Shown: positions 1 to 64,000 of the stretch, in pieces
How the letters are laid out: each line of letters starts with the position of its first letter
How positions within the stretch are numbered: the stretch's first letter is position 1
Assembly (NCBI GenBank): GCA_038882975.1
Contig: JAVZNE010000001.1
Coordinates: forward strand, 192,001 to 256,000
From: Candidatus Bathyarchaeia archaeon
GTDB taxonomy: Archaea > Thermoproteota > Bathyarchaeia > Bathyarchaeales > Bathycorpusculaceae
DNA: 64,000 nucleotides
Reading direction: 5' to 3'
Notes under the pieces: generated by a model
Database searches by the model: none
Told to the model about the DNA's origin: nothing
What the model saw: the letters and a program-made list of their open reading frames with translations, nothing else
Made by a program: the position numbers and the translations under genes

Positions 1-119
1 AGCCTTGGAGTGAAATTTGAAATCTCCTTCGGCAAGGTTGTTCGTACAACCGGTCCAAACTGGTACCAAATTGTTTTAGATATCAAAGCATCTTCGAGTC
101 GCCATGTGCGGTCTAGCAA
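1..119 (-). CDS. possible 5' part of a gene running off the left edge (hypothetical)
   Basis: Open frame from TTG at 119 (MLDRTWRLEDALISK...) to the window edge, divergent from the Trm112 gene; no motif recognised. Confidence 0.25.
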   Translation of the reverse strand, partial: MLDRTWRLEDALISKTIWYQFGPVVRTTLPKEISNFTPR

Positions 120-197
120 TTCTTTGGAGAATTAAATGTTTTATATTACTTGATAAATAAAATGCTGGTTGAGGAGGAATGAAAAATCAAAAGGAAA

Positions 198-461
198 TTG
201 ATGGAAATACTCGCATGCCCCATTGATAAACACCATCCGCTTGAACTTTATGTTTTTGAGGAAAAGGACGAAATCGTTGAAGGCCTAATTGTTTGTCCAA
301 AATGCCTAAGATGGTATCCGATTCGCGACGAAATTCCGGAAATGCTCCCGGACGAGCTACGCAAAGAGGACGAAGACTTGCCCTTCCTTAAAAAATGGAA
401 GGAGAAAGTTCCAGAGAAGATTCTTCTCGAAGGGAAACCATTTAACTTAAAGAGGAAGTAG
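198..461 (+). CDS. Trm112-family methyltransferase activator
   Basis: MEILACPIDK...GLIVCPKCLRWYPIRDEIPEML pattern; true start may lie upstream at 186 (see findings). Confidence 0.85.
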   Translation: MMEILACPIDKHHPLELYVFEEKDEIVEGLIVCPKCLRWYPIRDEIPEMLPDELRKEDEDLPFLKKWKEKVPEKILLEGKPFNLKRK

Positions 462-466
462 AAGAC

Positions 467-1414
467 TCACTTAAGCTTAACAAGTCTACCAGTTTTAGAG
501 GATTTAAGCGCAGCCTCAGCAATTTTTAAAGCCTTTAAGCCATCCCATCCCGTTATTAACGGCTTTTCTTTTCCAAGGACGCATCTTGCAAAGTGTTGAA
601 GCTCAAGTTTTAAGGGCTCCTGCCACGGAATTCTCGGCTGAACGGTTTTCTCCGCCGTCTCTATTGTCAATTCCTGCGTGATGTAGTCGAGTTTTGCTAT
701 GGCCTTGCTTCCGGTCACTACGAGAACCCTTGTCTTGTAGGGGGTTAACCAGTTCGCTTCAATAAAGGCGTTTTTCCCATGCTCAAAAGTTAGCATTATG
801 TGGGCGTAATCCTCGAACTTTTTATGCCTCATGTTACCAGTTTTCGCGTAAACCGCCACAGGGTCACCTTCAAATAAGTAGCGCATCACATCTATGTCGT
901 GAATCGCTAGGTCTTTTACCACTCCAACATCTCCTATTCTTTCAGGCCATTCTGAAACCCTCTTAGCTGTGGCGCAGACAAGTTCGCCTATATCTTGGCT
1001 TCCAATAGCTTTTCTAATATACTGGAGCCCGGGAATAAAACGCATTAGAAAGCCGACTGAAAGGTTTAGTCCTTCCTTCTCTGCGGTCCTTAGTAAAGTT
1101 TCGGCTTGTTTGGAGTTTGCAGCCATAGGCTTCTCAACCAAGACATGCTTTCCAGCTCTTAATGCCTTCAAGGCCTCTTTTGCAAGGCTTGTTGACCATG
1201 TGCAAACACTGACAGCTTCAACGTCTTTTCTCTTCAACATCTTTGCCGTGTTAGCATAAGCTTTAACGCCAAACTGTTTGGCAACAGCTTTTGCCCTTTC
1301 AGCATTAATATCGCAAACAGCCAAAAGCTCTGTTTCCTCCAGTTCGGTGAAAACTCTTGCGTGGTTCTTTCCCCAGAACCCGGTTCCGATAACAGCGACT
1401 CCGAGTTTTTTCAT
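467..1414 (-). CDS. Gfo/Idh/MocA oxidoreductase (WbpB-like nucleotide-sugar dehydrogenase)
   Basis: GTGFWG Rossmann motif, HVLVEKPMA, DLAIHDID; start trimmed to MKKLG. Confidence 0.85.
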   Translation of the reverse strand: MKKLGVAVIGTGFWGKNHARVFTELEETELLAVCDINAERAKAVAKQFGVKAYANTAKMLKRKDVEAVSVCTWSTSLAKEALKALRAGKHVLVEKPMAANSKQAETLLRTAEKEGLNLSVGFLMRFIPGLQYIRKAIGSQDIGELVCATAKRVSEWPERIGDVGVVKDLAIHDIDVMRYLFEGDPVAVYAKTGNMRHKKFEDYAHIMLTFEHGKNAFIEANWLTPYKTRVLVVTGSKAIAKLDYITQELTIETAEKTVQPRIPWQEPLKLELQHFARCVLGKEKPLITGWDGLKALKIAEAALKSSKTGRLVKLK

Positions 1415-2760
1415 CTCTTCCAAACACCTCTCCCGTAACCACGGTATATAAAGCCTTCAGCCTCAACTTCCACGGGGTCCAAGACACTTTCAAGGTCGAC
1501 AATTGCCGCTGGCATTTTTGCCAAAAGCTTAAGCCTCCTTAAATTCAGTTTTTTAAGCTGATCGTGCCCTGTAAGTACTACCATGCAGTCTGCACCCTCC
1601 ACTGCTTCTGCCAAACTTTTTCTTATGGGTGTGTGCTCTAGGTCTGTTAAGGTTCTCCCAGAAAGATATGGGTCATAAAGCGTCAGTTTTGCTCCCTTCT
1701 TTTCAAGTATGCTAATGATTTTCTTTACATAATCTTTGGGAATGTCTGCGGTGTTTGGTGTTTGGGAAAGCCCAAGCAGTGCAATTTTTGCTCTTCTTAA
1801 TGGTTTTCCACAGTTTTTAAGCGCATCTCGGATAAGTTCAACTCCATGCCTTAAAAATTCCTCGTTCAACTCCATTGCAGTTTCTGAAATGCGAAGTTTA
1901 AGGTTAAGGTTTTCAGCTTCTTCCAACAATATTCTAAAAGCCTCATTTGTTGACGTTGGTTGCGTATACATGTTTATAGCAGAACTTAAAAGGTCACGAA
2001 CTGCTGGGTAGTCTATGCCAAGCTTTTCGCAGAAAAGAGCGAACTCGTTATTTAATGCAGAATTAACATTTTGGAAAACAGCCTCGAAAAGAACAGCCGC
2101 TTCCGCTGTCTTCACATCCCTAGTTTTAATGACGCCGGCATTTGTTACAGCTTTTATGACGTTTAATGCGGCCTCTAAACTAGCCTCATCCGACGCTGCG
2201 ACAATCCTTCTACAACTTGTTAGGCTCTTAAGTGTTTGTCTCTCCGGAAATAATATTGGACTATAGGCCAATTGAAAATCTGAACCGGCTTTAAATCCGG
2301 AGGAGCTTTCGAGAATCTCTTTGAAGAGCCCCTCCATCATACCTATTCCAACAATGCTTGTGATAATGACCAACATTTCCTTTCGAAGGCTTGGGCCTAT
2401 CAATTTTAGAATTTTTTCCAAGGGAGAATAGTCCACTTCACCCTTATCGCTTATAACAACAGGGGTGGTAACTATTAAGATGTCGCCTTGGGATGTTACA
2501 GCTTTTAAATCATTGGTAACTTTTAGCCTTCCACTTGCCAAACTTTTCTGAAGAACCGGCTCTATTTCGTGTTTCAGGAATGGAACCTTGCCTTTTAGTA
2601 AACGCTCTACAGTAGCCTGGTCGCTGTCAACGCATATAACCCTAAAGCCCGCCTCGGCAAAAAGACAAGCGTGGAGAAGCCCTATACGCCCACAGTCAAC
2701 TATGCCGACCACTAATCTTTCATGCTGTTTCGAAGTCTCTGAAGACTTTGTCGATAACAT
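1411..2760 (-). CDS. UDP-glucose/GDP-mannose dehydrogenase family homolog, catalytic motifs degenerate
   Basis: WecC/WbpA-like layout and C-terminus (YDPY, VLTGHD, IVD, YRGYGRG); the GGHC and catalytic Lys motifs are absent. Confidence 0.75.
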   Translation of the reverse strand: MLSTKSSETSKQHERLVVGIVDCGRIGLLHACLFAEAGFRVICVDSDQATVERLLKGKVPFLKHEIEPVLQKSLASGRLKVTNDLKAVTSQGDILIVTTPVVISDKGEVDYSPLEKILKLIGPSLRKEMLVIITSIVGIGMMEGLFKEILESSSGFKAGSDFQLAYSPILFPERQTLKSLTSCRRIVAASDEASLEAALNVIKAVTNAGVIKTRDVKTAEAAVLFEAVFQNVNSALNNEFALFCEKLGIDYPAVRDLLSSAINMYTQPTSTNEAFRILLEEAENLNLKLRISETAMELNEEFLRHGVELIRDALKNCGKPLRRAKIALLGLSQTPNTADIPKDYVKKIISILEKKGAKLTLYDPYLSGRTLTDLEHTPIRKSLAEAVEGADCMVVLTGHDQLKKLNLRRLKLLAKMPAAIVDLESVLDPVEVEAEGFIYRGYGRGVWKR

Positions 2761-2797
2761 TTTGGTTTCTCCGGGTTGCAGAAACACTTATACAGGT

Positions 2798-4174
2798 TTA
2801 GCCTTTTAAGCTGTTGATTATCCTTTTAAGTTTTAAATTGTAATCTTTAACAAGCTTTAGGGCTTTCTCTTTTGTTTTTGCTTCTGCATAAAGCCGGTAC
2901 AGCGGCTCTGTTCCGCTCGGTCTAACGAGGATGGAGCTCTTATCCTCAAACCAAATTTTTACTCCGTCAATGGTGCTTATGTTTGGTCCCTTTGTCTGTT
3001 CGACAAGCTTTTCTAAAACTTTTTCCTTGAGCTGTTCTGGGCATTCAACCTTGTCCTTCTCAATAAAGTATTTGGGCAACTCATCGAGAAGACTTGAAAG
3101 TTTCTTACCTGTTTCAGCCATTATGCCCAATATTAGGGCTGTTGCCATTGCACCGTCTCTAACTGGCTGATGTGGTCCGTAAAAGATTCCGCCATTTTCC
3201 TCTCCGCCCAGCTTCGCATTCAAATTTTTCATTGTATGCGAAACAATGACGCTTCCAACTTTTGTCCAAACTATTTCGCCATCATAGGCGTCTGCAATAT
3301 CCTTCACTAGGGTTGATGAACTTATGGGCGAAACAATTTTTTCGCCGGGATTCTGCAGCAGAAAGTGTTTTTCAACGAGGGCGAAGGTTTTGTCGCCCCA
3401 GTGGATTTCTCCCCTTTCATCAACAAATATTGAGCGGTCAGCGTCTCCATCAAAGGCTACTCCCAAGTCTGCGCCCACAGCCTTAACGGTTGAAGCCAAA
3501 TCTCCAAGGTTTTCAGGTCGCGGTTCAGGCGGTCTTGCTGGGAATGTTCCATCGATATTCGCGTTTATGGTTGTGACACGGCAGCCAAGCTCTCTGAGGA
3601 GTTTGGGAACTGCAAGCGCGGCAACGCTGTTTGCGGCGTCAACCACCACGTGATAATGCTTACTTGCTATTTTGGCTGTGTCCACATGCCCTTTTATAGC
3701 TTCCACATATTCCTCAATAGTTCCCATAAGGTTTTGAACTTCTCCTATTTTGTCCCATTCCGCATAACGAATCTTGTTGTCGAAGAATATGTTTTCAATT
3801 TCTATTTCCTGTTCTCTTGCGATTTCTATTCCATCACTCCAGACAACTTTTATCCCGTTGTATTCTGGGGGGTTATGAGAAGCGGTTATAATAACTCCGC
3901 CGTCAAACGTGTGGCTTTTCACCGCGTATTGTAGTGCTGGCGTTGGCGCCATTCCAGCAACTAACACGTCACAGCCAGCGGCATTTAAACCCGCTATTAC
4001 AGCTTTTGCAAGCATGGGGCTGCTTGTTCTGGCGTCATGTCCAACAAGCAAATCCCCGCAATTAAAGTATGTGCCTATGGCGCTTCCAATGGTAATCGCA
4101 AGCTCCGGGGTTAACTCCTTATTAACCAGCCCACGAATCCCATTGGTTCCAAACAGTCTCCTTTGGCTTAACAC
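2798..4174 (-). CDS. glmM: phosphohexomutase (phosphoglucosamine mutase / PMM-PGM)
   Basis: LFGTNGIRG, TASHNP phosphoserine loop, DGDADR, GEENGG, RPSGTEP; GTG start at 4174 after GAGGT. Confidence 0.85.
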   Translation of the reverse strand: MLSQRRLFGTNGIRGLVNKELTPELAITIGSAIGTYFNCGDLLVGHDARTSSPMLAKAVIAGLNAAGCDVLVAGMAPTPALQYAVKSHTFDGGVIITASHNPPEYNGIKVVWSDGIEIAREQEIEIENIFFDNKIRYAEWDKIGEVQNLMGTIEEYVEAIKGHVDTAKIASKHYHVVVDAANSVAALAVPKLLRELGCRVTTINANIDGTFPARPPEPRPENLGDLASTVKAVGADLGVAFDGDADRSIFVDERGEIHWGDKTFALVEKHFLLQNPGEKIVSPISSSTLVKDIADAYDGEIVWTKVGSVIVSHTMKNLNAKLGGEENGGIFYGPHQPVRDGAMATALILGIMAETGKKLSSLLDELPKYFIEKDKVECPEQLKEKVLEKLVEQTKGPNISTIDGVKIWFEDKSSILVRPSGTEPLYRLYAEAKTKEKALKLVKDYNLKLKRIINSLKG

Positions 4175-4188
4175 ATCCCTACCTCGTT

Positions 4189-5274
4189 TTAAATAATGCA
4201 TTTTGATTCTGATACATCATGGAAAACTTCTTTGGCTGGGCAAATTGAAACTCCTTCAGCCAGTGAAACATTATCCCCTATAACCGCGTAATCCCCTATA
4301 ACACAGTTACTGCTAATTTTAACCCTTTTACCCACAACAACATTCTCACCAATTATGGCTCCATTTATTAAAGAATCATCAGAAATAGAGACGCTTGAAA
4401 AGATGACCGAGTTTTTTATGTGAGCGTTCCTTCCCACGCTAACGTTTTTCCCGAGAACCGCGTATGGTCCAATGGTTGAGCCTTCCCCAATTGTAGCGCT
4501 TAAATCACAAAATACTGGTTCCTTTATCTTCCCGTCACCCTTTATCACGTTCTCATGTCTCCCACGAAGGCTATCCAGCAGAATCTTGTTTATCTCCAGA
4601 TAATCTTCAGCCTTACCAATGTCAGTCCATAGACCATTGAACACGTAGCCAAAAAGCTTGCCTTCCTCCACAAGCTTTGGAAATACCTCACGCTCAAGAG
4701 AAACCTTTCTTCCAATCTGGATATATTTGAAAATTTCGTGGCTGAGAACGTATATTCCAGCGTTTATAAGATTTGATGGAAACATTCCAGGCGGAGGTTT
4801 CTCAATAAACCTTTCTATTTTGCCGTTATCGGCGAGTTCTGCAACCCCATATCGACTTGGATCTTTAACAGTGCATAAGGCTATTGTTGCAACAGCATCT
4901 CTTTCCTCATGTTTCCTAATTATTTCAGCATAGTTTATGCTGGTGAAGATGTCGCCATTTACAACCAGAAAATTGTCGCCTTTTAAGAGTTCTTCAGCAT
5001 GTTTTATTGCGCCGCCTGTTCCAAGAGGCTTTTTAGGAGGGTCATACGAGTATACAATTTTCACTTTGCCCTTCGAAAACTTGGAATTTTTTATGTGAAA
5101 GGCTGTTTGATGATTAACCGCCAATATCGCCTCTCTTATCCCACTTTTTGATAGGCTTTCAAGGGTCCATTCTAAAAGCGGCTTGTTAAGCACTGGGAAT
5201 AGAATTTTGGGTCTTGTACAGCTCAGGGGTCTAAGCCGGGTTGCAAATCCTCCCGCTAGAATTAATGCCTTCAA
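4189..5274 (-). CDS. sugar-phosphate nucleotidyltransferase (mannose-1-P guanylyltransferase-like) with beta-helix tail
   Basis: LAGGFATRLRPL, PLGTGGA, VNGD, FIEKP, hexapeptide repeats. Confidence 0.88.
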   Translation of the reverse strand: MKALILAGGFATRLRPLSCTRPKILFPVLNKPLLEWTLESLSKSGIREAILAVNHQTAFHIKNSKFSKGKVKIVYSYDPPKKPLGTGGAIKHAEELLKGDNFLVVNGDIFTSINYAEIIRKHEERDAVATIALCTVKDPSRYGVAELADNGKIERFIEKPPPGMFPSNLINAGIYVLSHEIFKYIQIGRKVSLEREVFPKLVEEGKLFGYVFNGLWTDIGKAEDYLEINKILLDSLRGRHENVIKGDGKIKEPVFCDLSATIGEGSTIGPYAVLGKNVSVGRNAHIKNSVIFSSVSISDDSLINGAIIGENVVVGKRVKISSNCVIGDYAVIGDNVSLAEGVSICPAKEVFHDVSESKCII

Positions 5275-5353
5275 TGGGGTTTCACCGTTTATGCTGCAAG
5301 CTTATATTCAAAATCCTTCGAATAAAACAGTTTCGTGAAGAGGAGGAAGCCTT

Positions 5354-6112
5354 ATGAAAGTTCTACTTCATGAGATGAGTTGGGTGGAGGCAAAGGAATA
5401 TTTTGGCAGAAATGATATAGCCATCGTTCCAGTTGGCTCCAATGAACAGCATGGTCCCCAAAACCCCCTCGGAACAGACCATTTTATTGCCAAGGCAATA
5501 GCCGAGGAAGCTGCCAAACGTGCAAAGGTTCTCTGTTTGCAAGTTATTCCTTTCGGCGTAAGCCACCACCATAGACAGTTTTGGGGCACAATTCATGTTT
5601 CACCTAAAACCCTAAAAGCCTACGTGAAGGATGTTTGCCTATCCCTAAACTATTATGGCGTAAAGAAAATTGTCATTGTTAATGGGCACGGCGGAAACCT
5701 AAACGCCCTAACCGAGCTAGCTAGAGAGTTAAGAGAAAAAGGGATTTTCGTCTCAGTTTTTCAATGGTGGCCCGCCGCTGGAAAGCTTTTTCCAGACATA
5801 TTTAAGCCGGAAGAGAGGGGACACGCTGGTGCTGAGGAAACTTCTGTGAATTTGGCTTTACACCCGCATCTAGTAAACATGGATAGGGCTTTGGACGAGG
5901 AGGTGCGCGGGCACATCGCAGAGGTTGAAGGCGTAACCCTTCCATTGGACACTGCGGATCGCACAAGTTCAGGAGTTTTCGGCAGGTCAACAACAGCTTC
6001 AGCGGATAAGGGTAAACAGGTTTTTGAAGCGGTGGTTAACGAACTTGTTAAACACATCGATTTGCTGAAAAAAGCGAAAGTTGAGGATTTGATGGCTAAA
6101 TCGAGGATTTAA
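5354..6112 (+). CDS. creatininase-family amidohydrolase
   Basis: GSNEQHG..LGTD, NGHGGN, HAGAEETS; SD GAGGAGG upstream. Confidence 0.88.
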   Translation: MKVLLHEMSWVEAKEYFGRNDIAIVPVGSNEQHGPQNPLGTDHFIAKAIAEEAAKRAKVLCLQVIPFGVSHHHRQFWGTIHVSPKTLKAYVKDVCLSLNYYGVKKIVIVNGHGGNLNALTELARELREKGIFVSVFQWWPAAGKLFPDIFKPEERGHAGAEETSVNLALHPHLVNMDRALDEEVRGHIAEVEGVTLPLDTADRTSSGVFGRSTTASADKGKQVFEAVVNELVKHIDLLKKAKVEDLMAKSRI

Positions 6113-6116
6113 AGTG

Positions 6117-7673
6117 TCATTCCCATTCTATAGTTGCAGGCGGCTTATGGGTAATGTCATACACCACCCTAACAACTTCCGGTATTTCGCTGGTTATCCT
6201 CGTGGAGACTTTTTCTAAAACCTTGTAGGGAATTCTTGCAAAACTCGCCGTCATAGCCTCGCGACTTTCCACAGCTCGGATGGCTACGACATAGCCATAA
6301 GCTCTAGTGTCGCCCTTAACACCAGTGGCTTTCGTGTTTGTCAAAACCGCAAAATACTGCCACAATCGCTCTTTTAAGCCACTTTTCTCGAATTCCTCCC
6401 TCACAATTCTGTCCGCCTTCCTAACAATCTCAACCTTCTCTTTAGTTATTTCACCTACAACTCGTACTGCAAGCCCAGGACCGGGAAAAGGCTGCCTAAA
6501 AACTATTTCTTTTGGCAACCCAATTATTTTGGAGACTCTGCGAACTTCGTCCTTGTATAAATCTCTCAAAGGCTCGACAATTTTCTTAAACTTGATTTTT
6601 GTTGGGAGCCCGGCAACGTTATGATGCGTCTTGATTTTGTCTGAAAACCTTCGGAAGCCGGATTCAATTCTATCTGGGTAAATAGTTCCTTGGATGAGGT
6701 ATTCTGCGCCAACTTTTTCCGCAACTTCTTCAAAAACTCTGATGAACTCTTCGCCTATAATCTTCCTTTTCATTTCTGGGTCGGTTACGCCTTTAAGCCT
6801 TTCAAAGAATCTTTCTTGCGCGTTTACAATAACAAGGTTTATTTTGAGTTTTTGGAAAGTGTTCTTAACAAAATCTGGCTCGTTTTCCCTCATGAATCCG
6901 TGGTTAACAAAAACTGCTGTTAGTTTCTCTCCTATTGCCTTGGCTGCTATGGCTGTGGCTACGCTGGAGTCTATGCCTCCACTTAGGGCTATTATAGCTT
7001 TGCCGTCACCAACTTCTTTCCTAACTTCCTCAACCATTTTATTTATAATGTCTTCCATCCTCCAGTTGGCAACACAACCACACACTTCAAAGATAAAATT
7101 GTGCAGCATTTTAGCTCCATTTACCGTGTGCACCACTTCTGGATGCCACTGTAAACCGTAAATTGGTCTGGTTTTATGCTTGAAGGCGGCAACTGGGCAA
7201 TTTTGAGTATGAGCTAAAACATCAAATTCTGGGGGAACTGAAAAGACTGTATCGCTGTGGCTCATCCAAACCCGCTCTTTCCTGTTTAAATCCTTTAGAA
7301 CGTCAACAGGCTTGCCTATTATTGCATAAGTTGAGCCGAACTCTTTCCGCTTGGCTGGGCCAACTTTCCCACCGAAAATTTGAGCTATAAGCTGATGCCC
7401 ATAGCATAAACCTAAAACAGGTAGTCCTAAATCAAAAATACGCTTGTCCGGCTTTGGCGCATCTGCATCAAAAACGCTTGCAGGACCGCCAGACAGAATT
7501 AACCCTTTAATGTTAAACTTTTCGCCTAGAAGCCGTATCTCCTCAATTTTTATGTCGTGGGGAACAATTTCCGAATATACGCCGTTCTCTCTAACCCGCC
7601 TCCCAATGAGGTGACAGTATTGCCCGCCGAAGTCCAATACCAATATGGTATCGTATTTCAAGTATATACACAC
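6117..7673 (-). CDS. guaA: GMP synthase (fused GATase + ATP-PPase)
   Basis: [48 protein letters not shown]; likely start TTG at 7661. Confidence 0.95.
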
Positions 7674-7716
7674 TCAAATGCTTTGAACATGGGGATAAAA
7701 TGCTATTAAAAGTTTG

Positions 7717-9120
7717 TTAGGCGTATATGTACTTTTGCAGCTCCCAAAGCGTAACTGCGCCTTTATCATCTTTGGGCATGTGAGGCTCGTATTCACGCCA
7801 CTCTTGCATTTTAAGCTCCAAATATTTCTCCATGTTTTCTTTACCCAAAGCCCTTATGCAAATGTCGTCGCTTTTCAGTTCTTCCGAGGCTTCTTTAAGT
7901 GAGCTTGGCAGTACCTTAATTCCAAGCTCCTTTCGCTTCGCCTCGCTTAAATGATAAACATTCACGTCAACGGGGTCACCTGGCTCTATCTTCCTTTTGA
8001 TACCGTCTAAACCAGCTTCGAAGATTACGGCATATGCTAAATAAGGGTTACAGAGCGGGTCTGGACATCGGAATTCTATTCTGGCTTCACTCTCCTTCCC
8101 TGGGAAGTATTCTGGCACTCGGATTAAGGCTGAACGGTTTTTCCTGCTCCAAGTAATGTAGACCGGAGCCTCATAGCCTGGCACAAGCCTCTTATAACTG
8201 TTGACCGTGGGCGCTACAACTGCGCATAAAGCCCTTGCGTGCTCAAGGATTCCACCTATGAAATAGCGGCACTTCTGTGACAAATGAGCATAGCCATCCT
8301 TGTCATAGAAGATATTTCTTCCAGTCTTCGCGTCGAAAAGTCCGAGATGGACATGCATGCCGCTCCCTGGTTTTCCAAACCATGGTTTTGGCATGAAAGT
8401 GGCTATCCATCCATATTTTCTGTCAGCAACAGCCTTAGCTGCAAACTTATAACGTACAATATTATCCGACGTTGTCACCGGATTGGAGTACTTGAAAGTT
8501 ATTTCATTTTGAGCCGCACCGACCTCATGGTGCTGCCTCTCAACCTCTATGCCCATTGTGAAGAGCGCATTGGTCAACTCCATTCTGAAGGCTTCAGTAA
8601 CATCCCTGCCCGGAGCTATGTCAAAATAACGCTGTTTGTCTATAAGGTGATTTTCAACAGGTTGGAAATCGCCATTAGCGGTTCTTTGCACAAGGTAAAA
8701 CTCCAACTCTGCGGCTGCCGTCGGCTCGTATCCCTCAGCCGCCAATCTTTCAAGGGTTTTTTGGCATATATATCGCGGGTCTCCTTCAAAGCGTCTGCCT
8801 TCCGGCGTGTATAAGTTGCAAATAAAGCTCACAACACTTTTGTCATAGAAATAGTATGGGCAAACCGTGAAAGTGGTTATGTCAGGTTTCATAAGCATGT
8901 CGCTTTCTTCTATGCCAACTCCGCCAATCAACGATGAACCATCAAAGCCGACACCCTCAACTATGGCGTTTTCCACCTCCTCAACGGGAATAGTCCTACC
9001 CTTTAAAAAACCAAGCAGATCTGTGAAATGCAAAAGAACATGGTCAGCGTTTTTCATAAGCCTAAAACACAATTCAACATTTTGGTTTTGAAACATCCGC
9101 CGTAGCGAATTTCGCATCAT
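7717..9120 (-). CDS. glnA: glutamine synthetase type I
   Basis: FDGSS, ELEF, HHEV, FMPKP..GSGMHVH, NSYKRLVPGYEAP, NRSALIRVP, RIEFR; start uncertain. Confidence 0.88.
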   Translation of the reverse strand: MMRNSLRRMFQNQNVELCFRLMKNADHVLLHFTDLLGFLKGRTIPVEEVENAIVEGVGFDGSSLIGGVGIEESDMLMKPDITTFTVCPYYFYDKSVVSFICNLYTPEGRRFEGDPRYICQKTLERLAAEGYEPTAAAELEFYLVQRTANGDFQPVENHLIDKQRYFDIAPGRDVTEAFRMELTNALFTMGIEVERQHHEVGAAQNEITFKYSNPVTTSDNIVRYKFAAKAVADRKYGWIATFMPKPWFGKPGSGMHVHLGLFDAKTGRNIFYDKDGYAHLSQKCRYFIGGILEHARALCAVVAPTVNSYKRLVPGYEAPVYITWSRKNRSALIRVPEYFPGKESEARIEFRCPDPLCNPYLAYAVIFEAGLDGIKRKIEPGDPVDVNVYHLSEAKRKELGIKVLPSSLKEASEELKSDDICIRALGKENMEKYLELKMQEWREYEPHMPKDDKGAVTLWELQKYIYA

Positions 9121-9260
9121 GTTAGCTCCCTGGATAATTTTACAGTTAGATAAGCTTTAATAATACATATAAAAGGTTTTTCAAAGAAAATGATGACAAA
9201 TGTTAAATATAAAATAAAGTAGTCTTACATGTGTAACATGAATGAAGGAGCGTATATATA

Positions 9261-9770
9261 ATGAACGGTGCAAATGTTCGATGGTCAGCCCCCAAGGAAG
9301 GTAGCGAAAAGCGGGTCAGAAAAGGGGAAGAATTAAACGAGGTTGACGTGAAAATTTTGAGGGCTTTAACTTTGGATGCGAGGCTTTCCTCAAGGCAGCT
9401 GGCTAAGCAGTGTGGCGTATCCACAAGCACAGCCCTATCAAGAGTAAAGAAACTGGAAGAAGCTGGTATAATAAAGGGGTACGCAGCCCTACTGGACCAT
9501 GAGAAACTTGGCTACGCCCTAACCGTCGTGGTCGAAATAACAGTTTCAAAAGGAAGACTTTTAGAAGTGGAAAGCGAAATTGCAAAACTTCCCAACGTCT
9601 GCTGCGTCTACGACGTAACAGGACTGATAGACGCCATAGTCATAGCCAAATTCAAAAACAGAGAAGAACTAAGCAAATTTGCAAAACGCTTGTTAGCAAT
9701 GCCCTACGTAGAAAGAACAAACACCCACGTAGTGCTAACAACAATAAAAGAAGATTTCAGAATAATCTAA
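9261..9770 (+). CDS. Lrp/AsnC transcription regulator
   Basis: HTH (DVKILRAL..ARLSSRQLAK) plus RAM domain (YDVTGLID); divergent from glnA. Confidence 0.9.
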   Translation: MNGANVRWSAPKEGSEKRVRKGEELNEVDVKILRALTLDARLSSRQLAKQCGVSTSTALSRVKKLEEAGIIKGYAALLDHEKLGYALTVVVEITVSKGRLLEVESEIAKLPNVCCVYDVTGLIDAIVIAKFKNREELSKFAKRLLAMPYVERTNTHVVLTTIKEDFRII

Positions 9771-9837
9771 ACCCTTAAGAAACATTGAAGGGAAGGTTTA
9801 ATTTCACCTAGAAAAATAAGAAATAAACTGAAGACAT

Positions 9838-9952
9838 GCGGGGGTTGCCAAGCCTGGCCAAAGGCGCAGCCCTGAGGAGAAACCCTTCCAAAAGTTTCGC
9901 GGAACGGCTGTCCCGTAGGGGTTCGTGGGTTCAAATCCCACCCCCCGCACCA
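9838..9952 (+). tRNA. tRNA-Leu(GAG) with 27-nt intron at 37/38 (9878-9904), CCA encoded
   Basis: Acceptor GCGGGGG/CCCCCGC, anticodon stem CAGCC/GGCTG, loop CT-GAG-G, long variable arm, T-arm GTGGG-TTCAAAT-CCCAC, relaxed bulge-helix-bulge. Confidence 0.93.
9940..9950 (+). repeat. att-like core copy 1 (ACCCCCCGCAC, tRNA-Leu 3' end)
   Basis: Identical 11-mer at 11767 and 13067. Confidence 0.8.
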
Positions 9953-9970
9953 TCGCCACAACGTCGAATT

Positions 9971-9996
9971 CGCTCAAACTTCGCTCTTTTTGAGCG
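9971..9996 (+). other. hairpin downstream of tRNA-Leu (possible terminator or att-associated structure)
   Basis: CGCTCAAA-N10-TTTGAGCG, perfect 8-bp stem. Confidence 0.4.
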
Positions 9997-10052
9997 TAAA
10001 ACAGCAGAAAATTGACTTTAATTTTTTGGGTCTCTTTTGATTTTGCTTGAGA

Positions 10053-10069
10053 GTTTATAACTGTCAAGT
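10053..10069 (+). repeat. subterminal inverted repeat, left
   Basis: GTTTATAACTGTCAAGT matches the reverse complement of 13035-13051 at 16/17. Confidence 0.7.
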
Positions 10070-10246
10070 CCAAAAATAAATTGTTTCAATAGGATGGGAT
10101 GGGAATGGAAAAATAAAGAATTCTTCCGGCCGTTCATATAACGAATCTTTATCTCTATTAGACTCAACAAATTGACAAACACACTATATATAAATTGGTT
10201 AAACTCTTATTAGAATTTAGAGTAAAAATTTCAATCGGCTCAATAT

Positions 10247-10704
10247 ATGTCTATGTCAAGAGATAAGAAACTGGTAACACCTCCAAGGTTAAGTATAGCA
10301 GACCTTCTAGAAATACAACACACCGATATTAATTTTGACAATTTTTCTGTTGAAGAAATCGAAGAATTAATTGGTGACGAAATTGTTCAACGCTATCTGA
10401 AAATGGTTAAGGAAGCACGATTAACACGTTCTCCTGAGCTTGAAAATTATCAAAAGGAACTGAAAGAACAGGTGAAAAAGAAATCCTACTTTATTTTAGA
10501 AAGAAAAGTTAGCGAAGAATTAAGATGGCGAAGAGCGTCTGGATTTGTCTCAATAGCGAGTTGGTTATAGGAGTTCTGTGCATTTTATCTAACAACTTGT
10601 TAGGAGCCTCGCTGCTATTTATAATAGGAGGATTTTTTATGGCGATTGCGGTCGGCTACAAAAAGATTGAGATGGGAATAAAAAAACTAGGAATAAAGAA
10701 GTAA
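10247..10704 (+). pseudogene. frameshifted hypothetical protein with two C-terminal TM helices
   Basis: ORF stops at 10570, but the -1 frame from 10561 reads LVIGVLCILSNNLLGASLLFIIGGFFMAIAVGYKK...KK* to 10704. Confidence 0.6.
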
Positions 10705-11112
10705 CCTGACGAGGGCAAATATGAAAGAGGCTTAAAATTAACTCGTTTCTAAAATTTCATCTTAAAAAAATCATCTTAAATCGGATTAAAAAGGAGATAT
10801 CAAATAGATATCATTTTTGCTTGTTTCACCCGTAGAAATTTTCTGGTTCAAACTTTTCTTTCAACTCATCTCTAATTTATTTAATATTGTCTGAAAATTG
10901 TAACCATGAAAGTGAAAATGCTATCACATTAACACCTGCTAGCATAATATGAATGTAAGAAATGTGGAGTAAAGAAATTCAAAAGCACTCTTATTGTACC
11001 TTCCTGGTTAGCTGACACTGGAAGACCCGTCTGTTATAGTTTTAAACCTTACAGACCTAAAGAACATAAAGATGAGAAAAAGAAACATTGATGCAACAGT
11101 AAACTTAACATA

Positions 11113-11388
11113 TTATGAGTGATATTCAATAAAGTACAATAAAATAGCGAAGATTACTATTTGAAGTATAAGTTCAATCATGACTGACATGGGGTCTATT
11201 GCCCATCCAGCTAATAGGTTAAATGGAAAGGGTAGAGCCTCAATAATCGTCATAATCGTAAGTTCTGATATTAACTCTACAATGTTTCTGCTCAACAAAA
11301 TTCCTATTATCCAAAGTGCTGTAACAATAAACCCAGCAATAAACCACAAGCCTATATACTTAGCTATTTCACTCACTATTTCGCTCAT
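11113..11388 (-). CDS. small hydrophobic membrane protein
   Basis: 91 aa with 2-3 hydrophobic segments. Confidence 0.6.
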   Translation of the reverse strand: MSEIVSEIAKYIGLWFIAGFIVTALWIIGILLSRNIVELISELTIMTIIEALPFPFNLLAGWAIDPMSVMIELILQIVIFAILLYFIEYHS

Positions 11389-11766
11389 TAATAAACTGGT
11401 GTCATCAATAGAGAGATAAAAAGTTTATTTTACGCAATGGCGCTTTCGCAGTGTTCGAGCATTTTGAATGTTTGAATTTCTAAAATGGTTGTTTGAACTT
11501 GGTAAACCATCTATACGCTTTGCTTGCAACTTTCTTTTTCCATTTCATATTCAGCTTCAGTTTTATACACACCTAACCAACACCAAAGAGAATGCTCCTA
11601 AACTTCAAAGATAGAACCGTATGATTACTCCATTCCAGCTAAAAAGATTCCTAGTACTATCAACTTGGACCTTTAGGCTTACCTTTCAGAACATCCCTTG
11701 CTGTATGCCACCAACCAGACATAGGAACATCATTTACCAATGAAAAGTTCAATTCCCTGCTTAACT

Positions 11767-11777
11767 ACCCCCCGCAC
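11767..11777 (+). repeat. att-like core copy 2
   Basis: ACCCCCCGCAC, a GC-rich word within AT-rich DNA. Confidence 0.8.
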
Positions 11778-11972
11778 TGAATTTCACTTCTAGGTTTAAA
11801 CTGTCACATCGTTTGTCGGAATAAAATAAAACTATAGTGTGAGCAAAACTCGGATTACGTAAATAAATATGGTTAAAGCTGTAAATGTCAACTCATTCGT
11901 GTATCTGTTTTTTATGTGATATTGTAGATATATAGAAAACTATAAATGTAGCTACTTGTAATAATATGAAAC

Positions 11973-12155
11973 ATGGGCAAACTAAATGTTAAAATAAAAA
12001 ATGATGTCGATGTCAAATTCAGAGAAGAAGTATTTAGAAGAAAAGGCATGAAAAAAGGAAACTTAACAGAGGCGTTAGAAGAGGCAATACTGTTATGGAT
12101 TAACACAGATACTCTAAAGAAAAAAGAGAAAAATATTAAAGGCGAAACAAAATGA
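11973..12155 (+). CDS. ribbon-helix-helix DNA-binding protein
   Basis: Alternating beta strand KLNVKI followed by two helices (..GNLTEALEEAILLW); TATA-like TATAAA at 11941. Confidence 0.7.
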   Translation: MGKLNVKIKNDVDVKFREEVFRRKGMKKGNLTEALEEAILLWINTDTLKKKEKNIKGETK

Positions 12156-12262
12156 TGTTTTCCAAGGTAGAAATAAATATTAAGTGTATAGCAATAATAT
12201 ATATTATAGAATAAGAAAAGTTAGATAAGCTACTAGAAGATTATGATTTAGAGGATGAGAAA

Positions 12263-12475
12263 ATGAAAAAAAGTAAGACGAGTGGGTTCGAATACATAAT
12301 GTCTTTAGGTGACAAACTTGGAGAATACGTTGAAAAATGGATAGTAGTATTAGACAACAAAATAGTAGCAAGTGGTGAAGACTTAAAAGAGGTTTATAAA
12401 GAAGCAAAGGAGAAACATCCTCAAGAGACTCTTTTCGTAATGAAGGTTCCTGCAGACAAAGTCATGGTGCTGTGA
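12263..12475 (+). CDS. DUF5678-like small protein
   Basis: EYVEKWIVVLDNKIVASGEDLKEVYKEAKEKHP resembles the DUF5678 pattern; GAGG upstream. Confidence 0.7.
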   Translation: MKKSKTSGFEYIMSLGDKLGEYVEKWIVVLDNKIVASGEDLKEVYKEAKEKHPQETLFVMKVPADKVMVL

Positions 12476-12481
12476 CATTGT

Positions 12482-12934
12482 TTGCCTTCTAAAAAGAGTG
12501 TTACTTGCAAATATTTATTTTATAGGTATACCATGCGAAATGGTACAGTTAGGACACTGTTACTTCCTTTAGTTCATGTCCGAATAGAATCTCCCGAAGA
12601 ACATATCGAAACAGATGCATTGGTGGATTCAGGTGCTACTAGGACACTTATTCCAAAAGAGATAGCAGAAATTTTGCCATCTTTGAAATATGAAGAACAA
12701 CGTGCTGAAGTCACGGGTGCTGGAGGTGTATTCCTTGCTAGAGTAACAAGATTGAAAAAGCTTACACTGATAAAGAATATCACTCCATTTGCACATTTTG
12801 TGGAAATTGAAGTGTTAGTTCCAGACCATGAGGGTATTTTACCCTATGTGATTCTTGGAAGAGACTACGTCTTCCGCCGATTTGACATTACATTTCATGA
12901 AAAGAGGCGAAAATTAACTTTTACAGAAATCTAA
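12482..12934 (+). CDS. retropepsin-like (clan AA) aspartic protease
   Basis: ALVDSGAT catalytic motif, flap VTGAGG, ILGRD. Confidence 0.82.
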   Translation: MPSKKSVTCKYLFYRYTMRNGTVRTLLLPLVHVRIESPEEHIETDALVDSGATRTLIPKEIAEILPSLKYEEQRAEVTGAGGVFLARVTRLKKLTLIKNITPFAHFVEIEVLVPDHEGILPYVILGRDYVFRRFDITFHEKRRKLTFTEI

Positions 12935-13034
12935 ACGGCGAGAAGTTCAAATGTAACGCCAATCGCATTAATGCATACAACCAACTAGGCAATCTTTTTA
13001 TGGAAAATGGAGAAATTGACTTGTAGATAATGTC

Positions 13035-13063
13035 ACTTGACAGTTTTAAACGACAGTATAAAC
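13035..13063 (-). repeat. subterminal inverted repeat, right (two tandem motif copies)
   Basis: Reverse complement reads GTTTATACTGTC + GTTTAAAACTGTCAAGT. Confidence 0.7.
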
Positions 13064-13066
13064 CTA

Positions 13067-13077
13067 ACCCCCCGCAC
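13067..13077 (+). repeat. att-like core copy 3
   Basis: ACCCCCCGCAC at the right island boundary. Confidence 0.8.
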
Positions 13078-13161
13078 TTTTGCATTTATCTCCTATTACA
13101 CACAGAGAATATGGTAAGTCTTATCTACTTGAGATTTTGCACGCTGCAAAACTAAAATGGT

Positions 13162-13237
13162 TGGTAGCCCGGGGGAGATTCGAACTCCCGTCGGCGGGTC
13201 CAAAGCCCGCTATGCTTGTCCACTACACCACCGGGCT
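13162..13237 (-). tRNA. tRNA-Gln(TTG), CCA encoded
   Basis: AGCCCGG/CCGGGCT acceptor (A1-U72), anticodon arm GCGGG-CTTTGGA-CCCGC, GTTCGAATC T-loop. Confidence 0.95.
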
Positions 13238-13262
13238 TCATACATACATCATGTGATTAACT

Positions 13263-14387
13263 TTAACTCTTTGATATGTGTGTTTTGATTAAATGTTTCC
13301 TTTCTCGCCTTATTTTCCATATGTCTTTTCTAGCCTTTTTGATGGTTTCCGCCGCCTCCGCCTTACTTACATTAGCCGTGTCATTTAAGCTTAGAAGCTT
13401 TACAATGTTTTGACAGTGTTTTGGGTTACCTTTTTCAAGTTTTTCTATCGAGTGCATTAGTCTTGTGTAGTCTATTTTCTGCCTTTCAACTATGGCTTTT
13501 AGCCAAGCATAGTTTTCAACAATGTTTAGGGATATACTGGATAAGTAGTGCACTGTTTCAGCAAACTTTCTAGAGTTTATCATTGAGTTTGCTCTTAAAA
13601 TTGTGCCTTGCATGAACGCGGTGTTAAAGTAATAGTTTAAGCTTGTTCTAACTTTGAAATGCACGTTTTTCAACGTTTGAGATTTCCGTTTAACGATGAA
13701 GCTCATTTCGTCCCAAACAGCTTTGAAGAGTTTTAGCTTTTCTTCAGCTGCTGTTATATTCACATCATCTAGTTTAGCCATTACTATATAATCGTTAAAA
13801 ATTTCTGGCATGCCAAGCTTTTCCGCTGCAATTTCCACTTTTTCTAGGAATCGGCTGTTTGAAAAAGGTTCGAGAGTTATTTCCAACAATACACGCAAAA
13901 TATTTTCCATGGCAACAACGGCGAAGAGATGGGCGCTTAGATGGTCGCCTTTGGTGTGGGCTGAGGTTGCACGGCTTAGGTATATGTCTGACTCTATTAT
14001 GTGGGTTTCTATCCTCATTCCAATCCTTTCATGCGAGCCATAAAACTTCGCCATTGAAAGCTTTGTATTTGTCAAAGTCCAGTCCCTATCGTATAGGATT
14101 TGGACTTCGTAGAGTTTTTGGTCAAATTTTGGATGTATTGGACCTTGAATCAAATGTTTTGGAACAAAATTAAAGTCTAGAAATAGGTCGCCAACAGAGA
14201 CTCTCTCCACATACTCGTCTTCGAGAGGGTTATTGCTGAGGACTAGCAAGTCGACATCACTTGAAGGTACAGCGTCGCTGCGGCTCCAGCTTCCAAATAA
14301 GCCTATCCCAGAAATGGTTTCGTTGGCAGCCATCTCTTTTACGATTTTCTCCAGCGTTTTTCGCACTTTCTCTGGGAGCTTTATCAT
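13263..14387 (-). CDS. Pol-beta-type nucleotidyltransferase domain protein with helical C-terminal region
   Basis: LFGSWSR..SDVDLLV motif; start trimmed to MIKLPEK. Confidence 0.75.
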   Translation of the reverse strand: MIKLPEKVRKTLEKIVKEMAANETISGIGLFGSWSRSDAVPSSDVDLLVLSNNPLEDEYVERVSVGDLFLDFNFVPKHLIQGPIHPKFDQKLYEVQILYDRDWTLTNTKLSMAKFYGSHERIGMRIETHIIESDIYLSRATSAHTKGDHLSAHLFAVVAMENILRVLLEITLEPFSNSRFLEKVEIAAEKLGMPEIFNDYIVMAKLDDVNITAAEEKLKLFKAVWDEMSFIVKRKSQTLKNVHFKVRTSLNYYFNTAFMQGTILRANSMINSRKFAETVHYLSSISLNIVENYAWLKAIVERQKIDYTRLMHSIEKLEKGNPKHCQNIVKLLSLNDTANVSKAEAAETIKKARKDIWKIRRERKHLIKTHISKS

Positions 14388-14463
14388 TTTGGCACAACTC
14401 TTTTGGTAGATTAGTAGCACTAATCATTATTCAAGATTTGTGAAGGGGATATTTTAGTTTAAA

Positions 14464-14482
14464 CCGTAAAATTTATATATTA
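14464..14482 (+). promoter_or_regulatory. BRE/TATA promoter of tfb
   Basis: CCGTAAAA followed by TTTATATA. Confidence 0.55.
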
Positions 14483-14586
14483 AAACATTTCATCTGGATA
14501 GAACACGCGGGGCCGGATGGCGTCTTCTACTCCTATATTGGGGAAATGAAAAGGGACGGTTCTACGCAAAATCGAAGTGTGGGAAA

Positions 14587-15525
14587 ATGAGCGGGAAAGA
14601 AAGCGGAACCCGTCAACGCTTGGTTGACAAGTGCCCGGAATGTGGTAGTGTAAATCTTATCCACGACTATGACACTGGCGAAACCGTTTGCGGAGAATGT
14701 GGACTTGTACTTCACGAGCAGATGATGGACAAGGGACCAGAGTGGCGTGCCTTCACACAGGAGGAGAAAGCCTCAAGAAGTCGCGTAGGAGTGCCAACGT
14801 CCTACTCCGTCCACGATAAAGGATTGTCAACGGCCATAAGCCAAGTTGACCGAGACGCCTTCGGAAGAAAACTTCCACTTTCGACACGCTTGCAAATGTG
14901 GCGCCTAAGAAAATGGCAGATACGCTCAAGGGTGCACTCCTCAATAGACCGAAACTTGGCACAGGCAATGGCTGAGCTTGACCGCCTCTCAGACAAGGTG
15001 TATATACCGCCACCGATTAAGGAGAAGGCAGCCGTCATATACCGCAAAGCCCTAGACAAAGGCTTAGTACGGGGAAGATCAATTGCAGCCATAGCCGCTG
15101 CTGCCCTTTACGCTGCTTGCCGTGGAAGCGGGACCCCGAGAACATTGAGGGAGATAGCGGAAGCCAGCTTAGTGGACAAGAAGGATGTTGCCCGCTGTTA
15201 TAGGCTCTTGCTCCGAGAGCTTGACGTGCAAATGCCCATAGCAGACCCATTAACATACGTTTCAAAAATTGCTGAAAAAACCGGGATTTCGGGTAAAACA
15301 CAAGGACTGGCAATACAAATCTTACGTGAAGCAAAAATGAAACGTGCCGCAGCTGGAAAAGACCCTATGGGTTTGGCTGCCGCAGCACTATACATTGCAT
15401 GCTTGCAAAATAATGAAAAGAAAACCCAAAAGGACATTGCTGAAGCTGCGGGGGTCACGGAGGTTACGGTTCGAAATCGCTACAAAACACTGAAGAGGCA
15501 ATTAAACTTAGAACTGCCAGACTAG
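14587..15525 (+). CDS. tfb: transcription initiation factor IIB
   Basis: CPECG..CGECG zinc ribbon, GPEWRAF B-reader, two cyclin repeats, VTEVTVRNRYK. Confidence 0.97.
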   Translation: MSGKESGTRQRLVDKCPECGSVNLIHDYDTGETVCGECGLVLHEQMMDKGPEWRAFTQEEKASRSRVGVPTSYSVHDKGLSTAISQVDRDAFGRKLPLSTRLQMWRLRKWQIRSRVHSSIDRNLAQAMAELDRLSDKVYIPPPIKEKAAVIYRKALDKGLVRGRSIAAIAAAALYAACRGSGTPRTLREIAEASLVDKKDVARCYRLLLRELDVQMPIADPLTYVSKIAEKTGISGKTQGLAIQILREAKMKRAAAGKDPMGLAAAALYIACLQNNEKKTQKDIAEAAGVTEVTVRNRYKTLKRQLNLELPD

Positions 15526-15531
15526 CCGTTT

Positions 15532-15741
15532 CTAACTTTCATTTTCTTCCTTTTCGATTTCCATAACTATGGGGCCAACATACCCGCAGTCTTCACAAAC
15601 ATATTTTTTAGGCGTTAACCAGTAATCAAGGCTGCTTGACAGATGGATTTTGGGACTTCCGCATCTTGGACAGTAAATTTTCGATGGACCACGATGTTTC
15701 AGAGTCTTCAATACTTCACGCATGTTTTGTAGGATTTCCAT
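15532..15741 (-). CDS. small zinc-ribbon protein
   Basis: CPRCGS...CEDCGY. Confidence 0.7.
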   Translation of the reverse strand: MEILQNMREVLKTLKHRGPSKIYCPRCGSPKIHLSSSLDYWLTPKKYVCEDCGYVGPIVMEIEKEENES

Positions 15742-15766
15742 GGGCTTACACCTTTTTAGGGCGTGG

Positions 15767-16075
15767 CTATTGAACCTCTATGTTTTCCTCCGGATATCCA
15801 AGCCTTATTAGGTATTGGCGGACTTTTTCGCGGTGGTCTCCTTGAAGGATTATTTGTCCGTTTTTGGCTGTTCCTCCACATGCACAGAAGCTTTTCAGTT
15901 TTTGGGCTAGGCCTCCAAGGTCTGTGTCTTTGTCGTTTATGCCTTCAACTATTGTTGTTGGTCTGCCGAACTTTCTTGTTTCAAATCTTATACGAATTCT
16001 TTGCTGCTCTTTCCCTATCTCGCCACAGACACACAAATCTTTGGGAAGCCCACATATTGGACAGATATCAGCCAT
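15767..16075 (-). CDS. translation initiation factor aIF-1 (SUI1)
   Basis: ICPICGLPKDLCVC, LKSFCACGGT, LQGDHR; real start ATG at 16075. Confidence 0.93.
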   Translation of the reverse strand: MADICPICGLPKDLCVCGEIGKEQQRIRIRFETRKFGRPTTIVEGINDKDTDLGGLAQKLKSFCACGGTAKNGQIILQGDHREKVRQYLIRLGYPEENIEVQ

Positions 16076-16199
16076 GACGCTCAACATTTCAATGGCAACG
16101 CCCGTATATAAAATTTTCAAATCCCCAATCACTAAATTGGCAAGCATAAGCAGATTGAACCGGAAAAGCTTTAATGTTTTCATATAACCTTTTTGACTT

Positions 16200-17348
16200 A
16201 TGCGAGCGGTTGTTATAGGCTGCGGAAGAATGGGTTCGGTGGCGGCTGAAGAATTAGCGAAAAGGGCGAGCAAAGTTGAAGTTTTTGTTGCTGACAAAGA
16301 CGTAAACAAAGCCAAAGAAACTGCAAAAAGTATTGGAAAAAACAATGTTAAGTGGCTTCAATTAGACGCCTCAAACAAGAAAGAGCTGATAAACGCCTTG
16401 AAAGATTTCGATTTAGCTCTGGGTTTTTTGCCGCCGAGGTTTGGCTTCAGCCTCATTGAAGCATGCATAAAAGCGGGAAGTAATCTTGTTGACGTCTCGT
16501 ATATGCTTGAAAACCCCCTAATACTGCATGAGAAGGCTGTTGAGGCCGGTGTCACAATTGTTCCAAGCTGTGGATTAGCGCCAGGCATTAGCAACATCCT
16601 CGTTGGTCACGCAGTTGTAGAACTTAACAAAACCCATAAAATTCACATAATGGTTGGCGGACTACCAGAAATGCCAATACCGCCTTTGGGCTACGTTGTT
16701 ACATGGTCTCCTGAAAGCCTCATCGACGAATACACAAGCAAAGCCCACATAGTTAGGGATGGCAAAATAGTCGAAGTTGAAGCTTTAGATGGCTTGGAAA
16801 CGATGGAGTTTCCAAAGATTGGCAAGCTGGAGGCCTTTTACACGGACGGACTTAGAACTTTACTATACACTATTGGAGAGGTTGATGAAATGTGGGAAAA
16901 AACGCTTCGCTACCCCGGACACGCGGAAAAGATAAAGCTGCTAAGGGATTTGGGCTTCTTCAGCGACAAAGAGGTTTCCGTTGAAGGATGCCGCATACAA
17001 CCTAGAAAACTTACAGCAAAACTTTTCGAGAGAGCTCTCGTCAAACCTAACGTGAAGGACGTTGTCGTTTTAAAAGTTGAGGTTTACGGTTTAAAAGACG
17101 GAAGAAAAACGCGTTACACGTACAATTTGGTTGATTATTATGATGAAGGGGGCAGAGTTACCGCCATGGCTAGGACTACTGCATACACCGCCTCGATTGT
17201 GGCAACATTGATTTTGAAAGAAGCCATACCCTTAAAAGGTGTTGTGCCGCCGGAGATACTGGGCATGGAGGGAAAGATTTACAAACAAATCATAGCGGAA
17301 CTTGAAAATAGAGGAATTAAAATCGCTGAAGAAGTGTGTTTGGAATAG
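16200..17348 (+). CDS. saccharopine dehydrogenase / lysine 6-dehydrogenase family
   Basis: GCGRMG, CGLAPG, KTLRYPGH, TAMARTT. Confidence 0.85.
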   Translation: MRAVVIGCGRMGSVAAEELAKRASKVEVFVADKDVNKAKETAKSIGKNNVKWLQLDASNKKELINALKDFDLALGFLPPRFGFSLIEACIKAGSNLVDVSYMLENPLILHEKAVEAGVTIVPSCGLAPGISNILVGHAVVELNKTHKIHIMVGGLPEMPIPPLGYVVTWSPESLIDEYTSKAHIVRDGKIVEVEALDGLETMEFPKIGKLEAFYTDGLRTLLYTIGEVDEMWEKTLRYPGHAEKIKLLRDLGFFSDKEVSVEGCRIQPRKLTAKLFERALVKPNVKDVVVLKVEVYGLKDGRKTRYTYNLVDYYDEGGRVTAMARTTAYTASIVATLILKEAIPLKGVVPPEILGMEGKIYKQIIAELENRGIKIAEEVCLE

Positions 17349-17355
17349 GCTTGTC

Positions 17356-18243
17356 TTATGATACTATGCCCATTCTGTGGAGTTCTTCCCGGAGGCTCTC
17401 TCTAACTTGTTTTAGGCTTTGCCTCTTAACCACATACTCGTCTCCGCTTATTTTGCCAGCCCTAAAATCTTCATCTAGCTGGGCTAATTGACGGTCTATT
17501 TCTGCTATGCGCGCCCTTATCTGGTCTATGTAGGATACGGCTCTTTCCTCTGCCATGACTTCTGACGGTGTCAGCGCCATCTTTATTACACCGTCCTCGA
17601 TTCGCAGTATTCTGTCCGCGGCTCTTGCAACGCTCGGGTCGTGAGTAACCATAATTATGGTTTTGCCTAATTCCTTATTGACTTTAGATAAATAATTGAC
17701 AACGATTTTTGCATTTGCGGTGTCCAACTCGCCTGTTGGCTCATCGGCTAATATTAGTGGCGGGTCATTCGCAAGAGCGGCGGCTATGGCTACTCGTTGC
17801 TGTTCTCCACCGCTTAATTCGTCTGGTTTGTGGTGGGCTCTTTCTGTCAGCCCAACTATTTCGAGAAGCTCCTTAACGCGTTGGGTTCTTTTGCTTCTCG
17901 GGACACCTAAAGCTACCATGGGAAGCTCAATGTTTTCCGCCGCCGTTAAAGTCGGTATCAGGTTTAGTGTTTGGAATATGTGGCCCACCGTTTTGCGCCT
18001 ATATTCAACTAGTTGGGATGGATGCAGTGCTGTAACCACTGTGTCGCCAACTTGAACGTAGCCTCCCGTTGCTTGGTCCAACCCGCCTATAATGTTGAGC
18101 AGTGTTGTTTTTCCGCTTCCACTTGGCCCAATTATGGAGACCATTTCGCCCTCCTTAACTTCCATGCTTAACCCTCTTAGGGCTTGGACCTCCACGTTTC
18201 CAAGCCTATAAATTTTGATTAGGTCTTTGGCTATCACCTTCAT
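17356..18243 (-). CDS. ABC ATPase (LolD/MacB type) with C-terminal helical extension
   Basis: GPSGSGKT, LSGGEQQR, ILADEPTG, VTHD. Confidence 0.92.
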   Translation of the reverse strand: MKVIAKDLIKIYRLGNVEVQALRGLSMEVKEGEMVSIIGPSGSGKTTLLNIIGGLDQATGGYVQVGDTVVTALHPSQLVEYRRKTVGHIFQTLNLIPTLTAAENIELPMVALGVPRSKRTQRVKELLEIVGLTERAHHKPDELSGGEQQRVAIAAALANDPPLILADEPTGELDTANAKIVVNYLSKVNKELGKTIIMVTHDPSVARAADRILRIEDGVIKMALTPSEVMAEERAVSYIDQIRARIAEIDRQLAQLDEDFRAGKISGDEYVVKRQSLKQVRESLREELHRMGIVS

Positions 18244-18248
18244 TCCTC

Positions 18249-21017
18249 TCATATTCTCACTATCCTCTCAACTTTTGAAATGTATCTTTTCGTAAGTAAG
18301 AGTGTGGGTATTATTGTTGAGGCGAATATTAGGGTTAGGCATGAAGCCAGAAGTGTTATGGCGTCTAGCGGGAAAACCATTCTGTATCTCACAAGCGTGT
18401 AGGCCAGCGCGGAGTTAGAAGCTGCAACATTGCCATTCACAACAATCAGACCCACCACCGCGCCTAAGACAACCGCGAAGGTGACGACGGCCATATTCTC
18501 TGTGAGCAGCATAATCAAAAGTTGTTTAAAGGACAAACCACGCGACCACATTATAGAAGCCTCTTTCTTCCGTTCTTGAAGGCTTACCAACGTTGCTAAA
18601 CCCACAGCCACAGAAGCCGCCAATATTGCAAAGACAACGCCTACGCTTTGAATGTTCAGCGGCCCAACCAGTAATAGATTGCTTTGAAGTTCTTCCAGTT
18701 CTTCAGCAACTGAACGCACAGAATTAACACCGTTAATTTTTCGAATTTCAGAAGCCACCGCCGCCCCATCGGCATTCGCCTTCAACTTCACCAGAATAGT
18801 AGCAGGTGATTGCCAACCCAAATTCAGCGATTTAAAAAGCCCCATCGGAATGTACGATTGGAAATGCCACTGATATTCTTGAGGGATTTCGTGCCCAAAA
18901 AATCCGATAACCTCCAATTCCAATCTTGAATTCCCAATAGTAACCATCACAGTGTCTCCAACCTTCTTATTTAGGCTTGCCGCAGCATTCCGCTCAAGAA
19001 TAATCGTTTGATTTTTCATTTTCATAGACTGGAAGGCTTTTTCTGCATTGTTGCCGCTGAACCAGTCTTCTTCATAATAGGCTGTTGAAGGCCAAGTTTC
19101 TGGGTCAACAGCGATAATTTGCCTCGAATTGCCATCTGAAAATACTCCAGCGATGGAATATTGAATGGTTAGAGACGCTATCTCGTTCATATTTTTTATG
19201 GTCTTTTGAACCTCCGTTATGTTGGCTGTTGGGCCCAATGAGACGCTTATGTCTGCGCCCACCTCGGCTTTGATTCTGCGGATTGTGTAGTCTTGGCTGC
19301 TGGCAACTCCCCCTATAGTTTGGAAGCTGTAGCCCACAATCAATGCCACTAGGAAGGCTACTGAAGCGGCTCTAGCAGGGTTTCTCTGAACGCTTTTTGT
19401 GGCGAAAGTTCCCAAATCGCCCAGAAACTTCGCTGCTCGAGCCACCAGCTCTTGAAACTTTAGAGAGCCCCGAATGAAAATCTTTGTGAAACCCCAGAAA
19501 AAGAGTAGCGGTCCAATGTATGTAAGGGCGGAATCTATGGCAATCCATATGGCCAAAAGTATTAAGAGGAATATGTTAGTGAAAGGTGGAGGTCGTCCCG
19601 TGAAAACTTGGACCAAGTTTATGCCGAAAAGGAACATGACAATCTTGTAGAGCCCAAGGGCGAAGGCTACCCATGGCCAACGCTGCTTGTATGGCTTAAC
19701 CTCCTCTATGTAAGTGTATTCCCTAAGGGCCTCTACTGTTGGAAGTTTTGCGGCCCTCCGCGAGGGGCTGAAGGTGGAGAAAAGGGTTATGGCTAAGCCA
19801 AAAATTACGGTTAAAATTATGATTTCCGTACTTAAAACTGGTGATGCCATTTCCAGTCCCCCACTTGCCGCAGCGAAGAGGGGAGCAACTGCAAAACCCA
19901 GTCCCACCCCTGCCAGCCCGCCTAGTATTCCGATTATTATCGACTCCGTTAGGAATAGCCTAAACAATTGAGCGTTCGAGAAACCTTTCGTTAAAAGCAA
20001 GCCAATTTCCCGTCTTCGCAGGTTGTAGGAGACATCTGAAACAGTTGATCCAACATACCAAGCCACAAAAAAGACCGGAAGCGCCACAATGATAAAAGCG
20101 AACCGCATGGTTATGCTTGTCGTATAGAAGGTCATAAGGGCCATTCCAAGGTTGTCGGTAACATACATGCCGCTGTATTTGGCAACTTTTTCACCAATTT
20201 GAAACTTAACCTTTTCAAAAGCCTCCATCGAACTGGGAATGTCCCAAGGGTTGATAAACCGCTCTCTGTCTACATAGACTAGAATCTGTGTTGAAAATGG
20301 AAGACTGTAGTATGGTATATCTTTTGGAACATCGTCCAGAAGCCTTGCGAAGGTTTCCTCCCAGCTTATAATGAGGAGCAAATCACCATGAAAAATGCCG
20401 GTTCTGTAATCATCCCGCAGTATCATTATAGGTGGACTCCATTCACCAGTGGCGATTGAATAAGCCTTGCCATCAAGCTCTACAAAGCCCATAACCATCA
20501 GGGACAAAACAGCAAAAGTCTCTTCCCGCTGGCTTCGATATGAATAATATGTGAGATTTAAGGTGATTATGTCGCCCAACTTCATTTTATTAGCTGCTTT
20601 TGAACCAACCCAAACATAAGTTTCATTCACCCCAAGTGCGCCTTCTCCGTTTACTATGCTAAGCCCCTCATAAACTATTGAGGTGGATGATATGGCAGCA
20701 ACCATTACCACAGTGTAATTTTCGTCAAATTTTATAGTTGAAGTGAGTCTTGAGATAACCTCAGCACCCCTTACCCCTTCAACTTGCCTAATGTCGTTAG
20801 CCGCTTTTTTCCAATCGCTGGAGCTGATGGTTGAGCTGCTGCCAACACTTATATCAACGGGGATTCGTTCTAGCTGCTGCAAGAGGGCAGCCCTTGCTGT
20901 TGTATCGGCGCCGATATTTATGCCAGCGAAAAAGGACGAGGCAAGAATGACTCCTAACAGCAGTGCCGCGAAAAGCCCGAAAGAACGGAAAATTCGCTTT
21001 ACAGCGTACGAAATCAT
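18249..21017 (-). CDS. FtsX/MacB-like ABC permease (duplicated)
   Basis: Two FtsX modules (RRREIGLL..G.S; ERKKEASIM.SRG.S) with large extracellular loops. Confidence 0.88.
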   Translation of the reverse strand: MISYAVKRIFRSFGLFAALLLGVILASSFFAGINIGADTTARAALLQQLERIPVDISVGSSSTISSSDWKKAANDIRQVEGVRGAEVISRLTSTIKFDENYTVVMVAAISSTSIVYEGLSIVNGEGALGVNETYVWVGSKAANKMKLGDIITLNLTYYSYRSQREETFAVLSLMVMGFVELDGKAYSIATGEWSPPIMILRDDYRTGIFHGDLLLIISWEETFARLLDDVPKDIPYYSLPFSTQILVYVDRERFINPWDIPSSMEAFEKVKFQIGEKVAKYSGMYVTDNLGMALMTFYTTSITMRFAFIIVALPVFFVAWYVGSTVSDVSYNLRRREIGLLLTKGFSNAQLFRLFLTESIIIGILGGLAGVGLGFAVAPLFAAASGGLEMASPVLSTEIIILTVIFGLAITLFSTFSPSRRAAKLPTVEALREYTYIEEVKPYKQRWPWVAFALGLYKIVMFLFGINLVQVFTGRPPPFTNIFLLILLAIWIAIDSALTYIGPLLFFWGFTKIFIRGSLKFQELVARAAKFLGDLGTFATKSVQRNPARAASVAFLVALIVGYSFQTIGGVASSQDYTIRRIKAEVGADISVSLGPTANITEVQKTIKNMNEIASLTIQYSIAGVFSDGNSRQIIAVDPETWPSTAYYEEDWFSGNNAEKAFQSMKMKNQTIILERNAAASLNKKVGDTVMVTIGNSRLELEVIGFFGHEIPQEYQWHFQSYIPMGLFKSLNLGWQSPATILVKLKANADGAAVASEIRKINGVNSVRSVAEELEELQSNLLLVGPLNIQSVGVVFAILAASVAVGLATLVSLQERKKEASIMWSRGLSFKQLLIMLLTENMAVVTFAVVLGAVVGLIVVNGNVAASNSALAYTLVRYRMVFPLDAITLLASCLTLIFASTIIPTLLLTKRYISKVERIVRI

Positions 21018-21126
21018 CCAACAGCCTCGAGTTTTCGTGGTAAAAATATCTCAACCTTGTTTATTTAAGACTATACATTAGAACATGCTTTATATCCCCA
21101 TTCGCTCCCTTTTCTATTGAAAAGCC

Positions 21127-23220
21127 ATGCCGATAACTAAAATTAGGAAAAGAGACGGCCGGATAGTTGACTTTAGCCCTGAGAGAATTAAAAATGCCAT
21201 ACACAAGGCTTTTGTAGCCGTTAAACTTGAAGACGGGGAAAAAGCTGAAAGATTAACAAGAGATGTTGTTAGCCTTTTAGAAGAAAGATTTGTAGAAAGA
21301 ATCCCTTCGGTTGAGGATGTCCAAGACGTTGTAATAGAGGTTTTAAAGAAGAGCGGTTTTGAAGAGGTTGCCTCGGAATACCAAGCCTACAGGCGAAAGA
21401 AGGAGGAGATAAGACGGCTTAGAGAAAGGCTTGGAATAGAGGAGCCTAAGCTGACAGTTAATGCCCTTGAAGTTTTGAGGAAGCGTTACCTCCGAAGGGA
21501 TGAAGCGGGCAACATAATTGAAGACCCGGCTCAAATGTTTAGGAGGGTTGCAAAAGCCATAGCTAGAATTGACCGAAAATACGGCGAAGACCCAAGGGAA
21601 AGCGAGGAAACCTTCTACAGGATGATGGCTAGGCTTGAGTTTCTCCCGAATTCGCCTACGCTCTTTAATGCTGGAACAAAACTCGGTCAGCTCTCTGCAT
21701 GTTTTGTCTTGCCAGTTGAAGATTCCTTGGACAGCATTTTCGAAGCAGTTAAGAATATGGCTTTAATCGAGAAAAGCGGCGGCGGCGTTGGCTTCGACTT
21801 TTCAAGGCTTAGGCCTAAAGGCGACATAGTCATGTCCACCAAGGGCGTGGCCTCCGGCCCGGTCAGCTTCATGCGAGTTTTCGACATTGCCACCGATGTC
21901 ATTAAGGCGGGTGGCAAAAGACGTGGTGCTATGATGGGAATTTTGCGTGTGGATCATCCAGACATTCTCGAGTTTATAACTGCAAAGCAGCAGCCGGGTT
22001 TCCTTTCAAACTTTAACATATCGGTTGCCATAACTGACGATTTTATGAAAACCCTTGAGGAGGATGGCGAATACTGGCTAATAAACCCAAGAAATAAGGA
22101 AAGAACGGGAAAGCTCAAGGCAAGGGAGGTTTGGGACCTAATAGCGAGGTCTGCCTGGGCAAGCGGTGATCCTGGCATCGTATTCATAGACGAGATTAAT
22201 AGGCATAACCCCACACCAGAAGTAGGAAGGATAGAGTCAACTAACCCATGTGGAGAACAGCCACTCCTGCCCTACGAGTCATGCAATTTGGGGTCAATTA
22301 ATCTTTCACGCATGGTTGAGGATGGAAAAATTAATTGGGAGAAGCTTAGGGAAACTGTTGGGAATGCTGTCCATTTTTTGGACAATGTTATAGATGCAAA
22401 CAGGTATCCGATAAGGGAAATAGAGAAAATTACAAAGGCTAATAGGAAGATAGGCTTGGGCGTGATGGGTTTTGCAGACATGCTAATTAAGCTTGGCATA
22501 CCCTACAATTCTGAACAAGCCTTGGAGCTTGCGGAAAAACTGATGAAGTTCATCGACGAGGAAGCCCATAAAAAGTCTGAGGAAATTGCCGAGAAAAGGG
22601 GCTCATTTCCAAATTTCGACAAGAGCATTTGGAAGGACAAGTATAGGGCTATGAGAAACACCACAGTCACAACAATAGCCCCAACTGGAAGCATAAGCAT
22701 AATTGCGGGGTGCTCATCCGGAATTGAGCCGCTTTTCGCCGTATCCTTCATAAGAAACGTCTTGGATGGGACGAGGCTTTTTGAAACGAACCCGTTGTTT
22801 GAAATTGTAGCGAAGGAAAGAGGCTTTTATGATGCGCATCTCCTTGAGGAGATAGCAAAAACCGGTTCTGTTCAAAAGATAGACAAGGTTCCAGAAGATG
22901 TCAAAAAGGTTTTTGTAACAGCCTTAGACATAGAGCCTGAGTGGCATGTGAGGATGCAAGCGGCTTTCCAGAAGTACACAGATAACGCTGTTTCAAAAAC
23001 CGTTAACATGCCCTTTGAGGCAACCGTCGAGGACGTCAGAAAAGTGTTTGAGCTTGCTTGGAAACTGAAATGTAAGGGTGTAACTGTTTTCCGTTACGGA
23101 AGCAGGCCGGAGCAAGTCCTATACATTGGGGAAGTTAAAACCGCTGAAAAGAGATTTATTTCGGCGGATTCAGAGTATGCTGGAGGTTGCCCAACAAAAA
23201 CCTGTCCATTCCCCGGATAA
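21127..23220 (+). CDS. nrdJ: class II (B12-dependent) ribonucleotide reductase with ATP cone
   Basis: [11 protein letters not shown] cone, [32 protein letters not shown]-terminal CxxxxC. Confidence 0.93.
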
Positions 23221-23247
23221 GAAATACGGTTTCAAGGGTGATGCCTC

Positions 23248-24648
23248 GTGAAAACTTCGTTAGGCTTTGTTAACGAAGAGAACATGAGCATGTTAACAGA
23301 CCTTTATGAGCTTACAATGTGTGCAAGCTACTTTGACAATAAGAGACTTGAACCAGCCACCTTCGACCTCTTCATAAGACGTTTGCCCCCGAACCGCTCA
23401 TACTTTCTATTTGCCGGCTTAGAACAAGTCCTACTGTTTCTGGAAAGGATGCGGTTCACAGAAGAGCACATAAAATTCTTGAGAAGCCAAGGGTTCAAAG
23501 AGGATTTCCTCGACTATTTAAGGAATTTCAGGTTTAGTGGCGATGTTTGGGCTGTTCCAGAGGGCACCGTAGTTTTCCCCAACGAGCCGCTGATTAGGGT
23601 TACAGCCCCAATAATAGAGGCGCAGCTGATAGAAACCTTCATTTTAAACACTATTAATCTCCAAACCACAATAGCCACTAAAGCCTCTAGAGTTATTTAT
23701 GCCGCTCAAGGTAGGTCTGTAATCGAGTTTGGCTTGAGAAGGGAACATGGAACAGATGCCGGAATGAAAGTTGCCCGCGCAAGCTACATTGCTGGTTGTA
23801 ATGGCACATCAAATGTTCTGGCCGGAATGTTGTATGGCATACCTGTTTTCGGGACTATGGCGCACTCCTTTGTCATGTTCTTCGACAACGAAATAGAGTC
23901 TTTTAGGGCTTTTGCAAAAACCTTCCCTGACAAGTCAACTTTGCTGATAGATACTTTTGATAACATTAAGGGCGCGGAAAACGCCATAACCGTCGCTAAA
24001 GAACTGGAAAAAATGGGGTTTAGGCTTCGCGGAGTGCGCATTGACAGCGGAGACCTTGTGGAGATAAGCCGAAAGGTTAGGAAAATGCTTGACGATAATG
24101 GGCTTGGTTATGTGCAGATATTTGCAAGCGGAGACCTCGACGAATATAGAATAGAGGAGTTGCTAAGCAAAGGCGCAAAAATAGACGCCTTCGGCGTTGG
24201 CACACGCATGGGAACATCCGCAGACAGACCCTATGTTGACATAATCTACAAACTATGCGAAAAGATGAACGAGAAGGGCGAATTCCAGCCAATAATGAAG
24301 CTAAGCGAGAGAAAAGCCACCCTTCCAGGGAGAAAGCAGGTTTTCAGGTTTAAAGATGAGGGAGGAAAATTTGTTAAGGATGTAATCGCCCTAGAGGGCG
24401 AAGATGTTGGCGGTGAACCGCTTCTTGTCAAGGTTATAGAGAAAGGCAGAATAGTCTATGATTTGCCATCTCTTGAAGAGATAAGGAAAAGAGCAATAAA
24501 TAACCTTTCAATGCTTCCAGAAAAATACAAGAGGCTTAGGGGCGCAGCCAAATACCCGGTTGAGTTGAGCCCCAAGCTTAAGAGGCTAATAAAGGATTTA
24601 AAGGAAAAACTGAAAAAGGTTGAAGGCGTCTATCCTAGCCAAAATTAG
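23248..24648 (+). CDS. pncB: nicotinate phosphoribosyltransferase
   Basis: LTDLYELTM, EFGLRR, GTMAHS, LIDT, RIDSGD. Confidence 0.93.
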   Translation: MKTSLGFVNEENMSMLTDLYELTMCASYFDNKRLEPATFDLFIRRLPPNRSYFLFAGLEQVLLFLERMRFTEEHIKFLRSQGFKEDFLDYLRNFRFSGDVWAVPEGTVVFPNEPLIRVTAPIIEAQLIETFILNTINLQTTIATKASRVIYAAQGRSVIEFGLRREHGTDAGMKVARASYIAGCNGTSNVLAGMLYGIPVFGTMAHSFVMFFDNEIESFRAFAKTFPDKSTLLIDTFDNIKGAENAITVAKELEKMGFRLRGVRIDSGDLVEISRKVRKMLDDNGLGYVQIFASGDLDEYRIEELLSKGAKIDAFGVGTRMGTSADRPYVDIIYKLCEKMNEKGEFQPIMKLSERKATLPGRKQVFRFKDEGGKFVKDVIALEGEDVGGEPLLVKVIEKGRIVYDLPSLEEIRKRAINNLSMLPEKYKRLRGAAKYPVELSPKLKRLIKDLKEKLKKVEGVYPSQN

Positions 24649-24668
24649 GGTACATTTCCTTTCAAAAT

Positions 24669-25214
24669 TTAGCTCGAAAACATCAGTAGGAGGTTTATGA
24701 AGGCTACTTCTAATATGGCCGCTATGAAGAATATGCCATAAACGTAGACTAGGTCTCTTGTTCTAAGGTTTCTGCTTAATGTTTTCTTCAGCGTCAGGAA
24801 AATGCCGCAACCTTCGACGATTCCTACAGGCATGCTCATGACCAGTATCGCGGGTAACACGTCCAAGCTGACTTTTCCATATATTAGGGTGCAGCCCCTC
24901 AAAATGCTCAAGAAAACAATTATTATTGTGAAGGCTATGGCGAAGGTTTGCGGGTGCTCCAAAACAATATGCGAATATTTTTCCCTTTTAAAGAACCCCG
25001 AGAGAACGAGGCTTACATAGAAGGACATGCCTAGTAGAATCATAGAGATGACAAGCACGTTATGTAGAAATATCATTCCAACGGCTAAGAGCTGGTTTTG
25101 GAGAATGTTTTTTGCCAGAATTGTGAAGAAGACGGTGTTTTCGAAAGAGGATAATAGTAGCGAGGAAAGAAAGGCTAAGCCTAACGTGATAGTGCGCTTT
25201 TTTGTCTCCGACAA
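24669..25214 (-). CDS. multi-pass membrane protein (possibly SpoIIM-like)
   Basis: About 5 TM segments; IFLHN, PVGIVE, AAILE. Confidence 0.6.
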   Translation of the reverse strand: MSETKKRTITLGLAFLSSLLLSSFENTVFFTILAKNILQNQLLAVGMIFLHNVLVISMILLGMSFYVSLVLSGFFKREKYSHIVLEHPQTFAIAFTIIIVFLSILRGCTLIYGKVSLDVLPAILVMSMPVGIVEGCGIFLTLKKTLSRNLRTRDLVYVYGIFFIAAILEVAFINLLLMFSS

Positions 25215-25235
25215 TTAATAAACCCTCGCCTTTTG

Positions 25236-25709
25236 CTAAGGCATCATGGACATAAGCCATCCAATGACCTTTTCCAATAAGCCAGCAAGCAAGCCTAGCA
25301 AACCAAATATCAAAGCTAGGAGCAGCAGGATTGCTAAGTAAATTATTACTACAAGTATGCCCACTGCCAATGCGCCAAGCCAACCGGTTTCGTAAAAACG
25401 CTTGATTAACAGGAGCCAGACAAAAATGCTTATGAGAAGTGCTATCCAGCCGGGCAGCAAAACAGCAAATACCGTAGACAAAACAGTTCCTAACAGCGAG
25501 ATTATGAAGGCATCTGAAAATAAGGCACGCCTCTTGCCAACCACGATTAGCCCTGCAATATAGAGAACGATTGTTAATACAAGGAGTTCAACAAAGAACC
25601 AGATGAGCGCAAAAAGAATGTTTAGGCCTTTCAGCAATTCAGAGCCACGCCCCTCAGCGCTTTTGAAGAGCAGAAGCAAGGCAGTTTTAACTAATAAATG
25701 CCATGTCAT
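25236..25709 (-). CDS. hypothetical membrane protein
   Basis: About 4 hydrophobic helices. Confidence 0.65.
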   Translation of the reverse strand: MTWHLLVKTALLLLFKSAEGRGSELLKGLNILFALIWFFVELLVLTIVLYIAGLIVVGKRRALFSDAFIISLLGTVLSTVFAVLLPGWIALLISIFVWLLLIKRFYETGWLGALAVGILVVIIYLAILLLLALIFGLLGLLAGLLEKVIGWLMSMMP

Positions 25710-25803
25710 TTTAAACCACCAGATGTTAGCATGGTTTAATGCAGAGAAATAAAAAGTTTGAGGATTGCCAATCTTGAAAAGTAATCTTTCTCTATGACTT
25801 AGG

Positions 25804-26085
25804 CTATTTTGTGATTTCTTCTACTTCTTTTCTGCCCTTTTCCAGCTCTTTGACTTGTTCTCCGTCTTCCTTTAGTAATAGTGTTTGGAACTCGCCCACG
25901 TGGGTTTTCTCTTCCCTCGCTATTTCTAGAAGCACTTTTCTAATGGTCTCGTTTGTTGTTGCGGCTGCTAGTTGCTCATAGAGGTTTACTGCGTCCAATT
26001 CGGCGATTATGGCAACGCGTAGTATCTCACAATCCAAAAGTTTCTCTGAAACCTTTTCAACCTTAACCGGAATCTGGGACAGCAT
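25804..26085 (-). CDS. encapsulin-associated-type half-ferritin (EncFtn/Flp-like)
   Basis: EILRVAIIAELDAVNLYEQ..IAREEKTHVGEF resembles the Pyrococcus Flp domain; start ATG at 26085. Confidence 0.8.
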   Translation of the reverse strand: MLSQIPVKVEKVSEKLLDCEILRVAIIAELDAVNLYEQLAAATTNETIRKVLLEIAREEKTHVGEFQTLLLKEDGEQVKELEKGRKEVEEITK

Positions 26086-26227
26086 ACAGTTTACTCTCCG
26101 CAGAGGTGTTTTGACATTAACATTAAAAACTTTTTTGTGCAGATTCAAAAATCGATTTCGCTTTGTAGAATACGTTCCAATATATAATATCCATTAAATA
26201 AGAAGTTATGGTTGAAGGGAGACAAAG

Positions 26228-26467
26228 ATGGATAACTCAGTGAGAGGGTTCATAGGTGCTATAACTTTTGCACTCGGCGGTGCAATGTTACTCTTTAGCC
26301 TTTACCAGATTCTTTACAACGTGGATAAGCCCTGGATTAACCAAGAATTATTTATGGTACTCTTTGTTCTTCCAATAGGTTTTGTGGCGTTTTTACTAAT
26401 TGGTTTGGGCATACTATCAATATTGAAAGCTACAAAAAGCCAAGATGTGTCAAAAGTTCAACGGTAG
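26228..26467 (+). CDS. small 2-TM protein
   Basis: Two hydrophobic helices; GGAG upstream. Confidence 0.6.
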   Translation: MDNSVRGFIGAITFALGGAMLLFSLYQILYNVDKPWINQELFMVLFVLPIGFVAFLLIGLGILSILKATKSQDVSKVQR

Positions 26468-26490
26468 TAAAGAAAGGTGGCAGATGTTCG

Positions 26491-26919
26491 TTACAGTTCT
26501 TCTGCTAGTGTTGTGAATAGGTCGTGGTGTTCCTCCTCGTCTTCTAGGATTTCTTCAAATAGGTGGGCTGTTGTTGTGTCGTTTTCTTTTCTTGCTTGGG
26601 CTATTATTTGCTTGTATAGGTTTATGGCGTTTTCCTCGTCTTTTATGTCTCGTTGTATCATTTCCTTAAGTGTTTTTCCAACAAATATCTCAGTTGGCTT
26701 TGTTGTGGGCGTCCCGCCTAAATAGAATAGCCTTTCAGCGATGGCTTCTGCATGCTTCATTTCCGTTATAGCCACTTTTTTAAGCTCTTCTTGAACCGCG
26801 AAGCCTTTGACACCACTCCATTGGACGTGTTGCCACATGTATTGTATGGAGACTTGCATCTCTCTTGCGATGGCGTCGTTCAGCATTTCCAACAATTTTT
26901 TAGAAGCCAAAATTTTCAC
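26491..26919 (-). CDS. bacterioferritin-like diiron protein
   Basis: AREMQVSIQY, EMKHAE, DEENAI..Y, EEEHH. Confidence 0.85.
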   Translation of the reverse strand: MKILASKKLLEMLNDAIAREMQVSIQYMWQHVQWSGVKGFAVQEELKKVAITEMKHAEAIAERLFYLGGTPTTKPTEIFVGKTLKEMIQRDIKDEENAINLYKQIIAQARKENDTTTAHLFEEILEDEEEHHDLFTTLAEEL

Positions 26920-27015
26920 CTCCCTTTCAGTTTTGTACTGGTTTGTTTAAAAGTTTTGCCAAAAGATGCGAAACTCTGCAAGAAAAATGGGAAATTTATG
27001 GCTTTCAATGTTAGG

Positions 27016-27495
27016 CTATCCGCCTGGTGCCCCATGGAATGGCACGTTTTTCCAGAGGATGTCCCACCAATCTTCTTCTGTTATTGTCTCGCCCTTCACG
27101 ATGATTTCTAAAACTTCTTTTAGGAGTTCATGATGCCTTTTTTCGTCGGCTAGTATGGCTGTTAGGAGGAGCTTAACCTTCTCATTTTCAACTGTTGGCA
27201 GCATGTCGTTTATCTTCTTTATGAGTTCAGCTTCGATTTGGATATGCCTCTCCACAAGGCTTCTTTGTTTGTCCAGGTGTTCCTGCGCAAGTGCCTGCTG
27301 GGTTGTGGTTAGAAGCTTCAAAGCTGCGTCGTACATCTCAGCATGTTTTAGGGAATCCAGCGAAATTCCTCTCAAAACGCCTTTAACGGAGGGATTCCTG
27401 ATGTTTTTAAGAGCTTCGTTAAGCGAATCGACAATTTCATTTTCAACTTCGATTTGTCGCTTTATGAAGGTTAAAAGCTCATTTTTTGAGGGCAT
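27016..27495 (-). CDS. ferritin-like/rubrerythrin-family protein without rubredoxin domain
   Basis: DSLKH and DEKRHH helices. Confidence 0.75.
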   Translation of the reverse strand: MPSKNELLTFIKRQIEVENEIVDSLNEALKNIRNPSVKGVLRGISLDSLKHAEMYDAALKLLTTTQQALAQEHLDKQRSLVERHIQIEAELIKKINDMLPTVENEKVKLLLTAILADEKRHHELLKEVLEIIVKGETITEEDWWDILWKNVPFHGAPGG

Positions 27496-27545
27496 TTCAG
27501 TTTCCCACTTATATTTGAACTGGATGGACTATTTTAATGTCTATG

Positions 27546-27986
27546 TTAAGCCTTGACAAGCCTCTGAGCAATTCTCCGCCCAAGTTCTCTGCACTTTTCC
27601 AAACCCGCTGCGTCCGGCGTGTACCTTATTAGCAATGGCGGTTCAGTCACGTCCATCTCAAACTTGTTCTTCAAAATTTCAATGACAAGCTTTGGGGCTT
27701 CACCGCTCCAGCCATAAGACCCGAAGGCAGCACCAACCTTTCCCTTCAAGTTTATGCCTTTTACGGCGGCTTCCTCAAAGAGCATCTTGATGTCGAGGGT
27801 TGTGTCATGGTGATATGTAGGAGCGCCAACAATTATAGCATCATACTCTTTTAATTGTTCTGGCGTTGCATGATAGGTTAACTCAACATCTATGCCTTGC
27901 ACTGTTTTTGCTCCCTCAGCCACAGCCTTAGCCATTTTCTCAGTGTTTCCAGTCCTACTATAATAGAGGATTAGGATTTTCGGCAT
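27546..27986 (-). CDS. flavodoxin (FprA C-terminal type)
   Basis: YYSRTGNTEKMA, GAPTY, FGSYGWSGEA. Confidence 0.88.
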   Translation of the reverse strand: MPKILILYYSRTGNTEKMAKAVAEGAKTVQGIDVELTYHATPEQLKEYDAIIVGAPTYHHDTTLDIKMLFEEAAVKGINLKGKVGAAFGSYGWSGEAPKLVIEILKNKFEMDVTEPPLLIRYTPDAAGLEKCRELGRRIAQRLVKA

Positions 27987-28004
27987 ATTACATCCACTAC
28001 AAGC

Positions 28005-28619
28005 TTATTTTAGTGCCTCTTCCAGTCGCCTATTAACTTCGTCCCAGTTGACAATTTTCCAGAAAGCCTCAATGAATTTGCCTCTGTCGTTCTTGTAGTC
28101 TATGTAGTAGGCGTGCTCGAAAACGTCGAGAACCATGAGGATACGGAACATTGGATAAACGTTCACGTTATGCTTCTCCACTTGCATCAGCATTAGGCGA
28201 CCAGTCTGCCTACAAAGGGTTAAGGCTGCCCATCCAGAGCCTTCAACGCTTATGGCTGTTTGGGAAAACTCCTTCTGGAAACGCTCAAAGCTTCCAAATT
28301 CTTCGGAGATTTTGTCGGCTAATTTTCCGCCGGGTTTTCCGCCGCCCTTGTCTGGCGGTGCCATGTTACCCCAAAAAAGCGAATGCAACAAGTGCCCGGC
28401 AACATTCCATGAAAGCTCTTTAAGTGTGGCTTTAACGTCTATGTCTATGTTCTCTTTTCGCGCCTTATCCAGCCGTTGGAGTATGGCGTTAGCCCCATTA
28501 ACGTAGGCTTGGTGGTGCTTGCTGTGGTGGATTCTTAACTGTTCTTCGGACATGTAGGGCTGCAAATCTCCATAACCATAAGGCAGCTGGGGCAAAGCAT
28601 ACAGTTTAGCTTGCTCCAT
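28005..28619 (-). CDS. sod: Fe/Mn superoxide dismutase
   Basis: [27 protein letters not shown]. Confidence 0.95.
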
Positions 28620-28638
28620 AACGCGTACACCTCCATTT

Positions 28639-28800
28639 CTAACTTTTCTTTACAAACTGGTCCTTTGGAGCGCCGCAAACTGGGCAAACCCAGTTTTCTG
28701 GTAAAGCCTCAAAGGGTGTTCCGGGTTTTATGCCGTGCTCTGGGTCTCCGACCTCGGGGTCATATACATACCCACAGATTATGCACTCCCACTTTTCCAA
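28639..28800 (-). CDS. rubredoxin (53 aa, absent from the ORF track)
   Basis: Manual translation from TTG: [53 protein letters not shown]. Confidence 0.95.
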
Positions 28801-28816
28801 AGCCTTCAACTCCCAG

Positions 28817-29233
28817 CTATTTTTCTGTCTTAATGTTGTAGCTTACTTTGACTCCGGCTTTTTCGAAAAGCTTCCCGACCGGGCAGTTTTCCACTGTCAG
28901 CTTGAAAATCCTCTGGACCGTGTCTTCCGGGGCGTCGGTTTTGACGGTTATGTTGAAGGCTGCTTCTGTTACTGTTCCAGCCTCTTCGGATTTTATGGCT
29001 TCAAGCTTAACCTCCAAGTCTTTGAGTTGAACCCTCATTTTCTTAGCCATTAAAGCGAAGATTGTGGCGAAGCATCCGGCATAGCTCATAACGCCTAGCT
29101 CGAGGGCTGTTGGTCCCATGTCTGTTCCAAGTTCTGGCGGTAGGTCTAGGCATACGCTGTGGGCTCTTCCATTGTCAACGGCTATTCGCAGGTCCTTTAC
29201 AAGTTTGGCTGTTGAGCGAAGCTTTTGCACCAA
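28817..29233 (-). CDS. OsmC/Ohr family protein
   Basis: GPTALEL..YAGC and NCPV cysteines. Confidence 0.85.
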
Positions 29234-29266
29234 ACCATATTCACCTCACATGAAATAAAGAGGAGT

Positions 29267-29917
29267 TTATTGGAGCCTCTTCTTGCAGAGGAACCAGTCA
29301 ACGCACTCATAGCCCTCTTGCAAGCGTTTTTCAGCCTCTTCTTGCGTTGTAGGTGGCGGCACTATAACTGGGTCGCCTGGTCTCCAGTTTGCTGGTAAAG
29401 CCACCTTGTGCTTGTCGGCTGTTTGCAATGCATCAATTAGCCTCAAAATTTCGTCCATGTTTCTCCCGACGTTCAGTGGATAGTATATCATTGCCCTAAG
29501 CTTCATTTCCGGGTCTATTACAAAGACGCAGCGCACTGCTGCTGTTGTGCTTTGTTTGGGGTGTATCATGCCAAACAGGTTCGCTACTTTCATATCCAAG
29601 TCGGCGATAACAGGGAACGGTATGGTTACGCCGAGCTTCTCCTTTATTGTTCTAACCCATGCAATGTGGGAGTAGACGCTGTCGATGCTTAACCCTATGA
29701 GTTGGACATTGCGCTTAGCAAGTTCTGGATATATTTGGGCGAAGGCTACAAACTCTGTTGTGCAGACCGGCGTAAAATCTGCTGGATGCGAAAATAGGAT
29801 GACCCATTTTCCTTTAAAGTCTGAAAGCCTTATCTTGCCGTGTGTTGTCACGGCCTCAAAATCTGGGACTATTTCGCCGAGACTCAAGAGAGGCTTTTTC
29901 TCCTCAATTTTTTCCAT
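29267..29917 (-). CDS. peroxiredoxin (Prx6/archaeal type)
   Basis: [26 protein letters not shown]. Confidence 0.93.
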
Positions 29918-29970
29918 TTTATTTCATTCCTCCTCCGATTTTAAACCGTAATCCTTTTATCCTTCAAGAC

Positions 29971-30030
29971 TTATATGCTTTTCGTACAAAATTCGGCAAA
30001 AATCGTAAAGAATGGTGCGAAAATGGTAAA
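29971..30030 (+). promoter_or_regulatory. TATA box plus helically phased putative Lrp operator
   Basis: TTATAT followed by T(C/G)G triplets at 10-11 bp spacing, separated by A tracts. Confidence 0.5.
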
Positions 30031-30469
30031 AAAGATTGCGGAAATAGACGAACTTGACCTAAAAATCCTAAAACTTCTAGAGGAAGACGGACGCCTAACT
30101 TTCATAGACATAGCCAAAAAATTAAGGCTGAGCGAATCAACAATAAGGAAAAGGGTTCAAGCTCTAAAAGAAAACGGCGTAATAAAAAGGTTCACGGTGG
30201 AAATAGACCCAGCTAAAATAGGCCTAAACACCGTTGCAATAGTTGGCATAGACGTGGATCCGCCTAAACTTTTGGAGGTAGCCCAAAAACTCTGCGAGTT
30301 TAAAGAAATCCGATGTGTAGCCACGTCCACGGGAGACCACATGATAATGACCGAAATATGGACGGAGGACGGACGCGAACTCACAAGACTTATTTCGGAA
30401 AAAATTGGGCCTATTGAAGGCGTCAAGAAAATTTGTCCGGCAATAATTCTAGAGAAACTGAAAGGCTGA
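30023..30469 (+). CDS. Lrp/AsnC regulator (LrpA-like)
   Basis: [45 protein letters not shown]. Confidence 0.9.
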
Positions 30470-30491
30470 AATTGTCGGAGGATTATGGGGC

Positions 30492-32624
30492 TTGAGCACT
30501 CACAGCCATCACGCCCACCACGTTGGAGAGTTTAAGCGGCGATTTTTAGTTTCGCTAGCACTAACGGTGCCAATTCTGCTTCTTTCAGAAATGATTCAGA
30601 TGTGGCTCGGCCTAGAATGGATAAAAATCCCCTACCAGAAAGAGGTGTTGTCCCTCCTATCCATAATTGTCTACCTTTATGGCGGGTGGCCTTTCCTAAA
30701 AGGCTTGTATCAAGAGGTTAAGGGCAGACAGCCCGGCATGATGACGCTTATTGGCATGGCTGTTTCTGTGGCCATGTTTTACTCGCTTGGAACAGTCTAC
30801 TTCGCCATAAGCGGCAAAGATTTCTTCTGGGAACTCGCAACCCTAATCGATGTTATGCTTTTGGGGCATTGGATTGAGGCAAAAAGCGTTATGGGCGCTT
30901 CTATGGCTTTGGAGGAGCTTGTCCGAATAATGCCAACAACAGCCCACCTAATAAAAAACGGCGAAATCATAGACACCCCAGTCTCACAGCTGAAAAAGGG
31001 CGATGTTGTTCTTGTGAGACCCGGCGAGAAAATCCCGTCCGACGGCGTTGTTGTTGAAGGCGAATCATATGTTAATGAGGCCTTGTTAACCGGAGAGTCC
31101 AGGCCAATAGGCAAAAAGGTTGGCGAAAAAGTTGTTGGAGGCTCAATAAATGGCGAAGGCATACTAAAAGTTCGGATAGAACGTATCGGTGAAGAAACTT
31201 ACCTGGCACAAGTTATTAAACTGGTTAGGCAAGCCCAGGAAAGCCGCTCGCGAACGCAGGATTTGGCGAACAGAGCCGCCGCGCTCCTTTTCTATGTGGC
31301 GTTAAGCGTCGGCATAATAACCTTCGCAGCTTGGTCTTTTATGACTAGTTGGGATTTTGCCATCGAAAGAGCTGTAACAGTTCTCGTTATCGCTTGCCCC
31401 CATGCTTTAGGATTAGCCATACCATTGGTTGTTGCTCTTTCCACATCCATAACAGCAAAGAGCGGAATCCTCATAAGGGATAGGCGAGCCTTCGAAATGG
31501 TGAAAGACGTTAACGCCGTTGTTTTCGACAAGACTGGCACATTGACTGTTGGAAAATTCGGAGTCACCGACATTGTCCCCTTCATACCGGAAGAGGAGCT
31601 TTTGAGGCTTACGGCAGGTGTGGAGCTAAACTCTGAACATGTAATAGCAAAAGCCATAGTAGAATATGCCGAAAGCAAAGGCGTCAAAATTCCACAAGCA
31701 AAGGGTTTTAAGGCTTTGCCTGGTAGGGGCGCCTATGGAAAAGTTGGGAGAAGAGAAGTTTATGTTGGAAGCGTAAACCTCCTTGAAGAGTTGAAAATAG
31801 CCGTTAAAGATCCGAGAATAAGGAAACTGCAAGACCAAGGCAAAACGGTTGTTTTCACGGTTGTGGATGGAAAACTTGCTGGTGCATTCGCGTTGGCAGA
31901 CAGCATAAGGGAGGAATCCCGTGAAGCCGTCAGAAAATTGAAAGAAAACGGCGTCAAGGTTTACATGTTAACCGGAGATTCTGAAGAGGTTGCCCGATGG
32001 GTTGCAAAAGAGCTTAGCATAGACAGCTATTTCGCGCGGGTTCTCCCGGATAAAAAGGCTGAGAAAATTAGGCGTCTAAAAGAGGAAGGCTACCGAGTAG
32101 CCATGGTCGGCGACGGCGTGAATGACGCACCAGCACTTGTTACGGCGGATGTTGGAATAGCCATAGGCGCTGGAACAGATGTAGCCATAGAAAGCGCAGA
32201 CATAATCCTAGTTAAAAACGACCCACGAGACGTGGTGAAAGTCATAGATATCTCGCGCAAAACATATTCAAAGATGGTTCAAAACCTATGGTGGGCTGCA
32301 GGCTACAACATAATAACAATTCCAGTAGCAGCTGGAATCCTATCAGGTTTTGGAGTGACGCTTCCAGCGGCGGTTGGCGCAATAATAATGTCCTTCAGCA
32401 CAGTTATAGTGGCATTAAACAGTCAAACTTTGAGGAAGTATGAACCAGAGGAGGTGAAAGCTATTATGGCAAAGAAAACCCTTGTAAAAGACCCAGTTTG
32501 TGGAATGAAGATAGACCCAGAAACGGCGTTTAGCAAAGTTGAGCATGAAGGCCGCATAATCTACTTCTGCTCCAAAATGTGCGAGGAAGAGTTTAAGAAA
32601 AACCCAAAGAAGTACATAAAATAA
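30492..32624 (+). CDS. copB: P1B-3 copper-exporting ATPase with C-terminal YHS/TRASH domain
   Basis: His-rich N-terminus, TGES, CPHALGL, DKTGT, GDGVND; tail DPVCGM..YFCS..C. Confidence 0.9.
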   Translation: MSTHSHHAHHVGEFKRRFLVSLALTVPILLLSEMIQMWLGLEWIKIPYQKEVLSLLSIIVYLYGGWPFLKGLYQEVKGRQPGMMTLIGMAVSVAMFYSLGTVYFAISGKDFFWELATLIDVMLLGHWIEAKSVMGASMALEELVRIMPTTAHLIKNGEIIDTPVSQLKKGDVVLVRPGEKIPSDGVVVEGESYVNEALLTGESRPIGKKVGEKVVGGSINGEGILKVRIERIGEETYLAQVIKLVRQAQESRSRTQDLANRAAALLFYVALSVGIITFAAWSFMTSWDFAIERAVTVLVIACPHALGLAIPLVVALSTSITAKSGILIRDRRAFEMVKDVNAVVFDKTGTLTVGKFGVTDIVPFIPEEELLRLTAGVELNSEHVIAKAIVEYAESKGVKIPQAKGFKALPGRGAYGKVGRREVYVGSVNLLEELKIAVKDPRIRKLQDQGKTVVFTVVDGKLAGAFALADSIREESREAVRKLKENGVKVYMLTGDSEEVARWVAKELSIDSYFARVLPDKKAEKIRRLKEEGYRVAMVGDGVNDAPALVTADVGIAIGAGTDVAIESADIILVKNDPRDVVKVIDISRKTYSKMVQNLWWAAGYNIITIPVAAGILSGFGVTLPAAVGAIIMSFSTVIVALNSQTLRKYEPEEVKAIMAKKTLVKDPVCGMKIDPETAFSKVEHEGRIIYFCSKMCEEEFKKNPKKYIK

Positions 32625-32692
32625 GCGGCAAAGGGGATAAAGCTTTAACCAGAGATGCCCCTTACGTTTTTGACTGATATAATGCTGGTGGG

Positions 32693-33730
32693 TTGTTGGG
32701 CAGGCTAGCCGAACTAAAACTTGCAATGGGCACATCCATATTTCTAGTGGCTTTCATATTTGCGCTCTTTTTGGCGGCGATAATGATAATCTTTCAATTC
32801 AGCCTCATCTACGCCATAATAGGCACAGCACTATTCATACTCATCCAATATTTGATTGGACCAGCAGTGGTGGCAAGTTCAACAAGGCTCCGCTATTTGG
32901 AAAAGGGAGAAAACCCTTGGCTTGAAGAAACAGTGAAAGAGTTAGCCGATAAATCCGGACTGCCAATGCCAAAACTGGCTATTGTGCCAGACGAAACGCC
33001 AAACGCTTTTGTCTTTGGAAGAACAGCCAAAGATGCCACCCTAGCAGTGCATGAAGGACTCCTCAAAAGGCTTAACAAGGACGAAATCAGGGGCGTAATA
33101 GGCCACGAGCTTGGCCACATAAAACACAAAGACTTCATCGTCATGACAGTACTTTCGGCACTACCGCTCCTAGCCTATTTGATTGCGAGGGCAACATGGG
33201 AAGCTGGAAGGTGGGCCCCAGCATCAAAAAAGAAGGAGGAAGGTAGCATAAAGGCAGCGCTTTTCGCAGTGGCAATAATCTCCTACATCGTTTACATCAT
33301 TTCGCTCTTATGTGTCATGGGTTTAAGCAGGCTACGGGAGCACTACGCTGACGCCTATTCCGCCTACTTGACTGGGTCGCCTAGAAGCCTCCAAAGCGCC
33401 CTAGCAAAAATCACTTACGGTTTGTCGCTTTCGCCAAAACCGCCATCCGGTGCTAGAACCTTCTACATTGGTGACCCGTCGATGGCTAAGCTGGAAATAT
33501 CCTCCATAATGGAGAAGAAGGCGGAATACGACTTGGATAGGGACGGCGTCTTAGACGAGCGGGAACTGGAACTGGCCATGGAGAAGGAGGCAAAATCCAC
33601 ATGGGCGAAAATCAACACTTGGTTCTCAACGCACCCGCCTACGTTCAAGCGAATTCTGCTTTTGCACGAAATTGAAATGGAGATGGAAAGTGGAAGATTC
33701 ACCGGCGACCGCATATACGCAAAAATCTAG
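32693..33730 (+). CDS. htpX: M48 zinc metalloprotease
   Basis: PNAF, HELGH, SRLREHYAD, THPP. Confidence 0.9.
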   Translation: MLGRLAELKLAMGTSIFLVAFIFALFLAAIMIIFQFSLIYAIIGTALFILIQYLIGPAVVASSTRLRYLEKGENPWLEETVKELADKSGLPMPKLAIVPDETPNAFVFGRTAKDATLAVHEGLLKRLNKDEIRGVIGHELGHIKHKDFIVMTVLSALPLLAYLIARATWEAGRWAPASKKKEEGSIKAALFAVAIISYIVYIISLLCVMGLSRLREHYADAYSAYLTGSPRSLQSALAKITYGLSLSPKPPSGARTFYIGDPSMAKLEISSIMEKKAEYDLDRDGVLDERELELAMEKEAKSTWAKINTWFSTHPPTFKRILLLHEIEMEMESGRFTGDRIYAKI

Positions 33731-33737
33731 ACCCTTT

Positions 33738-34388
33738 CTAGCCTAGACATCCTGAAACATAGCTTAAAAAAGCCTCAGTTTCATCATTTTCCCAGCTGAA
33801 CTGAAAAAGCCTATCAACCCAGTCTCTAGCCAATTCTAAAAGACAATCATCCAACTCTCTCGTTATATAGACGAGCACGCAGCGGGTTTCTGGTTTCCAA
33901 CGTTTTAGAATGGCGAAAGAGGCAACAGCCGTTTTAAGTCTAGCTGAATCAAGCTCAACCTTCGCGTCAAAAACAACCAGCGGATCAATAAACCCGTCCG
34001 CTCTCCGCCCAATGGAAATATCAAATTCCATGGCATAACTTTTCTCGCCGTCTTGCCAAACAAGGCATTTCTCACCCCAAAACACTTCAAAAGGCTTCTT
34101 GACGGCGACCCTCTCTTTTAGGAGGCGGCAAACGTATTCTTCAAAGGCGTAGGCGCGGAACTTTCCGAAAAACTGTGCAACGCCAATTTTAGACTTGTTT
34201 ACCCTTATGGTTTCATTAAATTTGAGGAAGTCTTTTAGGGCTATGGTTTTCGTCCACTTCTCATATTGGGTTTGTAAGGCTTTTCCAAGCCTACGCTGTT
34301 TTGCTTTTCTGCTGGAACATAGCTCGTTTATATAGTCTATGGGCTTTTTGGCTCTTGCCAATAAGGGTCTCCAAAAGCGTTTTATCAC
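33738..34388 (-). CDS. putative PD-(D/E)xK nuclease-fold protein
   Basis: AFEEYV..EFDISI..VFDAKV pattern. Confidence 0.5.
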   Translation of the reverse strand: MIKRFWRPLLARAKKPIDYINELCSSRKAKQRRLGKALQTQYEKWTKTIALKDFLKFNETIRVNKSKIGVAQFFGKFRAYAFEEYVCRLLKERVAVKKPFEVFWGEKCLVWQDGEKSYAMEFDISIGRRADGFIDPLVVFDAKVELDSARLKTAVASFAILKRWKPETRCVLVYITRELDDCLLELARDWVDRLFQFSWENDETEAFLSYVSGCLG

Positions 34389-34436
34389 GAACCGGATTTA
34401 TTACCTTCGTGGTCTAAGCGTGAAAGGTGTACTAAA

Positions 34437-35135
34437 ATGAGGGTTAGGCTTCTCCGTTATACGGCGGACCCCGAACTTCTTTGTGGGGCTGCAGCCCTAA
34501 CATCGTCAAGAAGCGGAAATCCATCTGAAATTTTTGATAGCATAGATTTGGATAGGGCTAGGCAGACAATTAGGCGTGTGACTGGTTATGGGCATATGTC
34601 GGTGATTGAGCATGCATCCTTTACTTTCAGCATAGAAGAGGTTTCAAGGGCTTTGACCCACCAGCTTGTCAGGCATCGCATCGCATCCTACACGCAGCAG
34701 AGCCAACGTTACGTGATATATGACACATTGAAAAAGTATGTGACGCCACCCACTATAGCCCAAAATTCAGAGGCAAAGAAAATCTTCGATGAAACATTAG
34801 AAAGTATATCGGCCACCTACAAGAAACTCTTGGAATTGGGCATTCCGAAAGAAGATGCGCGGTATATTCTTCCAAACGCTGCAAAAACAAACATTGTTGT
34901 CACCATGAACGCCCGTGAGCTCCGCCACTTCTTCAACTTGCGGTGCTGCGCCCGCTCTCAATGGGAACTTCGCGAAGTTGCAACAGAAATGCTTCGACAA
35001 GTGAAGAAGGTGGCGCCGTCGCTTTTCGAGAATGCCGGACCAACATGCGTTGAGCTTGGCTATTGCCCAGAGGGAAAAATGAAACCGCTAGAATGCAACA
35101 TTGAAGAAATTAAAAAGCGGTTCAAAAACCTCTAA
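34437..35135 (+). CDS. thyX: flavin-dependent thymidylate synthase
   Basis: GHMSVIEH, RHRIASYTQQSQRY, NARELRHF, QWE. Confidence 0.96.
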   Translation: MRVRLLRYTADPELLCGAAALTSSRSGNPSEIFDSIDLDRARQTIRRVTGYGHMSVIEHASFTFSIEEVSRALTHQLVRHRIASYTQQSQRYVIYDTLKKYVTPPTIAQNSEAKKIFDETLESISATYKKLLELGIPKEDARYILPNAAKTNIVVTMNARELRHFFNLRCCARSQWELREVATEMLRQVKKVAPSLFENAGPTCVELGYCPEGKMKPLECNIEEIKKRFKNL

Positions 35136-35154
35136 AACCCTTTAAGCGGTTCAA

Positions 35155-36033
35155 ATGCCAAGGTATAAGGCATATGCCATAACAACAAAGTACTGGCGAC
35201 CCGGGGAAGACTATGTAGGGCAGATAATTAAAAGCATTGAGGGGAAAGTTTCAAACGGAGACTTTATTATTATATCGGAAAAAGCCATTGCAACAGCCAC
35301 CGGCAATATTATAGATGAAAGCAAGGTAAAGCCAAGCCTAAATGCAAAAATCATCGCCAGACTTTGGATGCCACTTGTTTGGGGCTATTTTCTCGGTCCA
35401 ATATGTCACCTGCGAAGAAAGCTCATAGAAAGGCTTAGAAGCTATCCACGGGATGCTGGGAGTCGCCACAAGCAAGTCGCCCTTCAACATGCGGGTTTGC
35501 TGCAAGCCTTAATGTTCGGTTCTGAAGGAGGCATAGATGGAACAAACCTTCCATACGCTTATGTTTGCTTACCCCTAAAAAACGCCCAAGCCATAGCCGA
35601 AAAAATACAAAGAAAAATTTTAGAAGCACTTGGGCGGAAAGTTTGCGTTATAATTGCCGACACGGATAAGACATACTCTTTCAGAAATTTTCATTTCACG
35701 CCCAGACCTAAACCAATAAAGGGAATCCATAACCTTGGAAGCTTCATCGCCTATGTTGCTGGGCGGATGCTGAAGCTGAAGAGAAGGGCAACCCCAATAG
35801 CAGTGGCTGGACACCCCATCCCAACAGAAGAGGCATTAACGATTGCGGAGATTGCAAACCGCGCTAGGGGTTATGGAGCTGGCAGAACCGTCTGGGACAT
35901 GGCTGAAAAATTCAGTGTTAACTTGACCGAGGTTAGCTGGGAAATGCTAGAAAAAATAAAACATAAACCCATAGTAATAGTGCGCGGGATTTCTCGGCAA
36001 AAACCCGTGAATTTAACGAAAATTGAGACTTGA
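35155..36033 (+). CDS. CofE-like gamma-glutamyl ligase family protein
   Basis: IIISEK, GGIDGTN, VIIADT, PIVIVR. Confidence 0.7.
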   Translation: MPRYKAYAITTKYWRPGEDYVGQIIKSIEGKVSNGDFIIISEKAIATATGNIIDESKVKPSLNAKIIARLWMPLVWGYFLGPICHLRRKLIERLRSYPRDAGSRHKQVALQHAGLLQALMFGSEGGIDGTNLPYAYVCLPLKNAQAIAEKIQRKILEALGRKVCVIIADTDKTYSFRNFHFTPRPKPIKGIHNLGSFIAYVAGRMLKLKRRATPIAVAGHPIPTEEALTIAEIANRARGYGAGRTVWDMAEKFSVNLTEVSWEMLEKIKHKPIVIVRGISRQKPVNLTKIET

Positions 36034-36092
36034 TAAAACGTCTTTCTATAGGCTTGAAAATTTATAAGGCGCTATATTACAAACATTACTTT

Positions 36093-37453
36093 ATGGTTAA
36101 AAAATTTCATTTTTGTGTTTGTGCGTTGACACTTTTTGCATAGTGCTTTGGATTACGACCGTCATTAAGCCTTCATTTGAAGACATACCTACCACTGATA
36201 TCCCACTGTTTAAGATTTTGAATAAGGAGATTACAAGTTTTGTTGGAGGGGCGAACATTACATTGACTTTTCGTAATTATGGTTATAGTGCTACAAGCGG
36301 AACTGTTTGGATTCCTTGGGAGAAAGTTTGGTATGGAATAAAGTTGAGTGGTCATCCTCCACGTGGAAACATCAGCGAAGCAGTTTTGCCTTTTGATGTT
36401 AACGGAGACGGCGATATAGCAGATGTTTTTACTGTTGGATATATAGATAATAAAACTGTTCTAATCGAGGGGACGCCCGTTTATGCCATGCGTTTCCCGG
36501 AACAGATGGCACCATACGATTTTGGCATGTATATGATTTGGGAAAGGAGAGATTTCACTTTAGGTTCGAAGACTCACGCATTATATCGCGTTACTTACTA
36601 TCCAGCGCAGAACTATGGTTACGCTGCTTTTGGTTTAGAGTCATTTTTCCGTGATCACCCAAGCCCCAACATTGAATTTGTCATTGAGCGCGCAGCGGAT
36701 TCCATAAATAGCCCCGCAACAGCCGAGATAACCTATATGGAAATTAACGGAGTTTCGATTCCATACGAGTTTAACAGAGTCTTTGCAGCACTCGATGATC
36801 AGCAATGGTTTGTTGAAAATGTATATGTTTATCCTCTTGGTTCTGTAGCAAATGGCACCACGTTCACTGTTAAACTGACTATAACGGGCGACCCTGCCGC
36901 ATACTTATTCCATGCAATAATTAACTGGTCTCCTGACGCTTCTCATCTTTATCGATTCTATGTATGGGAAGCCGAGGATATTCCTATCGGTATAAGTGGA
37001 ACTGTTCACAGACAAGTTGATTACGGAGGCGAAACATTCAATATCGACATCAACACTAATTCAACAATTTCACCAATAATAGCCTTCAATTCCACAAAGA
37101 AGGAGATCAGTTTTAAAGCCGCCATTTATCCAGACTACAGAAAACCAGCCATGTATTTTTGGAACATAAGTATCCCTCAAAATCTTTTAACAGACAATCC
37201 TTGGACGGTCTCTTTAGACGGTGAAACGATACCATTTATATCAACCACCAACGGAACTCACACCTTTCTCTACTTCAATTATTCATTCCAGTACTGGTTC
37301 ATAATTCATACAATTTCCATAAAAGGAACATGGGCTATTCCAGAGGCAACACCAAATACTCTCCTGCCATTTTTCATCATAATAATATTCCTTGTATCCA
37401 CATTATACAAAAGAAGCGACGTGACCTCAACGAGAGCAACAAAAGATAGCTGA
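36093..37453 (+). CDS. cell-surface protein with PEF-CTERM-like anchor; 5' frameshift
   Basis: C-terminal GTWAIPE + TM + basic tail, many N-x-S/T sites, DVNGDG loop; signal peptide split across frames near 36100-36140. Confidence 0.65.
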
Positions 37454-37687
37454 GGTATCAATTTAATTGACTTTTTGTTGGTGTGGGATTCTAGAGGGGG
37501 AGGGGGCTATTGGTTGTTTTAAGCCAAAAACTATAGAGGGTAGTGTTTTTGTGGCTGTTTTCCAAGCACAAATATGTGGTTAGAAAGCTTCTATGCTTAG
37601 TGCTTTTGGTGGGGAAAAGGAAATAAAGAGCAAAGGATAAAACCAGCAAAAGAGTAGCCGCTTAACCATCAATTAAAAGGGTGAGAG

Positions 37688-39184
37688 GTGTTGGAGGCTT
37701 CTGTGGAAAAGCTTGACGCCTTTTTTAATCCAAAGTCTGTGGCTGTTGTTGGCGCCACTAAAAAGATAAGCAAGGCTGGACACGTCATATTCAAAAATTT
37801 TGTGGAAAACAAGAGAAGAGGAGTTTTTAAGGGGGAGCTTTACCCCGTAAACCCCCACGAAGACTACATTTTGGGCTTTCAATGCTACCCAAAATTGACA
37901 AAAATCCCAGGAAAACTTGAACTCGCCGTCATAGTTGTTCCAGCTGAGATTGTCCCAGAAATAATGGAAGACGCCGCAGCCAAAAAAGTTGAAGCCGTCG
38001 TTATAATCAGCTCCGGCTTTGGAGAGATCGGAAACCACGAACTGGAAAAGAAAGTTATCGAAATAGCGAAAAGGGCGGGAATAAGGGTTCTAGGCCCCAA
38101 CTGTCTAGGAGTCTACGACTCAAAAACAGGCGTTGACATGCTCTTCCTACCAGAGACAAAGATTTTGACCACCGGTGAAGAAGTTATTGCAACACCTAGA
38201 CCAATGAGGGGAAAAATAGCCATAGTAACCCAAAGCGGAGCCTTCGGAGTGGCAACCCTCGACTATCTGGCTGGCAAACAAATAGGCGTCAGCAAATTTG
38301 TAAGCTTCGGGAACAAGTGCGATGTGGATGAAGCAGAAATGCTCCACTACCTATACTATGACGACGAAACCAAGGTGATATTACTATACGTTGAAGACAT
38401 AAAGAACGGGAAAGCCTTCATCGAAGCTGCCTCAAAACTCACAAGAAAAAAGCCCATAATAGCCCTCAAAGCCGGCAAAACAGAAGCAGGAGCAAGAGCC
38501 GCCGCATCCCACACAGGCGCCATGGCAGGCTCAGACCAAATCTACAATGCCGCCTTCGCACAAACCGGAATTTTGAGAGTCAGAGATATGGAAGAATTTT
38601 TCGATGCGGCAAAAGCCTTCATCATGCAGCCACCAGCCGCTGGGAAAAACGTGGCAATAATAACAGATGCTGGCGGACCTGGAATATTGGCTGCTGACGA
38701 ATGCGAAGTCCAAGGGTTAGTCGTCAAACGATTTTCTGAAAAAACTATCCAAAAATTTGAAAAACTCAAAAAGGAGGGAAAACTCCCGAAATTTGCAACG
38801 AACCTAAATCCTGTTGACGTGACTGGTTCTGCTACCTCTGAAATGTTCGAGTTGGCAGCTGACATAGTCTTCCAAGATCCAGAAATTCACGGAGTACTAC
38901 TTCTCGGGCTGCATCACACACCCGGACTGCAAGAAGATTATATAGATAGGGTGACGAAGGTTGCCAGCAAATACGAGAAGCCCATTGTTGCATGCGACAT
39001 AGGCGAAACTGAAATGGCGTTACACATCCGCTCAAGATTCGAAAAGCTTGGAATCCCGGCGTACTCTTCACCAGAGGATGCGGCAAGAGCCATGAGCGCC
39101 CTCGCAAGATACGGATTATACTTGAAAAAGAAAGGATACTTTCAGGAGTATCTGCACAATTTCTTCAGAGAAAAGCGTAGATGA
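37688..39184 (+). CDS. acdA: ADP-forming acetyl-CoA synthetase alpha subunit
   Basis: PKSVAVVGA, GPNCLG, QSGA, ASHTGA phospho-His, NPVDVTG. Confidence 0.88.
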   Translation: MLEASVEKLDAFFNPKSVAVVGATKKISKAGHVIFKNFVENKRRGVFKGELYPVNPHEDYILGFQCYPKLTKIPGKLELAVIVVPAEIVPEIMEDAAAKKVEAVVIISSGFGEIGNHELEKKVIEIAKRAGIRVLGPNCLGVYDSKTGVDMLFLPETKILTTGEEVIATPRPMRGKIAIVTQSGAFGVATLDYLAGKQIGVSKFVSFGNKCDVDEAEMLHYLYYDDETKVILLYVEDIKNGKAFIEAASKLTRKKPIIALKAGKTEAGARAAASHTGAMAGSDQIYNAAFAQTGILRVRDMEEFFDAAKAFIMQPPAAGKNVAIITDAGGPGILAADECEVQGLVVKRFSEKTIQKFEKLKKEGKLPKFATNLNPVDVTGSATSEMFELAADIVFQDPEIHGVLLLGLHHTPGLQEDYIDRVTKVASKYEKPIVACDIGETEMALHIRSRFEKLGIPAYSSPEDAARAMSALARYGLYLKKKGYFQEYLHNFFREKRR

Positions 39185-39186
39185 AC

Positions 39187-39603
39187 CTATTCGAGGGCTA
39201 TCCAAACTTCCAATTCATCGCCATCTTTAAGCTTTAATTTTTCCCTCAAATTTGAAGGAGCAACAATTTCTAAAACATCTTTGGGATAGTTTTCTACGCA
39301 TGGCAGTGCAACGGCACATGCCACATCACGCCCGATGTACGCCCTAAAACATTTTCCTCTGCAGTATCCTAGTTCCGGTAAAATCTCGATGGCTTTAACA
39401 TTTTCCAGCAGTTTCCTACCTTCCACATACTCGCCAGCCAGTTTCAAGTTTAGCGTCCCAGGATAAGGAACAAAACCAAGCTTTTCCTTTATCTGCCGTT
39501 TGACCCATGGAAGTGCGGTGAAGAATGAGCCTTCACCGGAGCCGGAGACAATTTTCCCTTTCACATGAACTCCTTTCGTTGACAATTTGTTTTCTTCCGT
39601 CAT
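39187..39603 (-). CDS. ribK: CTP-dependent riboflavin kinase
   Basis: GKIVSGSGEG, PYPGTLN, LEIVAP..LR..L.LKDGD. Confidence 0.9.
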   Translation of the reverse strand: MTEENKLSTKGVHVKGKIVSGSGEGSFFTALPWVKRQIKEKLGFVPYPGTLNLKLAGEYVEGRKLLENVKAIEILPELGYCRGKCFRAYIGRDVACAVALPCVENYPKDVLEIVAPSNLREKLKLKDGDELEVWIALE

Positions 39604-39622
39604 GAACGTTTTCCAGTTTAGC

Positions 39623-39997
39623 TTATGTTTTACTTTGTTCTTTCAGCCAGTTTGCAACTTTACGAAACATAGGATTTGACGACATATCTATAACTGGTAC
39701 TATTATTTTTTCCCTAGTCTCAATTAGTGGCTGGTATTTTGGCATAAGAGAGTACCCGACAAAAGTCCAGTAAACCCTCTTATTTTCAACAAGCGCCTTT
39801 GCAGCGGTTTCCGTCGTTGCTGGAAGCGGGAAATAAAGGAATAAGACGCCTTCAGCCCAGTATAAGCCTGCTGTCTTTCCGCCTGCTATAATTGAGGCGA
39901 ATCTTGCAATGTCTTCCGGCGATGTAAAAAAGTTGCGTTCCATAATGACGATCTCCTTAAAAGGTTCGAATTTTACGTCTACTTCGCCCTCAGCCAT
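39623..39997 (-). CDS. hypothetical protein
   Basis: Clean 124-aa ORF apparently co-transcribed with ribK; no motif recognised. Confidence 0.7.
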   Translation of the reverse strand: MAEGEVDVKFEPFKEIVIMERNFFTSPEDIARFASIIAGGKTAGLYWAEGVLFLYFPLPATTETAAKALVENKRVYWTFVGYSLMPKYQPLIETREKIIVPVIDMSSNPMFRKVANWLKEQSKT

Positions 39998-40122
39998 AAA
40001 CCTTCGCCTTTCTGATAGTTTTGTTAAAGGTTCCCTTTTAATCTTGCCATAAACCAGAAAAGGTTATAGAGCACAAAAGCTAAACCCATCCAATCACAAG
40101 CCATCAAAAGAGGGAGCTAAGC

Positions 40123-41202
40123 TTGACTGAAATTCGCGTAGCAATAGTTGGCGTTGGCAATTCAGCATCAGCCCTAATCCAAGGAGTGGAATACTACAAA
40201 AACGTAAAAGAAGGCGAAACAGTCCCGGGGTTAATGCACGTGAACTTTGGCGGATACCACGTCAGAGACATAAAGTTCGTTGCAGCTTTCGACGTAGACA
40301 AAAACAAAATTGGAAAGGACTTGGCTGAAGCCATATTCACCAAACCTAACTGCTGCGCCAAATTTGCGGACGTGCCACCACTAGGCGTGGAAGTCTCGCC
40401 GGGACCAGTTCTAGATGGAGTGGCAAAACACATGAGGAAGCCTTTCAATGTTTACAGCGAAAACGAAGTTAAACCAGCGGACGTTGCAGGCGTCCTAAAA
40501 GAGGCTGATGCGGAAATCCTTATCAACTATCTGCCTGTTGGAAGCCACAATGCCACATGCTTTTACGCCCAAGCTGCTTTGGATGCTGGATGCGCCTTCA
40601 TAAACTGCATACCAGAGTTTATTGCCTCAGACCCCTTATGGAGCCGCAAATTTGAGGAGCAGGGTCTTCCGGTGGCAGGTGACGACATTAAAAGCCAGCT
40701 TGGCGCAACAATACTCCACAGAAATCTTGTGCGGTTATGCGTCGACAGAGGCGTAATCGTCGACGAAACATACCAGCTGAACTTAGGCGGAGACACAGAC
40801 TTCCTAAACATGACAGTAGAAGAACGCCTAAAAACAAAACGTATAAGCAAGACAGAAGCCGTTAAAAGCTTAGTGCCATACGATCTGCCAACCCGCATAG
40901 GACCATCAGACTATGTGCCTTTTCTGGGGAACAAAAAGATATGTTATATATGGCTTAAGGGGAGGAAGTTTGGCGATAGACCCTTAACAATAACCGTTAA
41001 GCTGGAGGTGGAAGATTCGCCCAACAGTGCCGGAGTGGTCATAGACGTGATAAGAGCTGTGAAATTGGCATTAGACAGAAAAATAGCCGGACCATTAATA
41101 AGCATATCATCATATGCCTTCAAACACCCACCAGTGCAAGTTCCAGACCCAGTCGCAAAAGAATGGGTGGAAGAATATATTAAGGGCAAGCGAGAACGCT
41201 AA
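40123..41202 (+). CDS. ino1: myo-inositol-1-phosphate synthase
   Basis: [32 protein letters not shown]. Confidence 0.93.
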
Positions 41203-41208
41203 AAGAAT

Positions 41209-41463
41209 TTAGTCTAGCTTCTCCAAAACAGAAAGAACACCACAAACGGCTGAAATCCACCTTAAATAGGCGTTTAAGGCCGCCCGCAAAGCCACAGTAT
41301 CCCTCGCCTCAACGGCCAAAACCAGAAAAGCATTTTCAATTTTCAAGTTTGCTTTGGAGCGTGTTGTGGCTGGCTTAGCAGTTTCAGGCATGAGCGCCCT
41401 ATAAACAATTTTCAAATCCCTTTTTGAAGGAAGTTTTAGGCGAATAACAGCTTTAGCCTTCAT
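41209..41463 (-). CDS. pcc1: KEOPS subunit Pcc1
   Basis: ALMPE..RS..A.D..ALRAALNAYLRW; operon position. Confidence 0.88.
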   Translation of the reverse strand: MKAKAVIRLKLPSKRDLKIVYRALMPETAKPATTRSKANLKIENAFLVLAVEARDTVALRAALNAYLRWISAVCGVLSVLEKLD

Positions 41464-42016
41464 GACCCGTCAAGTCCCAGATAAGATGAGATATTCTCAT
41501 CCTTGGACCTATTTCCACATTTTCTGGAAGAAGCCTAAAAGTCGCCACTATTTCCCCTGCCGGATTAATGGTTGTTTGCATTATGGCACTATAGCCCCTA
41601 TACTCATCCTCGCTAGAGACTACGGGAACACCGAAGAACTCTGATAATGCCTTTTCCAGCCTACCAACTTCTTGAGATTGTTTTGGCGATGATACTATAG
41701 CAACGGATTTTATTCTCCTCCCTCTTGGCATGGTTTGAAATTCTCTGCGAAGCTTTACACCCCTTAAATATACCAGTGGAGGTATTGGTTGCAGCTTGCC
41801 GTTCACACGATAAAGTTCTATTTTTCCAGGACCGCCCTTCCAACGGTCAACAATAACCGCTTTTTCTGCGCCGAACTCTAAGGCTTTTGCCGCCACACTT
41901 TCAAGGCTCAATTTTCCACGGTTTATCCTCAAAATGTTTGGAAAGGTATGCGAAAGGTCTTTGCAAAAGGTTCTTATGCCCTTTGTTGGTCTCCGCGAGG
42001 TAGTTAGAAGTATCAA
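41453..42016 (-). CDS. Brix/Imp4-domain ribosome biogenesis protein
   Basis: ILLTTSRRPT, RINRGK, GP.MR. Confidence 0.88.
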   Translation of the reverse strand: MILLTTSRRPTKGIRTFCKDLSHTFPNILRINRGKLSLESVAAKALEFGAEKAVIVDRWKGGPGKIELYRVNGKLQPIPPLVYLRGVKLRREFQTMPRGRRIKSVAIVSSPKQSQEVGRLEKALSEFFGVPVVSSEDEYRGYSAIMQTTINPAGEIVATFRLLPENVEIGPRMRISHLIWDLTGHEG

Positions 42017-42025
42017 GATTTCAGC

Positions 42026-42334
42026 CTATTCTTCTCCCGTTTCCGCTGCTGTTGAAGCCTCAACCTCTTCTACAGGAGCCCCTTTAGCAACACGCTTAGC
42101 CACTACGCCAAGCTTTGTTGTTGGAGTGTAGGCGCCGCCGGTGAAGGTAAAGCCGCATTTTCTGCACTTCCAAACACCCACGCTCACCCGTTTAACTCTT
42201 GGAAGCCCGCATTGAGGACACTTGTGGCTCTTCTTCATTTCAGCAACTATTTTTATGTAGCGTTTTCTCACAGTAGCTCCATAACGGGGTCCTAAACCCC
42301 TTGTCGGACCAACCTTCTTTGTTCTTTTCCCCAT
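42026..42334 (-). CDS. rpl37ae: 50S ribosomal protein L37Ae (eL43)
   Basis: GPRYGATVRKR, CPQC..CRKC, GGAYTP. Confidence 0.95.
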   Translation of the reverse strand: MGKRTKKVGPTRGLGPRYGATVRKRYIKIVAEMKKSHKCPQCGLPRVKRVSVGVWKCRKCGFTFTGGAYTPTTKLGVVAKRVAKGAPVEEVEASTAAETGEE

Positions 42335-42336
42335 CT

Positions 42337-43128
42337 TCACCACCCTAGCTTCTTCCTAATTTCTACGGCTTTCTCTCTGGCAACTTGAACGGCCTCAAAC
42401 ACTTGCTTTGGCGTGAAGTATCCGCTCCCACCCTTCTGAACAGCACATACGTTGCCGTCATCATCGATTGTTATGGTTAGCCGCGCATCCATAATCTGCT
42501 CCTCTTCAAGCCAAGGATCCACAACAAGTCTATCATTTATCTTCGCAAAGGTGACGGACACAGGATGTCTTCTCACCGGAAGCGCTGTATATCCGGGCTT
42601 AATTTTTATTTCGCCATCCTCAATTTCGTAATTAAACATTTTTGTATTGAGAAGCGCAGCCATGGCGGCTAACGATGATGCATCAATTAAGTTTCCATCG
42701 TGGTTAAGCACGTAAATGTCAACAAATATTACAAAGACCTTTTTGCCAGGTGTTATGCATAGCTTATCAAGTTCAACAGCTTTTGATTCTCTAATCCCTC
42801 GGTCTACAACTCTTGCTAACTCTATCGAGTTTTCATCTGGAGGCCCAGGCTCAAATGTCGGCGAAGCCAAAGGCACGAGTTCAGCATTTACAGTTAAGAC
42901 CCCCTCGTTTGGCGTGTCTGGAAACGGCTCCCCAGTTTCAATTTTAACTCCAACCATAACCTCCGTCTTTCCAAGGAGAGCCCTTGCGGAGCCCTCAGCC
43001 CTTTCAATTATACCCTGCTCCACCCTTATCTCTCTATAGTCATTTAGGCCCCTACCGTCAAGTCTTTTCCCTTTGGCGATTAATTGTGCAATCTGCTTCT
43101 GCTTTACACGGACAACAATTGTTGACAT
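42337..43128 (-). CDS. rrp42: exosome subunit Rrp42
   Basis: RLDGR, FEPGPPDENSIELARVVDRGIRES. Confidence 0.95.
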   Translation of the reverse strand: MSTIVVRVKQKQIAQLIAKGKRLDGRGLNDYREIRVEQGIIERAEGSARALLGKTEVMVGVKIETGEPFPDTPNEGVLTVNAELVPLASPTFEPGPPDENSIELARVVDRGIRESKAVELDKLCITPGKKVFVIFVDIYVLNHDGNLIDASSLAAMAALLNTKMFNYEIEDGEIKIKPGYTALPVRRHPVSVTFAKINDRLVVDPWLEEEQIMDARLTITIDDDGNVCAVQKGGSGYFTPKQVFEAVQVAREKAVEIRKKLGW

Positions 43129-43862
43129 TACTCTTCAACCTCCTTAACGCTGACGTATTTCGCTTTTAAGGCTTCCTTCTGCATCGCATAGATTTTCTTA
43201 CAACCTTCAATGGCGAGATTAACAGCCTTCTCAAACTCCTCTGGCGTTAGAATCCCATCCATTTGTAGAAGTGTTATAACGCCCAAGTTCGGCATATAGG
43301 CCACTGGAACATCCGCCGAGCCAGCCTTATCCTCCACATCCATTAAGTCTAACACGATCGCGTCATCCACTTTTCCGGCTGAACAGGCAACAACTAAGTC
43401 GCGCATGGGTATGCCAGCATCAGCCAAAGCTAATGACGCCGCTGTTATGCTCGTGCATCTTGTGCTTCCATCAGCTTGCAATACTTCAACAAAAACGTCG
43501 GTGGCCGTGCGCGGATAATACTCAACGAAGATGGCTGGCTCAATGGCTTCCCTAATAACTTTTGACAATTCTATTTCCCTTCTGGACGGGGCTGGCGATT
43601 TGCGTTCCTGAACTGAGAAGGGTGCCATGTGATAGCGGCATCTCAAAACCATACGGTCCGGCAAAGCCATGTGCTTTGGATGCAGTTCTTTCGGACCGTA
43701 AACAGCGGCCAAAATTTTATTTTTCCCCTGTTCAATGTAGGCTGAACCGTCAGCGTTTGATAAGACGCCAACCTCAATTTTTATTGGTCTAAGCTCGTCC
43801 GGTTTTCTTCCATCAAGCCTTAAACCCTTCTTATCAATTAATTTTTCAGTTTTCTGACTCAT
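43128..43862 (-). CDS. rrp41: exosome subunit Rrp41
   Basis: [26 protein letters not shown]. Confidence 0.95.
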
Positions 43863-43863
43863 T

Positions 43864-44565
43864 TTAACTACCTCCTCTTTTCTCTTTTTCTTTCCTAATC
43901 ATCTGTAAAATGCGGTCTGTCAATCCAGTTGTGTGGGACTCTTCCTCAATTTTGTGAATCGCCATCATAGCTAACTCCTCGTCTTCCAAACTTTTACCAG
44001 TGATAAGTATGATTCCATTATGTCCCAATATTATGTGGCAGCCAGTTTCTTGCTTTATCATGGATATCATTGAGCCCTTTTTACCTATAACGCGAGGAAT
44101 CTTCGTAGGCGTTATTTTCACTATTTGCCCACGAGTGATTTTTCCAAGTCCAGGCTCATCAACGCTTAATTGTGGGTTGTGAGTTCTATCATAGGAGACT
44201 ATTTTCGCCACAACGAGGTCTCCAACGTCTAACACTTCGGTCAAATCGTTTTTCTGAGGCTTAAATGGTCTATTAAGAACATCTGAAGCCCTTAATATTG
44301 CTAGGTACGGCGCATTAATATCAACGGTCCATCCGCTAAATCCAACTTCAACCACTGTTCCTATAACTGTGTCACCCATCCTTGGGATATAGAAGGCCCT
44401 TAGGGCAACAACGCTTACCTTTTTATCCTCGTACTCCACAAGCCCTATTCTCGCGGCATAAATTCTGTTGTCCTCCTTATACGTGTTTTCGCCAGCTATG
44501 TAGTCGCCTTCAGCAAGCAGGTCTCCGGGAGTCACAATCTGTCTTCTTTCAAAAAATGTCGGCAT
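43864..44565 (-). CDS. rrp4: exosome subunit Rrp4
   Basis: VTPGDLL, S1 domain, KH motif [10 protein letters not shown]. Confidence 0.95.
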
Positions 44566-44595
44566 AAAACACACACTCAAAATTTAAACCATAGA

Positions 44596-45285
44596 TTAGG
44601 ATATTACTTTCGCCTCAGCGTTTCCCTTCGTTACCTCTCCAATTTTCTCGAGGAATGGCCCATAAAGGCCAGCGGGCATTTCAAGAACCCCATGCCATGA
44701 GCCGTCTGCCCGCCATTCCTCACGTTTTATCGTCCCAAAGGCTTTTAGAGTCCCATAAGCCCTTGCCGCATATTCGGCTGGTATTTGCACACTGACGGAA
44801 ACCTGCTCCATTTTTAGTGGCAGAATCTGCCTTAGCAACTTTATTACCTCTCTTGCCTGCTCCTCCGTAGGCTTAAAGGGGTCTATTGAATAATGGATTT
44901 GCTCCATGGCTTGCTCAATGCGCATTGGTGGATGGGGAAGATTTGTCCTCGGGTCTACACACTGCTTTGATATGAAGGCTATTATTTGCCTCCGCTTTTC
45001 TTCAATCATTTTTCTGCGCTGCTCCGTTGTGAGTTGTAATGTGCCCCTTTTTATGATTATGTCCGCCACTTTAAGCGGGTCTGTTGTTCCAAATGCTTTG
45101 CGTATAGCTTCTTCGGAAACTTTTGTGCCCTTGCTCGCATCTGAAAAAATCGTCTCTGCCACTAAAACTTCTGTTATTGAGGATATTTTGCCCAACCGAT
45201 AATCAAGCGCCTTATCTGGCTTAACAAGAACCTCGAAATGCTCATTATCCTTTGTAATACGTGCAACAGTATATTTTTCACTCAT
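44596..45285 (-). CDS. ribosome maturation factor SBDS/Sdo1
   Basis: HFEVLV, QLTTEQRR, DPRTNLPHPP.RIE. Confidence 0.95.
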   Translation of the reverse strand: MSEKYTVARITKDNEHFEVLVKPDKALDYRLGKISSITEVLVAETIFSDASKGTKVSEEAIRKAFGTTDPLKVADIIIKRGTLQLTTEQRRKMIEEKRRQIIAFISKQCVDPRTNLPHPPMRIEQAMEQIHYSIDPFKPTEEQAREVIKLLRQILPLKMEQVSVSVQIPAEYAARAYGTLKAFGTIKREEWRADGSWHGVLEMPAGLYGPFLEKIGEVTKGNAEAKVIS

Positions 45286-45292
45286 TCCCTCT

Positions 45293-46021
45293 TCACTTGC
45301 CTGAAACAAGCTTCTTCACATAACCCTCAATTTTCTCGTCGCTGAGCATCTCCATCTTCTTTGTCGCCGATGGAATAACGGCAATCTTTATCCTTGGCGG
45401 AAGCTGCCTAGCCTCAAGAGCCTTAACCAAACATTTAACTGCAAGCTTTATGGCGTCTTCGATGCCCATGTCCTCCCGGTACTCTTCCTTCAAAATATTC
45501 ATCACCGTCTCTCTTCCCGCGCCAACAGCCGTGGCTTTATGTCCCTTATATGTTCCGCTGGGATGTGTTATGAAAAGGCGGTTTCCAGTCTTATCAACCC
45601 CTCCGAATATTAATGAGACACCAAAGGGTCTTACACCAGCATGCTGCGTGTAAAGCTGTTGTATGTCGCATATACGTTTAGTCACAACCTCAACGTCTAT
45701 TGGCTCATCATAGGTTAACCTATTACTCTGTGCATAAATCCGCGCTTGGTCTATCAAAACTCTTGCATCAGAGCTTAAACCGACTATCGCCGCACCAATA
45801 TGCTCGTCAATTTTGAAAATCTTCCACGAAGAACCTGTTTCCTCAAGGGGCTCAACAGTTTCCTCAGCCCCCAAAACAACCCCTTCAGAACACTTTATCC
45901 CCAAAATCGTTGCTCCACGATTAACAAGTTCCATGGCATACTCAACTTGAAAAAGCCTCCCATCTGGTGAAAAGACGGTTATAGCACGGTCATATGCTCC
46001 CGGAGCTGCAAACACTGACAT
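45293..46021 (-). CDS. psmA: proteasome alpha subunit
   Basis: YDRAITVFSPDGRLFQVEYA, RPFGVS. Confidence 0.96.
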   Translation of the reverse strand: MSVFAAPGAYDRAITVFSPDGRLFQVEYAMELVNRGATILGIKCSEGVVLGAEETVEPLEETGSSWKIFKIDEHIGAAIVGLSSDARVLIDQARIYAQSNRLTYDEPIDVEVVTKRICDIQQLYTQHAGVRPFGVSLIFGGVDKTGNRLFITHPSGTYKGHKATAVGAGRETVMNILKEEYREDMGIEDAIKLAVKCLVKALEARQLPPRIKIAVIPSATKKMEMLSDEKIEGYVKKLVSGK

Positions 46022-46169
46022 CAACATCAACCTCACGTTTTACACTAACTAAACACTTGCAGAACACTCATATAACAACTTAACTAAAAACCTTTTCCTA
46101 AAACCTTTTAGTTGAGCAAAATGTTACCTTTATAAACTCTCCATAGAATAAGGTTAAGATTGAATTAAT

Positions 46170-47270
46170 ATGGGAATCTTCACTGAAAGAATAGAAAAGT
46201 TAAAGGAGCTTGGCAGAAAAGCCGGGATAAACGCCTTTATGATAACCACTAAGGAAAACATGAGGTATTTTACCGGCTTATCCGTTTTGTCGATAGAGAG
46301 GTTTGCAGCCATAATTGTTCCCGTTGAAAAAGGCAATCCTATAATTATAGTTCCTAAACTTGAGGTGGAGAAAGCAAAAACGCAAACAACCCTAAACGAC
46401 ATAAGGAGTTATAGTGATTCAGAAAATCCCGCAGTCTTGCTTAAGAAGGTCGTAAGGGAGCTTAGCCTAGAAAAAGCTGTTTTCGGGGTTGAGGCAACTT
46501 TACCCTTTAAGTTTTACAAGATGCTTATGGACATCTCGCCAAAAATACAAGCTAAAGATGTATCGGCATTCTTCAACCAGCTCAGAAGCATAAAATCCGA
46601 TAAAGAATTACAACTAATAAAGAGGGCTGCTAAAATTGTGGCAGCTGGGATAATGGCTGGAATTGAATCCATCAAATCCGGCGTTAGTGAGCTGACCGTT
46701 TCATCTAAAATAGAGCAAACTATAAAGGAGCACGGCGGTGAAAGTGTTCCTTTTTGCATAGTTTTATCAGGAGAAAACACGGCTCTTCCTCACGGAGAAA
46801 CTTCGCTTAGAAAAATTTCGGCAAGGGATGTTGTTTTAATGGATGTAGGAGCAGTTTACAATGGCTATTATGCAGATCTTACCCGCACTATTTTTGTTGG
46901 AAGGGCAACGATGAGACAGCGGGAGATCTACGAAATAGTAGCTGAAGCTCAAAAAGAAGCTATTCAAACTGTAAAACCAAACGTGAAAGCCGAGGAAATA
47001 GATTATGCGGCGAGAAAAATTATAGAGGAAGCGGGCTACGGAGAATACTTTACCCATCGAGCTGGTCACGGATTGGGGTTAGAGGTACACGAAGAGCCAT
47101 ATATAGTGCAGGGAAATAAAACCAAATTAAAACCTGGGATGACATTTACAATTGAGCCAGGCATATATCTTCCCAGAAAATTTGGGGTTAGAATAGAAGA
47201 TGATGTTGCGGTGACGGAAAAATCTGGAAAACTCTTAAGCACCCTCGGGAAAGAGATGATGATTGTTTAA
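46170..47270 (+). CDS. M24B Xaa-Pro aminopeptidase/prolidase
   Basis: DLTRT, HRAGHGLGLEVHE, TIEPGIY, GVRIEDD. Confidence 0.92.
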   Translation: MGIFTERIEKLKELGRKAGINAFMITTKENMRYFTGLSVLSIERFAAIIVPVEKGNPIIIVPKLEVEKAKTQTTLNDIRSYSDSENPAVLLKKVVRELSLEKAVFGVEATLPFKFYKMLMDISPKIQAKDVSAFFNQLRSIKSDKELQLIKRAAKIVAAGIMAGIESIKSGVSELTVSSKIEQTIKEHGGESVPFCIVLSGENTALPHGETSLRKISARDVVLMDVGAVYNGYYADLTRTIFVGRATMRQREIYEIVAEAQKEAIQTVKPNVKAEEIDYAARKIIEEAGYGEYFTHRAGHGLGLEVHEEPYIVQGNKTKLKPGMTFTIEPGIYLPRKFGVRIEDDVAVTEKSGKLLSTLGKEMMIV

Positions 47271-47419
47271 GGCCAACTCCTCTGTATTTGCCATTCATAT
47301 TTGCTATAATTCATCTTGAGCGAAGAGAACATTAGGTAATCGCCAAGTTTATATTACCCACTAATATTCTATTCAACGGCACTATATTGGTTTGCACTCT
47401 TAATGGGGCGTCCGGATAA

Positions 47420-48235
47420 GTGGAGATTGAGGTACTTGAAAGAGACGATAAGAACTTGCGCTTGCTAATAAGGGGAGTTGACACTCCGTTTGTTAACGCT
47501 TTAAGAAGGAATGTTATCGCCGAAGTTCCATGCATGGCAATAGATGATGTTGTGATTATTGAGAATTCCTCTGTTTTTCACGATGAAATCATAGCCCATA
47601 GACTTGGGTTAATCCCATTAAAAACCGACCTTGACAGCTACAACCTTCCAGATGAGTGCCCATGTAAAAGCGAATTTGGATGCAACCTATGCAGAGTTAC
47701 GCTTACATTGGATAGGGAGGCAAAGGAAGGAACAATAACGGTTTACTCTGGAGAGCTTGTTTCTGAAAACCCAAACATTGTTCCCGTCAGCGACAAAATC
47801 CCAATAGTTAAGCTTGCAAAGGGACAAAAGTTGAGGCTTGAAGCCTACGCAAGGCTTGGGAAGGGGAAGAGCCACGCCAAGTGGCAGCCGGTTTCCCTTT
47901 GCTCATACAAGTATCTGCCACAAATAGGAATAAACGGCGAAAGCTGTGATGCTTGCGGGAAATGTGTGGAAGTATGCCCGAGAAAGGTTCTGGCAAAGCA
48001 TGAAGGAAAAATAGAAGTTCGCAACTTGTTCGCCTGCACTCTATGCCGAGATTGTATGGACGTTTGTCCAAAACAACCATCAGCCATAAAGGTTGATTGG
48101 GAAAAGAACGCTTTTATATTTAGCATCGAATCAACGGGCGTACTACCACCAGAGAGAATCATTATGGAAGCTGTAAAAATTTTGGATAAAGACCTTAATG
48201 AGTTGGCAAAACAGATTGAGGTGCAAAAGGCTTGA
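47420..48235 (+). CDS. rpoD: RNA polymerase subunit D (Rpo3)
   Basis: NALRR, HRLGLIP, HAKW, ferredoxin-like insert. Confidence 0.96.
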   Translation: MEIEVLERDDKNLRLLIRGVDTPFVNALRRNVIAEVPCMAIDDVVIIENSSVFHDEIIAHRLGLIPLKTDLDSYNLPDECPCKSEFGCNLCRVTLTLDREAKEGTITVYSGELVSENPNIVPVSDKIPIVKLAKGQKLRLEAYARLGKGKSHAKWQPVSLCSYKYLPQIGINGESCDACGKCVEVCPRKVLAKHEGKIEVRNLFACTLCRDCMDVCPKQPSAIKVDWEKNAFIFSIESTGVLPPERIIMEAVKILDKDLNELAKQIEVQKA

Positions 48236-48594
48236 GGAAAGTTAAGGCGACAAACCCGGAACTTGTCGAAACTATACGTTTCTTGAAAAAGCAGAGCAAG
48301 GAAAGCAAGGCAAAAATTTGGAGAAGCATTGCTGAGCTATTGGCTAAGTCTAGAAGAAAGCGCATAGCTGTAAACATCAGCCGACTGAATAGATACACGG
48401 CGAAAAATGAAACGGTAGTTGTTCCAGGTAAGGTGCTTGGCGCTGGCGAACTAAACCATCCAGTAACTGTTGCAGCTTTCGCCTTTTCGCAGAAAGCACA
48501 AGAAAAAATAAAGAATGCACGAGGAAAATGCCTATCCATAATCGAGCTTGTTAAGAAAAATCCTAAAGGTTCAAAAGTTAAGATTATAGGGTGA
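48232..48594 (+). CDS. rpl18e: 50S ribosomal protein L18e
   Basis: TNP, VNISRLNR, VVPGKVLG. Confidence 0.95.
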   Translation: MRKVKATNPELVETIRFLKKQSKESKAKIWRSIAELLAKSRRKRIAVNISRLNRYTAKNETVVVPGKVLGAGELNHPVTVAAFAFSQKAQEKIKNARGKCLSIIELVKKNPKGSKVKIIG

Positions 48595-48598
48595 AAAA

Positions 48599-49036
48599 AT
48601 GCAGCTAGAAAGCGACTATAAAGTCATTAATGCTGACGGGCTTATTTTGGGGAGAATGGCAAGTATAATTGCCAAACGCTTACTAAAAGGCGAAAAAATA
48701 GCTGTTGTAAATGCTGAAAAAGCCATAATATCTGGCAAAAAGAAAAGCAGGGTCAAAGAAGCAAAAGATTTTCTCGAAGTTGGACATCCGGGAAAAGGTC
48801 CCATGCATCCTAGGAGACCGGATAGAATTCTTAGAAGAACTATTAGAGGAATGCTCCCGTATAAACAGCCGAAGGGTAAGCAAGCCTACAAAAGACTTAG
48901 GGTTTTCATAGGTATTCCGGACGAACTTAAAAATTGGGAGATGGAAACCATAGAAGAGGCACAAGCCAAAAAGCTAACTTGTCCTTACTTCACGCTTGGA
49001 GAGCTTGCAAAGGAAATAGGTTGGAGTGGCGAGTAA
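48599..49036 (+). CDS. rpl13: 50S ribosomal protein L13
   Basis: [16 protein letters not shown]. Confidence 0.95.
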
Positions 49037-49037
49037 A

Positions 49038-49448
49038 ATGCCGGCGAAAAAAGTTCTCGTAGTCAGCGGGAAAAGGAAAACAGCCGTGGCACGCGCCGTG
49101 GTTAAACCCGGCATGGGAAGAATAAGAATCAACATGACCCCTCTGGAGATTTACCAGCCGGAAGTTGCCCGCCAAAAAATAATGGAGCCGCTTATACAAG
49201 CCGGCGACGAGATTTGGAAACAATTGGATATAGACATTAAAGTTTCAGGCGGAGGCTACATGGGACAAGCTGAGGCAGCCAGAATGGCCATTGCAAACGC
49301 CTTATTAAAATGGACTAAGAGCACACAACTGCGCACAGCATTCATTGAATATGATAGAACAATGGTTGTGGGCGATCCTAGAAGGAAAGAGCCTAAAAAG
49401 TTTGGTGGTCCCGGTGCAAGGGCGAGGGATCAGAAGAGCTATAGGTAA
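49038..49448 (+). CDS. rps9: 30S ribosomal protein S9
   Basis: [30 protein letters not shown]. Confidence 0.96.
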
Positions 49449-49465
49449 TGGAGGTTAAGGCGAAA

Positions 49466-49705
49466 GTGATTATACCTATAAGATGTTTTACGTGCGGCAA
49501 GTTGATTGGCGACAAGTGGGAGGAGTTCGCACGGAGAGTTAAGATGGGGGAAGACGCTGGCGACGTTTTAGACAGTTTGGGGATAAGAAGGTACTGTTGC
49601 AGGCGTATGCTCCTCTCCCATGTTGAGATTATTGATGAAGTTTTACGCTTCTATGAGGAAGCAGAAAAAAGAAGAGAAGCTAGAATGCAGTACTATCAAC
49701 ATTGA
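49466..49705 (+). CDS. rpoN: RNA polymerase subunit N (Rpo10)
   Basis: [19 protein letters not shown]; GTG start after GGAGGT. Confidence 0.96.
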
Positions 49706-49719
49706 GGAGTTTATAAAGC

Positions 49720-50973
49720 ATGTCTACAGTTATTGAAGACGTAATTGCAAGAAAGGTTTTCAATAGCCGCGGAGAAGAAACAATAGAGGTTGATGTTATC
49801 ACCACTTCTGGTTTTGGGAGAGCCTCAGCACCAGCCGGAGAAAGCCGAGGGAAAGCTGAGGTTGTTTATTACCCACAAGGCGTAGTGGACGAAGCCATCA
49901 AGAAGGTTGAAGAACTCATATCCCCAGAACTCATCGGGTTAAATGCTGACTTCCAAGATGATATAGATAAAACCCTTCATGAAATAGACAACACAAAAGA
50001 CTTCAGAATTATTGGCGGAAACACAGCCTTCGCAGTTTCTCTAGCAAATGCTGAGGCTGCCGCAAACTCTTACGGTTTACCTCTCTTCCAATATTTGGGC
50101 GGGTATGCAGCGCATGAACTTCCTTATCCGCTTGGAAACATCATTAGTGGTGGGAAACACACGAGTGGGAAATCCCCGAATATACAAGAGTTCCTAGTTC
50201 TTCCACACGGCGCCGGGTCTTTTCTGGAAGCTGCGACAGCTAATATAAAAATCCACAGGAGAGTTAAGGAAGCTTTAAAGAAGAAGGATAAGCTTTTCAG
50301 TGGCGGCAGAAGCGATGAGGGAGCATGGATTGCAAACATTACAGACTTGGAAGCCTTTGAAATTATGGCTTCGGCATGCGAACAAGTAAGCAACGAACTT
50401 GGCTTTAAGTGTGGTTTCGGCGTTGATGTTGCAGCTTCATCCCTTTGGAACGCTAAGAAGAAGAAATATGTGTATGAGAGAGACGGAAAAGAGTTAGACT
50501 CCGGAGAACAGTTGGAGTTTATTCGACAGCTTATTGAAAAGTATCATCTGGTTTATGTGGAAGACCCCTTCCACGAAGAATGTTATGAAGGCTTTGCAGA
50601 ACTTACAAAAAGGGTTAGTAACTGCCTCATCTGCGGCGACGATTTGTTCGTTACAAATAATGAAAGGTTAACCCATGGGATTAAAAAGCGGGCAGCCAAT
50701 GCCATAATAATTAAAGTGAACCAGGTAGGCACACTTACAGATGCCTTGGACACAATTGACACTGCAAAAAGGGCTGGATATGTGCCAGTCGTGTCTCATC
50801 GTTCAGGCGATACTTGTGATTGGCATATCGCTCACTTAGCTGTGGCGTTTAAATGTCCCATCATTAAGGCAGGTGTGGTGGAGGGCGCAAGAATAGCAAA
50901 AATAAACGAGTTGTTGAGAATTGAGGAGTTTCTCGGAGAGAGGGCTAAAATGGCTGAACTCCACATTTTATAA
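49720..50973 (+). CDS. eno: enolase
   Basis: [27 protein letters not shown]. Confidence 0.93.
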
Positions 50974-50990
50974 CGGAGAGTGAAGCAAAC

Positions 50991-51674
50991 TTGGCTGAAA
51001 AAGATAAGGAAGAAGCAAAAAAGGAGAAGTTTGAAGAGGAAACAAGTGTAAGTGCAGAAGAAGAGCTCTTATTGCCGCGGGACACACTTCTCTCGGCTGG
51101 AATCCACATTGGAACCAGAATGAAGACTAAAGACATGGAACAGTTTATATACCGTGTTAGACCAGACGGACTATTTGTTTTGGACGTGAAAAAGACTGAT
51201 GAACGTATAAGAGTGGCAGCCAAGTTCTTGGCAAGATTTGAATCTTCAAGGATCGCCGCTGCCGCTGCGAGGCTATATGCACAAGAGCCTGTGAAAAAGT
51301 TTTGCGAGGCTATTGGCGCAACACCAATTGTTGGGCGCTTCATCCCTGGGTTGCTTTCAAACCCGCTCTATCCAAATCGTATTGAACCAAATGTGCTAAT
51401 AGTTTCAGACCCTAGGGCGGATTCTCAAGCCGTGAGGGAGGCAGCCTCTGTTGGTGTTCCGGTGGTAGCCTTGTGCAGCACTGACAACGACTTTTCCGGA
51501 GTTGACCTAGTGATACCCACAAACAATAAAGGCAGAAGAGCCTTAGCAGTCATTTACTGGCTTCTTGCGAGGCAAGTTTTGCGCGAAAGAGGTGAACTCC
51601 CACCAGATAAGGACATGCCACTAACCATCGAGGATTTTGAGGCTAAAATATCAAAAGAGGAAGAGGAGAGCTAA
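50991..51674 (+). CDS. rps2: 30S ribosomal protein S2
   Basis: AGIHIGT, GRFIPG, PTNNKGR. Confidence 0.96.
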
Positions 51675-51680
51675 CCTGAA

Positions 51681-52529
51681 ATGGCGAAGATTCGGCTTCC
51701 GAGCCAGGCTGGAGCCTTCTACGCTGGAAAAGCCGAATCGTTGAAGAGGCAGATTGAAGAGTGCTTTCTACACGAGTTAGGACCGGGTAAAATCCCAACA
51801 GTTGTTGAAGGATCGAGGCGCATAGTTGGTCTTGTTTGCCCCCATGCTGGATACATGTATTCTGGACCTGTGGCGGCCCACGCCTATTACAATTTGGCTT
51901 CTGATGGTAAGCCAGACACTGTTGTGCTTTTTGGCCCAAACCATACTGGTTATGGTAGTGCCTTGGCCGTTATGAACGAGGGCTTTTGGCGCACTCCGCT
52001 TGGCGATGTTGAGGTGGACGGGGAAACAGCCAACAAGATTGTTAAGGAAGCTCGCATTGTTGATGTTGATGACTCGGCTCATCGATATGAGCATTCGATT
52101 GAGGTGCAGCTTCCATTTCTACAGTATCTTTTCGGCTCAGCGTTCAAAATTGTGCCCATATGCTTTTTGATGCAGGATTTGCACTCCTCAAGAGAAGTTG
52201 GGCGCGCTGTTGCAAGGGTTTTGGCTGGGAAAAACGCCTTAATTATAGCTTCTTCAGACATGACTCATTACGAGCCGCAGAAAGTGGCTGAAAAGAGGGA
52301 TATGTTGGCGATTAAGGCTGTAGAAGCAATGAACGAGGAGCGTTTCTACTCGATAGTTGAAGAGCATAGGATTACCGCTTGTGGCTATGGTCCTATAGTG
52401 GCCCTTATAACGGCTGCAAAAGCTTTAGGGGCGAGAGAGGCAAAATTATTATGTTATAAGACTAGTGGAGATGTTACTGGCGACTACTCGGCTGTTGTTG
52501 GGTATGCCGCCGTCCAATTCACAAAATAG
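51681..52529 (+). CDS. MEMO1-family protein (AmmeMemoRadiSam protein B)
   Basis: AGAFY, PHAGY.YSG, EHSIEVQLPF, SSDMTHY, CGYGP. Confidence 0.92.
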   Translation: MAKIRLPSQAGAFYAGKAESLKRQIEECFLHELGPGKIPTVVEGSRRIVGLVCPHAGYMYSGPVAAHAYYNLASDGKPDTVVLFGPNHTGYGSALAVMNEGFWRTPLGDVEVDGETANKIVKEARIVDVDDSAHRYEHSIEVQLPFLQYLFGSAFKIVPICFLMQDLHSSREVGRAVARVLAGKNALIIASSDMTHYEPQKVAEKRDMLAIKAVEAMNEERFYSIVEEHRITACGYGPIVALITAAKALGAREAKLLCYKTSGDVTGDYSAVVGYAAVQFTK

Positions 52530-52538
52530 TGGTTTAGG

Positions 52539-53522
52539 ATGGGAGTTATCGCTTCAGCTCCCGCGAAAATAATACTTTTCGGAGAACACTTCGTCGTTTA
52601 CGGCGAACCCGCCATAGTCCTGGCTATAGACAAAAGAGCCTACGCAAGAGCGGAACTACGAAAGGACAAGAGGCTTTTTCTACGCTCTTTAAACTTAAAT
52701 GTCGCTGGATTTTTCGAAAATGGGAACTTTAAAATTGAAGAAGGAAACCCAAAAGAGGCAAGAATGAAGCTTGAACCGCTCAAATGTGCTGTGGAAAAAG
52801 TTCTGGAGATTTCAGGAGAGAGGGTGGGCTTAAACATAGAGGTTAACTCAACCGTTCCAGTCGCAGCTGGTTTAGGGTCCTCGGCGGCTGTGGCTGCTGC
52901 CGTGACAGCAGCTGTCGGCGCCCTACTAAATGTGAAAATGTCAAGGGAGGATATTTTCCGCATAGCCTACAAAGCCGAAAAAATAATGCATGGCACGCCT
53001 TCGGGCGTTGACCCAGCAATATCAACCTTTGGAGGCACTCTGCTTTTCCAAATAGACACGGGATTTAAGCCTCTAGACGTCAGGGCGGACATCCCGCTTG
53101 TTATCGGCAACACAGGCGTTGAAAGGTCAACGCGGAGCCAAGTGACGAAAGTTCGAAGCTTAAAGGATCGTTACCCACAGATTGTTGAGCCTATGATGAG
53201 GTCTGCCCGTGAAATAGTCTTAAGAGCCATCGAAGCCTTAAAAGAAGGCGATTTGGAAACCCTTGGGGAACTAATGAACATAAACCATGCACTGCTTTAT
53301 GGATTGGGGGTTTCGGACGAGTCTTTAGAGTGGCTTATTAACGCCGCCCGCAAGGCTGGAGCATTAGGCGCAAAACTGACGGGGGCTGGTGGCGGCGGGT
53401 GCATGATAGCCCTTGCAAGCAAGGATAGAGTCGAAAATGTTTTGGAGGCTGTTCAGAGGGCTGGGGGAAGCGCTTTCATAGCGAGAAAAACGGATGAGGG
53501 GGTTAGAATTGAGCCAACCTAG
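52539..53522 (+). CDS. mvk: mevalonate kinase
   Basis: PAKIILFGEH, GLGSSAA, HGTPSGVD, KLTGAGGGG. Confidence 0.93.
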   Translation: MGVIASAPAKIILFGEHFVVYGEPAIVLAIDKRAYARAELRKDKRLFLRSLNLNVAGFFENGNFKIEEGNPKEARMKLEPLKCAVEKVLEISGERVGLNIEVNSTVPVAAGLGSSAAVAAAVTAAVGALLNVKMSREDIFRIAYKAEKIMHGTPSGVDPAISTFGGTLLFQIDTGFKPLDVRADIPLVIGNTGVERSTRSQVTKVRSLKDRYPQIVEPMMRSAREIVLRAIEALKEGDLETLGELMNINHALLYGLGVSDESLEWLINAARKAGALGAKLTGAGGGGCMIALASKDRVENVLEAVQRAGGSAFIARKTDEGVRIEPT

Positions 53523-54309
53523 ACCAACTGTTCTGAAGATTGGCGGCTCTGTCATAACCGATAAAAGCAAAGAGCTTGGTGTTCAAATGGAAGCCATAAG
53601 CCGAATAGCAGACGAAATACTGGAGGCAAATACTAAAAACCTAATAATTGTTCATGGAGGCGGAAGTTTTGGTCACCCGGTAGCGCAAAAACATGCCATA
53701 AAAGAGGGTTTTAAGGAAGAATCCCAAATAATAGGGTTTGCAGAAACTCACCATGTCATGACCGTGCTTAACGGGCTTTTTATGGACGCCTTAATATGGC
53801 GGGGCGTTCCAGCGGTGAGCATTACGCCTTCTTCATGCATTATGACGCAGAATGGCAGAATAATTTGTTTTGAAGATTCTCCTCTAAAACAGCTTATGAA
53901 AATGGGCTTTATTCCAGTTCTTTACGGAGACGCTGTTTTTGACACAAAGTTGGGCTTTACAATCTTATCTGGGGACCAGCTTGTCGCGTTCTTAGCCATG
54001 CAGTTCAACGCAAAAAACATCGTGATAGGCGTTGATGTGGATGGATTATACAACGCTGACCCAAAGACAAATGAGAAAGCCAAAATGTTCGACCGTTTAA
54101 CTTTGGCGGAGCTTAGGAATGTTCAGAAACTTTTAGGCGGGTCCAACGCATGCGACGTGACTGGCGGAATGGCAAATAAAATTGCTGAGCTTATACCCGC
54201 AATAGAACATGGTATTCCCGTTTTAATGGTCAATGCTACAAAGCCCAAATATATCTATAAAGCCCTTAAGGGAGAAAGGGTTAAGGGCACAATTATAGAG
54301 AAGGAATAA
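53509..54309 (+). CDS. ipk: isopentenyl phosphate kinase
   Basis: LKIGGSVITDK, HGGGSFGH, SGD, DVTGGM. Confidence 0.92.
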   Translation: MSQPRPTVLKIGGSVITDKSKELGVQMEAISRIADEILEANTKNLIIVHGGGSFGHPVAQKHAIKEGFKEESQIIGFAETHHVMTVLNGLFMDALIWRGVPAVSITPSSCIMTQNGRIICFEDSPLKQLMKMGFIPVLYGDAVFDTKLGFTILSGDQLVAFLAMQFNAKNIVIGVDVDGLYNADPKTNEKAKMFDRLTLAELRNVQKLLGGSNACDVTGGMANKIAELIPAIEHGIPVLMVNATKPKYIYKALKGERVKGTIIEKE

Positions 54310-54312
54310 GGT

Positions 54313-55416
54313 TTGGCTGAAAAAACCAGAAAGCGTAAGGCAGACCACATCCGCATAGCCACAACCTACAATGTCCAAGCAAAGAACATCACAACAGGAT
54401 TTGAAGACGTGCACCTCGTTCACAGAGCCCTACCGGAAATCGATAAGGACAAAATAAATCTTTCAACAACGGTTTTCAACCACAAGTTTTCCGCGCCAAT
54501 AATTGTAAGCGCCATAACTGGCGGAACAAGTGAAGCTAGGAAAATTAACGCGACAATAGCCACGGTTGTTGAGGAATTTGGGCTTGGAATGGGTGTTGGA
54601 AGCCAAAGGGCAGCACTAGAAGATCGAAGGCTTGAGAAAACCTTCGCCATAGTCAGAAAAAAGGCGCCCACAGCCTTTTTAATGGCGAATATCGGTGGAA
54701 TTCAGCTTGCCAAGGGATACAACATTAAAGAGGCAAAGAAAGCCGTAGAAATGATTGACGCTGACGCCTTAGCTATACATTTAAATCCTCTCCAAGAGGC
54801 AGTGCAACCAGAAGGTGAAACAAACTTTAGGGGAGTCCTTGAAAAAATAGGCGAGATTGTTAAGGAACTAGACAAGCCCGTCATTGTGAAAGAAACAGGG
54901 GCTGGTATAGCCGCTGAAGAAGCGAAAAAGCTTGAAGCTGCTGGAGTGATGGGCATTGATGTGAGTGGTGCCGGTGGCACAAGCTTTGCTGCAGTGGAAT
55001 ATTTTCGTGCGAAGGGTAGGAGAAGCATTTACAACAGAAGGCTAGGCGAAGTTTTCTGGGATTGGGGAATACCCACAGCAATAAGCATAGTTGAAGTTGC
55101 ACAAACAGTCAACATACCGGTCATAGCCTCCGGTGGAATAAGAAGCGGACTGGACGCGGCTAAAGCCCTAGCTTTGGGGGCAAGCCTCGCGGCTCTTGCA
55201 CAACCAGTTTTGCAGGCGGCTGTTGAAGGCTTAAGACAAACAAGAAAGACATTACGCACGTTGATAGAAGAGCTTAGGAACACCATGTTCCTTGTTGGAG
55301 CGGAAAACATTCAGCAATTGCATAAAGTGCCATTGGTAATCACTGGGAAAACAGCTGAATGGCTGAAGTTGAGAGGCTTTGACACAGAGGTTTATGCAAG
55401 AAGGGGTGAGGGCTAG
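54313..55416 (+). CDS. fni: type 2 isopentenyl-diphosphate isomerase
   Basis: RKADHI, GVGSQR, HLNPLQE, KETGAG, GGTS. Confidence 0.95.
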
Positions 55417-55417
55417 C

Positions 55418-56494
55418 TTGGTTTTCGACATCGAGAAGCTTCTCGAGGAAAAAGCATCCATTATAAACAAAGCCATTGAGAAATATATCCCAAGAATTTT
55501 CTCGAAAAAAGCCATAATCTTTAAGGTTAGCCCGCCGAGATACGCATATAACATTGAAGCCATAAACAAAGCTGTTGCTGAACCCATTTGGGAGTTTTTA
55601 GACAGAGGTGGGAAACGGTGGCGTCCAGCCCTATTCCTGCTTATATGTGAGGCTTTAGGCAAAAATCCTGAAGATTATGTGGATTACGCCATAATTCCCG
55701 AAGTTGTGCACAACGGAACCCTGATAATAGACGACATAGAGGATGCCTCTGAATTCCGCAGAGGCAAGCCATGCACCCACAGGATTTATGGTTTGGACAT
55801 AGCCGTAAACGCTGGCAACACCATGTATTATCTCCCGCTATTGCCGTTGATGGAGAACCGTGAAAAGCTGGGTTCCGAGAAGCTGGCGAGGATTTATGAG
55901 ATTTATGTGCAAGAGATGATAAACCTAAGCCTTGGACAAGCCATGGACATAGCCTGGCACAAGGGCTTAGCAGACGCAGACAAACTGGATGAGGAAAATT
56001 ATTTGCAAATGTGCGCCTACAAAACTGGGACTTTGGCGAGGATGGCTGCCAAAATTGCCGCCGTGGTAGCCGACGCCCCAGACGAGCTTATTGAAAAACT
56101 TGGGCACTTTGCGGAAAGCATAGGCATAGCCTTCCAAATACAGGATGACGTGCTGGATTTGACTGGCAAGGAGTTTGCCGAGAAAAAGGGTGGACGTGGG
56201 CAAGACATAACGGAGGGAAAACGAACTCTTATAGTAATTCACACTTTAAAGGTTGCAAATGCTAAGGACAGGAAAAGGCTTATTGAGATTTTAAAAATGC
56301 ACACTTCAGACCAGAAGCTAAGGGAAGAAGCAATAGCAATAATGCAAAAGTATGGCTCAATTGAGTACGCCAAAAACTTCGCCAGAAAAATTGTTGAGGA
56401 AAGCTGGAAAGAGGTGGAAGGGCTTCTTCCAGAATCGGAGGCAAAGGAAAAGTTAAACGCCTTTGCAAGATTCCTTATTGAGAGAAAAATTTGA
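55418..56494 (+). CDS. polyprenyl (probably geranylgeranyl) diphosphate synthase
   Basis: GGKRWRP, DDIED..RRG, GQAMD, QIQDD. Confidence 0.9.
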   Translation: MVFDIEKLLEEKASIINKAIEKYIPRIFSKKAIIFKVSPPRYAYNIEAINKAVAEPIWEFLDRGGKRWRPALFLLICEALGKNPEDYVDYAIIPEVVHNGTLIIDDIEDASEFRRGKPCTHRIYGLDIAVNAGNTMYYLPLLPLMENREKLGSEKLARIYEIYVQEMINLSLGQAMDIAWHKGLADADKLDEENYLQMCAYKTGTLARMAAKIAAVVADAPDELIEKLGHFAESIGIAFQIQDDVLDLTGKEFAEKKGGRGQDITEGKRTLIVIHTLKVANAKDRKRLIEILKMHTSDQKLREEAIAIMQKYGSIEYAKNFARKIVEESWKEVEGLLPESEAKEKLNAFARFLIERKI

Positions 56495-56510
56495 AGCGAG
56501 TGCCTAAACT

Positions 56511-58271
56511 TTGAACGAAATTAGAGAGGACGCGGAATTAAGGGAGACCATTCGAAAGTTTGCATTACTAAACGCCATAAAACATGACGGAAAAGCCCAG
56601 ACAGGCCCAGTTGTTGGGAAGGTTTTGGCTGAAAGACCAGAACTGCGAGCCAAAGCAAAGGAGCTAACAGCCCTAGTGAGAGAGATGGTTGATGAGGTTA
56701 ACAGTCTTTCATTAAGCGATCAGATGCGAATTGTAGAAGAGAAGTGGCCGGAAACCCTTGCAAAAGAAAAAGTTGGAGAAGAAGAGAAGAGGCTTCCTCC
56801 ATTACTAAACGCTGACAAGTACCGGGAAATTGTCACACGCTTCTCGCCAAACCCAGATTGTGTTCTACATTTAGGCTCAGCCAGAGCCATAGTGCTATGC
56901 TATGAGTATGCTCGCATGTATAATGGCAAGTTCATTTTACGTTTCGAGGATACAGACCCCAAGCTGAAGAGGCCTGTTCTGGAATTTTACGATAGGATTA
57001 GGGAAGACTTGGAATGGCTTGGATGCAAACCGGATGAGGAGCATATCCAAAGCGACCGAGTCCACGTATACTATGAATATGCGGAAAAGTTGCTGAAGGA
57101 TGGAAACGCCTATGTTTGCACATGCCAACCACAAGCCTTCAGAGAAAAAGTGTTAGCCCAAAAGCCTTGCCCATGCCGCGGCTTATCACCAGAAGAACAT
57201 CTTGAAAGATGGGAATGCATGCTTAAAGGCGTATACAAAGAAGGTGAAGCCGTAGTGCGTGTTAAGACGGATTTGGAGCATCCAAACCCAGCTGTTAGAG
57301 ATTGGCCAGCCCTCCGTGTAATAGATATTGAGCAATATCCGCATCCAAGGGTTGGAACAAAGTATCGTGTCTGGCCCCTCTACAACTTTGCGTGCGGGTT
57401 AGACGACCACTTGATGGGTGTGACTCACATAATTCGGGGCAAAGAACACTTGACAAACATGGTTCGGCAAGAGTATATGTATAGGCATTTGGGTTGGCGT
57501 TATCCAGAGGCAATCCACTACGGCAGACTAAAGATTAAGGGTGCACACTTAAGCAAGTCGAAAATTGTTCAAGGGATAAAGGAAGGCCTATATAAGGGAT
57601 GGGACGACCCTAGGCTGGCAACATTTGCAGCCCTAAGGAGGCGTGGGATAACCCCGGAAGCCATAAAGAAACTTATAATTGATGTTGGTCCGAAAACTTC
57701 GGACGTCATTTTAAGCTGGGAGAACCTTTACGCTTATAACCGTAAAATCCTAGACCCAAAAGTAAACAGGTACTTCTTCGTGTCAAACCCTATACAGCTC
57801 TTGGTTAGGCATATTCCACGAACATTCACTGTTAGGCTTCGATTGCATCCGGAATACCCAGAAAGAGGTTTCAAAGAATATGCCATAAAACCCTCCGAGC
57901 CAAATGGCGAAGCCCTATTTTGGATTTCAAGGATGGATTTGAAGGTTTTGGCCGTTGGAAGGATGGTTAGGCTCATGGAATTATTTAACATAAAAATTGA
58001 GCGAGTAGAGGCCTACTCGGCTGAAGCCTCCTTTGAAAGCGAGTCTTATGAAGAAGCTAGGAAGGCTGGGGCCCCTCTAATTCATTGGGTACCGATGGGG
58101 ATGGACGTGCCTTGTCAAGTTGTGATGCCAGACGCCACCATAACTGACGGAGTAGCTGAGAAAGCATGCAAAGACTTAAAGCCAAACGATATGGTTCAGT
58201 TTGAAAGGTTCGGCTTCGTGAGAATAGACAAAGTTGACGCCAAAATCACAGCATATTATGCACATAAATAG
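56511..58271 (+). CDS. gltX: glutamyl-tRNA synthetase (archaeal type)
   Basis: RFSPNP..HLGS, RFEDTD, LSKS, QFERFGF. Confidence 0.95.
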   Translation: MNEIREDAELRETIRKFALLNAIKHDGKAQTGPVVGKVLAERPELRAKAKELTALVREMVDEVNSLSLSDQMRIVEEKWPETLAKEKVGEEEKRLPPLLNADKYREIVTRFSPNPDCVLHLGSARAIVLCYEYARMYNGKFILRFEDTDPKLKRPVLEFYDRIREDLEWLGCKPDEEHIQSDRVHVYYEYAEKLLKDGNAYVCTCQPQAFREKVLAQKPCPCRGLSPEEHLERWECMLKGVYKEGEAVVRVKTDLEHPNPAVRDWPALRVIDIEQYPHPRVGTKYRVWPLYNFACGLDDHLMGVTHIIRGKEHLTNMVRQEYMYRHLGWRYPEAIHYGRLKIKGAHLSKSKIVQGIKEGLYKGWDDPRLATFAALRRRGITPEAIKKLIIDVGPKTSDVILSWENLYAYNRKILDPKVNRYFFVSNPIQLLVRHIPRTFTVRLRLHPEYPERGFKEYAIKPSEPNGEALFWISRMDLKVLAVGRMVRLMELFNIKIERVEAYSAEASFESESYEEARKAGAPLIHWVPMGMDVPCQVVMPDATITDGVAEKACKDLKPNDMVQFERFGFVRIDKVDAKITAYYAHK

Positions 58272-58282
58272 GGGGATGCTGG

Positions 58283-58591
58283 ATGCGTAGGCAGGATAAG
58301 GTTGTTTTGTGGCCAGCATACTTTGATTCGACAAAAACTAGGGGGGAGGGGAGAAGAATTCCGAAGATTTTGTCTGTGCCTTCTCCTAAAATCACGGAGC
58401 TTAAGGAAGCTGTAGAAAAGCTCGGGTTTGAATATGAACTTGTGGCGGATGCGGGTTATCCTAAGACGCCTTGGCTTAAGACTGGCATGCTCTTGGTAAC
58501 AAAAAAGGAGGCAAAAAACCGGCTGCTTAAAAAGGTTGCAAAACAGTTGCAGAAAATTCGCGGTGCAACTGTTGCGGCGAAATCTGTTTAG
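58283..58591 (+). CDS. srp19: signal recognition particle protein SRP19
   Basis: LWPAYFDS..TR.EGRRIP, YP..PW..G. Confidence 0.92.
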   Translation: MRRQDKVVLWPAYFDSTKTRGEGRRIPKILSVPSPKITELKEAVEKLGFEYELVADAGYPKTPWLKTGMLLVTKKEAKNRLLKKVAKQLQKIRGATVAAKSV

Positions 58592-58595
58592 CTTG

Positions 58596-58994
58596 TTAGC
58601 TTGCTTCTTCTTCACCTATTAAAACAGCGTTTACGACGCCATTTTGACCTGGCCTGGATGTTACACGCGCCAAGCCTAATGATGTCTCTATTATGGCGCC
58701 CTTTGTTATCACGCCTCTTCTGTCGTAGTCAACGTTCGCTGGGTTTTTGACAACACGCAGGATTTCAGCTTTTTCAGTTTTCCCAGTTTTTAAGTCTGTT
58801 ACGCACGCGTATTTTTCGCTTAAAACCTTCACTTTTACGTTGCCGCCCCTTCCCCGCTCAATTTTCCTTTTAGGTTCTCCTAGAACCGTTTCCACTGGAA
58901 ATGAGCCCTGCTCGAATTTCCTTTTCCCACGGTATGGTCGCCTTTTTCCTCCCGTTGGTTTTCTCTTGTGCAAGTCGCCGTGCCAAACAGACAC
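58596..58994 (-). CDS. rps8e: 30S ribosomal protein S8e
   Basis: KRKPTGG, ITKGAII, VTSRPGQNG. Confidence 0.95.
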   Translation of the reverse strand: MSVWHGDLHKRKPTGGKRRPYRGKRKFEQGSFPVETVLGEPKRKIERGRGGNVKVKVLSEKYACVTDLKTGKTEKAEILRVVKNPANVDYDRRGVITKGAIIETSLGLARVTSRPGQNGVVNAVLIGEEEAS

Positions 58995-59078
58995 TTTTAA
59001 CCCTCTTTTAGCGTTAACACCTTATAGGCTTGTTCACTATCACGCTAATTTGCATATAAACCTATCCATTTTAAAAGG

Positions 59079-59708
59079 CTAAACGTTTAAAGCTGAGCTT
59101 TGAGCAATATTTTCCGAAGCCTTTTCTCCTTCCAAAATCTTTTTCAGCTCCCTTTTCATGGTTGGGATGTCATGGCTTAGACCAAAATAGTCTGCAAAGT
59201 AGTCCGTCGTCTTCAAAATGGAGGCGCGTCCCTTTCGCTCTACGGTAACTAAGCCCATTTCTTTTAACAGTTTAATATGCCCGTAAGCGTGATGACCTCG
59301 AACTTCCACCACTCGTTTTTGAGAGACTGGTTGTCTTAGGGCTATGTAGGAAAGTGTCTTTAATGGACCGGTGGAGAGCAGCGGTCTTTTGACAAGCTTT
59401 CGGACATGCGGTGTAAATTCTGCTTTAAGTTGTAAAACAAACCTTTCATCCTTTAGTTCGAGAATTTCAAGGGCTGTGTCCCTTTTGGCATACTCCTGCG
59501 CTAAAATTTTTACAAGCCGCTTAGCCTTGTTTTTCGAACGCGTTTTTAGAACTGAGCATAACTCTGAGAGGTCTAGGGGGCGACCAGCAACATATAATGC
59601 AGCCTCCACCAGCGCAAGGTCGCTGATGAATTTGCCCTGTCTGATTTGTGAACTTTCTTCTGCGTTATTGGGTTGAGCCTTCATTTCTTGCAGCATCTGT
59701 TCCTCCAA
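59079..59708 (-). CDS. scpB: condensin kite subunit ScpB
   Basis: VEAALY, LKTLSYIA..QPV, RG, TT..F..YFGL. Confidence 0.9.
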   Translation of the reverse strand: MEEQMLQEMKAQPNNAEESSQIRQGKFISDLALVEAALYVAGRPLDLSELCSVLKTRSKNKAKRLVKILAQEYAKRDTALEILELKDERFVLQLKAEFTPHVRKLVKRPLLSTGPLKTLSYIALRQPVSQKRVVEVRGHHAYGHIKLLKEMGLVTVERKGRASILKTTDYFADYFGLSHDIPTMKRELKKILEGEKASENIAQSSALNV

Positions 59709-60363
59709 TTGTGATGTATATTTCTTCCGTTTCCTCGTCTTGCCAAAGGCTTACTTTTCCATCTTGAGCCAAGAAAAGTAGAAGGATGAATGTGCGTATG
59801 GCTTCTAGGCGCGCCAACCCTTTAATTATGGTTGAGAACTGGATTATTCCGGCGCCCTTCACCATTTCTGAAAGGTATTTGTAAAGCTTTTCCATTTGAA
59901 GCTCTATTTCCATGAGATAGTAATCTATTTGTGGGAAAATTTCAGAAGGGGTCGGCAGAATAGGCTTGGCTGGAACTTTCTCCAGACGGAAAAACGTCTC
60001 CCCCTTTAAAACGTCGTCCAGCACTTCTAGTAGGTGGCGTATAGTTGTTGATGTTAGCTCGTGTCTAAGCGGCAGAAAAAGTGGTGGAGGAATAAAATCT
60101 AATGGTGGCTTTGGCGGTGGTGGCGGCTCCTCAAGTTTTAGGAGAAGCTTCGACTTCATTAGATATATGAGGGCAGAAGAGTCTAAGGCTACGCCTGAAG
60201 CCCTAAAATCAATTTGCCCAGTTTTTTCCATCTCTTCGAGGAAAGTTGTCAGTAAATATGCAATGTTTATGTTCCATGGTGTGAGTTTCTCAAGTTTGTG
60301 GAACTCGAAGAGAATGTTCCAAGGCGGGCGGAGGTAAAAGGGCTTTTTGATTGTTGTAGCCAT
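59665..60363 (-). CDS. scpA: kleisin ScpA
   Basis: PWNINI..L, LIYLMKSKLLL, TFILLLFLAQDGKVSLWQ. Confidence 0.88.
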   Translation of the reverse strand: MATTIKKPFYLRPPWNILFEFHKLEKLTPWNINIAYLLTTFLEEMEKTGQIDFRASGVALDSSALIYLMKSKLLLKLEEPPPPPKPPLDFIPPPLFLPLRHELTSTTIRHLLEVLDDVLKGETFFRLEKVPAKPILPTPSEIFPQIDYYLMEIELQMEKLYKYLSEMVKGAGIIQFSTIIKGLARLEAIRTFILLLFLAQDGKVSLWQDEETEEIYITIGGTDAARNEGSTQ

Positions 60364-60365
60364 CT

Positions 60366-63300
60366 TCAGCCTGTCACCTCTAGGAACCTGGCTGAAACAA
60401 CATATGAGACGCCGTTGCGCCCGTAAACCCCATAGACTTTCTGGGCCTTGTTAACCATTTCAGGCTTTAACGTGATGACGATAAATTGGGCTTTTTCGGA
60501 TTCTTCTAATAAGACGTCGGCAAGTCTTGACACGTGGAAGGCGTCCAAATGCGCATCAATTTCGTCTAGTATGTAGAAGGAGGCTGGTGTGAAGTCTTTT
60601 ATGGCAAAGAGGAAGGCTACGGCTGCCACTGAACGTTCGCCACCGCTGGCGCCGCTAACCACAATTGATGGCTTGTTTGGGAGCTGGACAATCATGTCTA
60701 TGCCGCCAGAGAAGGGCTCTTCTGGATTCTCCAAAATTAGGTTAGCTGCCCCACCGCCAGTGAGTTTTGAAAAGTATTTTTGCAGGTTTTGGTTTATCTT
60801 TCCAAAGGCTTCCATGAACACCTTATGTTTTTTGCTTTCAATTTCCTCCATGAACTTTAGAATGGCTTGCTTTTCCCTTTCAAGCTCATTCATCCTTAGG
60901 GAAAGCTCTTTGTAGCGAGATATTTGCTCAGCGTAATGAGAAAGGGCAAGCTGGTTAACACCGCTTATCCTTTCAAGCTCGAATTGGAGCATCCTTAAAG
61001 AGGCTTCTGCCTCTTCAACCTCTTTGACTGTAACTTCTAAGGGCTTTTCGTAGCCAAACTGTTTAAGCTGGTTTTGCCACTGTTCCAGCTGTATCATGGA
61101 CGTCTGTATATTCAGCTGGTACTGGTTCAGGAGTCGGTCGGTTTCCTCATATTCGGCTTCGATTTTGCGGAGTTCCTTGTCTATCTCGTCTATTTGGTTT
61201 GAGAATTTTTGGGCTTCTTCTTTTGCTGATAAAACGGTTTTTGAGAGTTCGATGCGGCTCTTCTCCAGCTCTGCCAGCTCTTGCTTTAGTTTCTCCCTTT
61301 CTTGGAGCGCTTCCTCCACCTCGCTTTCAACTTTGCGCAGTTGCTGTTCAATCTTTGCCAGCTGGATTTTAGCGTTCTTGTAGCCCACCCTCAAAACATT
61401 GTCAAACTGCGATTGAAGTGTTGAAATCTCTGTTTGCACAGCCCCAAGCTTCTGCCTTAAAGTGTTTATCTCTTCTGCCAGCTTTTCACGTTTAACTTCC
61501 ATCTCTTGAATGTTTGCTGGGTCAACCTTCCGCCTTAAGCCGGCTAACTCGCTTTGAAGCTTGCGTATCTCCTTTTGCAGTGTGCTTCTTTCAGCCCTAT
61601 AAGTCCATATTTTCGCCTTCTCAGCCTCGATTTCGCCTTCAATACGTTTTATGTTAGACTCTATTCTTCTAACGTTCGATTTTGTTCTTTTTATGCTTCT
61701 TTTTACGCGGGCAATTTCCCTATCAAGTGTTGTTATGGCTTCTGATAAGCGTGCAATTTCAACGCGTGTTCTGTCTATTTCCTCTTCAAGGGTTGCTATG
61801 TCGCTTCCCCGTCTGGAAAGGTGCTGTTGCAAAGCTCTAACAGCTTCGTCTAGGCTTTTTATCGCCGCCTCGCTTGGTATTATGGCTGAAAAATCTATGG
61901 GTGCACGGTAATAGCCGCTTTCCAGGGCGCCGCCGGGCTCGTATAAGTCGCCGTTTACAGTGACTACGCGGTAGCCTCTGCTAGAAAGCTCGAAGGCTGT
62001 TTTGTCTTCTGGAACAACAAGGGTGTCGCCAAAAACAAAGTAAACAGCCGGCTCATACTGTTTGGCGCATTTTACAAAGGAGAAGGCTGCGCCATTAACG
62101 TTTATGTCCTCTGGAACTTTTATCGGCTTCGTGGCTGAAACTGCTTCCAGCGGGATTATCTTTATCCTTCCAAGCTTCATTCTGCGCAGAGTTTCCGTGC
62201 ATGTAAAAGCCGCGTCGAAGTTCTTCACAACTAGGGCGTCCAGCCATCCTCCAGCTGCAACTTCAATTGCTTGTTGATAGGCTTTGTCTATTTTGATTAG
62301 GTTGCGTAAACGCCCATAAACGCCTTGAATTACTCCTAACTCGCCGAGTTCTTCGATGCTTTTTAGGGCTTTTTCTTCTGCAGCAACCGTTTCTGCGAGT
62401 TCCCTCTGCGTTGCAAACTCCACAACAGCTTCGCGGGCTGATTCAGCTATTTTTCCAGCTTCTGCTATTTCCCTTTCTATGGCTTCTTTTTGGGCTATGC
62501 GGTGCTCGAGCATGCGCTCCAAATTTTTAAGCTGTGTTTTCTGCTCCTTCTGAACTTTTATAAGCTCTGCCATAGATTTCCCAAGTTCGCCAAGGGTGGA
62601 GGCGAACCTTTCTTTCCGCTCGTTTAAGTCCCTAAGTCTTCTTTCTCGGATTTTTATGGCTGTTTGGCTTTTTGCATGTTCAGACCTTAAAAACGCTAGT
62701 CGCTTATAGTCTCTGTCGAGTTGAAGTTCTATTTCGCGTATTCTCTTGCTGTTTTCGCCTATGCTCTCCCAGAGTTGGGCGGTTTCCTCCGCGAGTGCAT
62801 CATGTTCTGCTTGTTTGGAATTGATTTGGCTCATTATACGTTCGTATTCGCTTCTCAGCCGCCTAATTTTCAGTCTGTTCTCATGAATTTCGCTTCTTAT
62901 GGAGTGGTATTGTTGGAGGCTGTTCTCCCTAACTTTTTTCAGTCCTTCTAGACTTGTTTTTCCAGAGCTTATTTTTGTGGCTAGCTCTGTAAGTTTTGAT
63001 TTCAGCTCGCCTATCTTCATTTGAACCCTAAAAACCTGTGAACCTCCCTCCTCGACGATTTCTGAGCTTAGTTTTCGCCATTCGCCCTCGATTTCCCTTC
63101 GCCTTTGCCTATACTGGTCGCGAAGTGCCCTAATCTTTTCCAGTCTGCTTTTGATTTTCTCCGCTTGAATTGAGTCCCGCTTAATTTTTTCTTGTATTTG
63201 TGCAATGTCGTGAGAGAGCTTGACAGCCTCAAACTTTTTAATCTCATTTTTTAGAAAGTTATACCGCAATAGTTCGTTGCGTTCCCTCTCCAAGTCTTCA

Positions 63301-63914
63301 ACTCTTCTTTGCACCTCTTCTATTCTCCCCATAGCAGTGCGGATGGAAATGTCTGCTGCCCTAAGCTTCTCTTCAGCTTCGGCTTTTTCCGCGTCGTATT
63401 GGGCTATCCCAACAAGGTCTTCGATTATTTTCCGCCTTTCCATTGGGGAGATGTCCGTCAGTCGGGTTATGGTGCCCTGCAACACAATGTTTTGGCTGGT
63501 TGAGCTTATGCCAGCCATTGAGAGAATTTCCATTATGTGGACTCTTGAGATCCGCCTTCCATTAAGCCTATAAACAGACTGTCCGTTCCGGTAGACTTCA
63601 CGGGATATTGTGACCGTCGCCGTGTCAACGGGTATACGTCCATCAGAATTGTCAAATTGTATAACCACTTTAGCCATTCTAGCCCTTTCCAGCCCAGCTT
63701 TTTCCGAGCCGTGGAAAATTAGTTTGGCAGCACTTTCAGCCCGGAGTCGCTTAGTGCTTAATTCTCCCAGGGCGAACAAAACAGCATCAACAACATTTGT
63801 TTTCCCGCTTCCATTCGGGCCGGTTATGGCTGTAAAACCCTTATCTAGGACTATTTTTGCCGTCTCTCCGAAGGATTTGAAGCCTTTAATTTCTATTTTT
63901 TTGATATAGGGCAT
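60366..63914 (-). CDS. smc: chromosome segregation ATPase Smc
   Basis: GFKSF, GPNGSGKTN, coiled coils, hinge (GVYG..VTVNGD..GG), SGGE, LDEIDAHLD. Confidence 0.96.
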   Translation of the reverse strand: MPYIKKIEIKGFKSFGETAKIVLDKGFTAITGPNGSGKTNVVDAVLFALGELSTKRLRAESAAKLIFHGSEKAGLERARMAKVVIQFDNSDGRIPVDTATVTISREVYRNGQSVYRLNGRRISRVHIMEILSMAGISSTSQNIVLQGTITRLTDISPMERRKIIEDLVGIAQYDAEKAEAEEKLRAADISIRTAMGRIEEVQRRVEDLERERNELLRYNFLKNEIKKFEAVKLSHDIAQIQEKIKRDSIQAEKIKSRLEKIRALRDQYRQRRREIEGEWRKLSSEIVEEGGSQVFRVQMKIGELKSKLTELATKISSGKTSLEGLKKVRENSLQQYHSIRSEIHENRLKIRRLRSEYERIMSQINSKQAEHDALAEETAQLWESIGENSKRIREIELQLDRDYKRLAFLRSEHAKSQTAIKIRERRLRDLNERKERFASTLGELGKSMAELIKVQKEQKTQLKNLERMLEHRIAQKEAIEREIAEAGKIAESAREAVVEFATQRELAETVAAEEKALKSIEELGELGVIQGVYGRLRNLIKIDKAYQQAIEVAAGGWLDALVVKNFDAAFTCTETLRRMKLGRIKIIPLEAVSATKPIKVPEDINVNGAAFSFVKCAKQYEPAVYFVFGDTLVVPEDKTAFELSSRGYRVVTVNGDLYEPGGALESGYYRAPIDFSAIIPSEAAIKSLDEAVRALQQHLSRRGSDIATLEEEIDRTRVEIARLSEAITTLDREIARVKRSIKRTKSNVRRIESNIKRIEGEIEAEKAKIWTYRAERSTLQKEIRKLQSELAGLRRKVDPANIQEMEVKREKLAEEINTLRQKLGAVQTEISTLQSQFDNVLRVGYKNAKIQLAKIEQQLRKVESEVEEALQEREKLKQELAELEKSRIELSKTVLSAKEEAQKFSNQIDEIDKELRKIEAEYEETDRLLNQYQLNIQTSMIQLEQWQNQLKQFGYEKPLEVTVKEVEEAEASLRMLQFELERISGVNQLALSHYAEQISRYKELSLRMNELEREKQAILKFMEEIESKKHKVFMEAFGKINQNLQKYFSKLTGGGAANLILENPEEPFSGGIDMIVQLPNKPSIVVSGASGGERSVAAVAFLFAIKDFTPASFYILDEIDAHLDAFHVSRLADVLLEESEKAQFIVITLKPEMVNKAQKVYGVYGRNGVSYVVSARFLEVTG

Positions 63915-64000
63915 TAAGCTTGGCCCTCACCTCTAGATGAAACCGTGAGCATCCCGTTTTAGTGTGATTTTGTACCGTTTCGCTATAAAAGTGTTGCATT

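Follow-up and report, generated by a model that had tools for sequence, protein, structure and literature searches.

Two small modules of foreign DNA lie head to tail at the 3' end of an intron-bearing tRNA-Leu(GAG) gene in the 64-kb stretch of bathyarchaeial DNA that we analysed (hereafter the window). Judged by sequence, they belong to a widespread family of tiny cassettes, in which nothing but conserved arms of a recombination site and a small number of accessory genes, from one to a few, is present; this family is apparently previously undescribed. We think it probable that the modules are non-autonomous, att-bounded cassettes that were stacked by site-specific recombination in trans. The features on which this reading is based are collected in Table 1.

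Table 1. Features of the insertion and its flanks, with positions in the window
Feature	Position	Strand	Remarks
tRNA-Leu(GAG) gene with intron	9838..9952	+	3' end is the attachment site; Rfam and ARAGORN
Core copy 1, attL core, tRNA end	9940..9950	+	exact ACCCCCCGCAC
Module 1	9951..11777	+	1827 bp, GC 0.34; L-alpha arm, three short ORFs
Long left arm L-alpha	9951..10076	+	126 nt; ~85 nt of conserved non-coding DNA, then ..GAGAGTTTATAACTGTCAAG
Inverted copy of right-arm site within L-alpha	10053..10069	+	17 nt, 94% complementary to 13035-13051
Module 1 ORF	10247-10570	+	no family match
Module 1 ORF	10525-10704	+	no family match
Module 1 ORF	11113-11388	-	no family match
Core copy 2, junction between the two modules	11767..11777	+	exact ACCCCCCGCAC
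Module 2	11778..13077	+	1300 bp, GC 0.34; L-beta arm, three genes, R1 arm, core
Short left arm L-beta	11778..11808	+	13 variable nt, then TAGGTTTAAACTGTC
Small ribbon-helix-helix-like protein	11973..12155	+	60 aa; Pfam RHH_6, E 5e-4, below cut-off
DUF5678 protein	12263..12475	+	70 aa; Pfam PF18929, E 9.7e-15
Retropepsin-like (clan AA) aspartic protease	12533..12934	+	133 aa from ATG; Pfam Asp_protease_2, E 5e-9
Right arm R1	13035..13066	+	ACTTGACAGTTTTAAAC GACAGTATAAACCTA, 32 nt, two direct site copies, abutting core
Core copy 3, attR core and island edge	13067..13077	+	exact ACCCCCCGCAC; empty site in relatives
tRNA-Gln(TTG), host flank	13162..13237	-	46-291 nt from tRNA-Leu in empty-site relatives

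The core repeat and the empty site

The 11-nt core ACCCCCCGCAC is the 3' end of the tRNA-Leu(GAG) gene and recurs exactly at 9940, 11767 and 13067, as a preliminary description of this DNA had claimed. The spacings given there, about 1.83 and 1.30 kb, correspond to measured modules of 1827 and 1300 bp, and both modules are AT-rich as described, with a GC content of 0.34 against 0.444 for the genome. The Rfam tRNA model matches 9838-9949 at 40.1 bits (cut-off 29). ARAGORN misses the gene in standard mode and gives 9838-9952 in intron mode, where it is miscalled as Ser; orthologues without the intron in two other genera (genomes G021 and G016) are called Leu(GAG). The likeness between core copies 1 and 3 reaches past the 11-mer, at 83% over 18 nt. 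A core search allowing up to two mismatches returned 7 matches, with 8.2 expected, and no additional relevant copy.

The 11-mer is not frequent in the genome, which holds six copies in 1,423,221 bases (1.42 Mb). Three are tRNA-Leu 3' ends, two are window copies 2 and 3, and one, on contig C3, is part of a 24-nt fragment of a tRNA-Leu end at which an 11.4-kb integrase-bearing element terminates. Every copy is thus a tRNA-Leu end or an att-like site.

The two closest relatives, G005 and G031, lack 9951-13077, and their breakpoints fall exactly on the repeat, which makes theirs an exact empty site. The left and right flanks are identical at 544/550 and 617/623 positions in G005, and at 513/551 and 598/621 positions in G031; in both genomes the flanks abut at the 11-mer, so that the tRNA end runs directly into the sequence to the right of copy 3. 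The last core copy is accordingly the island edge, as had been proposed, and the tRNA-Leu/tRNA-Gln interval is not common to the relatives. The tRNA-Gln gene follows 46-291 nt after tRNA-Leu in eight of the ten relatives examined; of the remaining two, G011 carries an insert with an integrase at this place, and in the other a contig end interrupts the interval. Neither module interior was found among 13 congeners, and the acquisition is accordingly recent. Upstream of the array are a gene for an Lrp/AsnC regulator and an ORF read by eye as glutamine synthetase.

We read 9951-13077 as a precise insertion at the tRNA-Leu(GAG) 3' end, probably made by site-specific recombination of the tyrosine-integrase type with the crossover within ACCCCCCGCAC. 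Logan contigs contain joints at 9950 whose short sides measure 18-35 nt, with other organisms as a possible source. No circular junctions or excision products were seen in the Logan contigs, and this counts against the cassette reading.

Modules, arms and their relatives across Bathyarchaeia

Module 2 is a complete cassette. Its aspartic protease ORF is open from 12482, upstream of the ATG, and also matches NCBIfam clan_AA_DTGF (E 2e-6, below cut-off) and, as a weak PADLOC candidate, PDC-M52B (E 1.5e-5). Module 1 has long non-coding stretches and a low coding density. Its right end (about 11707-11766), compared with 289 arms, reached a best score of 26 where the null median is 27, and no arm family rose above chance; a recognisable right arm is therefore not found in every module. 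Since module 1 combines a genuine L-alpha arm with an unrecognised right end and low coding density, it may be a partly decayed remnant or a rare-type cassette.

The left arms differ in length. L-alpha has counterparts of 77-84% identity in about 14 genera, each of them placed immediately behind a core, and an alignment of 27 distinct copies shows a sharp end of conservation after GTCAA(C/G). We looked for RNA structure in L-alpha and found no support for it. In the shorter L-beta, positions 11791-11805 are 93% complementary to 13052-13066; it has matches in G055 and G124, and the same arm type stands after cores in other genomes. The R1 arm recurs over 30-32 nt at 91-100% identity in nine other genomes. 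A 13-nt site (GACAGTTTTAAAC-like) is present as two direct copies in the right arm, next to a diverged copy of the tRNA end, and as one inverted copy in the left arm. The inverted sites are subterminal and asymmetric: on the left, 13 to about 100 nt separate them from the core, which they abut on the right. The recombinase or an accessory protein most likely binds at the 13-nt sites.

We defined a bathyarchaeial tRNA-Leu cassette family by the core CCCCC(C)GCAC at both ends, the right arm TTTAAAY-N7-TAAACCTAR and a left arm (L-alpha, L-beta or L-gamma) with an inverted right-arm site. The whole island and module 2 both end in this right arm abutting the core, and L-alpha and L-beta are left arms of the required kind. 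Of 151 family genomes, 31 have an R1 or R2 arm joined to a core; by genus the count is 27 of 70, and the reversed control gave no match. The arm-plus-core pattern marks 58 loci in genome contigs, 56 of them from Bathyarchaeia or Bathyarchaeota by record title, and at least 124 loci in metagenomes.

Elsewhere we found 77 distinct core-to-core modules, of which 62 end in R1 or R2. These 62 measure 340-7172 bp (median 1191 bp), sizes that are biased towards small because most loci were fetched with 2-kb flanks, and a tRNA-like end stands at the start of 42 of them. For 19 right arms the upstream context extended over 5 kb or more, and 14 of them have a core or tRNA-Leu 425-7172 bp upstream. No cargo family common to different modules emerged from all-against-all clustering; the cargo is unrelated between modules and includes methyltransferases, acetyltransferases, transporters, glyoxalase-like proteins and toxin-antitoxin-like pairs or parts. 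Five cassette pairs, at 80-94% identity, recur in different contexts, either beside the tRNA in one case and behind another arm in the other, or at different tRNA-Leu genes. The present genome has only one R1 arm and no second cassette of the arm-bounded family, which counts against cassette activity in it.

Proposed recombination in trans and the alternatives

The claim that the island encodes no recombinase holds. Pfam detected none in its six ORFs, and tblastn of the genome's seven integrases against the island gave a best E of 1.1, with no remnant even at E up to 10. All seven integrases lie outside 9951-13077, and there is no PF00589 match near the array. Among the 77 related modules, the seven integrase queries matched four in tblastn; two of these have an intact gene, both lack an R1 or R2 arm, and an intact integrase is thus present in 0 of the 62 R1/R2-ended modules. 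Pfam also found no recombinase, transposase or Cas1 in 110 module proteins. Because no cassette encodes a recombinase, integration and excision would have to be catalysed in trans.

The genome search pointed to a candidate for this role. The integrase on C3 is intact and stands at tRNA-Leu(TAG), whose last 33 nt are those of the window tRNA. Thirteen loci match it best, at 49-100% identity; at twelve of them tRNA-Leu or the core follows within about 90 nt past the stop codon, and the other is cut by a contig end. Weaker relatives of this integrase adjoin other tRNAs. Elements of the tRNA-Leu integrase clade are 11-17 kb long, and integrase-bearing elements use the same core, with tRNA repeats of 17-38 nt. 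The earlier statement that tyrosine integrases duplicate tRNA 3' ends fits the presence in this genome of an intact integrase from a clade found beside tRNA-Leu ends. We therefore regard the C3 integrase as a candidate helper and the clade that abuts tRNA-Leu 3' ends as most likely to contain the catalysts. Counting against the cassette reading, none of the R1, L-alpha or L-beta arms could be linked to an integrase. A single whole integrase lies near an R1 arm (locus L205), and it is of a family that otherwise does not adjoin cores; the integrase-bearing tRNA-Leu elements that we saw have R5 or R3 right arms and, at the left end, the integrase gene rather than an inverted site.

In the proposed mechanism, a cassette would run from a left arm through its accessory genes, one to a few in number, to a right arm and the core, and an integrase such as that on C3 would act on it in trans. 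Each integration would rebuild the tRNA end, so that the next cassette could enter between the tRNA and the earlier one and a stack would grow, with the later arrival nearer the tRNA. More tentatively, and as something we would call possible rather than probable, Bathyarchaeia may have a gene-cassette platform at tRNA-Leu 3' ends that is unlike integrons in mechanism and alike in outcome. The tRNA-Leu ends would be the anchors. Free-standing cassettes of one to a few genes would enter, leave and change places there through the action of tRNA-Leu-specific integrases, whose genes would lie elsewhere in the cell or on elements that visit it. Besides its genes, a cassette would have only a 75-170-bp att site made up of a diverged tRNA end and three 13-nt protein-binding sites, and the window would show one two-cassette array.

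The most serious alternative, unlikely in our estimate though deserving weight, is that the modules are immobile scars of tandem integrase-bearing elements that lost their integrases and most of their genes, which would make them cis-mobilizable elements (CIMEs) by decay. The 33 C-terminal residues of an integrase survive in two R2-ended modules, where they adjoin the left core in the same layout as in the intact C3 element, and some small modules are thus deletion products. Module 1, with its low coding density, ORFs without family matches and unrecognised right end, is also what decay would leave, and archaeal elements are reported to lose their integrase once they have integrated (PMC8371274). 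Yet the window has no integrase remnant. L-alpha, L-beta and L-gamma are not the ends of integrase genes but short non-coding arms of a dedicated kind that contain an inverted site, and for most modules this speaks against decay. Neither the 27 L-alpha copies nor the 4.7-7.2 kb modules running from L-alpha or L-beta to R1 included an integrase-bearing element with such a left arm. The arms are 91-100% identical across genera, against 66-81% for the Lrp protein beside the tRNA (in other genera keeping a close copy), which argues for selection on the arms, and cassettes recur as units in different contexts. The preliminary description had left stacking of small elements in trans and decay by internal deletion side by side. 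Stacking has gained from the 62 modules with unrelated cargo and no intact integrase and from the five recurring cassettes; decay survives in the 33-residue remnants and the right end of module 1.

It is improbable that the whole 3.1 kb entered at once as an L-alpha..R1 element with an internal core and L-beta junction. Such an element would have been excised from another array between its outer cores, and the middle core copy would record history elsewhere. The combination of L-alpha on the left and R1 on the right does recur naturally (loci L071, L080, L093, L190, L200 and L312), R1 can pair with the inverted site of L-alpha, both modules are missing together from the closest relatives, and excision of tandem elements as one is known in bacteria (PMC5704250). 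Against a single event, a Logan contig from two hot-spring runs passes from the tRNA-Leu end through three other letters into L-beta at 11780, a variant without module 1, although it perhaps comes from another organism, its matching sides are 18-26 nt long, and otherwise nothing separates one event from two.

A transposon-like insertion with an 11-bp target-site duplication, made by a casposon-type or other transposase that targets tRNA-Leu ends, is very improbable. Methanosarcina casposons do form tandem arrays at tRNA-Leu 3' ends with 14-bp duplications (PMC4779613), and there are inverted repeats near both module ends. However, Cas1 (PF01867) has no match in this genome (completeness 94.7%), the 110 module proteins include no transposase, and the inverted sites are subterminal and asymmetric. 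The right arm also stays tRNA-like past the repeat (18 nt at 83%), as att sites do, and integrase-bearing elements share the core within their longer tRNA repeats. Finally, the brevity of the repeat, 11 nt, might suggest a G+C-rich word that recurs by chance and has no biological meaning, but this is refuted by an expectation of 0.01 copies per window, by 0 of 100 shuffles with three or more copies, by the positions of all six genomic copies at tRNA-Leu or att sites and by the empty-site breakpoints.

Significance and comparison with known systems

If the cassettes move in trans, accessory genes could spread by them one at a time from one bathyarchaeon to another. The Bathyarchaeia are an archaeal class that is abundant and uncultured, and very little is known of its mobile elements. 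The cassettes would also be smaller than any integrative unit so far described in archaea; the smallest element in a survey of Thaumarchaeota measures 2.6 kb and still has its integrase (PMC6563490). With short, well-defined arms and a candidate integrase, the system is directly testable in vitro, and arms and integrase could be made into a compact tool for site-specific integration in thermophilic archaea. In annotation, the arm-plus-core pattern reveals where cassettes begin and end, which island finders that work from genes overlook because there is no integrase to find.

As in other att-flanked tRNA islands, the repeats are the tRNA 3' end and relatives have an empty site, but the present island has no integrase of its own. 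Archaeal elements with tyrosine integrases, of the pNOB8 and SSV types and the cryptic integrated elements of Thaumarchaeota, likewise have a tRNA 3' end for their attB and direct repeats on both sides, and several can stand in tandem at one site (PMC6563490, PMC8371274). This genome holds one such element with a tyrosine integrase, at tRNA-Leu(TAG); unlike these elements, 62 of 62 R1/R2-ended modules are without an intact integrase. Casposons of Methanosarcina share the tRNA-Leu 3' end as target and tandem units parted by a shared short repeat (PMC4779613), but casposons as a class have Cas1 and PolB, terminal inverted repeats and 14-15-bp duplications, none of which the window modules have, with their repeat of 11 nt. 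Both the cassettes and IMEX are tandem and would depend on a recombinase encoded elsewhere, the cassette target being a tRNA-Leu end and not dif. IMEX are small elements without a recombinase of their own that stand in tandem at one site and exploit the host Xer recombinases at dif.

The CIMEs of streptococci and other bacteria are another parallel. They are flanked by attL and attR, lack integration genes and form tandem series where a target gene ends (its 3' end), which each integration rebuilds, leaving room for a further element (PMC5704250); the window modules likewise keep attL and attR and are without integration and transfer genes. By definition, CIMEs arise from ICEs or IMEs by decay, and they move in cis with an adjacent integrase-bearing element (PMC5704250), whereas no such partner lies between tRNA-Leu and tRNA-Gln. 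Integrase remnants, as decay would leave, are absent from the window and present in 2 of the 62 related modules. The cassettes are also far smaller (0.3-7 kb, median 1.2 kb), have an archaeal host and combine dedicated short non-coding arms common to many genera with unrelated cargo.

Integrons have been reported in Archaea (10.1101/2022.02.06.479319), and it is integron gene cassettes that the modules resemble in organization: they are small, mostly with one to three genes, have no recombinase of their own, and pair a conserved recombination site with inverted-repeat ends to cargo of an accessory type. In contrast to integrons with IntI, attI and attC, no integrase gene stands beside the array, and the anchor is a tRNA-Leu 3' end instead of attI. 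The crossover would differ as well, since the empty site places it in the central 11-nt core and not at an outer GTT as in attC.

The island and its empty site

The last 11 nt of tRNA-Leu, ACCCCCCGCAC, which we call the core, occur three times in the window, exactly each time, as the preliminary description had stated, and all on the + strand. The chance expectation is 0.01, and none of 100 shuffled sequences reached three copies; permitting up to two mismatches gained nothing relevant in the window beyond the exact copies. That description had regarded frequent occurrence of the 11-mer across the genome as an argument against its own idea, and the G000 assembly to which the window belongs (1.42 Mb, 15 contigs, 94.7% complete) holds only six copies: three tRNA-Leu ends, one partial end and window copies 2 and 3. 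The partial tRNA-Leu end, 24 nt long, contains the core and, on contig C3, marks the closing end of an 11.4-kb element. The copies in the window, 1827 and 1300 bp apart, bound two modules, each with a GC content of 0.34 versus 0.444 for the genome, and local values between cores range from 0.29 to 0.38.

The tRNA-Leu(GAG) bears an intron that its orthologues in G021 and G016, from two further genera of the family, lack; both of these are called Leu(GAG). ARAGORN does not detect the window gene in its standard mode and wrongly returns Ser in its intron mode; intron-bearing tRNA-Leu(GAG) genes are named Ser(GGA) or Phe(GAA) by this program.

Features of the island and its surroundings (window positions)
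Feature	Position	Remarks
tRNA, Rfam match	9838-9949	40.1 bits, cut-off 29; core copy 1 is its 3' end
tRNA-Leu(GAG)	9838-9952	intron of ~27 nt in the window's genus
Core copies 1, 2, 3	9940, 11767, 13067	+ strand
Module 1	9951-11777	
Module 2	11778-13077	
Left recurrent piece	9966-10081	non-coding; 77-84% identity, ~14 genera
TTCGCTC/GAGCG set	9975-10010	within the 85-nt insert of L-alpha
Arm site	10053-10069	94% complementary to 13035-13051
Arm site	11791-11805	93% complementary to 13052-13066
Right recurrent piece	13035-13066	non-coding; 30-32 nt, 91-100% identity, 9 other genomes
Ribbon-helix-helix, DUF5678 and protease genes	11973-12934	
385-residue protein	13263-14420 (-)	N-terminal nucleotidyltransferase (Pol-beta type) domain; directly past tRNA-Gln; kept beside the site in 7 other fetched loci

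The site was found in ten relatives, nine congeners and G031, via the Lrp/AsnC gene upstream of the tRNA, and the DNA downstream was fetched. In G005, the left flank is identical at 544 of 550 positions and the right flank at 617 of 623; in G031, the corresponding values are 513/551 and 598/621. The flanks abut exactly at the 11-mer in both genomes, and positions 9951-13077 are therefore precisely missing from both. The empty site, which the preliminary description had suggested looking for, is exact, and the placing of the island edge at copy 3 holds, the right flank lying directly at the tRNA end in these two genomes. G031 (L049, G031:C42) is classified in a different family of this order, yet it matches the window at 94% identity in the Lrp protein and at 93-96% in the flanks; a misplacement of the contig or of the bin is possible.

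In eight of the ten relatives, tRNA-Gln lies 46-291 nt past tRNA-Leu, and in G004 the contig ends too near the tRNA-Leu site to show its content. The congener G011 (L042, G011:C1:212600-218021, 4400-5422) carries a tyrosine recombinase gene, 28% identical in its product to the G000 integrase on contig C8, within 1.7 kb past the orthologous tRNA-Leu(GAG) and running up to the contig end, which makes the site a hot spot in the genus. When the island was compared by blastn with 13 other genomes of the genus, the interior of neither module was present; the sole matches were to the left arm in G007 and over 30 nt in G002.

Conserved arms around varied cargo

A blastn comparison of the island with 101 genomes of the family revealed the two recurrent pieces listed in the table. 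The left piece always lies directly past a CCCCC(C)GCAC core, often at tRNA-Leu, and the right piece directly before such a core. We gathered copies of the left arm, L-alpha, by blastn and aligned 27 distinct ones; they share a layout of core, about 85 conserved nt and GATTTTACTTGAGCGTTTAAAACTGTCAAC, beyond which similarity ends abruptly. In the shorter left arm, L-beta, of which one is present past window copy 2, the core and GTTTAAA(A)CTGTCAA are separated by just 13-17 variable nt. The right arm R1 consists of TTGACAGTTTTAAAC GACAGTATAAACCTAA followed by the core, and its sister R2 of CCGAGAATTTAAAC CGAGRTYTAAACCTAA, with a partner left arm bearing GTTTAAATTCTCGG. Each arm system therefore has two direct 13-nt sites on the right and one inverted site on the left. 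The final 18 nt before the cut are 83% alike between copies 1 and 3, and the likeness to the tRNA end thus extends, in diverged form, into the right arm.

The 13-nt sites in the window carry TTTAAA or TATAAA after purine-rich bases, and we take them to resemble archaeal BRE/TATA promoter elements oriented towards the core. In the 85-nt insert of L-alpha, both in the window and in the 27 copies, TTCGCTC occurs twice in direct orientation and is followed by inverted GAGCG, which parallels the arrangement of the arm sites; judged from this pattern, a second protein may bind there. The idea that L-alpha is a structured RNA was rejected (consensus energy -0.88 kcal/mol, double changes in two of ten pairs), and an Rfam search over 9700-13400 returned only the two tRNAs, L-alpha matching no family. 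The right end of module 1, R4-like on visual inspection, was likewise rejected as such: when it was scored against 289 arms, the best alignment reached 26, below the shuffled median of 27.

The arm-plus-core pattern is present at 58 loci in a one-genome-per-species collection, of which 56 are labelled Bathyarchaeia/Bathyarchaeota, one Nitrososphaerota and one Hadarchaeota; at no fewer than 124 loci in metagenome contigs, 80 of them fetched; and in 31 of 151 sampled genomes of the family, spanning 27 of 70 genera, with none for the reversed control. Viral contigs gave no match, and hence no virus or plasmid donor was found in that collection. All fetched DNA together contains 77 distinct core-to-core modules of up to 12.5 kb. 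Sixty-two end in R1 or R2, and 42 of these begin directly at a tRNA-like end; they measure 340-7172 bp (median 1191; 53 at most 2 kb), sizes that are skewed small because most loci have 2-kb flanks. For 19 right arms, the available DNA reached at least 5 kb upstream; a core or tRNA-Leu lies 425-7172 bp before the arm in 14 of them, and the other five have neither within 14-20 kb.

Pfam searches on 110 module proteins (6 + 23 + 81) identified no recombinase, transposase or Cas1. The cargo includes many SAM-dependent methyltransferases, GNAT acetyltransferases, SnoaL/cyclase-like proteins, MFS transporters, glyoxalase, cupin, radical SAM and rhodanese proteins, a P-type ATPase, and MazE-like, nucleotidyltransferase and HEPN parts. 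All-against-all ORF clustering of the first 91 sources (90 loci and the window stretch) yielded no cargo family common to the modules, the recurrent ORFs being host flank genes and arm-overlapping frames only. By tblastn, the seven G000 integrases matched four of the 77 modules: intact integrases are found in two (11.1-kb and 8-kb elements with other arm types), and 33-residue C-terminal remnants lie beside the left core in two R2-ended modules (L326, L160).

Five pairs of modules have interiors that are 80-94% identical, each pair in differing contexts. Of L086 and L167, one directly adjoins a tRNA-Leu and the other follows a further R1 arm; for L157 and L204 the contrast is between a tRNA and a position behind another arm type; L116 and L212, as well as L124 and L159 (852 versus 1755 bp), lie at tRNA-Leu genes with differing body sequences; and L134 and L169 form the fifth pair. 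Such reuse would be the pattern expected of mobile cassettes, and the pairs show that indels happen inside cassettes.

The island itself has six plausible ORFs, with a weak ribbon-helix-helix match, a DUF5678 protein (E 1e-14) and a retropepsin-like aspartic protease (E 5e-9); module 1, with three ORFs, gave no family match in the libraries searched. That the island encodes no recombinase, as first described, is borne out by Pfam on these ORFs and by tblastn with the genome's integrases (best E = 1.1). The module 2 trio is found again, with its order kept, in G023, and partially in G045, G122 and G069. The homologues in these four genomes have no cores or arms within ~1.5 kb, so the cargo of module 2 also occurs outside cassettes. 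The protease weakly matches the candidate defence protein PDC-M52B, and the three genes may together form a toxin-antitoxin-like or defence module.

A candidate helper integrase

The genome-wide search for tyrosine recombinases that the preliminary description had suggested returned, in G000, seven matches to PF00589 that pass the cut-off, plus a fragment, all outside the island; SSV-type integrase (PF16795) and Cas1 gave no match in this genome. One integrase, intact and 444 residues long, is encoded on contig C3 (G000:C3:96523-97854), its gene ending ~50 nt from a tRNA-Leu(TAG) whose last 33 nt are identical to those of the window tRNA-Leu. Its 11.4-kb element, with the closing 24-nt tRNA repeat, belongs to a classical tandem array at this tRNA (~85400-97980; L003, L004, L329), in which the next integrase has 308 residues and lacks the N-terminal zinc-finger part. 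Locus L330 (G373:C41:10031-13700) is 100% identical to L329 over 3670 nt, tRNA-Leu and tRNA-Thr flank included, and G373 is placed in another genus than G000; one contig in two bins is the likeliest explanation, the alternative being recent transfer.

Among the best 13 loci for relatives of the C3 integrase in 151 genomes (49-100% identity), 12 have tRNA-Leu or a core within ~90 nt past the stop codon, and the thirteenth is at a contig end. At the next 17 loci (45-51%) we found tRNA-Arg, Pro, Met, Cys, Phe or Ala, one Leu, or no tRNA. Where both ends of an element of this clade are known, its length is 11-17 kb and its right arm is of another type, R5 or, with 17-24 nt of tRNA, R3. The distal site of R5, GCCAGTTTTAGAAA, is similar to the R1 site, and L326 combines a C3-type integrase remnant with an R2 arm. 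The C3 integrase clade is a candidate helper that would act on the cassettes in trans.

No integrase could be linked directly to R1, L-alpha or L-beta. The sole whole integrase near an R1 arm (L205:298-1257), 360 nt away, was rejected as incidental: the 19 homologue loci inspected include no R1-type site and one core-like word. This family of 320-residue tyrosine recombinases, with matches in 29 of 301 genomes of the order (loci L277-L306), is often multicopy, with internal stops or fragmentary, and away from tRNA-Leu cores; it behaves like an insertion sequence.

Reading of the island and comparison with known systems

Module 2 is a complete cassette running from L-beta to R1, with three intact small genes. 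The left end of module 1 is a genuine L-alpha arm, and this module may be a decayed cassette or have a rare arm type. The original idea of cassette accretion gains support from the arms, which bound 62 modules with unrelated cargo and no intact integrase, and from the five reused pairs. We favor, as the rather probable reading, non-autonomous cassettes stacked in trans. That the modules are immobile decay products we consider less likely.

A single composite event, a transposon-type mechanism and chance jointly take the small remainder of the probability. The outer ends of the island, L-alpha and R1, are paired in the same way in six other places. In Logan contigs of sequencing run X1, the island has a depth of 46-62 with no differences, and the flanks 77-112; uncovered parts in runs X2, X6 and X8 carry no meaning. 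Several Logan joints begin at 9949-9952, with sides of only 18-35 nt, and may come from other organisms. In two runs, a contig leads from the tRNA end through three other letters into the L-beta arm; its matching sides are 18-26 nt long, and the contig may be another organism's.

In the openly accessible articles searched, nothing describes cassettes of this kind, lacking an integrase and placed at tRNA-Leu, for Bathyarchaeia, and the consulted portions of a paper on Bathyarchaeia viruses mention integrases and not such arrays (PMC10848311). Excerpts of two studies document elements that integrate in tandem at tRNA genes of archaea, as well as integrase genes being lost (PMC8371274, PMC6563490). 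In the accessible part of the Thaumarchaeota survey, cryptic integrated elements are defined by their integrase, which even the smallest, of 2.6 kb, retains (PMC6563490), whereas all 62 R1- or R2-ended modules of Bathyarchaeia are without an intact one. Casposons, as far as the extract describes them, likewise reside at tRNA-Leu ends (PMC4779613), but the casposon-defining genes are missing in the window island. The nearest known concept, from the available passages, is that of bacterial CIMEs, which are decay products moved in cis (PMC5704250). There is a fair chance that the cassettes constitute a distinct platform. Integrons, which are reported in Archaea (10.1101/2022.02.06.479319), reach the same outcome as the tRNA-Leu cassettes, but anchor, adjacent integrase and crossover position all differ.

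Follow-up and report, generated by a model that had tools for sequence, protein, structure and literature searches.

Candidate recombinase-binding repeats at the ends of two tandem cassettes without an integrase, inserted at a tRNA-Leu gene of a Bathyarchaeia archaeon

Copies of the motif GTTTAWAACTGTCA in the genome of a Candidatus Bathyarchaeia archaeon are probably the inverted end repeats of two small mobile cassettes, which lack an integrase, sit one behind the other where a tRNA-Leu gene ends and would be bound and moved by a recombinase encoded elsewhere. The insertion is precise at a core derived from the tRNA, the architecture of the ends is conserved, the two ends of a cassette match in class, and one and the same cassette occurs in different arrays. 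As judged from these patterns, the likeliest function of the motif is that of a candidate binding site for a trans-acting, site-specific recombinase. All coordinates refer to the window, the stretch of 64,000 nucleotides that was analysed.

Insertion at the tRNA-Leu gene

The island consists of two tandem cassettes without an integrase, X and Y, located behind tRNA-Leu(GAG) (Table 1). The anticodon was read by eye from the Rfam alignment, and an intron of ~30 nt is present in the anticodon loop; ARAGORN in its default mode overlooked this intron-bearing gene, which Rfam detected. The preliminary description had referred to numbered att copies, and the three copies of the tRNA-Leu 3' end were read from the sequence at the stated positions. 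As in other elements integrated at a tRNA gene, the insertion is flanked by direct repeats that match the tRNA 3' end exactly.

Table 1. Features of the tRNA-Leu island and its surroundings (window coordinates)
Feature	Position	Strand	Details
tRNA-Leu, docking gene	9838..9950	+	Rfam tRNA, 40.1 bits, E 4.1e-06
Core copy 1, tRNA 3' end and left junction of insertion	9940..9950	+	ACCCCCCGCAC
Cassette X, without integrase	9951..11766	+	
'Long' left end of cassette X	9951..10069	+	Conserved ~100-nt leader after core, motif copy at its end
Motif copy A, left inverted repeat of cassette X	10053..10069	+	GTTTATAACTGTCAAGT
Cassette X ORF, 107 aa	10247-10570	+	No Pfam family
Cassette X ORF, 59 aa	10525-10704	+	No Pfam family
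Cassette X ORF, 91 aa	11113-11388	-	No Pfam family
Core copy 2, X/Y cassette junction	11767..11777	+	Direct-repeat family
Cassette Y, without integrase	11778..13066	+	
Motif copy B, left inverted repeat of cassette Y	11794..11806	+	GTTTAAACTGTCA
Cassette Y ORF, weak ribbon-helix-helix	11973-12155		Pfam RHH_6 E 5e-4, under curated cut-off
Cassette Y ORF, DUF5678	12263-12475		Pfam E 9.7e-15
Cassette Y ORF, retropepsin-like aspartyl protease	12533-12934		Pfam Asp_protease_2 E 5.2e-09
Outer right-end copy A'	13035..13051	-	Plus strand ACTTGACAGTTTTAAAC; minus strand GTTTAAAACTGTCAAGT
Inner right-end copy B'	13052..13066	-	Plus strand GACAGTATAAACCTA; tandem direct repeat of A', abuts core
Core copy 3, right junction	13067..13077	+	Direct repeat and empty-site alignment
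tRNA-Gln(TTG), native neighbour of tRNA-Leu at empty site	13162..13237	-	

Alignment by BLASTN with G005, a genome of the same genus, gave 98.4% identity over window positions 7-9950 and 92.4% over 13067-17774, and the two alignments share exactly the 11-nt core at their breakpoints. Because they overlap by this core, the window contains a precise extra segment of 3127 bp (9951-13077), with the native chromosome restarting at 13078, past core copy 3. An empty site was also identified in a second genome, G031, where the tRNA-Leu gene is followed by a single core and then by the sequence from window position 13078; in both genomes the tRNA-Leu gene precedes the same spacer and tRNA-Gln gene as in the window. 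The GC content of the island is 0.32-0.35, compared with 0.39-0.48 in its surroundings. The 10-nt core CCCCCCGCAC occurs three times, a count reached by 36 of 100 shuffles at ≤1 mismatch, hence it is the match to the tRNA end and the empty site, and not the copy number, that give the core its meaning.

No recombinase domain was found with Pfam in the six island ORFs, and the PF00589 matches of the genome all lie outside the window, in which no integrase was found beside the tRNA-Leu platform. Searches against NCBIfam yielded no meaningful match for 10 unexplained cassette ORFs, including those of cassette X. Relatives of cassette Y were detected as contigs with 88-97% likeness over positions 11855-13065 in runs X2, X4 and X6, and the cassette X span 10108-11700 had almost no cover in the contigs of these runs.

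Motif copies at the cassette ends

A repeat search paired GTTTATAACTGTCAAGT at 10053 with the copy at 13035-13051 (17 nt, 94% complementary), in agreement with the 16/17 inverted match originally reported. The spacings in the preliminary description were likewise reproduced: GTTTAAACTGTCA at 11794 starts 16 nt past the core copy ending at 11777, and the inverted copy ends at 13051, 15 nt ahead of the core copy starting at 13067. The further partial copy, GACAGTATAAAC at 13052-13063, is present and reaches 13066 as a 15-nt, 93% inverted match of 11791-11805. Also present is the palindrome TGTCACTTGACA at 13031-13042; it is not conserved, in that the bases ahead of TTGACAG vary in 42 related right ends.

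The proposal that these motifs define the ends of a module is supported by the precise insertion, the shared end architecture, the co-varying end words and the occurrence of near-identical cassettes elsewhere, but the pairing of the 10053 and 13035 copies has to be abandoned, as these belong to the adjacent cassettes X and Y, respectively. The right-end copies pair instead with the copy at 11794. Both the position and the word of copy B match the consensus of 26 related left ends, outer copy A' fits the consensus of the 42 right ends of its class, and B' is also part of that consensus. The right end of cassette X (about 11740-11766), when read by eye, is just a degenerate form of the canonical right end. 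Its long left end could be aligned with 10 loci of other genomes, in which it follows either a tRNA-Leu gene or a canonical right end, and (T/A)TT.AAACTGTCAA-like words are found at the same place in nine of the 11 rows, being absent in L019 and L010.

The likeness of the four copies might have arisen by chance, given that the island is AT-rich and that short two-copy repeats are common (62 inverted pairs in the repeat search). When ≤2 mismatches were allowed, however, the motif pattern gave six matches in the window against a shuffle mean of 1.19, and 0/100 shuffles reached six. The scan of the genome (1,423,221 bp) that had been suggested as a check found the 13-mer with W twice, both times inside the island; with ≤1 error it was found in five places, three of them within the island, and with ≤2 errors in 103 places (raw count). 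A random distribution of the motif, which would have spoken against the original proposal, was thus not observed, exact copies in the 1.42 Mb genome being confined to the island. The same sequences also recur at equal distances from the core in dozens of other genomes. Chance, whose probability is practically nil, is refuted by the genome scan, the junction survey and the end consensus.

Another explanation is that the copies are solely transcription signals of the cassettes, the left ones acting as TATA-like promoter elements and the right ones as a terminator or operator, with no role in recombination. The words TTTAAAA and TTTATAA, which we take to be TATA-like by the archaeal consensus, are in keeping with this, as are the first plus-strand ORF, which starts ~180-195 nt past the left copy in both window cassettes, and the partial conservation, in some loci, of the sequence that follows the left repeat. 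However, the right-end copies are directed into the last gene from its 3' side, cargo genes are encoded on both strands, the motif is missing from the rest of the genome, and the variable word beside TTTAAAC co-varies between the two ends of a cassette, which a general promoter would not need. A promoter element, the simple alternative named in the preliminary description, leaves both the inverted right-end copies and the matching of the two ends unexplained, and a purely transcriptional role is considered very unlikely.

A family of cassettes with matched ends

The right-end junction AAACCTA-N-core (≤1 mismatch) was found in 61 of the 401 genomes of the order, and a reversed control pattern in one place. 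Exact matches to a longer form of the right end numbered 34 among 185,579 species genomes, labelled as Bathyarchae* (32), Nitrososphaerota (1) and Hadarchaeota (1); the genomes and metagenome contigs counted here and below are related and were retrieved by pattern, such that the counts are not independent. Viral contigs gave 0 exact matches to the right-end junction, and their matches to the 16- and 17-nt outer repeats (13 and 4, respectively) were taken as chance, being without the rest of the end and the core. Searches of an open-access library, whose coverage excludes subscription journals, turned up no account of such cassettes.

A common end architecture bounds many unrelated cassettes in other Bathyarchaeia. 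The left end carries one repeat ~16 nt after the core, with a spacer of 16 or 17 nt in 26 of 29 cassettes and of 15-17 nt in 27 of 29, whilst the right end carries two tandem inverted repeats, ending 15 nt and 0 nt ahead of the core. The arrays are composed of units of 0.6-5 kb without an integrase, with genes on either strand and diverse adaptive cargo, including transporters, arsenic-resistance genes, a P-type ATPase, MscL, cysteine-synthesis genes and defence-like genes. Hundreds of such cargo cassettes, stacked behind the tRNA-Leu genes of Bathyarchaeia, appear to be bounded by the same matched ends.

The ends fall into at least two putative specificity classes, TGTCA and CTCGG. In the TGTCA class the consensus of the right end is TTGACAGTTTTAAAC-GacAGTAT-AAACCTAA (n=42) and that of the left end GTTTAAAACTGTCAA (n=26); the corresponding sequences of the CTCGG class are CCGAGAATTTAAAC-CGAtgTtT-AAACCTAA (n=68) and GTTTAAATTCTCGG (n=31). 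Both ends were in view in 29 cassettes, and once two with an unclassifiable left end were left out, the left and right ends were of one class in all 27 classified cassettes (13 and 14). Where two cassettes adjoin, 41 of the 59 classified pairs of ends agreed and 18 differed, and class agreement within cassettes differed from that between neighbours (Fisher p = 5e-4).

There were also instances of near-identical cassettes in separate arrays. A cassette of 1839 bp is 99.4% identical between L131 and L176, and one of 1344 bp is 99.7% identical between L165 and L176; the neighbours of these cassettes differ between the arrays, and the sequences are alike only as far as the cores. In L176 one of these shared cassettes directly follows tRNA-Leu, and in L165 it lies behind another cassette. 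In the array of L059, the cores are unlike (CCCCCCGCAC, CGCCCCGCAC and TCCCCCGCAC), which fits an element carrying its own copy of the core better than a fresh target duplication.

These observations bear on the possibility that the repeats are terminal inverted repeats of non-autonomous transposons (MITE or mini-casposon), moved by a target-specific transposase, with the cores as target-site duplications. Inverted repeats together with short direct repeats, the lack of an internal recombinase and the tandem arrays are all compatible with such elements, and transposon ends can resemble the asymmetric sites seen here, with two repeats on the right and one on the left. The available part of a report on the casposons of Methanosarcina mazei describes tRNA-Leu-related targets, tandems and mini-elements that can be moved in trans (PMC10359463), which favours this reading. 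However, the target-site duplication and terminal inverted repeat given in that part of the report are dissimilar (PMC10359463), and neither Cas1 (PF01867) nor a serine recombinase was found in the present genome (G000, 94.7% completeness). Furthermore, the repeats are subterminal, with a variable 15-17 nt between the left repeat and the core, and unlike cores occur inside one array. The inner repeat and the 7 nt to the left of the core are T-arm-like, 9/17 bases of copy B' being alike, as counted by eye, to those at the same position of the tRNA T-arm; such likeness is expected of an attP sharing ancestry with attB. A transposon origin is thus judged unlikely.

A further possibility is an integron-like system, in which the palindromic junction folds as single-stranded DNA in the manner of attC and is recombined by a specialised integrase. 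When a natural junction (L061:12555-12645) was folded as single-stranded DNA, it gave a stem whose 21 base pairs fall into two runs (5 + 16), with an energy of -14.7 kcal/mol (z = -4.3) that 0/200 shuffles equalled; this fold shows the symmetry of the site. The long junction hairpin and the arrays of 0.6-5 kb cassettes with diverse adaptive cargo but no integrase would suit an integron, and the accessible part of one preprint reports integrons in archaeal MAGs (10.1101/2022.02.06.479319). On the other hand, the identity between copies of a cassette breaks off at the tRNA-derived core, which is the centre of the palindrome, and not at an outer box, it is the core-to-core unit whose ends match, gene orientation inside cassettes is mixed, and no integrase gene lies beside the tRNA-Leu platform in the 26 loci searched, only L072 holding a whole integrase gene. 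Recombination of this kind is regarded as quite improbable.

Candidate recombinases, proposed mechanism and known systems

No recombinase linked to the cassettes was found among the island ORFs, the core-to-core intervals or the related loci. The 57 larger ORFs from 16 core-to-core intervals included one integrase, with 15 of the 16 intervals being without recombination and transfer genes. TBLASTN searches with eight integrases against the 26 loci retrieved one whole gene (L072) plus a few fragments, and searches with integrases against 59 metagenome loci retrieved one match. An integrase-bearing element with canonical repeats at both ends was not found in the genomes and loci searched. In the present genome, an intact tyrosine integrase of 430 aa adjoins tRNA-Leu(TAG), and the same core flanks its 11.4-kb element, hence an enzyme acting on the core exists in the cell; the motif is absent at the ends of this element, which is therefore not an obvious helper of the cassettes.

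Several other candidates were rejected. The L072 integrase had no relative with >43% identity in 60 cassette-bearing genomes, and none of its homologues was closer than about 20 kb to any array. A split SSV-type integrase was dropped, as cassettes of 0.7-1.7 kb are without an integrase domain, and a serine recombinase was dismissed on the lack of a resolvase domain in this genome. A circular form or clean excision joint was not seen in the contig runs, which contained only weak joints with sides of 18-29 nt, namely 9950 to 11780 (3 extra letters; X1 and X2, sides 26 and 18), 9950 to 13037, and 11806 to 13044 (X1; side 27). These were not retained as evidence of excision, the sides being so short that other organisms or repeats could explain them.

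Under the favoured reading of the motif as a recombinase-binding end repeat, a circular, excised cassette would have a single core between its joined right and left ends, giving one recombination site of ~90 bp with twofold symmetry about the core. The repeats would be bound by a recombinase encoded elsewhere, for which a tyrosine integrase is the likeliest candidate, perhaps aided by an accessory protein; the sites may be arm-type sites of such an integrase, extended core sites or those of another recombinase. The bound site may then pair either with the end of the tRNA-Leu gene or with one of the cores present in the array, and strand exchange within the core would lead to the gain or loss of one cassette per event. 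The repeats lie 0-16 nt from the core, nearer than classical arm sites do, and the outer repeats are ~42 bp apart, whereas the overlap region of site-specific recombination is 6-8 bp; these distances count against the proposal. More tentatively, gene capture in Bathyarchaeia may rely on an integron-like system peculiar to them, in which tRNA-Leu 3' ends would dock cassettes of 0.6-5 kb with ~90 bp symmetric sites, formed by class-specific inverted repeats around a tRNA-derived core, and an unlinked recombinase, perhaps other than a conventional element-encoded integrase, would shuffle them.

Bathyarchaeia are abundant, uncultured archaea of sediments and hot springs whose gene exchange is poorly known, and the cassettes are present in about one in seven of the sampled genomes of the order. 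If the end repeats are recombinase sites, they would provide a simple sequence signature with which to chart how accessory genes move through the lineage, would define two DNA substrates with which to look for the enzyme, and might yield a tool for site-specific integration in archaea that lack a genetic system.

Of the known systems, cis-mobilizable elements (CIMEs) are flanked by att sites, lack recombination genes, accumulate one after another at a single tRNA or gene end and presumably move in trans. Like CIMEs and the accretion arrays of streptococci, the tRNA-Leu cassettes are att-flanked, recombinase-less and stacked at a tRNA or gene end, and the island has att sites and no recombination or transfer genes. 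CIMEs, however, share their att sites with an identified integrase-bearing parent, whereas no parent with the cassette end repeats was found among the loci searched, and the cassettes differ further in being archaeal and in the size of their family, in which two or more classes of matched ends occur. Xer-dependent modules (IMEX, pdif) are similarly recombinase-less, have recombination sites at their borders and depend for movement on an enzyme that they do not encode, but use dif-like sites in place of a tRNA end with its own flanking repeats. The cassette sites also resemble lambda-like arm-type sites, short repeats that lie on both sides of the crossover core in opposite orientation and unequal numbers, although those lie tens of nt from the core, as opposed to 0-16 nt in the cassettes, which encode no integrase. 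The terms 'arm-type' and 'arm sites' appear 0 times in the available portion of a review of archaeal tyrosine recombinases (PMC8371274).

The Methanosarcina mazei casposons, as described in the available text, are likewise archaeal, with a tRNA-Leu-related target, inverted and direct repeats, tandem arrangement and mobility in trans (PMC10359463); they differ in that their repeats are terminal and their target-site duplication and terminal inverted repeat sequences are other than those of the cassettes (PMC10359463), and Cas1 was not found in the cassette-bearing genome. Casposons have terminal inverted repeats abutting a duplication of 14-15 bp, whereas the direct repeat of the cassettes is 10-11 nt and the left inverted repeat begins 15-17 nt from it in 27 of 29 of them. 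With integron cassettes, the tRNA-Leu cassettes have in common that they are small, recombinase-less units in arrays, with diverse adaptive cargo and one imperfect palindromic site each; they differ in docking at a tRNA-Leu 3' end, in having at every junction a tRNA-derived core where identity ends, in their mixed gene orientation and in the lack of an adjacent integrase.

The insertion behind tRNA-Leu and its repeats

Comparison of the window with G005, a genome of the same genus, produced alignments of 7-9950 (98.4% identity) and 13067-17774 (92.4%) that overlap by an 11-nt core only, hence the intervening 3127 bp represent an insertion. The same empty site was also present in the genome G031. 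The insertion lies behind a tRNA gene missed by ARAGORN, the anticodon of which, in our own reading of the alignment, is GAG (Leu), and the last 11 nt of this gene, ACCCCCCGCAC, recur at 11767 and 13067. The GC content of the island was 0.32-0.35, relative to 0.39-0.48 in its surroundings. Contigs of sequencing run X1 covered 9925-13064 without a difference, though X1 may be the source sample and is thus not independent support. The insertion-bearing tRNA-Leu copy (9838-9950) is followed by CCA (..GCACCA), whilst the empty sites end in ..GCACTTTT, the cassette thus providing an encoded CCA-like end. Another difference from G005, of 3.27 kb and with normal GC content (0.46), was located further downstream, where the flanks are directly joined in G005.

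Features of the window and of related loci
Feature	Position	Strand	Remarks
tRNA-Leu gene with intron	9838-9949/50		Rfam match
Cassette X	9951-11766		
Cassette Y	11778-13066		
Outer inverted pair	10053-10069 / 13035-13051		17 nt; complementarity 94%
Second inverted pair	11791-11805 / 13052-13066		complementarity 93%
Palindrome	13031-13042		
Cassette Y gene trio	11973-12934		all one direction
Second difference from G005	17775-21045		3.27 kb
ABC ATPase gene	17356-18252	-	most of gene inside second difference
FtsX-type permease gene	18249-21017	-	922 aa; inside second difference
11.4-kb element	C3:86497-97982		own genome, outside window; at tRNA-Leu(TAG)
Integrase gene of metagenome contig L165	3409-4035		oriented coordinates

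Direct reading of the sequence recovered every element named in the preliminary description, each at the position given there. The motif pattern, allowing ≤2 mismatches, gave six window matches where 1.19 were expected, a number that none of 100 shuffles reached, whilst the 10-nt core was unremarkable by count alone (at least three copies at ≤1 mismatch in 36 of 100 shuffles). The proposed genome-wide scan (1.42 Mb) placed both exact copies, and three of five at ≤1 error, within the island; at ≤2 errors there were 103 places, these being raw pattern matches. The two copies of the outer pair belong to neighbouring cassettes, and the palindrome is present but is not kept by relatives. Judged by its end sequences, the window carries cassette X, with a long left end and a degenerate right end, in tandem with cassette Y, with canonical ends.

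The island encodes six small ORFs, none of them a recombinase and three without a family. The other three, which make up the cassette Y trio, comprise an ORF with a weak match to ribbon-helix-helix proteins, one of DUF5678 and one for a retropepsin-like aspartyl protease; parts of this trio are matched at 68-74% by G023 and G040.

End architecture among relatives

The conserved right end comprises, in order, a class word, TTTAAAC, a shortened class-word repeat, AAACCTA and the core. At the conserved left end, the core is followed by a spacer, whose length is 16 or 17 nt in all but three of 29 cassettes, and then GTTTAAA with the complementary class word. Two classes dominate, TGTCA/TGACAG (that of the window) and CTCGG/CCGAGA, alongside the rarer words GCGTGAA, CGACGG and AACAAGG; at loci L040-L045, L038, L063 and L032, the words preceding TTTAAAC were these three and AACAATG. 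A second, 'long' left-end type, with a conserved leader of ~88 nt between core and repeat, is what follows tRNA-Leu in the window (9951-10069), and accompanies TGACAG-class right ends in the genomes G347, G403, G337 and G185. The leader, which had no match in Rfam, was seen at window 9951-10050 and at L002, L003, L047, L048, L050, L067, L068 and L069, and holds a hairpin-capable CGCTCAAA...TTTGAGCG pair.

Of 401 genomes sampled across the order, 61 carry the junction AAACCTA-N-core (≤1 mismatch). They represent 44 of 117 genera and include none of the nine other genomes of the window's own genus; the reversed junction pattern, used as a control, occurred at one place. In G021, of a different genus, two places showed 98% identity to a 43-nt stretch that spans the two right-end copies and the core. 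A longer exact pattern, run against 185,579 species with a single genome apiece, gave 34 matches: 32 under the names Bathyarchaeota, Bathyarchaeia or Bathyarchaeales, and one each under Nitrososphaerota and Hadarchaeota. At L061 (18880), L069 (8050), L072 (4053) and L060 (15441), in oriented coordinates, the core is preceded by a different recurring right end, ccggtaaagt.gggtggggg.ccca; it shares arrays with the cassettes and is probably another element family on the same core.

Cassettes as probable mobile units and their cargo

Both ends were in view in 29 core-to-core units, and in all 27 that could be classified the two ends were of the same class (13 TGTCA, 14 CTCGG). Where two cassettes adjoin, the class agreed in 41 of 59 classified pairs and differed in 18 (within versus between, Fisher p = 5e-4). 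The patterns used to retrieve these loci demanded no class match; even so, many of the loci are related, and a few of the cassettes are near-identical. Two cassettes each recurred in another metagenome contig, at 99.4% and 99.7% identity, between flanks that differed on both sides; in both the identity ended at the cores. One of these followed tRNA-Leu(TAG) directly in one contig, and in the second contig another cassette preceded it. Cores vary within one array, and arrays dock at GAG, CAG and TAG isoacceptors.

Cargo was surveyed in 57 of 170 ORFs, the larger ones being picked by eye across 16 intervals. Among their products were an amino-acid permease, a CitMHS/ArsB transporter, a P-type ATPase, MscL, those of arsenic genes (ArsR, ACR3-type of the SBF family, ArsP, LMWP-type), radical SAM, TauE, FmdE and TrmB proteins, flavodoxin, an AbiV-like HEPN protein, and cysteine synthase together with serine acetyltransferase; just one of the 57 was an integrase.

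A putative recombinase and known systems

We conclude from the sequence evidence that the repeats are putative recognition sites of a trans-acting site-specific recombinase, with strand exchange in the core, and infer their binding, a circular form and the identity of the enzyme, which is most likely a tyrosine integrase. In a circular cassette, the joined ends would read outer repeat, inner repeat, core, spacer and inverted repeat, placing the outer repeats approximately equidistant from the core. For one natural array junction of such a layout, folding as single-stranded DNA gave a long stem (z = -4.3), taken here solely as a sign of symmetry. Of 17 bases in the inner right repeat, 9 agree with the tRNA T-arm at the same position (manual count), a likeness to be expected were this repeat the element-side counterpart of a tRNA site read by the enzyme.

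Searches with eight integrases (tblastn) returned one whole gene and short fragments from 26 genome loci, and one match from 59 metagenome loci. Searched against 60 cassette-bearing genomes, the sole in-array integrase, at L072, had relatives of at most 43% identity, and none of its homologues lay within ~20 kb of an array. At L165, an integrase gene 67% identical to an own-genome paralogue directly follows the last core of the array, convergent with it. The window's own genome encodes five paralogous integrases, four adjoining a tRNA gene (His, Asn, Leu and Ser) and the fifth ~2 kb from tRNA-Met; neither Cas1 nor a resolvase domain was found there. The integrase beside tRNA-Leu(TAG), an intact 430-aa enzyme convergent with the tRNA gene, belongs to the 11.4-kb element, which is bordered by a 23-nt copy of the same tRNA end and lacks the motif.

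Our search of open-access full text found no description of the present cassette family. Passages of a review of archaeal tyrosine recombinases note integrase-less integrated elements and tandem integration, and contain neither 'arm-type' nor 'arm sites' (PMC8371274); those of a paper on Bathyarchaeia viruses mention integrases and no such end-repeat sites (PMC10848311). One paper reports integrons from archaeal MAGs (10.1101/2022.02.06.479319). Integron cassettes and the mini-casposons located at tRNA-Leu-related sites count among the closest known systems, and the present cassettes lack defining features of each, an integrase beside the docking site for the former and, for the latter, a Cas1 in the genome and inverted repeats that abut the target duplication. 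The other closest systems comprise cis-mobilizable elements, the arm-type sites of integrases and Xer-dependent modules.

Follow-up and report, generated by a model that had tools for sequence, protein, structure and literature searches.

Two adjacent archaeal genes, encoding a 70-residue DUF5678 protein and a 150-residue retropepsin-type aspartic protease, form a conserved linked unit. We tentatively favor reading their locus as a toxin-antitoxin (TA)-like mobile cassette in which the small protein may inhibit the protease. Linkage and setting were observed across related genomes, and the proposed inhibition comes from a structure prediction that places the partner over the protease active site. 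The locus spans positions 11973–12934 of a 64-kb stretch of archaeal DNA (the window), where these two genes and a gene for an RHH-like protein lie intact and in the same orientation.

Organization of the locus

The three small genes fill what an earlier preliminary description of the window had called module 2, with open reading frames at 11973–12155, 12263–12475, and 12482–12934, all on the plus strand. The 6-nt spacing given there for the last two genes was also reproduced, as the DUF5678 stop codon ends at 12475 and the TTG start codon of the protease lies at 12482. Repeats bound the cassette, which is part of an insert of low GC content next to a tRNA gene. This tRNA, at the left border of the insert (9838–9949, plus strand), bears an intron and was recovered over the full Rfam model RF00005 (112 nt, 40.1 bits, E = 6.6e-6); ARAGORN gave no call for it. 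Its 3′ end is an att-like repeat, the 11-mer ACCCCCCGCAC, which occurs exactly three times in the 64 kb, always on the plus strand, with 0.54 copies expected by chance. Copy 1 is at the tRNA end (9940–9950), and exact copies mark the border between modules 1 and 2 (11767–11777) and the right border of module 2 (13067–13077). Homology to the related contig L007 stops exactly at 13077.

A second motif, GTTTA(N)AACTGTCA, also has exactly three matches in the window against an expectation of 0.02. One lies at the start of module 1 (GTTTATAACTGTCA, 10053–10066, plus strand), and the other two are the left and right arms of an inverted pair around the three genes (GTTTAAACTGTCA, 11794–11806, plus strand; GTTTAAAACTGTCA, 13038–13051, minus strand). 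The right arm is also part of a detected inverted repeat (I7), and in the related contigs L006, L007, and L009 the same motif delimits the cassette. The GC fraction is 0.29–0.38 over 10000–13000 versus 0.42–0.48 in the flanks, and host DNA just past the insert carries a tRNA-Gln (TTG) gene (13162–13237, minus strand; ARAGORN; Rfam 61.5 bits). Module 2 is therefore real, being delimited by the 11-mer copies, the GTTTA-type motif copies, and its low GC content. A contig joint from run X1 falls at 11806, although it is weak, with sides shorter than 30 nt; a putative empty-site variant would connect 9950 with 11780–11806, 13044–13081, and 13160. A terminator scan over 11700–13200 found none.

The neighboring island DNA had been described as decayed. 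Module 1 (9951–11766) consists of short open reading frames with no Pfam match and no recombinase, which may be remnants of broken genes. The window's module 2 has no recombinase either.

The RHH-like gene and its upstream region

The first gene (11973–12155, plus strand) encodes a protein of 60 amino acids, a putative transcriptional regulator of the cassette. It matches RHH_6 (PF16762) with 21 bits and an E value of 5e-4, below the Pfam cut-off of 27, and 11 of its 12 homologs match the same family, likewise below the cut-off. Its top sequence matches in the PDB are RHH proteins, at E values of only 0.1 and 0.32, and the alignment fits the pattern of strand, helix, G-N turn, and helix. The gene has a dN/dS of 0.13–0.27. 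A search of 56 other loci found it upstream of the pair in just 17, which makes it an accessory gene outside the core. The RHH protein of the preliminary description is thus a putative RHH_6-like protein, below the family cut-off, and is not a regular member of the module. In the promoter/operator-like stretch before it (11924–11957, plus strand), conserved in an alignment of eight upstream regions, two (A/T)TGTAG repeats flank a TATAAAT box about 26 nt ahead of the RHH ATG. Judging by their sequence, these are a putative operator and TATA box.

The protease

The third gene (12482–12934, plus strand) encodes a retropepsin-like aspartic protease of 150 amino acids with a TTG start. It passes the Pfam cut-off for Asp_protease_2 (PF13650; 36.9 bits against 24.3, E = 6.2e-9) as well as those for PF13975 (29.8 against 28.2 bits) and RVP (PF00077; 25.3 against 20.7 bits). 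The catalytic motif D49-S50-G51-A52, whose D49 and G51 do not vary among 25 relatives, aligns with LLDTGAD of the HTLV-1 protease, and the flap G79-A-G-G aligns with GAGG of the same enzyme. A glycine-rich flap and a hydrophobic-hydrophobic-G-R-D/N stretch are defining motifs of retropepsins; the latter appears here as I124-L125-G126-R127-D128, with L125, R127, and D128 invariant in the 25 sequences. The AlphaFold2 (AF2) model (pLDDT 92.1) has the retropepsin fold, and Foldseek matched it to 217 PDB chains (E ≤ 0.001), with Rickettsia APRc (5c9f, E = 3.6e-7), the RSV protease, and the HIV-1 protease at the top. By sequence and predicted fold, the protein carries every hallmark of an active retropepsin; enzymes of this group work as homodimers that share a single active site.

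An N-terminal beta extension of about 28 residues, in three strands, carries a CKYLxY motif, and the TTG-Pro start is conserved in the relatives. The protease gene has a dN/dS of 0.08–0.40. Each of the three genes shows purifying selection, with dN/dS of 0.07–0.40 overall and 0.07–0.20 against relatives with unsaturated dS. We rejected a viral origin, as a search of IMG/VR viral contigs with the protease profile turned up no relative and PHROGs gave nothing below an E value of 0.04.

The DUF5678 protein

The middle gene (12263–12475, plus strand) encodes a protein of 70 amino acids that is predicted to bind the protease and would act as its inhibitor. It passes the gathering threshold of PF18929 with 54.6 bits against 23.2 (E = 9.7e-15), so that the HMM searches confirmed the domain assignments for both members of the pair. 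The C-terminal tail, ...MKVPADKVMVL, is conserved to its last residue, and 6 of these 11 positions are invariant (M60, P63, K66, M68, V69, and L70), including the final three residues of the protein. A search of 1.84 billion proteins gave 465 representatives of the family at E ≤ 0.001, and among the best 150, the protein ends no more than three residues from the aligned C-terminus in 127. In the two long representatives among these 150 (197 and 254 amino acids), DUF5678 stretches are repeated toward the C-terminus. The gene has a dN/dS of 0.07–0.28.

The AF2 model of the protein alone has a pLDDT of 80.8 and a disordered tail. A Foldseek search of the PDB with this fold gave nothing at E ≤ 0.001, and VIA-align wide gave a best Z score of 3.6, pointing to no solved analog. 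The ESM Atlas gave DUF5678 clusters only; we took the name “succinyl-CoA synthetase” on some of them to be an automatic mislabel.

Linkage, distribution, and genomic context

In 22 of 27 close loci, DUF5678 is followed directly by the protease gene in the same orientation. Across 401 genomes of the class, the same order and orientation were found for 48 of 69 sampled family matches (the top 29 and 40 hand-picked at lower ranks). When the protease profile is taken as the starting point, DUF5678 is upstream in 40 of 53 matches, and directly upstream in 17 of the 19 at E ≤ 1e-20. All of these counts span related genomes and are therefore not independent, yet they bear out the neighborhood co-occurrence that had been suggested as a check on the pair. 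In the genome that the window comes from, each gene is present once, and the two are adjacent. In relatives, the spacing of the two frames runs from an overlap of 114 nt to a separation of about 37 nt, and in most cases stays within 50 nt. Among the protease-profile matches, we saw no full-length protease of this subfamily without a DUF5678 partner. At least 127 of the 150 retropepsin-like genes listed in the class have no DUF5678 neighbor, so retropepsins of the class clearly have other lives too; Pfam searches of the small open reading frames upstream of these other retropepsins found no families.

The distribution is patchy, with presence in 106 of the 401 genomes, in up to five copies, and in one of four other genomes of the same genus. 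Neighbors vary by locus, and among them are transposases of the IS240 type, VapBC-like pairs, and a tyrosine integrase. A broken protease gene beside an intact DUF5678 gene is common (loci L010, L011, L025, L020, L041, L054, G189, G044, and G381). The gene arrangement is of the TA type, with small, adjacent, co-oriented genes, DUF5678 first, a short gap or overlap, and retention as a unit, and so is the patchy, mobile distribution in variable contexts. Distribution and contexts together look like those of a TA or defense cassette.

The predicted complex

Structure prediction of DUF5678 together with the protease scored 0.89, against 0.02 for the best of three controls, which supports the binding that a complex prediction had been proposed to probe. 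Of 157 solved complexes, 116 reach this mark, as do 2 of 215 mismatched pairs; these counts are only rough here, as custom alignments were used. The runs share at least 84% of their contacts, and DUF5678 has a pLDDT of at least 85 in them. No solved structure resembles DUF5678, so the score is unlikely to reflect a known complex that the predictor had memorized.

The predicted interface comprises protease residues 47, 49, 51–52, 77–81, and 120–126 and DUF5678 residues 56–61 and 63–70. In the model, the N-terminal helix and third strand of DUF5678 pack on the extra N-terminal strands of the protease and on the strand leading to the catalytic Asp. The C-terminal tail would lie against D49/G51/A52, the flap tip, and the P121–L125 pocket wall, that is, in the substrate cleft. 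DUF5678 is thus predicted to bind the protease over its active site. This placement fits the earlier suggestion that the small protein inhibits or activates the protease, but the model does not tell the two apart. Because one protease chain was modeled, an inhibitor, an obligate subunit, an activator, and a bound substrate look the same in it, as do a block of dimerization and a block of the dimer cleft.

Proposed mechanism

We propose that the locus forms a cassette that is complete in itself and moves horizontally; its core would be DUF5678 followed by the retropepsin-type protease, the RHH gene upstream being an addition in this lineage. DUF5678 would keep the protease inactive, as an antitoxin or a trans-acting pro-peptide, through pseudo-substrate or product mimicry and possibly also by hindering dimerization. 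The RHH protein would act at the TGTAG repeats flanking the TATA box to repress the operon, in the fashion of omega-epsilon-zeta. Were DUF5678 lost or degraded, free protease would cut cellular proteins and arrest growth, and this arrest could stabilize the mobile module or abort an infection. Growth arrest by the protease and its neutralization by DUF5678, as an antitoxin that would be the less stable of the two proteins, are proposals for which the one-sided decay of protease genes is the only indirect hint. A role in defense is likewise a proposal. With considerable doubt, we extend the idea to the family at large: DUF5678 and its retropepsin might be a widespread, undescribed family of TA or abortive-infection systems, with an aspartic protease as toxin and a free-standing “pro-peptide” antitoxin that threads its invariant tail into the cleft.

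Alternative readings

It is possible, though on balance unlikely, that DUF5678 is an obligate helper, namely a chaperone, activator, substrate adaptor, or physiological substrate, in regulated proteolysis that serves the cell or the element and has no TA logic. Linkage and predicted binding fit a helper equally well, and a helper would predict that the full-length protease is not found alone. The N-terminal extension of the protease falls within the modeled interface, which suggests co-folding, and other bacterial retropepsins work in multi-protein complexes, RimABK being described as a tripartite complex with a retropepsin-like protease (PMC11957791). However, the predicted contacts of the tail with the catalytic Asp, flap, and pocket are those of a cleft occupant. 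The invariant D31 of DUF5678 is outside the interface, so a heterodimer would have a single catalytic Asp. The loci where the protease is broken and its partner intact also speak against a helper, as do the mobile, TA-rich contexts and patchy distribution.

We consider it improbable that the cassette is a switch of the mobile element, in which the protease would cleave the RHH repressor and so induce excision or transfer, with DUF5678 as a restraining sensor. The analogy is with ImmA, which is described as cleaving ImmR (PMC2701414), and the repeat-bounded insert at a tRNA, the tyrosine integrase in related contig L007, and the operator-like repeats upstream of the RHH gene would all suit such a role. 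The RHH gene is nevertheless missing upstream of most pairs, many pairs (e.g., L014 and L004) sit beside housekeeping genes with no element genes near, and the window's own module lacks a recombinase.

Read-through or frameshifting between the genes, giving a Gag-Pro-like fusion that is then processed, is very improbable. The genes share one frame in the window, with a single TGA and two codons between them, and a subclade (L002, L010–L015, and L036) has no ATG, GTG, or TTG before CKYLxY. We rejected this recoding because the frame relation is at chance level, 0/+1/+2 in 15/18/13 of 46 loci, and because the conserved TTG-Pro codon pair, a few bases past the stop, is the ancestral start. No fused protein was found among the 150 best DUF5678 representatives or in a search at 124–2000 amino acids, the latter being weak evidence. 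The chance that the three genes are inert cargo left by a decayed element is just as slight, since the frames are intact, all catalytic motifs are present, and dN/dS is low against relatives with unsaturated dS, even though module 1 has no recognizable genes and some relatives have broken proteases.

Comparison with known systems

Retroviral proteases (HIV-1, HTLV-1, RSV; MEROPS A2) share the fold and motifs of the window's protease, with Foldseek matches to 1bai and HIV-1 protease entries. In HIV, the upstream p6* peptide keeps the protease inhibited through its C-terminal residues until processing, and the retroviral transframe/p6* region may be paralleled by the DUF5678 tail in the cleft. 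Unlike in retroviruses, the partner here is a separate folded 70-aa protein with its own gene, not part of a polyprotein; the protease has its extra N-terminal strands, and the setting is archaeal, chromosomal or mobile, with no virus.

APRc is membrane-embedded and autoprocessing, and we know of no DUF5678 partner for it. This protein of Rickettsia conorii (APRc/ApRick, RC1339; 5c9b/5c9d/5c9f) is the best structural match of the window's protease (TM 0.61–0.68), at a sequence identity of about 18%, and is described as a prokaryotic single-domain retropepsin (PMC4140852). Small retropepsins (Saci_1895) are described beside type III CRISPR-Cas in Sulfolobales (PMC3973734). From that account, Saci_1895 is likewise an archaeal single-domain retropepsin of about 100 amino acids in a defense context, but partner and context differ, as no CRISPR genes lie near the window's cassette.

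In PADLOC-DB 2.0.0, the B-component models of PDC-M52 and PDC-M08, described as unvalidated phage-defense candidates from guilt-by-embedding (PMC12988326), match the protease with E values of 6e-6 and 0.0035. They also match 20 (PDC-M52B) and 17 (PDC-M08B) of 25 protease relatives, weakly, with a best E value of 2.3e-8. The A components have no match to DUF5678 or its 22 relatives at E ≤ 1. By sequence, the protease resembles the B genes of these two candidates, and the likeness is to the B component only, short of an A + B system.

ImmA/IrrE-type modules (COG2856) pair a HEXXH zinc metalloprotease with an Xre-type repressor, whereas here an aspartic retropepsin accompanies an RHH-like regulator. 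The cassette is thus not of that type and could share its logic at most. The omega-epsilon-zeta system is a three-component type II TA system with an RHH regulator, a small neutralizing protein, and a larger effector. It shares gene order, tight spacing, and a patchy, mobile distribution with the cassette but has no sequence or fold relation to it.

In the openly accessible literature, main texts only, we found no paper on the DUF5678-retropepsin pair. Searches on DUF5678 gave an unrelated plant paper only; those on PF13650, Asp_protease_2, PF18929, and TIGR03698 gave no prokaryotic study; and those on retropepsins or aspartyl proteases with TA systems or archaea, and on PDC-M52 and PDC-M08, gave nothing on the pair. 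A 2009 comparative TA survey makes no mention of aspartic proteases.

Significance

The pair is compact, a 70-aa partner and a 150-aa protease, and yields the specific prediction that tail residues 63–70 occupy the cleft. Retropepsins are among the best-studied enzymes, owing to HIV. They have many prokaryotic relatives, for which, to our knowledge, a function is known almost nowhere; we know of no described dedicated protein inhibitor of a prokaryotic retropepsin and of no TA system with an aspartic protease as its toxin. If the partner inhibits, aspartic proteases would join the repertoire of TA and defense effectors, and DUF5678 would supply a natural protein scaffold with which to block retropepsins. 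If the broader family reading is true, prokaryotes would have their own counterpart to the restraint of retroviral proteases before maturation, and the two might even be related by evolution. If the partner activates, the pair would be a new kind of two-subunit retropepsin. Inhibition and activation alike would explain DUF5678, a family with hundreds of representatives in archaea and bacteria.

Three intact genes in a repeat-bounded insert

The cassette lies on contig 1 of an archaeal genome bin of 1.42 Mb (15 contigs, 94.7% complete), in an insert flanked by genes for glutamine synthetase, an Lrp/AsnC regulator, and TFB. As the preliminary description had it, three intact, co-oriented genes occupy 11973–12934 on the + strand: an RHH-like protein of 60 aa (11973–12155), a DUF5678 protein of 70 aa (12263–12475), and a retropepsin-like protease of 150 aa with a TTG start (12482–12934). 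The 6-nt gap it gave between the last two genes also holds, as the DUF5678 stop ends at 12475 and the TTG begins at 12482. Its family assignments stood for two of the three proteins: Pfam matched the 70-aa protein to DUF5678 at 54.6 bits (cut-off 23.2) and the 150-aa protein to PF13650, PF13975, and PF00077 (retropepsin-like), each over cut-off, while the RHH_6 match of the 60-aa protein reached 21 bits, under the threshold of 27. Sub-cut-off RHH_6 matches recur in 11 of its 12 aligned homologues, and its top two hits to PDB sequences are RHH proteins, at non-significant E values (0.1 and 0.32). By tblastn, 17 of 56 other loci, distant CKYL-branch members among them, have the RHH gene immediately before DUF5678. 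Two TGTAG repeats surround a TATAAAT box ~26 nt ahead of the RHH ATG and are kept in eight aligned loci; they form a putative operator that may overlap the promoter of a leaderless transcript.

An intron-bearing tRNA, identified with Rfam, ends at 9949, and its last 11 bases turn up again at 11767 and 13067 and nowhere else in the 64 kb, making three copies where chance would give 0.54. The motif GTTTA(N)AACTGTCA occurs exactly three times in the window, against 0.02 expected, at 10053 (+), 11794 (+), and 13038–13051 (−). The three genes are therefore framed by two inverted copies of this motif and, outside these, by two direct copies of the 11-mer. GC content is 0.29–0.38 in the insert and 0.42–0.48 outside. 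The GTTTA(N)AACTGTCA motif also borders the cassette in three independent contigs (L006, L007, and L009; L-numbers are related loci). DNA homology to L007, 89% over 1.18 kb, ends exactly at 13077, and L007 encodes a tyrosine integrase 2.2 kb away. No recombinase was found in the window's own insert (9940–13077). Each module, here and in these three contigs, has the tRNA-end 11-mer and GTTTA(N)AACTGTCA as its limits, and in L009 two motif copies stand back to back between modules; the insert resembles a string of small cassettes that would be mobilised in trans. In one contig of sequencing run X1 (depth 79.5), 9950 is joined to 11780–11806, then 13044–13081, then 13160, with matching sides of just 26–29 nt at a likeness threshold of 85%, a weak hint of a locus variant lacking the cargo of either module. 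Just past the insert-bordering tRNA-Gln, a 385-aa gene (13263–14420, −) has an N-terminal nucleotidyltransferase domain (NTP_transf_2/Polbeta); its C-terminal ~300 residues had no Pfam match.

The protease and its partner

The protease has the motifs D49-S-G-A, flap G79-A-G-G, and I124-L-G-R-D, and residues D49, G51, A80, L125, R127, and D128 are invariant in 25 relatives. Profile alignment with HTLV-1 protease runs across LLDTGAD and GAGG. AlphaFold gave a confident model (pLDDT 92.1), whose best structural matches are to Rickettsia APRc (5c9f, E 3.6e-7), RSV protease, and numerous entries for HIV-1 protease. About 28 residues precede the canonical fold, with three extra strands and a conserved CKYLxY motif. 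Gene callers gave a 133-aa form for several close relatives, but we favour the 150-aa form because the start conserved in relatives is a TTG with a proline codon next to it, a few bases past the DUF5678 stop. In one subclade (L002, L010–L015, L036), TTC replaces the ancestral TTG and no ATG, GTG, or TTG precedes CKYLxY, although the N-terminal extension is still protein-like. A TTG-TTT-n-n-TAA mini-frame is conserved there one base out of frame, with three codons before TAA in L036. These are either decaying copies or users of an unusual translation start; two members, L010 and L011, also have an in-frame stop in the protease gene.

The DUF5678 model (pLDDT 80.8) comprises a helix, two strands, a helix, a strand, and a tail (62–70) that is disordered alone; structure searches found no solved structures resembling it. 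The tail (...MKVPADKVMVL) is conserved through the final residue, with M60, P63, K66, M68, V69, and L70 invariant in 23 sequences. The family yielded 465 matches at E ≤ 0.001 among 1.84 billion representatives; among the best 150, 144 are ≤100 aa long and 127 end ≤3 residues from the aligned C-terminus. Tandem-repeat forms also exist as single chains, with two stretches in family representative P0134 (197 aa) and three in P0197 (254 aa). Named relatives come from Bathyarchaeia and Nitrososphaeria bins.

DUF5678 is linked to one retropepsin branch

The gene-neighbourhood linkage suggested earlier was borne out from both sides. We found 27 loci with a DUF5678 alignment (4 species genomes, 23 metagenomes), and in 22 the protease gene follows directly, on the same strand; among these, L010, L011 (in-frame stops), and L025 (frameshift) are disrupted, and L002, L015, and L021 are truncated by contig ends. 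The other five are L003, L005, L020, L027, and L028; L020 keeps an N-terminal protease remnant followed by unrelated sequence, and L028 is not itself a clear DUF5678. DUF5678 occurs in 106 of 401 genomes of the class. We examined 69 matches, the best 29 given loci and 40 hand-picked lower in the list, and a retropepsin (Pfam E ≤ 0.01 or our own protease profile) lay immediately downstream in 48; the remainder were 2 remnants, 2 ORFs of ~150 aa without a Pfam match, 1 contig end, and 16 with none.

Conversely, the protease profile gave 53 matches in 47 of the 401 genomes, 40 of them just downstream of DUF5678. At E ≤ 1e-20, 17 of 19 are linked; the two others are, in genome G305, a C-terminal fragment and, in G009, an open frame of 210 aa. 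In the window's genome each of the two genes occurs exactly once, next to the other. Retropepsin-like genes in general occur in 81 of 201 genomes of the class, in up to 11 copies, and just 23 of the 150 matches listed are DUF5678-linked. Read as a pattern among related, non-independent genomes and not as a statistical test, these linkage counts, set against the many unlinked retropepsins, mark DUF5678 as a companion specific to one branch of retropepsins.

The numerous retropepsin-like genes are ~120–140 aa long, and many of the genomes have more than one, with 11 matches in G001 (0.9 Mb) and 8 each in G003 and G185. Several unlinked ones among the surveyed loci L099–L127 follow 65–91-aa ORFs without a Pfam family or adjoin PIN, MNT, or HepT, and other partner families may exist in the class. 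The 210-aa frame of G009 (C19; L128:752–1381, +) contains a strong protease relative (E 4.8e-42) after an N-terminal stretch that by eye resembles an AbrB/MazE-type swapped hairpin, with no Pfam match at E ≤ 0.01; if real, it would place a classical antitoxin-type domain where DUF5678 otherwise stands. In L005, a Nitrososphaeria bin contig, DUF5678 has no protease beside it, and PIN, DUF433, UPF0175/RHH, and DUF3368 genes abound in the surrounding island; 1 kb downstream is a separate retropepsin, after an ORF of 140 aa without family.

The DUF5678 tail is predicted to occupy the protease cleft

Complex prediction, proposed earlier as a check, supports binding of DUF5678 to the protease: the score was 0.89 (runs 0.90, 0.89, and 0.89), against 0.02 for the best of three controls. 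Of 157 solved complexes, 116 reached this mark, as did 2 of 215 mismatched pairs, a rough calibration since own alignments were used. The runs share ≥84% of contacts, with partner pLDDT ≥85. On the protease, the predicted interface includes N-terminal extension residues 10 and 12–16, residues 41–45 (the strand before the catalytic Asp), L47, D49, G51, A52, R54–I64, the flap tip (77–81), and L120–G126; on DUF5678, it includes the first helix (5–21), the last strand (56–61), and the whole tail (63–70). From motif alignment and HIV-1 numbering, we take D49/G51/A52, the flap tip, and P121–I124 to correspond to HIV-1 D25/G27/A28, 47–50, and 81–84. These HIV-1 residues line the substrate cleft. Because of this correspondence, we read the tail as the cleft occupant in a tight predicted complex.

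A candidate inhibitor and effector pair

On sequence evidence, the cassette is a conserved mobile unit of two genes, three here, that joins a catalytically complete retropepsin to a small partner. From this mobile pairing and the predicted tail-in-cleft complex, we infer that DUF5678 would be an antitoxin-like or pro-peptide-like inhibitor of the protease and the protease the effector, with the RHH protein as a possible transcriptional regulator of the cassette. By analogy, the three-gene arrangement may work like omega-epsilon-zeta systems.

The main alternative is that DUF5678 is an obligate helper or substrate of the protease. Decay of the pair is one-sided, which argues against this: a broken protease beside an intact DUF5678 is frequent (L010, L011, L025, L020, L041, and L054), and protease matches with internal stops adjoin intact DUF5678 in G189, G044, and G381. 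Mobile, TA-rich contexts also count against it. Neighbours vary by locus, with enolase, lactate racemase, and acetyltransferases among them; IS240-type transposases lie immediately upstream in L012 and L024, VapBC-like pairs (PIN with MazE/AbrB) are near the cassette or DUF5678 in L005, L014, and L026, and DUF5678 is present in one of four other genomes of the genus. Together with the predicted active-site contacts, these points favour inhibition, none decisively. A read-through fusion is less likely: both genes share one frame in the window, with only TGA and two codons between (12473–12484), but frame relations over 46 loci are at chance (15, 18, and 13), and the shared frame is a coincidence. 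An ImmA-like switch and inert cargo are also less likely. In pairwise comparison, limited to relatives with unsaturated dS, dN/dS is 0.13–0.27 for the RHH gene, 0.07–0.28 for DUF5678, and 0.08–0.40 for the protease.

Two unvalidated PADLOC candidates, PDC-M52 and PDC-M08, have B components that the protease and most of its relatives match weakly; their A components gave no match to DUF5678. A literature search with few subscription journals in its scope turned up no publication on DUF5678, nor one on a retropepsin that has such a dedicated partner. This window adds the repeat-bounded module at a tRNA, an RHH third gene with conserved upstream repeats, two-way linkage counts, one-sided protease decay, the PADLOC resemblance, and a controlled complex prediction in which the DUF5678 tail would lie in the protease cleft.
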